From Acaryochloris marina MBIC11017 (GTDB taxonomy: Bacteria; Cyanobacteriota; Cyanobacteriia; Thermosynechococcales; Thermosynechococcaceae), in contig NC_009927.1 in NCBI RefSeq assembly GCF_000018105.1, positions 300,001 to 332,000 of the forward strand: DNA of 32,000 nucleotides, read 5' to 3'. The position numbers and the translations under genes were made by a program. Under the pieces are notes generated by a model. It made no database searches, had not been told where the DNA came from, and worked only from the letters and a program-made list of their open reading frames with translations. Shown one piece after another: positions 1 to 32,000 of the stretch; within the stretch, counting starts at the first letter, position 1, and every line of letters begins with the position of its first letter.

Positions 1-290
1 AATAGTGCTGATTTTAAATATGTTTATTCGAATTATTCAATAACTATTTTATGTAGTTGTATAACTTTATTGCTGTGAGATTTTTTAGATCATTTTTCAG
101 GATTTACCTGTTAAGAAAATATGATTTTGAGTAGCTCCTTCCTACTCTTAGGCCTGATGATTTCGACGCAACTTACCGATTTTGTAAAGCAGAAGATGAG
201 GAGAGTACTTTTTGAAACCTCACGGTTATGAAGTCACAAAAATAGATACTACTCATTATTAAAATACAAAAGCATTTTAAGGTTAGAAGA

Positions 291-956
291 ATGAACAAGA
301 AAAATTTACTAGCATTAGCTTGTATATTACCACTATTTATTCAGGCTCCAGTCCATTCTGAATCTCAACAGCCTAGTGGTAGAAACTGCCGCCATATAAA
401 ATCAGTATTACAATTAGCAGATGATAATAATCTTGATACTGAAATTCTTATTAAACTCCAAGAAAAATATTGCTCTACTAACCATTCGGATAAACTATTT
501 ATTCTTCCTGAACAACAGACTGAAAAGACTTGCTCAGAGATAACAACTATAGGTAACTTCTCTTATGTTAGCAATGATCAACAATCCAGAGAACTATCAA
601 AGCAAATAGTTAATCGTTCAAAATTTATATGTAGATTTGATGATGGTAATGGATCATTTGATTGGGGAAATGGTCAAACAGCGAAATCAATAGGTGGTAC
701 TTGGTATTACCCAAATGGTCAAACAGCGAAATCAATAGGTGATACTTGGTATTACCCAAATGGTAACCGTGCTTCTTCTGTTTCTACCAGTTTATTGCCA
801 TGGGCTTGCGAAAAAGTAGAACAAGAAATATGTGATCGAAGGTTATCACTAGTTTCTAAGCTACAACAATCAAATGATTCAACTAATGAAGATTATAGAG
901 AATTTTATCTTAATCAATCTATTATTATGCTCGCTTGGCATGCACATCTTCAATAG
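291..956 (+). CDS. Hypothetical secreted protein (221 aa) with an N-terminal signal peptide and an internal tandem 15-aa repeat
   Basis: ORF track. The N-terminus MNKKNLLALACILPLFIQAPVHS looks like a signal peptide. The repeat GQTAKSIGxTWYYPN occurs twice. The gene is low in G+C. No family was recognised. Confidence 0.6.
   Translation: MNKKNLLALACILPLFIQAPVHSESQQPSGRNCRHIKSVLQLADDNNLDTEILIKLQEKYCSTNHSDKLFILPEQQTEKTCSEITTIGNFSYVSNDQQSRELSKQIVNRSKFICRFDDGNGSFDWGNGQTAKSIGGTWYYPNGQTAKSIGDTWYYPNGNRASSVSTSLLPWACEKVEQEICDRRLSLVSKLQQSNDSTNEDYREFYLNQSIIMLAWHAHLQ
668..764 (+). repeat. 45-bp tandem duplication (about 2.1 copies, one mismatch) inside ORF 291-956
   Basis: aaatggtcaaacagcgaaatcaataggtgGtacttggtattaccc at 668-712 is repeated at 713-757 with G changed to A. 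A third unit starts at 758 and then diverges. Confidence 0.9.
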
Positions 957-1370
957 TGATTAGGAACTATGAAATTTTGCCTTTATCGCATGCATTACTT
1001 CTGAACAAAAATTATTCATAATAAATAATACAATAATTTGTTTGACAAAAGAGGGCTTCATTCGCATTAATTTCACATAATTTTTAGTGAATTGAGTTGC
1101 TTCAGCACCCATAGTTTCAAGCATAATTAAATAATACATAACGCTGGTGTGCCGACGAAACATATCTAGCGAATATCGGGACACAGGACGCTGGCCGCAT
1201 TGTCGGGGTATCTTGAGGTCACCGCTGAGCAGGTGGAGGGGGCGATTGCGAAGTTGATGTTTTAGTTAGGGTTGGTAAGGCATTCTAAAGAAAATCCCAT
1301 AAGGATCTGGTTGATTTTGAAGTAACGCAATGTTGCAATGGTCTACCATACCAATTGAAATATTGATTCA

Positions 1371-1925
1371 ATGCAAGACTCTTTACCCGAATCACTCAGC
1401 AAACTCCTAGGTAACATTTCTACAGATCAGCAAAACTATGTTCTAGAAGCCCGAAAGCAGATCTTAGGATTTGATGATCACATCATCGAAGTGGGGCGAA
1501 CCACTTCAACAGAATATGGCCTTAGGAAAGGAGAAAAGCAGATCTATAAAACCTTGATGTGTGCTAAATTCATTCCGTTTCATAGAGGAGTGTACCGTCC
1601 AAAACTGTTGCTATTACTCCCTTATCCAAAGCGTGAATGGGCTGGGCAAGGCAGTGGAAGAACCTATAAGCGAGAGAAAGTGAAGGGTCTCACCTGGGTA
1701 GAAGCGAGTCATACTAAAGCGTGGGATCAGAACTCACAACTCAAACTGTATTTTTATACAGGGAAGTCACAAAGTCGATATAGCTCCGTGATGGACCTAA
1801 CCCCTTATGAATCAATGTGTCATCTATTATTGGGTAAGGAAGATCTGAAATTCACATCTCTGTTCGACATCATCAATCTTGCTTTGAACGAGTGGAAGCT
1901 GCAAGTTGATGAGCGGGATCAATGA
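1371..1925 (+). CDS. Hypothetical protein (184 aa)
   Basis: ORF track only; no motif recognised. Its stop overlaps a downstream ATG (caATGA at 1922-1925). Confidence 0.5.
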   Translation: MQDSLPESLSKLLGNISTDQQNYVLEARKQILGFDDHIIEVGRTTSTEYGLRKGEKQIYKTLMCAKFIPFHRGVYRPKLLLLLPYPKREWAGQGSGRTYKREKVKGLTWVEASHTKAWDQNSQLKLYFYTGKSQSRYSSVMDLTPYESMCHLLLGKEDLKFTSLFDIINLALNEWKLQVDERDQ

Positions 1926-2266
1926 TTACTCCAATCTGTGCTTGCCACCAGTGAGATCGCTTCAGTGGATACCTCACTGAAGGCTTCCTCGTCTGTGCCA
2001 TCCATCCCAGTGGCCCAGTTCAGCATCCTTGCCCTGACTTCGCAGAAGTAGTCGAGGACTGGGAACCAGTGGGGGCATTTTATAAGGATAATGAGTTGAT
2101 CAAGGACTGGGTGGGATATCTCGCTGCATCGGAGCGGATAGAGGTTCTGGAAACACACCCCTTTTTCACGGGAGTCTGTTCAAAGTGCTGTGCAAGCTTT
2201 GGGGATAGCAGACCCATCCACTACGATTGCAACAATTGTGGCTGGATGGATGATTCCATTAACTGA
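1922..2266 (+). pseudogene. Cys-rich small ORF (115 codons) starting at an ATGA overlap and interrupted by one in-frame TGA at codon 11. The conservative alternative is a CDS at 2069-2266 with a GTG start.
   Basis: The frame reads atg att act cca atc tgt gct tgc cac cag TGA (1952-1954). It is then open for 104 codons to the stop at 2264-2266. The C-terminus CSKCCASFGDSRPIHYDCNNCGW looks like a zinc ribbon. Confidence 0.35.
1960..1982 (+). other. Perfect 8-bp stem / 7-nt loop hairpin beginning 5 nt after the in-frame TGA
   Basis: cttcagtg (1960-1967), loop gatacct, cactgaag (1975-1982). No T-run follows. Confidence 0.6.
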
Positions 2267-2327
2267 GACAAACTGAGACAGATAACTAACCCAAGCTTTT
2301 GCCTTTGCCTATTCTGAAGAGCAGCTA

Positions 2328-2621
2328 ATGAACTGGATCATTCTGATAATTTGCATGATTGCATTCATCGTTTACTGGAGTAAATGGAGACAAAGCCGAG
2401 GTAACCTCGGCAGGGTCATTGACTACAGCAAAGGAAATAAGGGCGCGCGAAGGGAGCAATGGCAAAATTACTCTTCAAGCAAAGCAAAGCTGATTCAGAG
2501 GATTGGCCGTGAAGCTACAGAGCGTCTGATCGTCAACGTACTTCTGGATAATCCGAGTAAATCGAGAACCTGGTGCTCGGATAAAGCCTTACGTGACCTG
2601 GAACGAGATCAAGGTCTGTAA
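2328..2621 (+). CDS. Small membrane-anchored hypothetical protein (97 aa)
   Basis: Hydrophobic N-terminus MNWIILIICMIAFIVYW. It overlaps the downstream nuclease ORF by 29 nt, which suggests an operon. Confidence 0.45.
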   Translation: MNWIILIICMIAFIVYWSKWRQSRGNLGRVIDYSKGNKGARREQWQNYSSSKAKLIQRIGREATERLIVNVLLDNPSKSRTWCSDKALRDLERDQGL

Positions 2622-3150
2622 GACAATAACAATCCCAAGACAGCTACTCTGTATTCTTCTCCCCATAGCAGTATTGGGGTGTGACCCACCTTCCAGCACC
2701 ATAACCAACGACGTTGCCCCAGCGAACACCACCCCCGCCGAAGTTCTCAGCACGGGTGATGGGGATACTTTGAAGGTGCGATCTAAAGACGGTACATCGA
2801 GCAAGATTCGCATTGGCTGCATTGACGCACCAGAGTCTTCGCAGGAGTATGGACCGGAGGCAGGCCAAAGACTCAAAGCATTGCTACCCAGTGGAATAAC
2901 TATCGAGCTTTGGGAAATTACCACGGATCAATATGGCCGCACTGTTGCGGAGATCTATTCTGAGGGGAAATCGGTTGGGCTTCAGCTTGTCCAGGAAGGC
3001 TATGCCGTTGTGTACCACCGCTACCTTGAGGGCTGTTCAGCGACTGCGGATCAGTATATTGCTGCTGAGGAAGAGGCGCGATCACAGAAGCTGAATTTCT
3101 GGAGTCAGAGCAATCCAGAGATGCCGTGGGATTTTAGAAGATCTAGATAA
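2593..3150 (+). CDS. Staphylococcal (micrococcal) nuclease-like thermonuclease, probable lipoprotein
   Basis: GTG is the only start upstream of a lipobox-like LPIAVLGC. SNase motifs are present: GDGDTLKV, IRIGCIDAPES, DQYGRTVAEIY and LVQEGYAVVY. Confidence 0.85.
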   Translation: MTWNEIKVCKTITIPRQLLCILLPIAVLGCDPPSSTITNDVAPANTTPAEVLSTGDGDTLKVRSKDGTSSKIRIGCIDAPESSQEYGPEAGQRLKALLPSGITIELWEITTDQYGRTVAEIYSEGKSVGLQLVQEGYAVVYHRYLEGCSATADQYIAAEEEARSQKLNFWSQSNPEMPWDFRRSR

Positions 3151-3170
3151 CGGTTCGGACCCATAACAAA

Positions 3171-4007
3171 ATGGAAGAAGCACAGCACCAAAACGCCTTT
3201 TATCCAGAAGATCTAGGGGGTAGGCAAACCCTAAGCATGATGGAGATCCCCGAAGGTGAATTTATGATGGGTTCTCCTGAAGGGGAGATGGATCGTCAAG
3301 ACGATGAAGGGCCACAACATTGGGTCAAAATATCAAGGTTCTACATGTCCCAAACTCCCATCACCCAAACTCAATGGCGAATCGTTGCTCAATGGCCATT
3401 CGTCAATATAGAGCTACAGGGATATCCGTCGTATTTTGAGGGAGAGAAGCGACCCGTTGAAGAAATAAATTGGTTTGAAGCCATCGAATTCTGTGATCGC
3501 CTCACCCAACATACTGGCAGACCGTATCGTCTCCCCACAGAAGCGGAATGGGAATATGCTTGCCGAGCAGGGACCACGACTCCCTTTTATTTCGGTGAAA
3601 CGATTACGACTGACCTAGCGAATTATCGGGGAACAGATTGGGAAAAGTACAATTCGTCAGGTTCCTATGGTTCGGGACCAAAAGGAACGTATCGCGGGGA
3701 AACGACTCCCGTCGATCACTTTCAAGTCACCCATCCGTATGGCCTTAGCGACATGCATGGCAATGTTTTGGAATGGTGCCAAGACACCTGGCATAGTCAT
3801 TATGATGGTGCCCCAGTAGATGGGAGTGTATGGGTTGATGAGGAAGATATTGATTCTGATAAGGTTCTACGTGGCGGTTATTGGGGCGAAAATCCAGGGT
3901 TCTGTCGTTCCGCATGCCGCTCAGGGACCGATCCCGACAACCGCAATTTCGATATTGGTTTCCGGGTTGTTTGTTCGCCTCAAGGTCTTCCTTATAGCCA
4001 TAGATGA
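3171..4007 (+). CDS. FGE-sulfatase (SUMF1/formylglycine-generating enzyme fold) domain protein, cytoplasmic
   Basis: Motifs RLPTEAEWEYACRAG, MHGNVLEWCQD, LRGGYW and FRVVC are typical of the FGE-sulfatase domain. There is no signal peptide. Confidence 0.85.
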   Translation: MEEAQHQNAFYPEDLGGRQTLSMMEIPEGEFMMGSPEGEMDRQDDEGPQHWVKISRFYMSQTPITQTQWRIVAQWPFVNIELQGYPSYFEGEKRPVEEINWFEAIEFCDRLTQHTGRPYRLPTEAEWEYACRAGTTTPFYFGETITTDLANYRGTDWEKYNSSGSYGSGPKGTYRGETTPVDHFQVTHPYGLSDMHGNVLEWCQDTWHSHYDGAPVDGSVWVDEEDIDSDKVLRGGYWGENPGFCRSACRSGTDPDNRNFDIGFRVVCSPQGLPYSHR

Positions 4008-4082
4008 TCTCGGCTGTGATCATCACGGTGATGATTGACACACAGCGGATCTGTGGGAATTTTGGACCGTCAGGTCTTGAGC

Positions 4083-4325
4083 CTAGCTGGCCTGATCAGG
4101 AACATATCGATGCTCTAACGGTATCTTCTCAATCGCCGCTCTCTGCCGTGCATCTCGTTCCGCTTTCTGTCGAGCAGCAATCCTAGCCCTAGCCGCTTTA
4201 GCCCGCATTGCCTTGGCATCGCTGTTGTAGTCCTTCTGAATTTCCTCGGTGTTACGAGATGGGGCTGGGGCGTATTGGTCTTGCTCTGACATCAGGGATG
4301 GAATGGGTGAATAGACCTCTAGCAA
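4083..4325 (-). CDS. Small basic hypothetical protein (80 aa or shorter)
   Basis: ORF track. Contains the Ala/Arg/Lys-rich helix AKAMRAKAARARIAARQKAERDARQRAA. No family recognised. Confidence 0.3.
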   Translation of the reverse strand: MLEVYSPIPSLMSEQDQYAPAPSRNTEEIQKDYNSDAKAMRAKAARARIAARQKAERDARQRAAIEKIPLEHRYVPDQAS

Positions 4326-4373
4326 TATTTAGCTAACGATGTGCTATTGCTGTCTTCTAGAAAACTGTCCTGG

Positions 4374-5261
4374 CTATACTCCAAAAGCCTCAAGGATTGT
4401 TCGTTCCATTTCATCAGCTACTTTCTTAAATCCTTGAGCTGATAAATGTAGCTCATTTTCCCAGTCTCCGTCTTTAATAATTATTCGCAAGTCGATGTGA
4501 TAGACATTATTTGGGTATTTATCAGATAAATCTTTAAGCATTTCATTGAGGCTATCAATAAGCCTTTTAGCTATCACTTTTCCTTCTGCTTGAGAAATCC
4601 CTTTTCGTCTTAGTGCAGGTTCAAACCAAGGTCCGATGAATTCGTAATCACCTATCTCAATGACAGCTCTTCCGTCAGGTGTTGGATATCCATAACCATG
4701 TAAAAATATTTTAATATCTGACTTTGCAGATATAACTTCTTTAATCAAAAATTCGAACATTTCATAAAATACTTTATTGGTCATAAAGTCAAGATAATCT
4801 TCTTTGAGGTGAATAGTACTCAATTGTGATCGAGAGTGATGTAAGAACGGTTCGAATTTAAAACCATTCGGTCCTGCAACATCATTACCTACGCCAGAAA
4901 ATAGAAAAAAGTCTGGTTCGTATTTATCTATAAGTGCTAAAGCTTTTACAAGTTGAGGGCTATTTACTAATGGATTTGTTCCAAAGGTCATATTTTCTAA
5001 GGTATCACCCGCCTTAGCAACTCGTAAAAGATTTATCTTACTTCGCATATTCAGTTGGTTGATAAGATCACCTAGCGAAATATCACTAACCCAAGCAGGA
5101 GGATAATCAAACCAAGAATCACCTTCAGCAATACCCTTTAAAGCTTCGGGTTTAATTTTCATTCGTAGTTTAAACCATTCTTCATTCGATTGATCACGAA
5201 AGCTTGAACTAGATGCATCAATAACCTCACTTTCAAATCTCAAATCATTAAGTCTTGACAT
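4374..5261 (-). CDS. SGNH/GDSL-type hydrolase (lipase/esterase-like), low GC
   Basis: GDSWFDYP (block I Ser), FSGVGNDV (block III GxND) and C-terminal NELHLSAQG (block V His region). There is no signal peptide. Hand-counted 60-nt lines give about 27-40% G+C. Confidence 0.7.
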   Translation of the reverse strand: MSRLNDLRFESEVIDASSSSFRDQSNEEWFKLRMKIKPEALKGIAEGDSWFDYPPAWVSDISLGDLINQLNMRSKINLLRVAKAGDTLENMTFGTNPLVNSPQLVKALALIDKYEPDFFLFSGVGNDVAGPNGFKFEPFLHHSRSQLSTIHLKEDYLDFMTNKVFYEMFEFLIKEVISAKSDIKIFLHGYGYPTPDGRAVIEIGDYEFIGPWFEPALRRKGISQAEGKVIAKRLIDSLNEMLKDLSDKYPNNVYHIDLRIIIKDGDWENELHLSAQGFKKVADEMERTILEAFGV

Positions 5262-5698
5262 AGATTTAGAGTTCCTTTTTTTTAGAAATTTCTAATACCG
5301 TAACTTGGAACTTTAATCCATATGTTTTATCTCAAAGTATTTTTTAATCTTGTGAATTAAATCTTAAGGATTCAGTAATGCAAGTGGAACTGACGGAAAT
5401 GGTTACCTAAATTTCTGGAACAGTGATTACTAGCTCAAATTTTTATGATCTCTGTAGTTAAACAGTCTTCAGATCGAAGGTGTTTAATTATTCAGTTCAT
5501 TCAATTGAGCAATTTGCTGTTCTATCCCTCTTTTATCACTTTGATAGGAGAGTATCTGTAAGCTTGAAATTGTGTTAGTACATGGCCTGGTGATTGGATT
5601 CACTCTAAACGGCCTTCCAATAGCGACATTTGCTGTTGGCGAATATGCTACAGAGTAGAAATTGATTGTAATAAAACCTTTTCCTTGGCGTGTCTTAA

Positions 5699-8515
5699 TT
5701 ACGCCGCTACGCCGACTTTTTTCTTGTCGTAGTTGTGTTGCTTCAGCATCTTGATTTCCTGAGTGGAAAGCTTCCCTGGCTGCTGTGAGTCGAGGGCAAA
5801 TCCCTCAGCCTTCGCGAAGAGCTCGTTCTCCGAAGGACAACCTTCAGGTAGGAAGAACACTGCATCCGACATGCGAATACGGCCGTCATTGTCGTGGTCC
5901 ATGTAGACCTGTCTGTCGGTGAGATCGACCAGATAGGATTTGTCGCCATCATGGACCCGATAGATCTCGTAGTTTTCGAGCCCTTTACCGGTCCAGTGAG
6001 CCTCTAGGTAAGCCGCACCAGCTCCGAAATCGAGTAGGTTTTCTTCGCCGTAGTCGACGTGTGATTCGATCGGGTGCGGGATGTTAGTCCGCATGTTGCT
6101 GAACGCGTTCGGCCGCTCTCTGCCCTCGAGATACTCCCGGAACTCATCGCCGCCGAAGAGGCCGAGAAGATGCTCGAAGGTGACCGCGTTGACGATGTTA
6201 GTACCGGTTGGAGTAACTTGTTCGGGCCCTGCGTAATTGGTGAGCCATTCGTTGTGCATGAACCGGGTAGACGCCTCCATCACGAAGTTCATAAACGTTG
6301 GATTGGGCACCGCGTAGCCTTCGGGCCGGAACTCGTCGGCGAGCTGCCCCATTCCCGTGGTCAGAAATAGTTCACCGCTCGCCTCGTTATAGGGGCCAAA
6401 GAGCTGCTCCCATCGTTGGATAACTTCCTGCGCATTCTTAGAATCGGGTTCTTTGAAAAGTTCGCGGTAGCTCTTGAGGCCCGGAATATTCAGACGTTCC
6501 AGAAAGCTGTTATATCTGCCTGTACCACGATCCAAGCCCCGCTGCACATCGGTTTCACCGATGCGCGTAGTGCCTCCGGCGGTTGCAAGGTGGGCGAACT
6601 CTGGTAGGTAGTTGTTGAGGGTGAATGCCCCAACCGAGGTGTTCATCAGCATGTGGGCGATACGGCCGATGCCTTCACGCTGGAGCAGTTCGTTTCCAGT
6701 AGAGCCGAGCGTCTCAGTGAGGGAAATAAACTCTCCACCTGCCACCGGTTTGCCTTGCTCATGAATATCGCAGAGAGCCATGTCGAACCCATCTGGCTGA
6801 AGCGCGTGGCCCACCGGACGATAGGTTTCCGAGAAGTCGAGACCTTTAAGTTCCGGATCCGAGAACATCTGCGCAATCTTCGGGTTGCCGGCGAGGCCGT
6901 GTAGGGCCGGATGGGTCCCTTTGTGCAGCGGATCGTGCACAAGCTTCTGGCGAAGCGGTGTTCTGCCCTGTAAGAGCCCAAATTGGTTGCTGTGCAGGGC
7001 CCGGGTTGCGGTCTCGTGGCCAAAGAGCATTGGCGTCCAAAATGCAGTGTGGACCTTGGCCCGGGTCTGAATGACGATGTTTGCTGCCTTCCAGTACAAC
7101 TGATTGTCAGTGAGTTCAGGATGTCGCTTAGCCAGAATGTCGCAGACCAAATTGTGGAATCGCACGTAAACCGTGCGAATGAGTGTAACTCCAATCGACA
7201 TATTCTGGTCGATACCAGTTTGGATCGTCTTAGCGCCACTCTCGTGCTCGATGTTAGGTAGCCACTTACCGTCTTGGAGGTAGATTTTACCGCCAGGGAG
7301 CATTTCGCCAGTGGCAGGATCGGTACGCATCCGCTTGACCGCCTCAGGGGTACTACCGCGGTCGGGGCTTCCGTCCCATGCATTCGTTGTGGAGGACAAG
7401 ACCGCGCCGGTTTTGGGATCTATCTCGTTGGCGCGAATCCAGACCCACTCAATGCCGAGCTCCGCCTCCGGAGACCCGGACGCCACCGGAATAGGTATCT
7501 TCTTATGCTCATTGAACGCGGGCATGAGAACGTCGTGGGGTAGGTCGAAGAGGTGGTCGATTGCGAACACGTTGAGGTGGTCGGCGGTTTCTCGCCGACC
7601 AGTCGCATAGAGCTCGGCCTGTGCAATTTCGGCCGCAGAGGGCAGCAGGTGTTCGTACTTGTTAGGCTTATCACCCAACCCGCCGTGGATCGGAATCGGT
7701 TGCCCCACCGCCCCTGCGCTTGGGAGATCGGGGTCGGTGAAAAAACCACCGGGGCCAGGGTGTTTGGCGGTGTAGCTCGAACTCAAGTCGCTCTGGGTCT
7801 TCATCGACTCCGGGATATTTCGACCCGCGAGGAGTTCATTTCGGTCGCTCGCTAGACGAAGCAAACCAATGGTGGAGGGGAGATAGGTCCAAATTCCGTG
7901 GCGCATCGCTTGGCGGTATTTGCCGAAGCGTGAGAATACGGTGTCCACAACCTTGAAGATACAGCTCGTTAACCCCTGGACGAGATCGAAGGCACCACCC
8001 AAGAGCAGATTGATGCCTTTCCGCCACAATGAGGGCTTCGGAACATAGACCTTCAGCGGCTCCTCATTAAAGTCCATGATGTCCTTGTTTGGGCCTTCCC
8101 AGAATTCGCGGAGCACTCTATTTGCGTCGCCGGAGCGGTAGGTATCGGTGATAGGGCTCTTACGTTCGACCGATTCACCATTCATAGCCGCCTGCCCTGT
8201 AACCCGAGCGCGATCTTGCCACCAGCTTGCATGGTTGGACTCTGGGAATCTTTCCCCTAATTCACGGAAGATTTTGGCTGCGCCCTTCGGGTCACCGCTT
8301 TCAAATTTAGCAAGGGCGAGGCGTTCGATGTCGGTTTGCGAGGCTGAGCCATCCGCTACCTTGATATTCAGAAGCGTGATGGCCTGGGCATGGTTCCCCG
8401 CGTTCATTGCCTCGAGCGGATCACCTGTCTCGAGGCCAGGCGACTGGGTGTTCAACTGTACATTCTTGCCAAAACCGAAGGGGCACTTGCTACCTGCGGA
8501 ATTCGGATCATTCAT
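5699..8515 (-). CDS. Haem peroxidase-cyclooxygenase superfamily protein (animal haem peroxidase / alpha-dioxygenase-like), 938 aa, with a C-terminal EF-hand-like loop
   Basis: Motifs VRFHNLVCD (7139-7165), AKVHTAFWTP, ETYRPVGHALQPD (6791-6826) and the EF-hand loop DHDNDGRIRMSD (5864-5899). An SD-like caggag lies about 8 nt upstream of the ATG. The gene is high in G+C and carries many shadow ORFs. Confidence 0.85.
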   Translation of the reverse strand: MNDPNSAGSKCPFGFGKNVQLNTQSPGLETGDPLEAMNAGNHAQAITLLNIKVADGSASQTDIERLALAKFESGDPKGAAKIFRELGERFPESNHASWWQDRARVTGQAAMNGESVERKSPITDTYRSGDANRVLREFWEGPNKDIMDFNEEPLKVYVPKPSLWRKGINLLLGGAFDLVQGLTSCIFKVVDTVFSRFGKYRQAMRHGIWTYLPSTIGLLRLASDRNELLAGRNIPESMKTQSDLSSSYTAKHPGPGGFFTDPDLPSAGAVGQPIPIHGGLGDKPNKYEHLLPSAAEIAQAELYATGRRETADHLNVFAIDHLFDLPHDVLMPAFNEHKKIPIPVASGSPEAELGIEWVWIRANEIDPKTGAVLSSTTNAWDGSPDRGSTPEAVKRMRTDPATGEMLPGGKIYLQDGKWLPNIEHESGAKTIQTGIDQNMSIGVTLIRTVYVRFHNLVCDILAKRHPELTDNQLYWKAANIVIQTRAKVHTAFWTPMLFGHETATRALHSNQFGLLQGRTPLRQKLVHDPLHKGTHPALHGLAGNPKIAQMFSDPELKGLDFSETYRPVGHALQPDGFDMALCDIHEQGKPVAGGEFISLTETLGSTGNELLQREGIGRIAHMLMNTSVGAFTLNNYLPEFAHLATAGGTTRIGETDVQRGLDRGTGRYNSFLERLNIPGLKSYRELFKEPDSKNAQEVIQRWEQLFGPYNEASGELFLTTGMGQLADEFRPEGYAVPNPTFMNFVMEASTRFMHNEWLTNYAGPEQVTPTGTNIVNAVTFEHLLGLFGGDEFREYLEGRERPNAFSNMRTNIPHPIESHVDYGEENLLDFGAGAAYLEAHWTGKGLENYEIYRVHDGDKSYLVDLTDRQVYMDHDNDGRIRMSDAVFFLPEGCPSENELFAKAEGFALDSQQPGKLSTQEIKMLKQHNYDKKKVGVAA

Positions 8516-9653
8516 ACTACACTCCTGTAGATTGCACTACTGTATTGCTTGGAAAAAGATTGTCGGTGCGGGAAATTATCCTAAACTGGGCTAGGTAGTT
8601 AACTCATAGATGTAAGTAGCCAAATTCACTAATATGGCAATGAGGAATTTTAAATTCTGTCCTCTTTTAGTTGTGTCGAAAATAATGATCTCAGTTACAA
8701 AAAATTCCTCTGAGTTTTATCCAAGACTATGCAGCCAATCTGAAGATTTGATTGATAAAAGAGATCTGTCCTATCACATCATCTTTGCGATGCAACCGCC
8801 TTGTGGATTTGGTTGTGTATTGAAATTATAATTAGCCATGATTACTGCTCTTTAATTCATGCATGATGCATAGTACTGTTTGTGTCCAATGGCAGGTAGT
8901 TTTGGGTGTTAATATACTCAGATAAAATCTATAAAAAAATAAAAAACACCTCAATAATTACTGTCATTTTGCAAAAAATTCAGTTCAAGTTTTAACAATA
9001 AAACTTTTCTATAGAACTATATTTACTCATCATTCCTTCTCTAAAGTTTTATGCGAAATGACATAAAAGTCCATATTTAGGAATTCGAAGTGAGGCAATC
9101 ATAGATCAATTCAAGTCTCTAGCAATTTTCATAATCTTGCTACTTAAGGGAATATGGTTTACCAAGTCTAAAAAAATATAATCTTACATCCTGAAAAAGC
9201 CTTGTCAAAAACATATCTGAATATGTTTAAATATTTGTTTTAATTATTGTTAGTTTGATTGAAATAATTCTTAAGGCTTATCGACTTCCATCGCTTCTGC
9301 GTCAATTTGAACTGAGTCAAAGTCAGAGTGTTGCACGAGTACATACCACCTCTCGCCAGGTCGTTTAGCTAGATCAGGCAGAAGGCAAATCACTTGTTTT
9401 CTTCGCAATCGTCTTGTACACACTCACTCCCACTGAGCTTTATGACTACTAGTTCAAATGGCTATTTGATTACGTCCCCGACTAAGTTAAATTGACTCAG
9501 AAACGGTCCTTTTGCCCACATCACAAGTTGGCATCGGAAAAGTGAGCAGGCCCTAGAGCAATTCAAAACATAAATGGATGCGATCCCAAACCCACCGACC
9601 ATAATCAAATTCTTCTGCTCTGAACCCTGCCTTTACTTGGGGATGCTGCATTA

Positions 9654-9878
9654 TTAGATTCTTCTAAGCTTGGTCCGAGCTTGGGACTTAGTATCGGGTT
9701 TAACCTTAGCCACTATCTCAACATCAGGGAATTTCTTGAGAACAGGTTTTTTGGACTCACCCTGGCAAATCCATCCGAGCAATAAATCAGGCTCATAACA
9801 GGGGTGGCTCCTCCCAGGATCAACCATGACAGGTTTTGGCGGGCAGTAGCAACGGATGATGATTTCATCAGATTCCAT
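9654..9878 (-). CDS. Hypothetical small protein (74 aa)
   Basis: ORF track only. Confidence 0.3.
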   Translation of the reverse strand: MESDEIIIRCYCPPKPVMVDPGRSHPCYEPDLLLGWICQGESKKPVLKKFPDVEIVAKVKPDTKSQARTKLRRI

Positions 9879-10188
9879 TAGGGAATTTGAAAGATTATAG
9901 TTGGGTCTCAGTTGGCTAATTTTAGGTGCAAATCGGAGGTGGTATCGGAATTTGCGATCGCACTATCCAGCTAAGGAGTACTCCACAGTGATTACTGCGG
10001 TAGGTATGCAGTCACGGTAAATAATTGATAACCACATTGGCAATCACAATAACGGTCACACCGACGTTCAAGCGAGTTTGTAAGCCTGAACAACGGTGTG
10101 GCGAACGGATTCCTTGAGGGCTAATACTTCGGACGATTCGAAGAGATTGATGCTTGGAATTTTCCTTTCTAATTAGATTGTTCTCTAC

Positions 10189-10950
10189 TCACTGGGAAAA
10201 ATAACTCCATTCAGCAGGATCCAAACCATAAAAATCTGAAAGTATTTTGTAAAGTTTAGAATGATTGAGTTTCATTGGTATCGGCTTTTCAAAAAATACT
10301 TCAGTTGCAACAGCAAAAAACTCGGCAAGGTCAGTAGCTCCATATTCATCGATGACTGTTACCATATTGTTTTCAACAGCACTTTGGAGTCTTTTATACT
10401 CATCCGTAATAATTTTATTCCATGTCATATATGCATGTTGAGGATTGAGACAGTTGAGAATGGGTACACCATCTGCACAACTATCTTCTTGATCAAGCTG
10501 ATGTGCAAACTCATGAAGAACTAAATTTTGTCCATCTTTCCAGTTTAATGCTCCAAGCTGTGCATGTTTCCATGAAATTCTTATCTGGCCCTTACGAGCA
10601 TTAGAGTCACCTAACCAGCTTCGACGCATATCTGTTACTACGAATTGATTTTCAATACGTTCAACTTTTTTGTTTATTGAATCAGGATAAATTAAAATTG
10701 ATGAGAGTAATGGATATGTTTTTCCTTTTCGATTAATAATTAAAAGGCACGCCTGTGCTGATATCGTTATTCTAATTTCATCTGTTATTTCTAATCCATC
10801 GCAGCCAAAGAACCTCTTATCATCTAGAAATATTAGAATCAAATCTTTTAGTTTGGATTGTAATGAAGATGGAAGAAAGTTATAGATAGGGATATTATTT
10901 TCTAGAATTTTTTCCCAATCTGATATGAATATTTTTTTGTGAATAGTCAT
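10189..10950 (-). CDS. MtfA-like zinc metallopeptidase (peptidase family M90), low GC
   Basis: LVLHEFAHQLD (HExxH), GVP, IDEYGATDLAEFFAVATEVFFEKP and FYGLDP follow the E. coli MtfA pattern as recalled. Confidence 0.85.
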   Translation of the reverse strand: MTIHKKIFISDWEKILENNIPIYNFLPSSLQSKLKDLILIFLDDKRFFGCDGLEITDEIRITISAQACLLIINRKGKTYPLLSSILIYPDSINKKVERIENQFVVTDMRRSWLGDSNARKGQIRISWKHAQLGALNWKDGQNLVLHEFAHQLDQEDSCADGVPILNCLNPQHAYMTWNKIITDEYKRLQSAVENNMVTVIDEYGATDLAEFFAVATEVFFEKPIPMKLNHSKLYKILSDFYGLDPAEWSYFSQ

Positions 10951-11174
10951 GCGAATCGATTTTTATTTTAAGTTGCCAAAAACCTATGACAGTTTTAATC
11001 TGCTTAGATGACATTCAGGAATGGGGTTATGCTATGGCTCTTCATATGAGGGCGTTGGATGCTGACTGCGCTGTCAGCGTGTCTGGTGGTGGCGAGTGAG
11101 CAGTAAGAGGGGAATTAATTTTTTTAGTTGACAAACCCAGAACCCTTTTGTGAATTTATCTATTCCCATGTGAT

Positions 11175-11489
11175 TTAAGACCCAGAGGCCGAGGCTGCAA
11201 GCTGCTCAAAATCGATTGGCTGGATGTCCTCATGCCGATCCTGTTGTAGTGCTTCCCATAGATCTCGATCCTGCTGCATTCCTAGCCAAGTACCTGCTGT
11301 TAGTCCCACGCCCTTCTCAAGGCGAATCGCCATGTCAGGTGTAACGGCAGCTTGTCCCGATACCAATCGGGAAATTGCAGAATGGGATACCCCTAGTGCT
11401 TTTGCTAATTGACGAGCGCTTAAACCGTAGGGTTCTAGATAGAACTCTTTGAGGGTTTCTCCAGGGTGGGGGGGATTATGCATCAGCAT
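11175..11489 (-). CDS. higA: HigA-family antitoxin (XRE-type HTH)
   Basis: HNPPHPGETLKE is followed by the HTH LSARQLAKALGVSHSAISRLVSGQ. The start overlaps the higB stop by 1 nt. Confidence 0.85.
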   Translation of the reverse strand: MLMHNPPHPGETLKEFYLEPYGLSARQLAKALGVSHSAISRLVSGQAAVTPDMAIRLEKGVGLTAGTWLGMQQDRDLWEALQQDRHEDIQPIDFEQLAASASGS

Positions 11490-11764
11490 TAGTGGTAGTC
11501 CTCATAGTCCAGAATATGAACGTCACCGTCTCTAAACTCAAACGTCAGTCGCCAATTCCCACTGACAGAGATGGACCAGCGACCTTTTTGGTCTCCTTTT
11601 AAGGGGTGCAACTTAAGCTGAGGTGGCAACGTGGATAGAACCTCGATACGATTCAGTAGCTCTAGTCTGAAGCGCAAGGATTTAGCATGTTTGGGCTGAA
11701 TCTTTGCGGTGCTTCCAGTTTCAAAGAATAGTTGCAAGCCTTTATGCCGGAATGACTTGATCAT
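11489..11764 (-). CDS. higB: HigB-family toxin (RelE-fold plasmid maintenance killer protein)
   Basis: MIKSFRHKGLQLFFETG ... LHPLKGDQKGRWSISVSGNWRLTFEF ... DYEDYH. The ATG at 11764 is preferred over the TTG at 11770 given by the ORF track. Confidence 0.85.
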   Translation of the reverse strand: MIKSFRHKGLQLFFETGSTAKIQPKHAKSLRFRLELLNRIEVLSTLPPQLKLHPLKGDQKGRWSISVSGNWRLTFEFRDGDVHILDYEDYH

Positions 11765-11874
11765 ACTCAAATTGTAACGTGGTGCGCTACAGGCGACAAA
11801 AATAGTAGATGATAATCTGCTCGAAAGCCAAGCGGTTGTTCAATTCTTGAGTAAAGTTTGGGACGGTATCAGAA

Positions 11875-12083
11875 TCAATCGTCTCCTCCCTCTCCTTTGA
11901 ATGCTTCCGCCAATTGCTTTAGCGTCACTCCAAGAGTTTCACACAAAATCCACGTTTGCCACGGGTCAAGTTTTGGCTTGGTTGTATTACTTTCCCAGTT
12001 GTATATTGTCTGAGTTTTAACTCCAAGCTTGGCTGCCACAGCGAATCCGTCAGAAGTGGTTAGCCAAATCCTTGAAAACAGCG
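11875..12083 (-). pseudogene. N-terminally truncated XRE-type HTH protein fragment
   Basis: The minus-strand frame reads SLFSRIWLTTSDGFAVAAKLGVKTQTIYNWESNTTKPKLDPWQTWILCETLGVTLKQLAEAF and stops at 11875-11877. There is no start codon, and a TAA lies immediately upstream at the point where the IS6 region begins. Confidence 0.45.
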
Positions 12084-12115
12084 ATTAGTACCCCCAATTT
12101 TCTTCGTCTTTGTTG

Positions 12116-12360
12116 TTAAGCAGCCTGGAATAATTCCTGGAGTTCACTCACACCTTTCATGAACTTCTTTCTTCGATCAGATAGTGACACGAATTCTGCC
12201 ATTCGACTGCGAGGTCTCAAAAAGTTACTCACTTCGTCCACCGCTTTACAGAATCGATGAGCAGCATTAAACTCACCAAATCCTAGGGTTGGGTGATACC
12301 TGTGTTTGACGGGTCTGTGACTCTGTTCAACTGGGTTCTCAGTGCAGGGACGAACCTCAT
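12116..12360 (-). pseudogene. IS6-family transposase, C-terminal fragment (3 of 3)
   Basis: RPCTENPVEQSHRPVKHRYHPTLGFGEFNAAHRF matches the NNxIEQxHRxxKxR...GFKS region of IS6/IS26-type transposases. The first 39 codons of track ORF 12116-12478 lie inside the IS21 terminus. Confidence 0.8.
12354..12360. repeat. 7-bp target-site duplication (ACCTCAT), left copy, flanking the IS21-family element
   Basis: The identical heptamer occurs at 15029-15035. Removing the element plus one copy restores the IS6 transposase frame (VEHEV|RPCTENPVEQSH). Confidence 0.8.
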
Positions 12361-12538
12361 TATTGGATGTCAACCCCATAGGCGATGTCGCGACAACCAC
12401 AAGGCGGATCAACCCCCAAATTTGAACCGTATTATTTGGCGTACACTCCCTTTGCGTTAGCTCTTTTTCAGACCTCATACGATACCTTCAGAACAAAACG
12501 ACAACCCGTGATCGAAATGACAACCAGTGATCGCTCGA

Positions 12539-13357
12539 TTATTTGGACTGGGATTTTTGAGGTTGAGACTGAGTTTGAGCCGTTCTCTGAGTCGCTGATT
12601 TGCGCCGATAACTATCGGCTTGAATTTCGATAATCAAGCCATGATGAATTAAGCGATCAATGGCAGCCACCGCCATCATCGAATCAGTGAAAATGTCATC
12701 CCATTGGCTGAAGGGTTGATTCGCTGTAATCAACAAACTTTTTCGTTCATAGCGATGCGCAATTAATTCAAACAGAACGGACGTTTCCGCTTCCGACTTT
12801 TTGCAATAGCCCAAGTCATCCAAGATCAACAGATCATAGCGGTCCAGTTTTTTGAGCATTGGATGCAGCTGCAGTTGGAGCTTCGCCTGTTGCAGTTGCT
12901 GGACCAATGCGTTGGCTGCAAAGAACTTCACCCGCTTACCGAATTCCAGCATCTTTTTGGACACCCCAGTGGCCAGATGTGTTTTTCCAACACCCGAGGG
13001 CCCCAGAATAAGGCAATTCTCGGCGCGCTCCAACCAACCCGGATCTGCGGCTAATTGCATCAAGGGAGCTGGATTGAGCTGGGGACAATGGCTAAAGTCA
13101 AAGTTGGTAAAACTTTTTGCGTTTGGGAGCCTGGCTTCGGTGAGGGCACGTTTTAGACGAGCTTGTTCTCTTCGTTGGGCCTCCGTTTCGCACAAGGCTA
13201 GTAAGAATTCCGCATAAGACCAGTTTTCCTGCATGGCTTGGGATTCGATAGATTCCCAATGGGTCAACATGTGGGAGAGCCTGAGCTTTTTTAAATAGAG
13301 GCTCAGGTGCTGGTAGGGGCTCAGCGGGGACTGAGCAGGAGGGGAGGAGTTTGTCAT
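12539..13357 (-). CDS. istB: IS21-family helper ATPase IstB
   Basis: Walker A LILGPSGVGKTHLA and Walker B LLILDDLGY. The ATG at 13357 is preferred over the TTG at 13381. Confidence 0.9.
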   Translation of the reverse strand: MTNSSPPAQSPLSPYQHLSLYLKKLRLSHMLTHWESIESQAMQENWSYAEFLLALCETEAQRREQARLKRALTEARLPNAKSFTNFDFSHCPQLNPAPLMQLAADPGWLERAENCLILGPSGVGKTHLATGVSKKMLEFGKRVKFFAANALVQQLQQAKLQLQLHPMLKKLDRYDLLILDDLGYCKKSEAETSVLFELIAHRYERKSLLITANQPFSQWDDIFTDSMMAVAAIDRLIHHGLIIEIQADSYRRKSATQRTAQTQSQPQKSQSK

Positions 13358-14834
13358 AAAGTTCAAGTGAATGTTGTTCAATGCTGAGTTCAGGAACCTG
13401 CTTCATCTGAGGCGGCTCAAACTGTTTTTTCAGGCGATTGAGGGTAAGGCTGGATGAGCGAAGCTGCTGCTGTAAGTACACTGCTACGGCCTGTTCTTTA
13501 TCTTGAACCGCAGCAATATACAGGGCTTCCACGATGATCTTGGCAGCCTGCTCCAGGTCAAATTGGGCTTTGAGCTGTTCCCAGATTTGGCGGTATTCAG
13601 GATTGGGAAGTAGGTCTGATTGCCAGGTGCAATAGATAAAAGCACGAGGCTTCAATCGCATTGAACCAATAACATGGCGATAGTTGATGCAACGGTCGCG
13701 ACGTTTGCCTTTGCCACTGACGCGCTTCCTCGGCAATTCCACCACCGGGTGTCGCTCCAGATAGCCGACAATCCGGTCATGGTATAGATGCAGTTCCAAT
13801 TGACGACCAATCAGTCGAGAAGGGACGGTGTATAGAATGCAGCGAACATCGATGGTGCTGCGTTTGCTGACTTTAGCCGTGAGCACTTCATAGTCAGGGG
13901 TTCGATATTTGGGCAGTGGTTGTAGATGGTCTTTCTCTTGCTCATACTTGGTTTGGCACTGCTGATTCAACTTGGCAACCTGTGCATCAATTAAGGCTTG
14001 ATACTCAGCAACGCTCGTAAAATCTGCACTGCCGCGCAGATAGATCGCCTGCTTAATTCGGTTCTTCAGATGACCATGGGGAGATTCAATGGAGCCATTC
14101 TCATGGGCTACACCTTTGTTGTTACGAGTGGGTTCTAGCCGATAGTGGTCACACAGTTCGTCGTACAGACGAGTGAGGTTTTTGGACCGGCGGCCGCCCA
14201 TGTTGCGATAGGCTGCACTCAAACTATCAGTACGATGCTGTGTAGGAACACCTCCACAGGCTGCAAAGGCATTTTGCAATCCTTCTGAGAGGGCGACAAA
14301 GCTTTCGCCTCCTTCGATGATCTGGGCATATCGCCAGCCGCTGTATCCCAGACGGTAATGGTAAATCAGGTGCTCAAAGGGTTTGCCGGCAATGGTAATC
14401 GTGATGCCTTTGAGTTCTGTAAAATCGGAGAACCCTTGTACCCCTGGTTCATGACGCAATTCAAACATCACTTCAGGGCTTGGTCCATGTAAGGCTTTCC
14501 ACGTTCTCACCCGACGTTGTAGGGTCCGCAGGACTTGGGGATACTGGCCTGGATACTTATCCTGCAGGTACTCATACAGGGTCATGGGTTTGAGGCGTGG
14601 GTCTCGACGCAGCATTGGTTCTAGCTCGTCTTCCCACACATCAGCTAAGGGGTCGGGAACGGTGCGTTGGTCCTGAAGGCGGCCGCGATTAGGTTGATGG
14701 GTGCCGGCCTCAATTCGTTGTCCGGTTCTTGTAGATATTTCGGCAATGTAAGCTGCATCAGCTTGTTTTAAGCCGAGGTCTCTTCCGTTCATATAAACAC
14801 GAGTATGATAGGAATCAATTCTTTTGTTAGGCAC
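13098..14834 (-). CDS. istA: IS21-family transposase IstA
   Basis: N-terminal HTH region and a DDE-type core. ELYDKLL occurs where IstA proteins usually end, but the ORF continues about 85 codons into istB in another frame. Confidence 0.85.
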   Translation of the reverse strand: MPNKRIDSYHTRVYMNGRDLGLKQADAAYIAEISTRTGQRIEAGTHQPNRGRLQDQRTVPDPLADVWEDELEPMLRRDPRLKPMTLYEYLQDKYPGQYPQVLRTLQRRVRTWKALHGPSPEVMFELRHEPGVQGFSDFTELKGITITIAGKPFEHLIYHYRLGYSGWRYAQIIEGGESFVALSEGLQNAFAACGGVPTQHRTDSLSAAYRNMGGRRSKNLTRLYDELCDHYRLEPTRNNKGVAHENGSIESPHGHLKNRIKQAIYLRGSADFTSVAEYQALIDAQVAKLNQQCQTKYEQEKDHLQPLPKYRTPDYEVLTAKVSKRSTIDVRCILYTVPSRLIGRQLELHLYHDRIVGYLERHPVVELPRKRVSGKGKRRDRCINYRHVIGSMRLKPRAFIYCTWQSDLLPNPEYRQIWEQLKAQFDLEQAAKIIVEALYIAAVQDKEQAVAVYLQQQLRSSSLTLNRLKKQFEPPQMKQVPELSIEQHSLELYDKLLPSCSVPAEPLPAPEPLFKKAQALPHVDPLGIYRIPSHAGKLVLCGILTSLVRNGGPTKRTSSSKTCPHRSQAPKRKKFYQL

Positions 14835-15028
14835 TTGTACAGCCCTCTATTGATTAGGGATGTAAAAAGTGTCTTTTTTCTTGAGATTGAATTCTAGAAA
14901 CGCGATCTCACACATCATTTCTAGGGAATTGAGATCTAGTTTTATCCTTCTCAGGGGATGCCTGGTTTCTTCATAGCTATAGCCGACGTGACATCGTCAT
15001 TAATCCGTCAGCTCGATTGTCGTCTAAT

Positions 15029-15168
15029 ACCTCATGCTCTACATCCTCACCCAACTCTTCTGAGATCGCACGAGGGTATGATGCCAAGCCATCAGTCGCC
15101 ACTTTTTTAGGTGGATCATCATGCAGCTCAATCGCTTGAGCAAAGAAGGCTTTGGTCCCTTCCATATC
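15029..15168 (-). pseudogene. IS6-family transposase, middle fragment (2 of 3); 15029-15035 is also the right TSD copy of the IS21 element
   Basis: DMEGTKAFFAQAIELHDDPPKKVATDGLASYPRAISEELGEDVEHEV contains the second D of the DDE triad (TDGLASY). The tail of track ORF 14977-15195 below 15029 is IS21 terminus. Confidence 0.75.
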
Positions 15169-16653
15169 TCGACTATGAAGCCGTAGGAGTGTCAACAGGT
15201 ATTGTTTTGACTTTTTAGCAGCCTAATAAATGCCAGCCATTTTATTGGCTAGGTAAGTATCTATATTGGCTCCTTTCTTGTTAACTCTTTTCTTCTTTAT
15301 GTATAGGATAAGGACTTAACCGACTATCCGAGTTTCCGATACATTTTGCTCAATCGTATCGTCTCAAGAGTGACATGCAAGTTGTCTCAGGCTTATTCGG
15401 GTTTGCAATCTTGATTAAGAATTAGACTAGAGATATGGACAAGCTCTGAGATAGTTTTCCCTAATGACGGGAATATAGAAATCCTTAGACTTCCTATGCT
15501 AAAGAAAAGAGACTTATGCTGCCATAGGACCTGCCTGTTTAGAGTCCCACTTCTCCTGCTTCTTTAACAACGTCCAACAAAGGATGAGCAGTTTACGGGC
15601 CACAGCTATAATGGCTTGTTTTCTACGAGTCTTTTGACCACCACAAAGTCTTTGATACAGTGCTGCAGCCCAAGGATTGTAGCGTTGCATAATCCAAGCA
15701 GCCTCAACTAACGTAGCTCTTAAAATCCTTGGCCCACGCTGAGTTATCTTACCCATCCGATTCATTTCACCGGACTGATGTTGTCGCGGGACCAGCCCCG
15801 CATATGCACCGATCTGCCTAGCATTCTTAAACCGTTTGGGGTCATCTATAAAAGCCACCACTACTTCTGCTGTTTTACGCCCCACACCTGGAATTGATTC
15901 AAGCAGTTGAACTCTATTGTCTTGTTTGGCGATCTCAGTGAGTTTTTTATCGACAGCATGCAGTTGCTCCCATAAGGCATCTAACCGCTTCAGTTCTAGA
16001 TCGAGTTGACCCTGCCATAGGGACAGTAGCGAACATTCATCCATGTTTTGAGAATACTTTTTCAGTTGCTCTATTCTCGAAATTGTCCAAGCCTTCTCCC
16101 CTGCAGGAATAGAAATTCCTTGCTGGTTAAATACGGCTCGAATGGTGTTTTGGGCTCGTGTGGCATGGCTGACTAGGCGTTTACGATATTTGACCAGTTG
16201 CCGATATTGACGGGATTCAGCGGATGGCATGTAGACAGGGGAAATCTGGCCAAGTGCTGCTAATTTAGTCAACTTGAGCGCATCGTCTTTATCTGTCTTG
16301 CGTTTGACATGTTTCCAGTGCCAAGCTTCATGAGTAGGGTTGGCCACAATGGTGTTAAAGCCTTCTGCCTGACAAAGGTCGTACACCCAACCAGAGATCG
16401 TGCAAGCTTCGATAACGACCTGCTCTGGCTGAGTTTGGCTAAGTAGTGCTTTAAATTCACTAGCAAAGGATTTAAAGGAGAAAAAGAGGGTGTCGTTACT
16501 TTGGGTATCAAATAAACAAGCAGCTGAAGTGTACTTTCCAAGATCAATGCCTAAAATTTTCATAGGTCTTCTCCTGTGAGTTGGGGAATTAGGTGATAGG
16601 TCAATCCTTCTAGCTGAATTGTCCTGGTTTTCCAACTCACGGCTTACATGGAT
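15169..16653 (-). mobile_element. IS110-family insertion sequence (about 1485 bp) inserted in the IS6 transposase gene
   Basis: Excising it joins ...LSKTR to DMEGTKAFF in frame. The junction is ambiguous by 2-3 nt (aga versus cga). A possible subterminal imperfect inverted repeat is ATGTAAGCCGTGAG versus ATGAAGCCGTAGGAG. Confidence 0.8.
15514..16563 (-). CDS. IS110-family transposase (350 aa)
   Basis: MKILGIDLGK start with AGGAG upstream. The C-terminal IPGVGRKTAEVVVAFIDDPKRFKNARQIGAYAGLVPRQHQSG matches the Transposase_20 region. The track ORF 15514-17094 is an in-frame chimera with the IS6 N-terminus. Confidence 0.9.
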   Translation of the reverse strand: MKILGIDLGKYTSAACLFDTQSNDTLFFSFKSFASEFKALLSQTQPEQVVIEACTISGWVYDLCQAEGFNTIVANPTHEAWHWKHVKRKTDKDDALKLTKLAALGQISPVYMPSAESRQYRQLVKYRKRLVSHATRAQNTIRAVFNQQGISIPAGEKAWTISRIEQLKKYSQNMDECSLLSLWQGQLDLELKRLDALWEQLHAVDKKLTEIAKQDNRVQLLESIPGVGRKTAEVVVAFIDDPKRFKNARQIGAYAGLVPRQHQSGEMNRMGKITQRGPRILRATLVEAAWIMQRYNPWAAALYQRLCGGQKTRRKQAIIAVARKLLILCWTLLKKQEKWDSKQAGPMAA

Positions 16654-17094
16654 TCTGGTTTTGCTTAATCGTACATCCACTAAATTGCCAGCATTATCAA
16701 TGCCACGATAAAGGTAGCACCACCTGCCCTTGATTCGGACATAAGTTTCGTCTACAAGCCATACCTTGCCTACTTTTCCCTTCCGTTTAGTCTGAATCTG
16801 TTCCGTAAAGTGAGGCAGAAATCTTTCCTCCCAATCTCGCACGGTTTCATGAGTGAAAACAAAGCCCCGGATCAAGAAGTACTCGGCCACATCTCGATAG
16901 CTGAGTTTGTAGCGTACTCGAAGTAAAAGCACCTGGAATACTATGTCTGTCGGAACTTCAATAAAGTTGAAGGGAGTACCAGTTCGCTCATTGTAACTCC
17001 GCCGACACACTTTGCATCGAAACCGAGCATAGCCAAGGTCAGTCTTACTCTGAAGAAATGAGACTCGGGTTGAGTTGCAATGAAGACAATCCAT
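16654..17094 (-). pseudogene. IS6-family transposase, N-terminal fragment (1 of 3) with zinc-finger-like N-terminus
   Basis: CHCNS...CKVCRR, then WLVDETYVRIKGRWCYLYRGIDNAGNLVDVRLSKTR, which holds the first D of the DDE triad. Confidence 0.85.
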
Positions 17095-17292
17095 TAAATA
17101 CAGACAGAGTATGGCTCAGGGACAAGGCTCAGCCTATCAGGACGGTGTCGATTTCTCAATTCTGGACAATCAGCCCTGACAATTTCCATTCCCTATTTCA
17201 GTCGAGTATTCTGCTATGCCTCATCCAATCATGCTCGTAGTGTCTATCAGCAGCTCTGGCGATATCGGGCCAAAGTTGTACGTGAAATCTAT

Positions 17293-18834
17293 GTGACGCG
17301 CAAGGCTCATATCCCTGATATTCCTTCGATTAAGTCCGTGGAACAGGTCATCATGCTTCAGTCCAAATACGGACAAGATGTTGCTGCCTCCATTGATTTA
17401 GAACAGCAGTTGATTCATGACCAGTCCCCTGAAACGGCTCAGCAGTTGGCGGCACTAAAGGCATATCAGCAGAATCCCAATAACTGTCACAACGTCAGCT
17501 TTGCTCGATATCAAACTCGCTCGATTGCTTCACTGTTAGCACTCAGAGAGTCCTTGATGTTGTTGCTGAAAGATCATGGACATCCCATTGAGATGGAGGA
17601 ACTGAGAGACCGCAATGCCGATATCGTCGAGTCCTTCAGCAAAGTGCGGAAGCAGATGGAGGTGGAAACTGCGGTGATGCTGGGGACGGCTGATGGGGAG
17701 CGATTCACGGTGGAGCAGGCCATCCGAGTGATGGGAAGTTCTTCTGCCACCTATAAAGATACGTTGGATGCCAAAAAGGTCTTATTACAAGATGAGTTGC
17801 CCGGTGTTGAATTGACGGATGAATTCATTCATCAAGTCTGTGTGGAACATCGAGGACGGTTGAAGAGTGCCACGAAGTTGCATTGGATGTCTTATCACCC
17901 TGAAGTTGCTGAGGAATTAGACCGGAGAAACTTTATGAAACAGCTCAATAGTCAGTTCGTGTTGACTCATCGGTTAACTAATAATCGCATCCAGGTACAG
18001 TTACTTCGTGACCTGGGGGTATTTGACTTGGTAGATACTTACAACGTCACCAGCGCTGATTATGAAGCCTACGACAAGGCGTTGGAGAAAGGTCGCCAGG
18101 TGCAGCGGCAACGACAATCGTTGAGATTGGAGGTCAAGGGATTAGCTGGGCAGATCAGGGAAATTGTTCAGGAGCAGAAGGCCATTCAAGCCAAGTTAAC
18201 GGCATTGGGCAGAAAGGCTCATCCCAGGAAGACAACGCTGAAGGGGGAGCTGGAGCAGTTGGAGCAGCAGAAGCAGGGGCTGAAGGACCAGAAGCAGGGT
18301 TTAAGGGATGCTATTGAGCAGCAGTCTCAGGCATTCACCCAGGCCCGATATGAGCAGGTAGAGGCCCGGATGCGGATGGAAATCATGGTGATGACGGAGG
18401 ATGATCAGCGACTTGAGGATATCAAGGTGAAGGCGTTGGAATATCGCTATCAGATCTATCGCCATTTTCGGAATGTCATCAGTGAAGGTCAGAGTGCCGT
18501 TGCCATCGTCAATAAGTTGATTAAGCGAGTGGCCCATGAGTTGGTGAAGGTGGGAAGTGAGGAATCAGTGAGTCTCTATGTGATTCGCTATTCGGGCAAT
18601 GAAGCTTACAAAGACCAGATGCTGAAGGCGTTTCAGGTGAAGTGGAATCAGAGATTGGAGAAAAATAGACCAAGTTGTGAAATCTGTAAGAAAGACAGTG
18701 ATCTAATTACAGAAATGGAAAAGCGATCTGATATCAATGAGTTTGGTTGTGGATCTGATCAGGAAAACGGGCAGTTTGAGGGGAATGATGATGGAATTGA
18801 GGGGGGACCTGAGATGATAATGGGGTGCGATTGA
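17293..18834 (+). CDS. Coiled-coil hypothetical protein (513 aa from a GTG), probably the 3' part of a 5'-truncated gene
   Basis: Long ORF with the Q/E/K-rich segment LEQLEQQKQGLKDQKQGLRDAIEQQ. The frame is open without any start codon from 17098 to 17292, directly abutting the IS6 region. Confidence 0.6.
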   Translation: MTRKAHIPDIPSIKSVEQVIMLQSKYGQDVAASIDLEQQLIHDQSPETAQQLAALKAYQQNPNNCHNVSFARYQTRSIASLLALRESLMLLLKDHGHPIEMEELRDRNADIVESFSKVRKQMEVETAVMLGTADGERFTVEQAIRVMGSSSATYKDTLDAKKVLLQDELPGVELTDEFIHQVCVEHRGRLKSATKLHWMSYHPEVAEELDRRNFMKQLNSQFVLTHRLTNNRIQVQLLRDLGVFDLVDTYNVTSADYEAYDKALEKGRQVQRQRQSLRLEVKGLAGQIREIVQEQKAIQAKLTALGRKAHPRKTTLKGELEQLEQQKQGLKDQKQGLRDAIEQQSQAFTQARYEQVEARMRMEIMVMTEDDQRLEDIKVKALEYRYQIYRHFRNVISEGQSAVAIVNKLIKRVAHELVKVGSEESVSLYVIRYSGNEAYKDQMLKAFQVKWNQRLEKNRPSCEICKKDSDLITEMEKRSDINEFGCGSDQENGQFEGNDDGIEGGPEMIMGCD

Positions 18835-19458
18835 CCCCGAAATAAATTTCCGTTATTAGAATTAATTTTTTCAACGAAGTCTCTAGGAACTAACCTTAAG
18901 ACTAGCTTGGCTGTACCTCTATTGGCTGCACCATTGAAAGAGGATAAATATCTTGACTATTTTCTTCACTAAATCCAGCAATTTAAGACAGCACAAAAAA
19001 ACACAAAAAATCATTTTTATCCTGAATCATTGCTTTTATACTGATAATAGTCCCCCTATCAGGCGTTTTATTTGTTGATTTTAGTGCTAGCTATATTTGG
19101 AGGTGCTATTTGATAGGTTGTTTTTGCAAGTTCTTTGCTGTGATCTAGCAAGCTGGTATAAAAAGCGCTCGAAGTATACTATCGGTCTATGCTTTAAATT
19201 AATCCGTGCACCCCTGATTAAATTCCGTTGTACGGTGAGTGATTTAGATTTTTAAGTCTTGAGTTAAGAGGAATAAATAAAAGGTAAAAATTAAAAAAAT
19301 AAAGATGAACGAGATAAAGTTTAGTTAGGATCGTAAATATTGAGTTTTCCTGGCGGCTATCAAATACCTTATGATTCAGACTTTTCTTGGAATGTTTTTT
19401 ATTGAATTAAGTACCTTTTAGAAAACACTAAATTTTTGAAATAAAAGAGAGTAGTAAC

Positions 19459-21867
19459 ATGGGGCTAGTCTATAAGGTAAAAAAAGATTTAAAGAGATTG
19501 GCGGCATTTGGCTGGGACGAATGGTTTGCCCAACATGGTCTAGATATTACTGCAAAGGACTTGGGTTCAGAGTGTCAAAAACTTCTTCCCGCAATACGTC
19601 GGGATTTACCTGGCCTTGGAGACTTTTCTGTTAGTGGAAAGCGAGGTATTGAACCGGGTAAACCAGCGCTGAGCTTGGTATATCACGCCTTGGCGAGTCC
19701 CAATGTTCATCCAACAAATAATGGCACCCCCCATAACAATCCGGATGCTTATCCTACATTAGGTGAACTTGACAATCTGGAAAATTACATTTACGGATTG
19801 GCTCGTCGTTCTATTGATTCCTTCGACAACCCAGTGCTGGCTGTATTTGCCTATCAGTATCGCATTGCAGAAAACAGCCCACACAAAATCCACGCTGATC
19901 TGGGTTTTTCTCGTTGTGGTGTATCGAGAATCGGTACTGAAGCACCACGTTATGATGCGCCGACGAGATCCTATACATCTTCACCTGTTACAAGTGAGCG
20001 AGGTGCTGCGGTACTACCTGCTCGCTATGGGGCATTTATTGCTGAGCGTCGTGCACCAACCAGTGATGATGCGGTTTTTCGTGCTTCGTCATCTGATAAT
20101 CAGCAAATATTCTTGTTCCCAGTACATAAGCTATTTGCTGGCGATGAATGTTTACTTGATGAGCTTGGTGCTCCCATGACGGTTGGTACGATTAATTTTA
20201 GTGAGTACCATATTAACGAGAAGTTGCGTCGCTTACACACAGATTCTCCAGATAATCCTGGTTTTATCGAGCCTTTAGATATTTTCGATATTGATGCTTT
20301 TCCGTTTGTTCGTGATTCGAACAATGATCCTGAGCTGGCTTCTTTAGAATATGTCGGTGATTCAGTGTTAGTTGTGTCTCATCACCATGATCAACTGACG
20401 CGCACAGCAACTCAGAAGGTAGACGGGGCAGAGCAGTTAGCTCGCTTTCAAGTCCCATCGGGAACAAGCAATCGTTTTTTCAGCTCCTTATCCTTGCCTG
20501 CCCCTTCAGGTAGAGCTGCACCGGAATACGCTAATATTCGCCATAAATTTGTGAGCAATGATACTACAGAAGATTTAAATCAGACGTTATCAGCAGATGA
20601 GTTTCGGGAGCAGGTGATCGAAAAAGGCGGATATGAAGCAGTGCATTTTATTGATGATTCCTGCGATGGCGTTATTGCTGTTGAGGTATCTGGCTTGAGT
20701 GACTTGCCAACATCTTGCGCTTATTCTTTGGTCACGGCTGTCGACTTTTTCCCATTGATTAGACAACTAGATATTCAACGTTGGGTAGAGCAACTATATA
20801 ACGCTGACATTGGTTTAAGTTTGTCTGATATTTCAAGAAATAATCGACTGCATTTCAACCAAGGGGGCCCTAGGCCATTGAGTGATGGACGTTTTGAACG
20901 TTCATTATCAGGTGAGGCTAGTTTAATTCATAGGTCACCGAATATGTCGCTGAAAAATCCACTCACACAAGCTTCAGCATTTCCACGCAGTGATCATGCT
21001 AATTTCACTGTCACAAGCATCATTGGCAGAGCTGCTCAGGGGGATGCTTTTGACCCCGGCGAAAGTCCCTCTCGGGTGCTTAGCTGGTTACCAGACGCGG
21101 CAGCCGATGTGTTTGCTCCTGGCTGGGATATTTCAACGCATATCGTGAATGGTTTGGGGACCTATGCTTCTTATGGTTTGGGCAGTCCATTTCTGGAAGA
21201 TGCAAAACTCTGTGCTGCTCTAAATTCATACTGGCCAGCTGCGGCACCAGATTCTTCTCGTACCTTCAACATCTCCGGGTCACCCACAGCGCAGCCATTG
21301 CTTGATAGCGAGTTGGGTTATCATCCGAATCATCCGCGAGTTAAGCTTAATGAAGTTATCAGTAATCGAGGTTGGGATGGGGAATACGGACCGTTCATCG
21401 AAAGAGAAGGCGGACAAGAATTTGTTAATTCTGCCCATCGCAATCGTTCTGACTATGTGAGTAACGCGCTTGCTGGCACAATTGGGTTCAATGGTCTGAA
21501 TCAGGTTGATGCGGGAGAAATGATCCAGCGCATGGACGTGTTGAGATTATGCTTTAGCGCTTTGTCAAGACAAACGGTGCCTAACAATGACCTATGGTTA
21601 GTTAATGCTGAGAAAGTTGATGACTGGAATCAATGGAATAGTGAGGAGTTGCCGAAAGCTGATTCGGTTCTTTCAGGTGCAGGTTATATCTACCGATTTG
21701 TGATTGTTGATAATAGCTCTGTAGAAGATGTTGCGACAAATCCCGTCACACGTGAACGCTATAGCTTGCAAGAGATTTATGAGTTTCAAGTGAGTGCTAA
21801 AAAGCTATTTTTAAAGACTGCTGGTCATTGGAACCCTCCGATTGACATTGATATAGTAATTGAATGA
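19459..21867 (+). CDS. Large hypothetical protein (802 aa), no recognisable family
   Basis: A single uninterrupted ORF flanked by roughly 550-620 bp of AT-rich non-coding DNA on each side. A weak SD-like AAGAGAG lies upstream of the ATG. There is no signal peptide or transmembrane segment evident. Confidence 0.75.
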   Translation: MGLVYKVKKDLKRLAAFGWDEWFAQHGLDITAKDLGSECQKLLPAIRRDLPGLGDFSVSGKRGIEPGKPALSLVYHALASPNVHPTNNGTPHNNPDAYPTLGELDNLENYIYGLARRSIDSFDNPVLAVFAYQYRIAENSPHKIHADLGFSRCGVSRIGTEAPRYDAPTRSYTSSPVTSERGAAVLPARYGAFIAERRAPTSDDAVFRASSSDNQQIFLFPVHKLFAGDECLLDELGAPMTVGTINFSEYHINEKLRRLHTDSPDNPGFIEPLDIFDIDAFPFVRDSNNDPELASLEYVGDSVLVVSHHHDQLTRTATQKVDGAEQLARFQVPSGTSNRFFSSLSLPAPSGRAAPEYANIRHKFVSNDTTEDLNQTLSADEFREQVIEKGGYEAVHFIDDSCDGVIAVEVSGLSDLPTSCAYSLVTAVDFFPLIRQLDIQRWVEQLYNADIGLSLSDISRNNRLHFNQGGPRPLSDGRFERSLSGEASLIHRSPNMSLKNPLTQASAFPRSDHANFTVTSIIGRAAQGDAFDPGESPSRVLSWLPDAAADVFAPGWDISTHIVNGLGTYASYGLGSPFLEDAKLCAALNSYWPAAAPDSSRTFNISGSPTAQPLLDSELGYHPNHPRVKLNEVISNRGWDGEYGPFIEREGGQEFVNSAHRNRSDYVSNALAGTIGFNGLNQVDAGEMIQRMDVLRLCFSALSRQTVPNNDLWLVNAEKVDDWNQWNSEELPKADSVLSGAGYIYRFVIVDNSSVEDVATNPVTRERYSLQEIYEFQVSAKKLFLKTAGHWNPPIDIDIVIE

Positions 21868-21879
21868 TTGAAGATATTG

Positions 21880-21900
21880 ATATCACTACTGATATTTTTT
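21880..21900 (+). terminator. Weak intrinsic-terminator-like hairpin plus T-run after the 802-aa gene
   Basis: atatca (21880-21885), loop ctac, tgatat (21890-21895), then ttttt. The stem is short and AT-rich. Confidence 0.25.
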
Positions 21901-22414
21901 GTGGAATTGCTATTTACCTTTAAAAAGCAAGTTTATGGGGTTCCATCTACCTCATGAACTTGCCTAACCACTTATCATCGTTTAATCGTTCGAAATAGAG
22001 ACGATTATATTTAAGTCAAATTAGTTGTTACTTTATTTTCATTTGTGGTATTTTGCTAACGAACTTATGGATCACCTAGTAAATTGCAGATGGTTTACTA
22101 GTGTCATCACCGACGAAAATGTTAGCCTTCACCATCAGCCATCTTTCATGAATCAGATCACGTGCAGCATTGTTTTCATCATCACTCCAGTAAGGTTTTA
22201 AGTAGGGTACTGATTCCTACTCTACTTCCCATAAACAGTTATTAAATATTTCCCAGAATACAATGTCCTCCTTTCCTATGAGGTGAAACAAAGCAACTCT
22301 TTTGAATATTTTTCAAATGAACCTATCACCTTTTTACTCTACTTTTCTTTAAACCACTAGTATTTATTCAATATAACTAAGATTCACCTAAAAATATTCA
22401 ATGACAGTATTTGA

Positions 22415-22422
22415 AGAAAAAT
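22415..22422. repeat. 8-bp target-site duplication AGAAAAAT, left copy (ISL3 element)
   Basis: The identical octamer occurs at 23808-23815, immediately outside the inverted repeats. Confidence 0.9.
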
Positions 22423-23807
22423 GGCTCTCTGGGAATTAGCGTGTAGCAGTCCTACATTTAGTGTGTTTCCTTTTTCATCCCTATGGAATGATCTGAGGTA
22501 GTACTTCAGAGCAATGGCGTAATGGATAACTCAATTCGCATCCCGCTCAACCTTCCTGATATTCGAGTTCTAGAGCTATCGAAGACTGAGAGAGGGGATT
22601 GGCTCATCAAGATTGAGAGTACGCTTCAAGGAACAACCTGTCATCAATGCGGACGTGAGATTACTGACCTCCATTGTCATGATCAGCCTTTTCGGATTCG
22701 TCACCTGCCATTATTTGAAGTCCCCGTTTACTTAGAAATTCGGCCCAAGCGTTATCGATGCAAGTATTGCGATGACCATCCCACAACAACTCAACATTTA
22801 GAATGGCACGAACCTCGCAGTCCCAATACAAAAGCATATGAGCGTTGGCTTCTGCGAATCTTGATCAATTCAACGGTCTCAGATGTTGCCAGAAAACTAG
22901 GCGTTAGTGAGGATATCGTCAGTGGAATCATTGATCGTTGGATTGCCGCTCAAGTTGACTGGAGCGAATATGCAGACCTCAAAGTTATGGGGATGGATGA
23001 GATTTCTCTCAAACGAGGCCATCGTGATTTTGTGGTTTTGATCACGATTCCTACGACGGATGGGGTGGATATATTGGCAGTTCTAGCCGACCGTAAACAG
23101 CAGACAGTGGCAAATTTCCTTCAATCGATTCCCATTGATTTACGCCAAACCATTGAGCGCGTCTGTACGGACATGTACCAAGGATTTGTCAGTGCAGTCC
23201 GAGAACAATTGCCGCAAGCCAAAATTGTCATTGACCGCTTTCATGTGACCAAAGCCTATCGTAATTGTGCTGATACGGTTCGTAAACGTGAGGTCAAACG
23301 TCTACGACGAGAGCTCTCTAAGCAAGAGTATGACAGCATCAAAGGCGCGATGTGGCCTTTTAGAAAACGACCAGAGAATCTGAAAGAGTCAGAGCAACAA
23401 CTCCTTGAGCGATTGTTTGCTTATTCTCCACAACTGAAACAGGCGTACAACCTCCGAGAGAAACTCACGCAGATATTTGAGGGCAGGTACACCAAGCACG
23501 GAGCTAAATGTGCCATCCGTGCTTGGTGTAAACAAGTACTCAAGAGTGACATCAAGGAATTCGATTGTTTTCTGACCACTATCAATAATTGGATGGACGA
23601 GATGACCAACTATTTCCTGGAGGGGTGGACCAGTGGTTTTGTGGAAGGATTTAATAACCGAGTCAAAGTCTTAAAAAGACGATGCTACGGTATTTTCGAT
23701 ATTGAAAGACTCTTCCAAAGGATTTCTCTTGACCTCAATGGGTATCAGACATTCGCTGTGACCTAAACACTATATCTAGCGGCTACCACGCTAATTCCCG
23801 GAGAGCC
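22423..23807 (+). mobile_element. ISL3-family insertion sequence (1385 bp), apparently intact
   Basis: Terminal inverted repeats are GGCTCTCTGGGAATTAGCGTG (22423-22443) and the reverse complement of 23787-23807, GGCTCTCCGGGAATTAGCGTG (20 of 21 match). It has an 8-bp TSD and a single transposase ORF. Confidence 0.95.
22522..23766 (+). CDS. ISL3-family transposase (414 aa)
   Basis: N-terminal zinc-finger-like CHQCG...CKYC. Also MDEISLKRGHRDFVVLI, CTDMYQGF, DRFHV and GFVEGFNNRVKVLKRRCYG. Confidence 0.95.
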   Translation: MDNSIRIPLNLPDIRVLELSKTERGDWLIKIESTLQGTTCHQCGREITDLHCHDQPFRIRHLPLFEVPVYLEIRPKRYRCKYCDDHPTTTQHLEWHEPRSPNTKAYERWLLRILINSTVSDVARKLGVSEDIVSGIIDRWIAAQVDWSEYADLKVMGMDEISLKRGHRDFVVLITIPTTDGVDILAVLADRKQQTVANFLQSIPIDLRQTIERVCTDMYQGFVSAVREQLPQAKIVIDRFHVTKAYRNCADTVRKREVKRLRRELSKQEYDSIKGAMWPFRKRPENLKESEQQLLERLFAYSPQLKQAYNLREKLTQIFEGRYTKHGAKCAIRAWCKQVLKSDIKEFDCFLTTINNWMDEMTNYFLEGWTSGFVEGFNNRVKVLKRRCYGIFDIERLFQRISLDLNGYQTFAVT

Positions 23808-23815
23808 AGAAAAAT
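23808..23815. repeat. 8-bp target-site duplication AGAAAAAT, right copy (ISL3 element)
   Basis: See the left copy at 22415-22422. Confidence 0.9.
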
Positions 23816-24049
23816 TTCATTGAATATTTTTTTCAAGATTTAGGTTCTCACAAGGTTGCTTAAAGCTGAAATTATTTAAAGTTCCTAAGAAATTAAGCAA
23901 CCCCAGCAATAACCCCAGGCTATGAGTGCGCCTTGGAAATAGAGGGCACGTCCGATGTGTTGCGGGTGATTGAGCTGCGTCCTGGGGACACGATGGAGCG
24001 GATTGAGGAGATGGTGGGGGTGTAACAAGATCAGGCCGAAGTTTAAAAA

Positions 24050-25087
24050 TCAATTTGTTGATGAGCCAAGATCCCTAGCGAAATTATTTCTTAAGTGCAC
24101 TGAGTAATATTCAGGCGCATGATCAATTAGACTGAATTTAATATCATTAAAATTTTTTGAAATGATACTTGCTGTTGACTCAAAAATATTCTGGGAAGAA
24201 TTAATCAAAATATCATTATAATCTACTTTTTTACTCGGGTAAGTAGAAATATTGGTATTCTTATCAATATGTTTTAATTCTCCTACATGTTGATATAACT
24301 CTGGAAGTTGAAAAGAAGATAAAGGGGAATTAAACCGAGGGAAAGGAATATTCGGAAATGGTGTTTCGACAAGTTCTACTGATATAATTAAATCAGATAG
24401 AGGAAACTTTGTAATTGCATCATTATTATTAACAAATCTGAATATCTTTCCTTCTAGTTTTTTGTCAATACTATCAACAAATTCTGAGTTTCCTACTTTT
24501 GGGCAACCATAAGTGTAGATTCCTTGTGCTTTACCGAATCTGCTAGCGGCAAGAATAGCAAGAGCACCTCCTAGACTATGTCCAGTGAACCATAAGTACA
24601 TTTCTTGGTTTGTATCAATGAGCTCTTGGAGATATCCTTTTAAGTTTGGACCTTTCTCCCAAATCTCATCCAGAGCAGCTTTAAAACCCTCATGAGTTTT
24701 ACCTATTATGGAAGAATCAACCAGCTTTAATCGAGCATCGATGAGGACATCTTGGACAAAATTTGATCTCTTTATCTCAGTACCACGAAAAGAGATAATA
24801 GAGAACTTGTCATTACTAGCTACATAGCATTGAGTGCTACTACCTGAGAAGAGTTTAGCCTTATTAAGACCAATCTTTTTGAAATGTTGCTCACACACAG
24901 GTTCATTTTCTATATATGCTAAAAAAGCGCTATCTGCTAAACGCCAAGCATTAACTAATTGATATTCATTGCTATCATACTTAAAATGGTGAGTATCACC
25001 TTCTTCAAAATAATTGTATTCATGATTAGGTGGAATTAATCTATTGAGATTTTGAATAGAACCTGAAGGTGGTTGTACTATTTCCAT
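24050..25087 (-). CDS. Class-3 (fungal-type) lipase family alpha/beta hydrolase, low GC
   Basis: Nucleophile elbow FTGHSLGGALAILAA and IISFRGTE strand motif. There is no signal peptide. Hand-counted lines give about 23-38% G+C. Confidence 0.85.
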   Translation of the reverse strand: MEIVQPPSGSIQNLNRLIPPNHEYNYFEEGDTHHFKYDSNEYQLVNAWRLADSAFLAYIENEPVCEQHFKKIGLNKAKLFSGSSTQCYVASNDKFSIISFRGTEIKRSNFVQDVLIDARLKLVDSSIIGKTHEGFKAALDEIWEKGPNLKGYLQELIDTNQEMYLWFTGHSLGGALAILAASRFGKAQGIYTYGCPKVGNSEFVDSIDKKLEGKIFRFVNNNDAITKFPLSDLIISVELVETPFPNIPFPRFNSPLSSFQLPELYQHVGELKHIDKNTNISTYPSKKVDYNDILINSSQNIFESTASIISKNFNDIKFSLIDHAPEYYSVHLRNNFARDLGSSTN

Positions 25088-25589
25088 AGCTGAATATTGA
25101 AGTTTAAAGCTTATTAATAAATTGAATTAATGCTTTTTTTTGAAAAGATGATTTAACTTTAACATCTCTGTAAGTAATAAAAGGATTTTGGAAGTACTTT
25201 TTACATCTGTTCATAACAATCATATTACCAGTTAGAAAAGCTGATTAATTAAAACAAAGACTTATTCGTAAATTTATGGAAAGAAATGAATAAAATATTA
25301 GCTATGTTGATGCTATTTAATTATCTTGACTATTTTTCAGCTTTATACTTTCCTTTTAGAAGTTTTTGATATCTAGTTTAATCTGACATTTAAGTGTAAA
25401 TATTAAAATTTTTATATGTTTGCGTAAAATCTTTTAAGTTACCAGATAACTTACAGGCTATGTGAGACTTTTTTTGAGGGATTCAATAAACCTTACAAAT
25501 CAGATAAAAGCTATTGGGTGTTGAACATTCAGATGTTGCTCAAAGTCTTTGTAACCTGGCAAAATACTGCATAAGTTAAGGTCAGTATG

Positions 25590-25789
25590 TGGCCCAATTA
25601 AAAGGTAGCTGATACCAGGTGCAATCAAGCACTTTTAGGGGCCTGAAACGACGTAAAAACGTTCAGATTAGAAATCACTCAATTACTGAAAGTTAAAGGA
25701 TGTCGAGAAATATAAAGTCTTGAAATCCTTGATCTATATAGCTTTCAGTCTTTATTGCACCTGGAGTCATCGACCCCTCAATTGGGCCA
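25590..25789. mobile_element. MITE-like element: 36-bp imperfect terminal inverted repeats (29 of 36 match) enclosing 128 bp
   Basis: tggcccaattaaaaggtagctgataccaggtgcaat (25590-25625) versus the reverse complement of 25754-25789, tggcccaattgaggggtcgatgactccaggtgcaat. There is no ORF inside and no clear TSD. Confidence 0.5.
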
Positions 25790-25821
25790 AGACGTGGTTC
25801 TTTCTTATTCCTCTAAGGAAA

Positions 25822-27507
25822 CTATTTTGCCAGTATGTCATTCAATGCTGAAATCGCAGGCGCAAACAAATACTCTCCACCAGTCGGCACAACAAAATCT
25901 TGTTGGGTTTTAATTTCAGTCGTCTGGTGTTCACCGGGGAACTCGATATGCCGTTCTCTATTCCCTGTCGATCCGTTCTGGCCTATGACCATGTCGTGCC
26001 CACCTTGATTTGGCTGAATTGCTGAGTTCGCCCAACGTCGTTGTAAAAACTCAAACTGATCTTCAATACTTGAGTTATAACAAACAAACATTAAACCTCT
26101 GTCTAGCAGTAAGTCCTCATCGCTTAAATCTGGATTGCCAGCGATCGCTGGTCCATAAGGTATGCCGCGGCGCAAGATCATTCTAGCTAAGTTATCTTCT
26201 GGCTTTCCTAAATCGGTAACACTTTCTCTCGGATTGACTTTTCTAATGTGCGCGAAATGAGGGCAAACTTTGGCGAGAAAATCAGCTTTCGCCTGTGGAA
26301 ACGAGTCTCCTGGATAATGGCTATCACTGAACTCAATTTCGCTTGTGTTGTCGTCAAATAGAAAATGATTGTTTGCAAACGCGTTTTTACCAAGCTCAGG
26401 CAATTCACTGTTAGGGCTTCGCATCAATGGAGCACCACTAGGCCAGCGACCAACCAAACGAGAGGCAAACTCTATTACGTCAATGTTTAATGATTCCGCA
26501 GTGCTACTAACAAACCCCCAAAACGCGGACACATCTTGATGTAAGCGTCTTACTACCACGTAAGAGCCAAGCTTTGCCCAGCCGGGAATATTTGTCTGGA
26601 TTCGCCCTTTAAGATATAAGTGTTCAGTGCTTTGACGTGGCTCTCCTAAAAGAAACTGACCTGGCCAAACCAATAACTGCCCTGGCTTGGCAAAATAATC
26701 TTTGCGTTCGTCGGTACCAGCCACATAACGTGGGGTGATAAAATCGCCAGGGCGTTCAGACAGTTTTCCCCGTATTCCCGGCTGCGAAATGCCATCTTTA
26801 AAGCCAAAATGTTCGTGGCCTCTAAACTTGCCTGGTAACCGCTCCCCTGGTTGTTCATATTGCAACTCGATGCCCTGATCTTGCGCATGTTGTTTTATCA
26901 ATGCCACAAATTCTTGCAACTGATCTTTGGAGTTCGCAGCGGTCGTGATCATCATGTCGATCTCATTATTGGTACCACCAAAACGCCAATTCGATTGATG
27001 GCCAGGACTAGATTCATCGCTAGGATCACCTAAGAAAGTTGACCTTTTGGCCATTCCCAAACGAAAACTGTCATCACCAAATTTATTGGCTTCTTCATCC
27101 GAGGTTAGTTTTGCTATGCCCGTGTATGAAAATGACAAATTCAACCAAGCTGACGACAAATAAGTTTCCCTTTGACCCAGTTGAGCTCGGCGTTGCCGAT
27201 GTATTTTTCGAAACTTTAAAACTTCATAAGCGCTGGATATAGATACATAGGGGGAAATTAAACGCAAGAATTGTTTAGGAGAGCTGCCAACTCCAAAACT
27301 TAAAAACAAAAAGTGCTCATAATTGGTATTAAACCCGAGCAGTAAGTTTCCTTGTATATCTGACAGTGTGGCTTCGTTGTAAATAGGTTCGTCAGCCGAT
27401 TGATCGTATGGACTGGGCTCAGGTTTATGCTCTAGCGGTGTATCGTCAATATTTGCTTCAATAGTTGAAAATAAGTCTTTTAGTTCCGTGAAATTAGCGT
27501 TGTCCAT
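25822..27507 (-). CDS. DyP-type haem peroxidase (561 aa, long form, no Tat or Sec signal)
   Basis: DIQGNLLLGF, FGFKDGISQPGIRG (GxxDG), HFAHIRKVNPRE (proximal His region), LRRGIPYG and GLMFVCYNSSIEDQFEFLQRRW. AGGAGA lies about 10 nt upstream of the ATG, within the end of the upstream gene. Confidence 0.9.
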   Translation of the reverse strand: MDNANFTELKDLFSTIEANIDDTPLEHKPEPSPYDQSADEPIYNEATLSDIQGNLLLGFNTNYEHFLFLSFGVGSSPKQFLRLISPYVSISSAYEVLKFRKIHRQRRAQLGQRETYLSSAWLNLSFSYTGIAKLTSDEEANKFGDDSFRLGMAKRSTFLGDPSDESSPGHQSNWRFGGTNNEIDMMITTAANSKDQLQEFVALIKQHAQDQGIELQYEQPGERLPGKFRGHEHFGFKDGISQPGIRGKLSERPGDFITPRYVAGTDERKDYFAKPGQLLVWPGQFLLGEPRQSTEHLYLKGRIQTNIPGWAKLGSYVVVRRLHQDVSAFWGFVSSTAESLNIDVIEFASRLVGRWPSGAPLMRSPNSELPELGKNAFANNHFLFDDNTSEIEFSDSHYPGDSFPQAKADFLAKVCPHFAHIRKVNPRESVTDLGKPEDNLARMILRRGIPYGPAIAGNPDLSDEDLLLDRGLMFVCYNSSIEDQFEFLQRRWANSAIQPNQGGHDMVIGQNGSTGNRERHIEFPGEHQTTEIKTQQDFVVPTGGEYLFAPAISALNDILAK

Positions 27508-27511
27508 CTTT

Positions 27512-28498
27512 TTAATTCTCCTGCCCTTTTTGGGTACCTGCTGAGCCCACTATGCCGACCGTAATGTGCTCGGCTAGCTGTGCGCCATACTGAATTTCAT
27601 GGCCGCCAATGGTCAAGTCACTTACTTGAAAACCTAAAGCTTTAGGAACGGAATACTCCAAACGCATAACCTTGCCATTGGAACCTCTCTTGGGTTGCCA
27701 CCACTCAATAGGGGCAGGTGAGCCGTCCGGCTGAGCGATTCCACTGTTGTCCCAACCAAAAATATAAATGCCAATAGGTTCTTGAAGGCTGACGTATAAT
27801 TTTTTGCGCAATAGCATGTGGACGTCGTAATCGACTCTTGGATCGACCGATGTCGTATATGTTGCAAAAGCTGGGTTAGCCTGATAGTTGTTGGCAGCAT
27901 CAAGCGGGAACATGCTCATTTCTTCTGCCAGGCCAATAGCAGCGCCGAGAGTATTAATGTCTTGAGTGAAATGCATTATGCCGTCAGTTGTGTTCCAGCG
28001 ATTTAGAATATCATAGTCGCCATTTCCATTCATTAGGTCATCTTTTTTAACTGGTTTATCTAGGGTGTCTTTATAAATTTCAACGACTTTATCAGGATCG
28101 AATTTCCACATCTCTTCATAGTAGTTGTGCAGCTCAGTGGTAAAAGTAATCCTTGTAATGGCGTCATCGTCTTTATGGACATACCATTCAAAATATTCGT
28201 CTTGCTCATGCCCTCTATCTTTTCGGTTCGCATTGTCTGCAGTTCTATATGCTTCCCATTTGTTGTCTCGTAAGTTTGGCAATAAGACCCTTCTTGGAAA
28301 TCCCATCCAGCTAATGGTTTTTTCTCCAATGATATCGACATCCACCTCAGCTGGATTATAAAAATGCCCCCCATTGGGGCCTGGAGTCTCTTCTGCGATA
28401 AGGCCTTTTACAAATTCATGCCATTTTTCATAGAAATCACTATCGTCATCAAAATCTTTAATAGACGCAGGTGTGTCAAATTGAGTAATCAGAGACAT
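27512..28498 (-). CDS. Hypothetical protein (328 aa) translationally coupled to the DyP peroxidase gene
   Basis: AAGGAG lies 7 nt upstream of the ATG. Its stop is separated from the dyp ATG by 4 nt. No family motif was recognised. Confidence 0.75.
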   Translation of the reverse strand: MSLITQFDTPASIKDFDDDSDFYEKWHEFVKGLIAEETPGPNGGHFYNPAEVDVDIIGEKTISWMGFPRRVLLPNLRDNKWEAYRTADNANRKDRGHEQDEYFEWYVHKDDDAITRITFTTELHNYYEEMWKFDPDKVVEIYKDTLDKPVKKDDLMNGNGDYDILNRWNTTDGIMHFTQDINTLGAAIGLAEEMSMFPLDAANNYQANPAFATYTTSVDPRVDYDVHMLLRKKLYVSLQEPIGIYIFGWDNSGIAQPDGSPAPIEWWQPKRGSNGKVMRLEYSVPKALGFQVSDLTIGGHEIQYGAQLAEHITVGIVGSAGTQKGQEN

Positions 28499-29104
28499 TT
28501 CACTCTCCTTAGCTGATGGAAATGAAGAATGGTATTATTTGGACGCCACTAAACATATTATCCAAAGTAAATACACATACATTGTCAAGATAGACAATCA
28601 ATAAATGTTTGTGAAATATATGTTATTAAGCGAAAACATTCCCTTTATAAATTTGACTGGTTTGTAGCTCTGATACTTTCAAATCTAAATCGTTAACCAA
28701 GCTTGGAATAGAATTAAGAGCTCCATGGCATCTGTCTAGACACGAGTGATCCGTAGCGGCCTATTCTCATCTACAGGTCCTACTTTAATCAATCTTTCTT
28801 GCCCCGTAGTTACAAAAGGATGATCCTGATCAAAAAATAAACGTGGTCCTCGATCAGAATTTGGAAAATCTTGCAATATGTTGCTTAAAGGCCTTAGCCA
28901 AAGCTCTTTCTAGCTATGGAATAAAACCCAAGTGAGTTGTGAATTAGGTGGATAATTTTCAATCGGCATTATGCTCCCGCAAGCACCCCCCAGATCAGCA
29001 GGTTCCTAGGAGTTGAGCAATGCTTCACCTAGAGATTCGAGCTGATCCCTTTACTCGATAATAGCTATCTCTATCTTCACCCAGCTGAAATCACCTGCTA
29101 AGAC

Positions 29105-32000
29105 TTAGTTTTCAACTGCCCCCAATGCCAATAGTGTGTGTTTTTGAGCTGGGGATAAACCTTTCATCTGAGTAATGTTCATGCCTGCATAGGGCTTAGT
29201 GGGTCTTAGTGTTCTTATACACTCACCAGTTTGAACATGCCAAAGTTTTATAGTTCCGTCAAAACTGCTACTAATAAGACGCTGACCATCAGAACTAAAG
29301 GCTACTGAGGTGACACCATTTGTATGCCCCTCTAAGATTGCCAAATGCTTATGTGTTTCAACATCCCAACATCTAATCGTATGGTCTAAACTTGCAGTGG
29401 CAAGTAGTTGACCATTTGGACTAAAGGCAACATCCCAAATTTGACCTGAATGTCCTTCAAAAATACATATACAATCGTTAGTCTTAAAGTCCCAAAGTCT
29501 AGCTGTTTGATCAACACTCCCACTAGCGATAAAGTGCTCATTTGGGCTAAATGAGACGGAACTCACCCCCGATGAATGCCCTTTCAGAGTGTTTAAACAC
29601 CTACCTTCTTGGATATCCCAAAGCTTAACAGTGCGATCAAAACTTCCACTCGCTAGTATTTCAGCATTCGGACTAAATGAGACAGACCAGACCCAATGGC
29701 CATGTCCCTGAAATGTCTCCAAACATTCGCCGCTATGGATATCCCAAAGTTTGGCAGATTGATCTAACCCACTACTAGCAAGGAATTTTCCTTTCGGGTG
29801 AAATGCCAGTGACCAAATTCCATTAGAATGCCCTTTTAAGATCTTGATGCACTGCCCATTAGAAATATTCCAAAGTCTTATGGTTCGATCACCTGTTCCA
29901 CCCCCACTAGCAATGATTTGGTCATGAGGGCAATAAGCGACGGATCTGATAGCATCTGTATGCCCTGGAAAGTCTAAGCAATTGTGGTCTGAAAGTGACC
30001 AGACCCTTAGGACTTGGGCATCACCACCACTAACAAGAATCTGTTCATGTTGCTTCTCTGTTTCGGAATAGTTAAATGAACCGAAGGGAGTAGTTGCAAA
30101 AATGGCTTCAAATATGGTGAAAGTACATCCCGATAATGTTCTCAAGCATCTGCCTTTATTGTAATCCCATAGCCTAATGGAACCATCTTGGCTACTACTA
30201 GCCATAATTTTTTGAGTAGGATTTATGGCCACAGACCAAACCCAATTTGTATGCCCCAATAAAGTTTTTAAACATTTTCCAGTTCTAATGTCCCAAATTT
30301 TTATCAGTTGATCTGCGCTACCACTAGCAAGGTAATGACCAGAGGAACATAATGCAATCGAGCGTATAGAATTTGAGTGTCCAAACAACTTCTGTATACA
30401 TTCACCACTCTGTAGATTCCATACCCTGATAATTGGATCATCGCAGGCACTCACGAGCATTTGTCCATCAGGACTGTACGCGATTGACCAGACCCATCCA
30501 GCATGACCAGCCAATACTTTCAGGCATTGGCCGCTCTTAACCTCCCAAATCCGAATGGTTTGGTCAGCATATCCACACGCTAGTTCATGATTATCAGGAC
30601 TAAAGGCAATTGATCGGGCTGCTGCCCGGTATCTGAAGCTCTTCAAAAATTGCCCTGTTTGACTATTCCACAGCCTAACAGTGAAGTCATCACTACAACT
30701 TGCAAGGAGTGTACCGTCGGGACTGAATGCTACTTCCCAGATGAAATTAGTATGTCCCGATAAAAGTTTTAAACATTCTCCAGTACGTACGTTCCAAAGC
30801 CTAACAGTCTGGTCTGGGCCAGCACTGGCCAGCAGATGATTGGTCGGACTGAAGGCCAAAGATTTGACCCAGTTTGTATGTCCGCTACAAGTTAAGAGGG
30901 GTTGCCCATCAGGAACTCGAAGAAGACGAATCTCGCCTTTAAAATCTCCAGCGGCAATGAGCTTGCCATCTGGGGAGAAAGCAATCGATAGGATACCTCC
31001 AAAATCCTTGGAAAAGACTGACTGAGATAGATCTGAGTGAGTGAACTTAACCCCATGCAAGTTGAGTCCTCGTAGATCAGCTTGCCGAATTGTGAGGTGA
31101 GAAAAGTCGTAACCACAGAAATCTACAGGTAACTGTCGGAGCAAATTCAGAACATTTCCTGCGACATAACCTGCTTCTTCCGACGATTTTCCCCGCACCA
31201 CTGAAAGGAGTTGAACCAAGCAGGCTTCAAGGTGTGCTCTACTGCCTAGGACCTTTACCAGGCTAACAATTAAGGGTTGCAAGATCAGGCGAATCTGAGT
31301 GTCTTTGATATAGTCTTTCGCCTGTGCCTTTATGAGTGCATGAGTACGGAACAGATGCAATTGATTTTCCTGTCTTTCCTCATACTGTTGTTGCTCCTGA
31401 ATCTCGGTACAAATTTGCTGAATGAATTTGTGGGCTGTGAACTCCATCACCACAGGTTGTTGGGTGAATCCAGTCTCAGTTTGGTCAACCAAAGATCGAC
31501 GTTGCAGCGAGGTTATCGACTGCAACAGGTCACCTGGGAGAACTTGAACCATCAAATCGAGGGCCAATTGCTCTAACTGGGCAGGCTCGCGATTAATGGT
31601 GAGCCAATACATTACAGCCTGTTCTATCTCTGATAGCCTTTCAAACTGCTTGTTGAGGAGGTCGTAGATATCCTCAAGAACGAATGGCTCCATCTGTGAG
31701 AAGCTGAGGAAACGAGAAAGACTTCCTTCAAAGCATTCTTTAATGGTTGATGACACAATTTTTAGAGCTAAGGGATTACCCGCATAGTGCTTGTTTATAG
31801 CGGACCACTCTTTTTCCGTTCCTGTGAATATGCCCTTAGTTTTAACCAAGGTCTGACAAGCATTAGTTGATAACCCTTTCAACTGCAAGCATCGAACTGG
31901 CAGGGAGTCTCCCTCCATCGCTGCAATTCCTTGTGGTTTTTCCCGAGCGGTCACCAAAACACAACTGCTGTGGGTAGCTTCTCCAAACATTTCAAAGAGC
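29105..32000 (-). CDS. STAND NTPase of the NB-ARC/AP-ATPase type fused to 14 WD40 repeats (partial; N-terminus lies beyond the window end)
   Basis: VLVTAREKP and GNPLALKIV are NB-ARC signatures. A pentapeptide-like linker FCGYDFSHLTIRQADLRGLNLHGVKFTHSDLSQSVF follows, then 14 units of the form GHxxxVxSVAFSPDGxxLAS...D.T.(R/K)LW. The frame is open to position 32000. Confidence 0.9.
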   Translation of the reverse strand, partial: LFEMFGEATHSSCVLVTAREKPQGIAAMEGDSLPVRCLQLKGLSTNACQTLVKTKGIFTGTEKEWSAINKHYAGNPLALKIVSSTIKECFEGSLSRFLSFSQMEPFVLEDIYDLLNKQFERLSEIEQAVMYWLTINREPAQLEQLALDLMVQVLPGDLLQSITSLQRRSLVDQTETGFTQQPVVMEFTAHKFIQQICTEIQEQQQYEERQENQLHLFRTHALIKAQAKDYIKDTQIRLILQPLIVSLVKVLGSRAHLEACLVQLLSVVRGKSSEEAGYVAGNVLNLLRQLPVDFCGYDFSHLTIRQADLRGLNLHGVKFTHSDLSQSVFSKDFGGILSIAFSPDGKLIAAGDFKGEIRLLRVPDGQPLLTCSGHTNWVKSLAFSPTNHLLASAGPDQTVRLWNVRTGECLKLLSGHTNFIWEVAFSPDGTLLASCSDDFTVRLWNSQTGQFLKSFRYRAAARSIAFSPDNHELACGYADQTIRIWEVKSGQCLKVLAGHAGWVWSIAYSPDGQMLVSACDDPIIRVWNLQSGECIQKLFGHSNSIRSIALCSSGHYLASGSADQLIKIWDIRTGKCLKTLLGHTNWVWSVAINPTQKIMASSSQDGSIRLWDYNKGRCLRTLSGCTFTIFEAIFATTPFGSFNYSETEKQHEQILVSGGDAQVLRVWSLSDHNCLDFPGHTDAIRSVAYCPHDQIIASGGGTGDRTIRLWNISNGQCIKILKGHSNGIWSLAFHPKGKFLASSGLDQSAKLWDIHSGECLETFQGHGHWVWSVSFSPNAEILASGSFDRTVKLWDIQEGRCLNTLKGHSSGVSSVSFSPNEHFIASGSVDQTARLWDFKTNDCICIFEGHSGQIWDVAFSPNGQLLATASLDHTIRCWDVETHKHLAILEGHTNGVTSVAFSSDGQRLISSSFDGTIKLWHVQTGECIRTLRPTKPYAGMNITQMKGLSPAQKHTLLALGAVEN

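Follow-up and report, generated by a model that had tools for sequence, protein, structure and literature searches.

A long-form relative of plant alpha-dioxygenases encoded by a foreign single-gene cassette on a plasmid of Acaryochloris marina

Described systems and family placement

A spacing of two residues between the catalytic tyrosine and the proximal histidine (Tyr-x2-His) is part of the textbook picture of tyrosyl-radical haem oxygenases (alpha-dioxygenases, cyclooxygenases, linoleate diol synthases), and alpha-dioxygenases (alpha-DOX) serve as biocatalysts in the production of fatty aldehydes. Alpha-dioxygenases are single-domain proteins of about 600–640 aa, and the plant enzymes, represented by the structures from rice (4KVJ/4KVL) and Arabidopsis (4HHR/4HHS), have about 620–640 aa. 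In cyanobacteria, CalDOX (Calothrix), LepDOX (Leptolyngbya) and Cs-alpha-DOX (Crocosphaera) carry the same catalytic residues on short forms with Y-x2-H and without extensions, and both the plant and the cyanobacterial alpha-DOXs act as stand-alone enzymes (PMC8720084). Other haem dioxygenases are combined with a second haem enzyme whose substrate is their hydroperoxide product, such as the fungal DOX-CYP fusions (linoleate diol synthases, Ppo) and the Nostoc 10S-DOX with its separate hydroperoxide lyase (PMC13049297), and plant alpha-DOX1 catalyzes coupled reactions with the caleosin/peroxygenase CLO3 (PMC6914826).

Here, we analyzed a gene of Acaryochloris marina located in a window of 32,000 nucleotides (the whole stretch of DNA under study). 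The gene is an intact 938-aa open reading frame on the minus strand (5699–8515; all features described below lie on this strand), exactly where the initial annotation had placed it, and it corresponds to WP_012167232.1 (ABW32086.1, UniProt A8ZLQ9), which carries the database name 'peroxidase family protein' and nothing more specific. The motifs quoted in this annotation were all found in the reading frame: VRFHNLVCD (aa 451–459, 7139–7165), AKVHTAFWTP (aa 486–495, 7031–7060), ETYRPVGHALQPD (aa 563–575, 6791–6829), the EF-type loop DHDNDGRIRMSD (aa 873–884, 5864–5899) and the hydrophobic helix GINLLLGGAFDLVQGLTSCIF (aa 167–187, 7955–8017). The coordinates originally given for VRFHNLVCD and for the loop were exact; those given for ETYRPVGHALQPD (6791–6826) were 3 nt short. 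The long shadow ORFs mentioned there do overlap the gene (245, 148, 109 and 100 aa). A Shine-Dalgarno sequence (AGGAG, 8522–8526) can be read directly six bases 5' of the ATG, and a sigma-70-like promoter match (TTAACT-16-GATAAT, 8575–8602) lies within the conserved upstream stretch; this is a consensus match only, and such sites are no commoner in the region than in shuffles. The gene goes unmentioned in an A. marina transcriptome paper, and no Rfam family was detected within the window.

The protein had been assigned to the fatty-acid-oxygenating branch of the peroxidase-cyclooxygenase superfamily rather than to the classical halide peroxidases, and this assignment was borne out. Pfam family PF03098 (An_peroxidase) matched aa 288–784 with 91.2 bits (cut-off 25; E = 7.6e-26), and judged by its sequence the protein is a member of this superfamily with predicted haem binding. 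When we compared the family profile with the plant enzymes, E-values of 4e-111 (rice) and 7e-103 (Arabidopsis) were obtained. An AF2 model calculated from a 93-sequence alignment (pLDDT 91.2, pTM 0.93; a model from 22 sequences reached a pLDDT of 46.6 and was set aside) was used for Foldseek, which gave TM values of 0.83 and 0.80 for plant alpha-DOX; peroxidases reached 0.76 at best and cyclooxygenases (COX) about 0.63. The fold search yielded E-values of about 1e-28 for alpha-DOX versus about 1e-17 for classical peroxidases. The top PDB matches by sequence and by fold were plant alpha-dioxygenases, which clearly outranked COX and the halide peroxidases, and the closest solved relatives of the protein are the plant fatty-acid alpha-dioxygenases. 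According to PF03098, the profile and Foldseek, the alpha-dioxygenase-like haem catalytic core covers aa ~190–810 (6086–7948).

The A. marina protein is 19–22% identical to the plant enzymes and shows about 26% identity to the bacterial short forms, which are represented in our alignments by P0022/P0023 (594 aa, VYRMHPLIPD). In contrast to the single-domain build that characterizes the plant enzymes, its 938 residues include an extension at either end. Twenty orthologues and some distant relatives keep this architecture from end to end. No more than about six clusters at 50% identity, out of 1.8 billion representatives, share it, and a word-indexed alignment search retrieved nothing beyond the first search. 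The protein is a member of a rare, unstudied clade of three-part 'long forms'.

Catalytic site and terminal extensions

The plant alpha-DOXs and the A. marina protein share the distal and proximal histidines, the tyrosine with its phenylalanines, the carboxylate-binding His and Arg, the threonine, the Ca2+ site and the N-terminal helices. The A. marina protein has equivalents of rice H157, H311, W315, T316, F375, Y379, H382, F549, F552, A556 and R559, and conservation of these 11 positions exceeds 90% among 149 relatives. The distal His327 (rice His157; 7535–7537) is part of the invariant motif FDLPHDVL. AKVHTAFWTP provides His489, Trp493 and Thr494 (rice His311, Trp315, Thr316) for carboxylate binding and C-alpha positioning, and F741...F744...A748...R751 (6263–6295; rice F549, F552, A556, R559) correspond to the substrate channel and the carboxylate-binding arginine. 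The catalytic tyrosine and the proximal histidine lie in Y565-R-P-V-G-H570 (6806–6823; rice Y379/H382), a register confirmed by the Y379F mutant chain of the rice enzyme (4KVL), and F561 and F744 are the counterparts of the phenylalanines stacking on the tyrosine (rice F375 and F552). Both haem-ligand histidines (H327, H570), on which the proposed family assignment depended, are there and are conserved in at least 90% of the 149 relatives. The stretch T377-N-A-W-D381-G-S383 (7367–7387), together with Asp328, is the conserved counterpart of the structural Ca2+ site known from alpha-DOX and from peroxidases, and was aligned to T216/W218/D220/S222 of Arabidopsis. The residues of this site serve as Ca2+ ligands in alpha-DOX1, and their counterparts are the putative ligands in the A. 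marina protein.

The initial annotation had pointed to an unusual Tyr-to-His distance, and we can confirm this observation. Alpha-dioxygenases have the tyrosine three residues before the proximal histidine (Y-R-M/L-H), whereas Y-R-P-V-G-H with its two extra residues (Y-x4-H) is invariant in the long-form family. Among the 149 relatives, x2 was found in 123 proteins, x3 in 8 and x4 in 14. Within the clade, the spacing changes stepwise from x2 (P0030) over x3 (P0024/26/27) to x4 (P0025 and the family of the A. marina protein). In the AF2 model, one helix spans aa 559–571 including Y565 and H570. Since Y-x4-H departs from every characterized alpha-DOX and COX, the position of the tyrosine with respect to haem and substrate may be different. 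The clade keeps the alpha-DOX substrate site but has a longer Tyr-His spacing and two new domains, and it constitutes a natural experiment on radical position versus specificity.

At the N-terminus, about 160 residues (aa 1–160) extend beyond alpha-DOX; they include two TPR-like repeats and a Cys-Pro that is invariant. The first 120–300 residues had been described as matching nothing recognizable. Only residues ~1–160 form an extension; from about residue 190 onwards the sequence aligns to the N-terminal helices of rice alpha-DOX (chain residue 32 at profile position 191). Cys11-Pro12 (K-C-P-F; 8480–8485) is located in a disordered tail (AF2 pLDDT <50 for aa 1–17). It is invariant in 20/20 family members, is also present in the distant relatives P0024, P0026 and P0030, and the next residue is F, L, M or I; this arrangement of Cys-Pro plus a hydrophobic residue in a flexible tail presumably resembles a haem-regulatory motif, which is putative here. 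TPR-like helical repeats (aa 32–112; 8180–8422) are suggested by Pfam (TPR_6 19.2 bits with a cut-off of 26.3, TPR_14 also below cut-off), by the family profile, in which each repeat aligns to consensus TPR proteins with a weak E-value (0.06–0.3 per repeat), and by AF2 (helices at aa 33–112, pLDDT 89–98, paired at 42–112). The TPR-like stretch proposed before resembles TPR repeats at profile level for aa 32–99. Amphipathic or hydrophobic helices follow at aa 163–230 (7826–8029; AF2 helices 163–194, 198–206 and 214–230). They are probably the counterpart of the N-terminal membrane-side helices of alpha-DOX and may have a corresponding membrane role. Since rice alpha-DOX aligns from about residue 190, the hydrophobic helix at aa 167–187 is most likely the first of these membrane-side helices.

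The C-terminal domain (aa 811–938; 5702–6085) comprises about 130 extra residues that are confined to this clade, and AF2 modeled it with pLDDT values of 89–97 and strands at 851–856, 859–864 and 869–872. It had no PDB or Pfam match and, when searched alone, retrieved fragments of the same family only; the N- and C-terminal extensions searched alone gave no significant PDB sequence matches. The domain carries the loop D873–D884 (5864–5899), which follows the EF-type consensus D-x-[DN]-x-[DN]-G-x-[ILV]-x-x-x-[DE]. D873, H874, D877 and D884 are invariant, and D875 and G878 are nearly invariant. The loop is kept in relatives at 30–37% identity. Its position 12 is Asp in this family and Glu in P0026/P0027, and the loop occurs in 15 of the 149 alpha-DOX-like proteins, all of this clade. 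Shuffling of the protein produced the strict pattern in 36 of 20,000 cases (0.18%), which indicates that the loop is more than chance. The initial annotation had spoken of an EF-hand tail. The 12-residue loop is indeed real, conserved and clade-specific, but it is the only one in the protein (EF-hands are usually paired), Pfam EF-hand families gave no match at E up to 1, and in the AF2 model (pLDDT 94–97 here) it lies among the beta-strands of a small sheet, with strands before it, short strand segments after it and no helix-loop-helix. We prefer to describe the element as a calcium-type loop with a DxDxDG pattern outside an EF-hand context, and it may bind Ca2+.

Composition, transfer and gene neighbourhoods

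The gene has a G+C content of 55.9% (GC3 65.4%) versus 42.6% in the remainder of the window. In a 100-nt profile, G+C rises from 0.39 to 0.51 at 5700 and falls from 0.57 over 0.41 to 0.31 between 8500 and 8700. As background, 827 windows of 2817 bp were drawn from 180 kb of the host plasmid; they have a mean of 0.454 (sd 0.031, maximum 0.511), and none of them reaches the value of the gene (z = 3.4), and the foreign composition noted earlier is confirmed by this distance from the replicon average. On the contig of the closest relative (L014), 5679–8598 is the sole matching stretch of the window (89% DNA identity), and its edges coincide with the G+C step. This foreign single-gene cassette consists of the reading frame flanked by about 83 bp on its upstream side and about 20 bp on its downstream side; no direct or inverted repeats were found flanking the insertion.

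Acquisition from a high-GC lineage had also been proposed, and it is corroborated by orthologues in hosts with 58–63% G+C and by the phylogeny. In an NJ tree, which is of a simple kind and built largely from metagenomic sequences, A. marina and P0002 are sister to the picocyanobacterial clade (bootstrap 100%), so the donor can be placed only approximately. The data support a high-GC donor most closely related to Cyanobium-type picocyanobacteria, from which the gene was received alone. For the orthologues, dN/dS values of 0.09–0.16 were calculated. The value of 0.16 for the closest relative at a dS of 0.34 indicates that constraint persisted over substantial divergence, and these data show that the gene is under selective constraint.

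In the high-GC picocyanobacterial orthologues, the gene belongs to a conserved operon with a P450, which follows directly, and a DyP-like protein; a Tle1-like phospholipase is also among the partner genes. The P450 is without the canonical I-helix acid-alcohol pair and showed no special affinity to CYP74 or CYP152, CYPs known to convert hydroperoxides. In the divergent orthologues L007 and L015 of other bacteria (two independent loci), a caleosin-like gene with an EF-hand is located immediately upstream on the same strand, and its caleosin Pfam match covers positions 4–46 of the 170-position model only. To judge from their sequences, the partner genes appear to be of the lipid-oxidation type. 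Compared with the fungal and Nostoc systems, the bacterial genes form an operon and not a fusion, the dioxygenase is alpha-DOX-like and not 8/10-DOX-like, and the P450 is absent from A. marina. Compared with the plant alpha-DOX1/CLO3 couple, the bacterial caleosin-like protein matches the first quarter of the model only, and no such gene is present within the A. marina window. The MAG labels Sphingobacterium, Gammaproteobacteria and Chthoniobacteraceae of some orthologue contigs were rejected, since a syntenic block is about 90% identical with Cyanobium-type contigs.

Neither the window nor 180 kb of the plasmid contained remains of the caleosin-like gene or of the genes that make up the picocyanobacterial operon, except for a DyP-like paralogue (30% identical, 17 kb from the gene). 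A 328-aa ORF upstream of the DyP gene of the window was ruled out as counterpart of a 436-aa operon protein, to which it is unrelated. The similarity of an 802-aa ORF of the window to one caleosin-like protein (pairwise E = 5e-5) was attributed to chance, with E = 3.6 for a second orthologue. The surroundings of the cassette are a mosaic in which IS21, IS110 and ISL3 elements are mixed with genes of very different composition.

Proposed reaction and alternative explanations

We consider it rather probable that the protein is a haem enzyme, either soluble or located at a membrane surface, that represents a long form within the alpha-dioxygenase lineage and whose gene arrived as a foreign single-gene cassette from a high-GC donor. 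By homology with plant alpha-DOX, a peroxide would oxidize the haem ligated by His570, and the oxidized haem would then generate a tyrosyl radical at Tyr565. The presumed substrate, a free fatty acid, would enter carboxylate-first, His489 and Arg751 would hold it and Thr494 would position the chain. The radical would take a hydrogen at or next to C-2, and O2 addition would give a hydroperoxy fatty acid, which may decay to the one-carbon-shorter aldehyde and CO2 or may be reduced to the hydroxy acid. The Tyr-His insertion, the N-terminal domain with Cys-Pro and TPR-like repeats and the C-terminal domain with its calcium-type loop are likely to influence geometry, regulation or the binding of partners. 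In the hosts where it usually occurs, the enzyme would head lipid-oxidation clusters (with P450 and DyP-like protein in picocyanobacteria, with a caleosin-like protein elsewhere), and A. marina acquired the dioxygenase alone with its own ribosome-binding site.

The protein might also be a haem dioxygenase of a fatty acid or another carboxylate without being an alpha-dioxygenase, the radical, shifted along the helix by the two extra residues, taking hydrogen from another carbon (for example C-3 or beyond) or from a different lipid and the products being converted by the neighbouring P450, DyP-like or caleosin-like enzymes. This idea draws on the invariant Y-x4-H and the stepwise change of the spacing within the clade, on related DOXs of the same fold that oxygenate C-8, C-9 or C-10 (PMC13049297) and on the dedicated downstream enzymes of the operons, but we regard it as rather unlikely: the alpha-DOX-specific carboxylate anchor and the threonine are fully kept, and the register from the stacking Phe561 to Tyr565 has not changed, both of which favour chemistry near the carboxyl end. 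A role mainly as peroxidase (peroxide detoxification or small substrates), in which the tyrosine would not be catalytic, appears improbable. Classical haem peroxidases (8S6C of Cyanobacterium TDX16, LPO, MPO) share the fold, and their proximal motif ends in G-H; the R-x-x-G-H of the A. marina protein is like the Y-R-V-G-H of 8S6C (x3), its database name points to the peroxidase family, and DyP-type and other oxidative enzymes are encoded close by on the plasmid. However, the classical G-Q-x-x-D-H-D motif and the QIITYxEFLP helix are absent: where 8S6C has WGQFLDHD and QIITYNEFLP, the family has FDLPHDV, with Pro326 preceding the distal histidine, and AKVHTAFWTP. Moreover, the similarity to alpha-DOX in fold and sequence is far above that to peroxidases.

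It is very improbable that the gene is a functionally orphaned passenger in A. marina, left over from a larger cluster and of no use although intact, on an IS-rich plasmid. Transfer of one gene only and the mosaic surroundings would fit such a scenario, but the reading frame is intact and preceded by a Shine-Dalgarno sequence, the low dN/dS against the closest relative argues for maintenance, and plant and cyanobacterial alpha-DOXs function on their own (PMC8720084).

Going beyond the alpha-dioxygenase reading, we tentatively propose, as a possibility with less than even chances, that the long forms are a distinct class of regulated haem dioxygenases, in which the shifted tyrosine (Y-x3/x4-H) confers a new oxygenation specificity, the terminal domains gate activity via haem/redox, Ca2+ or docking, and the reaction starts bacterial oxylipin pathways. 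If this is true, the DOX-P450-DyP-like operons and the DOX-caleosin pairs are parallels of the fungal DOX-CYP fusions and the plant alpha-DOX-caleosin couple, and might be older than these. Judging from the gene neighbourhoods, picocyanobacteria that abound in freshwater and coastal habitats appear to possess an unstudied operon for lipid oxidation, and the fungal DOX-P450 and plant DOX-caleosin partnerships appear to have bacterial counterparts. A variant with different specificity or Ca2+ control could be useful as biocatalyst. The host replicon is a large, IS-rich conjugative plasmid, and A. marina provides one more clear case of single-gene acquisition on its large plasmids.

Relation to alpha-dioxygenases and active site

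The 938-aa open reading frame at 5699-8515 on the minus strand of the window encodes the Acaryochloris marina protein WP_012167232.1 (ABW32086.1, UniProt A8ZLQ9), with no difference in sequence. Its database names go no further than 'peroxidase family protein' and 'heme peroxidase', and a literature search retrieved no paper naming it. The peptides quoted in the initial annotation were all found where it had placed them, except for a 3-nt slip concerning ETYRPVGHALQPD, which occupies 6791-6829 of the window. Comparison with the profile PF03098, a check that had been proposed there, gave a significant match (E=7.6e-26), and none of the NCBIfam models matched. The protein is a member of the peroxidase-cyclooxygenase superfamily.

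Its best solved relatives were the fatty-acid alpha-dioxygenases (alpha-DOX) of rice and Arabidopsis, with single-sequence E-values of 3e-25 and 3e-17. When the family profile was used, these values were 4e-111 (rice) and 7e-103 (Arabidopsis) and nearly the entire alpha-DOX chain was covered; for cyclooxygenases (COX) and halide peroxidases, the alignment was limited to a short central segment. An AF2 model built from a 93-sequence alignment was confident (pLDDT 91.2, pTM 0.93), and its best Foldseek matches were alpha-DOX (target-normalised TM 0.83 and 0.80, E ~1e-28), followed more weakly by peroxidases (E ~1e-17 or worse) and COX (TM ~0.63). With alpha-DOX nearest by both sequence profile and Foldseek, the original placement in the fatty-acid-oxygenating branch and not with classical halide peroxidases was confirmed. 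In 8S6C, a classical cyanobacterial haem peroxidase structure, the motifs WGQFLDHD and QIITYNEFLP stand where the dioxygenase family has FDLPHDV and AKVHTAFWTP, and because of these differences we consider the protein alpha-DOX-like and not a classical peroxidase. We infer that it most probably works like an alpha-dioxygenase.

Active-site residues were mapped from the HMMER alignment with the rice numbering of PMC8720084; the Y379F mutant chain 4KVL of rice alpha-DOX confirms the alignment register. Here, the distal histidine (rice His157) corresponds to H327, the catalytic tyrosine (Tyr379) to Y565 and the proximal histidine (His382) to H570. Rice His311, Trp315 and Thr316 align with H489, W493 and T494, Phe375 with F561, and Phe549, Phe552, Ala556 and Arg559 with F741, F744, A748 and R751. 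Across 149 relatives, each of these residues was conserved in over 90%, including both haem-ligand histidines, which the initial annotation had singled out for checking. Likewise conserved were D328, T377, D381 and S383; the residues of Arabidopsis alpha-DOX1 with which they align belong to its structural Ca2+ site, where we take them to be the Ca2+ ligands.

The unusual Y-x4-H spacing between the catalytic tyrosine and the proximal histidine, seen at first reading, is real, and the motif Y-R-P-V-G-H was invariant in 20/20 orthologues. Among the 149 relatives, 123 had two intervening residues (x2), 8 had three (x3) and 14 had four (x4), the last group comprising the dioxygenase's own family and P0025. 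The latter belongs to the more distant long-form relatives (alpha-DOX-like core with N- and C-terminal extensions), and within this clade the spacing is graded, from x2 in P0030 over x3 in P0024, P0026, P0027 and P0028 to x4 in P0025 and the dioxygenase family. Since 8S6C carries Y-R-V-G-H (x3), these counts indicate that the spacing is variable across the superfamily; the dioxygenase family lies one residue past the classical-peroxidase state and two past that of alpha-DOX and COX. In the AF2 model, residues 559-571 form a single helix. The protein departs from descriptions of alpha-dioxygenases in its Tyr-His spacing and in lacking a single-domain architecture, and it was therefore classed as a variant and not as a plain member.

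Terminal extensions and the DxDxDG loop

When 1.84 billion representatives clustered at 50% identity were searched exhaustively with HMMER, 504 matched, only 10 of them with E below 1e-30; the entire 70-90%-identity dioxygenase family is one representative at this level. Among the matches, the N- and C-terminal extensions were common only to P0024-P0029 and partly to P0030, and the C-terminal domain searched alone turned up in no other protein context.

The initial annotation had left the first 120-300 residues unmatched. Only residues 1 to about 160 form an extension; from about residue 190 onward the chain aligns with the N-terminal helices of alpha-DOX, and for this reason the hydrophobic helix 167-187 is probably part of the membrane-side base of the enzyme. 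The extra part consists of a disordered tail, in which Cys11-Pro12 is invariant and precedes a hydrophobic residue, and of TPR-like helix pairs at residues 32-112.

Near the C-terminus, the loop D873-x-D-x-D-G-x-I-x-x-x-D884 was conserved even in relatives at 30-37% identity, in which position 12 may be Glu. It is limited to the long-form clade, and the pattern occurred in only 0.18% of shuffles. The EF-hand tail proposed earlier was upheld as far as this conserved 12-residue loop is concerned, but no EF-hand profile matched the protein, there is only one such loop, and in the AF2 model it follows strand 869-872 within a small beta-sheet. The most fitting name for residues D873-D884 is a calcium-type DxDxDG loop that is not set in a helix-loop-helix, and we infer that they bind Ca2+.

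Composition and origin of the gene

The G+C content of the dioxygenase gene was 55.9% (GC3 65%) vs 42.6% in the remainder of the window, and the step coincides with the edges of the reading frame. For 827 equal-length windows out of 180 kb of the host replicon, we obtained a mean of 45.4% (sd 3.1%, maximum 51.1%), and none (0/827) was as high as the gene, which bears out the impression of a composition foreign to its surroundings. The long shadow ORFs described for both strands were also found across the gene.

Cyanobium/Prochlorococcaceae-type contigs with a G+C content of 58-63% carry orthologues of 79-83% identity; the gene itself has 53-57% G+C there, and one of the contigs also encodes ChlH. 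Three public MAG contigs (L004, L005, L006) are labelled Sphingobacterium thalpophilum, Gammaproteobacteria and Chthoniobacteraceae. These labels were rejected: the contigs share ~90%-identical synteny with Cyanobium-type contigs, are probably mis-binned and are therefore counted as picocyanobacterial as well. A second subgroup (70-74% identity) is found on contigs of 59-63% G+C. Two divergent loci, L007 and L015, are probably non-cyanobacterial, and for L007, a contig of this subgroup, a sigma-54 activator points to such a host.

In the NJ tree, the A. marina protein and P0002, a metagenomic relative at 90% identity, were sister to the picocyanobacterial clade, both nodes having 100% bootstrap. 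DNA homology to the P0002 contig spans only 5679-8598 of the window, and therefore the transferred unit is the single gene plus ~83 bp upstream; this upstream part includes an AGGAG ribosome-binding site, and no repeats were found flanking the unit. The dN/dS ratios of the A. marina gene (0.16 vs P0002, 0.09 vs picocyanobacterial genes) indicate that it is kept under purifying selection. The G+C outlier, the G+C-rich orthologue contigs and the tree all agree with the suggested horizontal acquisition from a high-GC donor, and the gene is real, intact and horizontally acquired. The adjoining ~1.6 kb upstream (8599-10188) contained no ORF >74 aa and no Rfam match, and its gene-proximal end is AT-rich (0.22-0.39 G+C to 9200).

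Gene neighbourhoods

In picocyanobacteria, the dioxygenase is the first gene of a conserved same-strand six-gene block (L001:9084-19000, L008:10001-18944; also L002, L004, L005, L009), followed by a P450 (456 aa), a 146-aa protein, a 436-aa protein, a DyP-like protein (487-499 aa) and a 424-aa protein. Three of its proteins had no match in Pfam and PDB searches. The surrounding DNA is variable, with a Tle1-like phospholipase at some loci, and the block looks like an undescribed lipid-oxidation operon. Its P450 is divergent: the Cys pocket and the ExxR motif are present and the I-helix acid-alcohol pair is absent, which would be compatible with a peroxide-using P450; comparison with hydroperoxide-converting CYPs revealed no particular resemblance. 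At two second-subgroup loci, a 269-aa caleosin-like protein is encoded just upstream of the dioxygenase (L007:131-940, L015:5137-5946). Its caleosin match (PF05042, 35.6 bits) is partial, being limited to model positions 4-46, and includes a DRDQSGxI EF-hand loop. This arrangement parallels plant alpha-DOX1 and the caleosin CLO3, which catalyse a coupled reaction (PMC6914826).

Near the A. marina dioxygenase, neither the operon genes nor the caleosin-like partner are present, and the window holds only echoes of partner functions. Directly downstream, a 295-aa ORF (4374-5261, minus strand) gave a sub-threshold GDSL match (E=0.002) with visible GDS and GNDV motifs. A class-3 lipase (24050-25087, minus strand; Pfam 8e-25) and a long DyP-type peroxidase (561 aa, 25822-27507, minus strand; 30% identical to the operon DyP-like member) lie 16-19 kb away. 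Four bases ahead of the DyP-type gene is a 328-aa ORF (27512-28498, minus strand), for which the family search gave no match. Either putative lipase could be a source of free fatty acids. Both are very AT-rich (GC3 0.22-0.23), and since these three genes are host-like or AT-rich in composition, they were acquired separately from the dioxygenase.

Apart from a few differences, pREC1, a 393.6-kb conjugative plasmid of A. marina MBIC10699, runs colinear with the window at 99.9-100% identity, and the window thus comes from a sister plasmid. The differences are two IS insertions that only the window carries, IS21 (istA/istB) and ISL3, at 12361-15028 and 22423-23807, and ~100 bp near 668-764. The window is mosaic, with DNA derived from donors whose compositions are opposite. 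Four of its genes (291-956, 4374-5261, 10189-10950, 24050-25087) have a GC3 of 0.18-0.23, which is as far under the average for the plasmid as the dioxygenase lies over it. For 11175-11764 (minus strand), the corresponding plasmid record annotates a HigA/RelE-type toxin-antitoxin pair, which lies between the IS elements and an M90 peptidase gene. According to its annotation, the pREC1 region near the left end of the window holds several oxidative metalloenzymes, with ferritin-like and tyrosinase-family proteins at L010:3375-7323, a few kb past that end.

What the first reader, a model, noticed from the sequence alone, without database searches (positions are those of the whole stretch)
25822..28498. 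Translationally coupled pair: an unrecognisable 328-aa protein plus a long cytoplasmic DyP-type peroxidase
The stop of ORF 27512-28498 is 4 nt from the dyp ATG. The dyp Shine-Dalgarno sequence (AGGAGA) lies inside the end of the upstream gene, and the upstream gene has its own strong AAGGAG. This is a tight two-gene operon. I cannot assign the 328-aa protein to any family from sequence. It has an acidic N-terminus, HEQDEYFEWYVHKDDD, and no obvious transmembrane segment or signal. It does not resemble the known DyP partners I can recall (EfeU/EfeO iron-uptake components, encapsulin shells). The DyP C-terminus (...APAISALNDILAK) lacks an encapsulin-targeting-like tail and the N-terminus lacks a twin-arginine motif. 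A conserved unknown partner of a DyP would be a candidate new accessory subunit, substrate-delivery protein or maturation factor.
Basis: partly seen in the sequence, partly recalled or inferred. Interest (0 to 1): 0.7.

Follow-up and report, generated by a model that had tools for sequence, protein, structure and literature searches.

The report
Conserved unknown partner of DyP peroxidase
A haem peroxidase gene on an Acaryochloris plasmid is translationally coupled to a gene for a protein of unknown function and unmatched predicted fold (DUF8225); the same pair is kept together, and sometimes fused, across many bacterial phyla, so it looks like an undescribed two-part oxidative enzyme.

Summary
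ORF 27512-28498(-) (328 aa) ends 4 nt before the ATG of a 561-aa DyP (25822-27507(-)). The window is Acaryochloris marina MBIC10699 plasmid pREC1, where the 328-aa gene is annotated "hypothetical protein".

The 328-aa protein belongs to Pfam DUF8225 (PF26676), a large family with no assigned function and no paper found. Its AlphaFold model is confident (pLDDT 94) but matches no solved structure.

Linkage to DyP is very strong:
- A DyP lies directly downstream in 71 of 79 genome loci from many phyla. The other 8 carry a different unknown partner (family X) directly upstream.
- 43 of 80 pairs have a 4-nt start/stop overlap.
- Fusion proteins exist in both orders (DUF8225-DyP and DyP-DUF8225).
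- 10 of 11 plasmid DyPs of this clade have the partner.
- No third gene is conserved.

All 75 linked DyPs keep the catalytic Asp, His and Arg.

Best reading: a cytoplasmic two-component haem-dependent oxidative enzyme, with DUF8225 as an enzyme-like subunit. The chemistry is unknown. This is a new variant of DyP systems and is of moderately high interest.

The parts
27512..28498 (-). Gene for the 328-aa DUF8225 (PF26676) protein (WP_012167248.1), a soluble acidic protein. Family-wide conserved residues are W64, E101, Y102, E104, W105, E122, Y126, Y142, Y162, N166, N169, H176, N182, D219, R271 and R279.
   Evidence: ORF. Family membership. Conservation. AF2 model pLDDT 94.1, pTM 0.92. No fold relative.
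25822..27507 (-). Gene for the 561-aa class V (D-type-like) DyP haem peroxidase (WP_012167247.1). It has the GXXDG Asp238, proximal His420 and distal Arg446. It has no Tat signal and no encapsulin-targeting tail.
   Evidence: Pfam DyP_N 57 bits and Dyp_perox_C 33.7 bits. TIGR01413 132.5 bits. Nearest PDB entry 7anv (ancestral D-type DyP, E = 3e-59). Catalytic residues 100% conserved in 75 linked DyPs.
27505..27522 (-). Translational-coupling junction: SD AGGAGA (27522-27517) inside the end of the DUF8225 gene, stop TAA (27514-27512), 4-nt spacer, dyp ATG (27507-27505).
   Evidence: Read directly. Tight junctions are the rule in homologous loci: 58 of 80 are within 10 nt and 43 of 80 have a -4 overlap.
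28496..28510 (-). SD AAGGAG (28510-28505) and the ATG of the DUF8225 gene.
   Evidence: Read directly.
28587..28615 (-). Sigma-70-like promoter match (TTCACA-17-TATCTT) in the 606-bp gap upstream of the pair. This is a weak consensus match only.
   Evidence: Only 2 sites were found in the region, against 9.5 expected in shuffles, so the match has no statistical weight.

Best explanation
The pair is a self-contained, horizontally mobile two-gene module encoding a two-component haem-dependent oxidative enzyme.

Shown:
- The 328-aa protein is a DUF8225 member.
- Its gene is translationally coupled to a catalytically intact class V DyP.
- The pairing is conserved across many phyla.
- The two proteins are fused into one polypeptide, in either order, in several lineages.
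- No third gene is conserved.
- DUF8225 carries an enzyme-like set of invariant Glu, Asp, His, Asn, Arg, Tyr and Trp residues.
- Its confidently predicted fold has no solved relative.

Inferred:
- The two proteins are made in about equal amounts and assemble into a cytoplasmic complex.
- DUF8225 supplies the specific substrate-binding or catalytic site, centred on the Q-x-E-Y-x-E-W motif. The DyP supplies H2O2-driven oxidising power (compound I), taking electrons from a substrate bound on DUF8225 or from its conserved Tyr/Trp residues.
- The chemistry probably involves an aromatic or phenolic compound, or an amino-acid-derived one.
For: Linkage:
- A DyP lies directly downstream on the same strand in 6 of 6 metagenome contexts and in 71 of 79 species-representative genome loci. 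These span Acidobacteriota, Actinomycetota, Bacteroidota, Planctomycetota, Pseudomonadota, Myxococcota and others.
- The pair is also found on annotated plasmids of Bacillus thuringiensis and B. cereus, Mycetohabitans, Ralstonia, Nostoc and Sinorhizobium.
- Converse test: 10 of 11 plasmid DyPs with at least 34% identity to the window DyP have DUF8225 upstream. DyPs with 31% identity or less do not.

Coupling and co-inheritance:
- 58 of 80 junctions are within 10 nt, and 43 of 80 overlap by 4 nt.
- Divergence of the two proteins co-varies across loci (Pearson r = 0.82).

Fusions:
- DUF8225-DyP: P0182, on a 3.7-Mb contig, and P0197.
- DyP-DUF8225: P0191, P0218, P0225, P0245, P0257.

Other evidence:
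- No other conserved neighbour was found.
- 16 polar or aromatic residues are at least 97% conserved in 217 family members, including 99 distant ones.
- Asp238, His420 and Arg446 are 100% conserved in 75 linked DyPs.
- Other DUF8225 subfamilies are likewise locked to a single partner. Two of the four partner kinds are haem proteins: a short DyP, and family Z, where 52 of 53 members have CXXCH.
Against: - There is no direct evidence of a physical complex, and co-folding could not be run.
- No cofactor or metal motif is visible in DUF8225. It has one invariant His, and the window protein has no Cys.
- With no structural or sequence relative, the chemistry is entirely inferred.
- The partner differs between DUF8225 subfamilies (long DyP, short DyP, X, Z). 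That fits at least as well with DUF8225 being the thing acted upon.
- One close DyP, in B. mycoides, lacks DUF8225.
- In the closest relative (L001) the DyP is broken by IS elements while the DUF8225 gene is intact.
- Occasional neighbours (LodA-like oxidases, peptidases, PLD, lipase) are inconsistent and give no single pathway.
Confidence: 0.5

Rival explanations
1. Maturation pair, like MauG with pre-methylamine dehydrogenase or LodB with LodA. In this reading the DyP is a dedicated maturase. It oxidises conserved Tyr/Trp residues of DUF8225 into a protein-derived cofactor or cross-link, and DUF8225 then works alone as the real enzyme.
For: - DUF8225 is the constant element while the oxidant partner is swapped: long DyP, short DyP, c-haem protein Z, family X, and occasionally tyrosinase.
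- Six invariant aromatic residues include Tyr102 flanked by Glu residues in the EYxEW motif.
- LodA/GoxA quinoproteins, LodB-like flavoproteins and radical SAM genes recur in the neighbourhood in L008, L087, L097, L099 and L102.
- From general knowledge: modifying enzymes of quinoproteins are encoded next to their targets.
Against: - Permanent fusions in both orders and 1:1 translational coupling are unusual for a single-turnover maturase.
- The window protein has no Cys, so a CTQ-type cofactor is excluded.
- No known cofactor consensus is present.
- Nothing was tested experimentally.
Confidence: 0.2
2. DUF8225 is a non-catalytic helper of the DyP. It could be a caddie or chaperone for haem loading or folding, or for unconventional export, comparable to MelC1 for tyrosinase.
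For: - The gene order is helper first, then enzyme, with tight coupling.
- The DyP lacks any signal peptide, whereas DyPs often act outside cells (PMC8197335).
- Signal-less DyP export through other systems is documented (PMC12398576).
Against: - Sixteen invariant polar or aromatic residues are kept across subfamilies whose partners are unrelated in sequence: DyP, X and Z, with no hhalign similarity between them. A helper specific to one fold would not behave like this.
- DUF8225 is also fused to PLD and S8 peptidase domains.
- At 328 aa it is large for a caddie.
Confidence: 0.1
3. DUF8225 is the peroxide source. It would be an oxidase that makes H2O2 or an organic hydroperoxide, which the coupled DyP consumes. 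Known parallels are GlxA with DtpA, and lipoxygenase fused to a catalase-related haem protein.
For: - A cytoplasmic DyP needs a peroxide supply.
- Fusions suggest channelling between the two proteins.
- A DyP working with an H2O2-producing oxidase has precedent (PMC4736821).
Against: - No flavin, copper or iron-binding signature is present. There is only one invariant His and no Cys.
- In several loci a separate H2O2-producing LodA-like oxidase is present instead.
- Partners X and Z are not known peroxidases.
Confidence: 0.1
4. The two genes are functionally unrelated and merely travel together on mobile DNA.
For: The window is rich in IS elements, and the pair sits on plasmids in many hosts.
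Against: - 71 of 79 genome loci keep the same order and strand while all flanking genes differ.
- Start/stop overlaps are common.
- Independent fusions exist in both orders.
- The converse association is 10 of 11.
Confidence: 0.03

Closest known systems
EfeUOB / FepABC iron-uptake operons (class I DyP EfeB with EfeO and EfeU)
   Same: A DyP encoded in an operon with dedicated non-peroxidase partners (PMC8197335, PMC9719856).
   Different: EfeB is a Tat-exported class I DyP. The window DyP scores only 33 bits against TIGR01412, whose cut-off is 428, and it has no RR motif. DUF8225 shows no similarity to EfeO or EfeU, and no permease gene is present.
Encapsulin-DyP two-gene operons
   Same: A two-gene module of a DyP plus one partner protein that interacts with it physically (PMC9719856, PMC8346489).
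   Different: Encapsulin cargo DyPs are short and carry a C-terminal targeting peptide, and the partner has the HK97 fold. Here the DyP is long, class V, and ends ...NDILAK. The partner matched no solved structure at all (best Foldseek E about 1, TM at most 0.14), and it precedes the DyP.
Streptomyces DtpA with the radical copper oxidase GlxA (Sco/ECuC/DtpA operon)
   Same: A DyP whose physiological job is tied to one specific partner enzyme and its Tyr-derived cofactor (PMC4736821).
   Different: DtpA is a Tat substrate that acts extracellularly. GlxA is a copper enzyme and is not adjacent to or fused with DtpA. DUF8225 has no copper site and no Cys.
MauG with pre-methylamine dehydrogenase, and LodB with LodA (quinoprotein plus maturation oxidant); comparison from general knowledge
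   Same: An enzyme and a dedicated oxidising partner are encoded side by side. The partner can be a haem protein. LodA-like genes recur near DUF8225 loci.
   Different: MauG is a di-haem c protein and LodB a flavoprotein, neither of which is a DyP. No cofactor-forming motif is known in DUF8225. Membership was not tested and cannot be tested with these tools.
Fungal and ancestral D-type DyPs (7anv, 6fsk, 4au9, 2d3q)
   Same: These are the closest solved relatives of the 561-aa protein. The GXXDG motif, proximal His and distal Arg all align.
   Different: Fungal enzymes are secreted, stand alone and are about 450-490 aa long. The window DyP is bacterial and signal-less, has a variable N-terminal extension of about 47 aa, and is locked to DUF8225.

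Membership tests
DyP-type peroxidase superfamily (561-aa protein) | Matches to the DyP N- and C-terminal domain models above curated thresholds | tested here: met
   PF21105 57 bits (cut-off 27.5) and PF20628 33.7 bits (cut-off 20). TIGR01413 132.5 bits (cut-off 100.5).
DyP-type peroxidase superfamily (561-aa protein) | Distal GXXDG Asp, distal Arg and proximal His | tested here: met
   FGFKD238G, AH420IRK and R446RGIPYG align with 7anv. All three residues are 100% conserved in 75 linked DyPs.
DyP-type peroxidase superfamily (561-aa protein) | Haem b binding and H2O2-dependent peroxidase activity | not testable with these tools
   Requires biochemistry.
Class V (C/D-type) DyP | Closest to class V members; length about 500 aa or more | tested here: met
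   The best PDB hits are D-type DyPs (7anv 3e-59, 6fsk, 4au9, 2d3q). C-type entries 5c2i and 4g2c score more weakly. Length is 561 aa. Class definitions are from PMC9719856.
Class I / EfeB-type Tat-exported DyP | Twin-arginine signal and equivalog-level match to TIGR01412 | tested here: not met
   33.3 bits against a cut-off of 428. There is no RR motif in residues 1-50.
Encapsulin cargo DyP | Adjacent encapsulin shell gene and a C-terminal targeting peptide | tested here: not met
   The neighbours are an NB-ARC/WD40 protein, DUF8225 and a lipase. No other family recurs in the flanks, and the partner matched no solved structure. The targeting peptide was judged by eye only.
DUF8225 (Pfam PF26676) (328-aa protein) | Match to the Pfam model | tested here: met
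   The local Pfam copy lacks this model, so the test is indirect. All 120 listed homologues carry a precomputed PF26676 hit, named DUF8225. The window protein is in the same 90% cluster as P0001. It also carries all family-invariant residues.
Protein-derived quinone cofactor enzymes (TTQ, CTQ, TPQ or LTQ quinoproteins) | Cofactor-forming residues in a known consensus (Cys-Trp, Trp-Trp, or N-Y-D/E) and a modified residue detected | tested here: inconclusive
   The protein has no Cys, so CTQ is excluded. Invariant Y102, W105 and W64 exist but fit no known consensus. Detecting a modification needs mass spectrometry.
Known anti-phage defence systems | Match to a PADLOC model | tested here: not met
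   No hits for DUF8225, the DyP, the lipase or family X.

The most novel reading that the evidence does not exclude
DUF8225 is a new fold and the core of a previously unrecognised class of redox enzymes that always work with a dedicated oxidant partner. That partner has been exchanged during evolution: long DyP, short DyP, the c-type haem protein Z, and the unknown family X. In the DyP-linked form the peroxidase would generate or drive a Tyr/Trp-based radical or protein-derived cofactor in DUF8225. The system would be conserved from many bacterial phyla to protists, where it appears as DyP-DUF8225 fusions. If true, it would give the first defined physiological role for bacterial class V DyPs.
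Probability: 0.25. Interest if true: 0.85.

Novelty: new variant of a known kind. Interest (0 to 1): 0.66.

Why it matters
Reviews describe the physiological roles of DyP peroxidases as largely unknown (PMC8197335). This applies especially to class V enzymes outside fungi.

Only three partner contexts are described: EfeUOB, encapsulin, and DtpA with GlxA. A fourth, strongly conserved and sometimes fused partner gives a concrete handle on what these enzymes do in cells. It also suggests that biochemical work on isolated bacterial class V DyPs may have been missing half of the enzyme.

DUF8225 is a large family (710 clusters at 50% identity) with a confidently predicted fold that has no solved relative and a clear candidate active site. 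That makes it a good target for structural and enzymological study. Tractable hosts include Paracoccus denitrificans, Rhizobium, Bacillus thuringiensis and Sinorhizobium meliloti.

Tried and rejected
- Family scans of the 328-aa protein (Pfam, NCBIfam, PADLOC) gave nothing usable. The one weak hit, FAS_I_H (E = 0.033, below threshold), was rejected.
- PDB sequence and profile searches gave only chance hits.
- Foldseek against PDB and BFVD had a best E of about 0.4-1 and TM of at most 0.14. All hits were rejected as noise.
- The first genome scan, with the single protein as query, found nothing. The alignment-based scan worked.
- The downstream class 3 lipase as part of the module: rejected. 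No lipase relative occurs in any of 88 loci.
- The upstream NB-ARC/WD40 gene as part of the module: rejected. It does not recur.
- Family X as a c-type haem protein: rejected as a general claim. Only the cyanobacterial copy has CXXCH; 91 of the 96 motif matches read PFESH and none of them contains a Cys.
- The structure of X also has no PDB relative.
- Tyrosinase as a general partner: rejected. It occurs in 6 of 80 loci.
- Hidden homology among DUF8225, X, Z and DyP: none by hhalign.
- Literature searches for DUF8225, PF26676, the protein accessions and DyP partner terms found nothing.
- Co-folding of the pair was not possible.
Full report
**1. The observation**

On the minus strand, ORF 27512-28498 (328 aa) ends with TAA at 27514-27512. 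Four bases (AAAG) follow, and then the ATG (27507-27505) of ORF 25822-27507 (561 aa). AGGAGA (27522-27517) lies inside the end of the first gene, 9 nt before the second ATG. AAGGAG (28510-28505) precedes the first ATG by 6 nt. The quoted peptide strings are all present. The first protein is acidic (pI 4.7), has no Cys and has no hydrophobic segment.

The window is 100% identical to Acaryochloris marina MBIC10699 plasmid pREC1 (NZ_AP026076.1). There the genes are annotated, in order, as NB-ARC domain protein, hypothetical protein (WP_012167248.1), Dyp-type peroxidase (WP_012167247.1) and lipase family protein.

**2. The DyP**

The 561-aa protein passes the curated thresholds for DyP_N, Dyp_perox_C and TIGR01413. 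Its closest solved relatives are D-type DyPs: ancestral 7anv at 3e-59, and fungal 6fsk, 4au9 and 2d3q. The C-type entries 5c2i and 4g2c score more weakly. In the scheme of PMC9719856 it is therefore class V.

The GXXDG Asp238, proximal His420 and distal Arg446 are present. It fails the EfeB/Tat equivalog model (33 bits against a cut-off of 428) and has no twin-arginine motif. There is no encapsulin gene nearby. The first 40 residues or so are not conserved among relatives.

**3. The 328-aa protein**

The local Pfam, NCBIfam and PADLOC libraries give nothing, and neither do PDB sequence or profile searches. A search of the large protein collection returns 144 homologues. All 120 listed ones carry a precomputed Pfam hit to PF26676, which names DUF8225. 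An exhaustive HMMER search finds 710 clusters at 50% identity. Where the sources name these proteins at all, the name is "hypothetical protein". No paper in the library mentions DUF8225, PF26676 or the accessions.

An AlphaFold2 model built on a 63-sequence alignment is very confident (mean pLDDT 94.1, pTM 0.92). Foldseek nevertheless finds no relative in the PDB (best E = 1.1, TM at most 0.14) or in BFVD. No AlphaFold DB library was available, so "new fold" means only that there is no solved relative.

Across 217 near-full-length family members, 99 of them distant, the following residues are at least 97% conserved: W64, E101, Y102, E104, W105, E122, Y126, Y142, Y162, N166, N169, H176, N182, D219, R271 and R279. 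However, it contains no recognisable cofactor motif.

**4. Linkage to DyP**

- All six metagenome contexts examined show DUF8225 followed directly by a long DyP, with unrelated flanking genes.
- In a scan of one genome per species, 79 loci were recovered. A relative of the window DyP lies immediately downstream on the same strand in 71 of them, across at least seven phyla.
- Clustering of all flanking ORFs found no third conserved gene. The other frequent clusters are shadow ORFs that overlap the two genes.
- Junctions are tight. In 58 of 80 pairs a DyP start codon lies within 10 nt of the DUF8225 stop, and 43 of 80 have the 4-nt ATGA-type overlap. Divergence of the two proteins co-varies (r = 0.82).
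- All 75 linked DyPs retain Asp238, His420 and Arg446.
- Converse test, in the annotated plasmid collection: of 11 plasmid DyPs with at least 34% identity to the window DyP, 10 have DUF8225 directly upstream. The hosts are Acaryochloris, B. thuringiensis, B. cereus, two Mycetohabitans, two Ralstonia, Nostoc and S. meliloti SM11. R. sophoriradicis, at 31% identity, also has it. One, B. mycoides, does not. DyPs at about 30% identity or below, such as those of Streptomyces, mostly stand alone; a Bradyrhizobium plasmid DyP at 30% is the exception and has DUF8225 just upstream.

**5. Fusions**

Among the cluster representatives, DUF8225 is fused to a DyP in both orders. DUF8225-DyP occurs in P0182 (on a 3.7-Mb contig) and P0197. 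DyP-DUF8225 occurs in P0191, P0218, P0225, P0245 and P0257.

Two of the latter come from EukProt transcriptomes, of Diplonema japonicum and Didymoeca costata. Contamination cannot be excluded for these. Fusion in both orientations is classic evidence for a shared function and probably for physical contact.

**6. The wider family**

- All eight genome loci that lack a downstream DyP have a different conserved gene directly upstream, here called family X. X is about 520-560 aa and has at least 678 homologues. It has no Pfam model. Its model is confident (pLDDT 90.6) and also has no PDB relative.
- X-DUF8225 fusions exist, some extended by a PLD domain. In Rhizobium pR132503 the order is X, DUF8225, S8 peptidase, PLD.
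- Some X loci also carry a convergent second pair: a 400-aa DUF8225 paralogue followed by a 410-aa DyP.
- A "long" DUF8225 subfamily (about 577 aa), found for example on Paracoccus denitrificans PD1222 plasmid 1, is followed in about 60 of 80 metagenome loci by family Z. Z is about 500 aa. 52 of 53 members have a C-terminal CXXCH and 48 of 53 have a signal-like N-terminus, so Z is very probably an exported c-type haem protein.
- Tyrosinase is an occasional neighbour, in 6 of 80 loci.
- LodA/GoxA-like quinoprotein oxidases with LodB-like flavoproteins occur close to DUF8225 pairs in four independent loci. Ferritin-like and radical-SAM genes occur in four.
- hhalign shows no hidden homology among DUF8225, X, Z and DyP.

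In summary, DUF8225 is the constant element. It is always locked to one large partner, and that partner is demonstrably a haem protein in the DyP-linked and Z-linked subfamilies.

**7. Mechanism**

Shown: obligate genetic coupling, balanced co-translation signals, fusions, catalytic integrity of the DyP, and an enzyme-like conserved site in DUF8225.

Inferred: a cytoplasmic 1:1 complex. DUF8225 would provide the specific substrate or redox-active site, and the DyP the H2O2-driven oxidant. I put this at about 0.5.

The main rival, at about 0.2, is a MauG-like maturation relationship. In that reading the DyP converts conserved Tyr/Trp residues of DUF8225 into a protein-derived cofactor. The swapping of oxidant partners around a constant DUF8225 and the LodA-rich neighbourhoods favour this. 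Permanent fusions and 1:1 coupling argue against it.

Helper or caddie and peroxide-source roles are possible but less well supported. Chance co-location is excluded.

**8. Comparison with known systems and novelty**

DyP reviews list EfeUOB, Sco/ECuC/DtpA with GlxA, and encapsulin as partner contexts. They list pyruvate-formate-lyase and P450 as fused domains (PMC8197335, PMC9719856). The present module shares the operon-with-a-dedicated-partner logic but none of the defining parts. There is no Tat signal, no permease and no HK97-fold shell. The partner family is uncharacterised.

I therefore classify it as a new variant of a known kind: a DyP system with a new, widely conserved partner. The partner family is catalogued (DUF8225) but functionally blank.

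**9. Verdict**

Interest is moderately high. The linkage evidence is unusually clean, and the family is large with no solved structural relative. It addresses the open question of what bacterial class V DyPs do. The chemistry remains unknown.

Noticed in passing
L072-L085, L089, L090, L094-L098 (e.g. L078:2435-3997, L089:6001-7587): Family X is an uncharacterised protein family of about 520-560 aa with at least 678 homologues and no Pfam model. Its AF2 model is confident (pLDDT 90.6) and has no PDB fold relative. X always sits directly upstream of a DUF8225 subfamily and is sometimes fused to it, with or without a PLD domain. Its conserved motif is GKGPFESHxxGxLxMKELKxPW.
   Followed up: partly
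L101:7292-8800 (Paracoccus denitrificans PD1222 plasmid 1, WP_011750861.1) and L103-L182: Family Z is about 500 aa and has no Pfam model. 52 of 53 members have a C-terminal CXXCH and 48 of 53 have a signal-like N-terminus. It lies directly downstream of a long (about 577 aa) DUF8225 subfamily in about 60 of 80 metagenome loci. How a signal-less DUF8225 would meet an exported c-haem protein is unexplained.
   Followed up: partly
L008:1492-3291, L087:7250-9019, L097:12122-15210, L099:12873-15934: LodA/GoxA-family CTQ oxidase genes, with LodB-like flavoprotein genes in L008, L097 and L099, lie next to DUF8225 pairs in four unrelated loci. Ferritin-like (PF12902) and radical-SAM genes recur in L008, L096, L097 and L102. 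One Nostoc 'ferritin-like' protein also has a LodA_C domain.
   Followed up: partly
window 5699-8515 (-): A 938-aa protein with an animal haem peroxidase domain (PF03098, E = 8e-26) lies on the same plasmid region, about 17 kb from the DyP pair.
   Followed up: no
L001:10991-14941: In the closest relative (DUF8225 90% identical, a metagenome contig), the DyP gene is interrupted by three transposase genes while the DUF8225 gene is intact. The module is decaying in that strain.
   Followed up: partly
P0245 (Diplonema japonicum), P0257 (Didymoeca costata): DyP-DUF8225 fusion proteins of about 1100 aa occur in EukProt transcriptomes of two unrelated protists. They may be genuine eukaryotic genes or bacterial contamination.
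   Followed up: no
L100:3998-8053 (Bacillus mycoides plasmid p114811): This is the one close DyP (38% identity) without DUF8225. It is followed by an 824-aa protein with no family match, and a patatin-like phospholipase gene lies upstream on the opposite strand. It may be another alternative partner.
   Followed up: partly
window 29105-31990 (-) and beyond the window end: The upstream neighbour is a large NB-ARC/WD40 STAND protein (1268 aa in the record). The window is rich in mobile elements: ISL3 transposase at 22522-23766, IS110-type at 15514-17094, and Mu-like at 13098-14834. Two large ORFs have no family match (17293-18834 and 19459-21867).
   Followed up: no
window 24050-25087 (-): A class 3 lipase gene lies 734 nt downstream of the DyP. 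No lipase relative was found in any of the 88 homologous loci, so it is not part of the module. Even so, lipid-acting enzymes (PLD, patatin, lipase) turn up repeatedly near DUF8225 genes in different lineages.
   Followed up: partly
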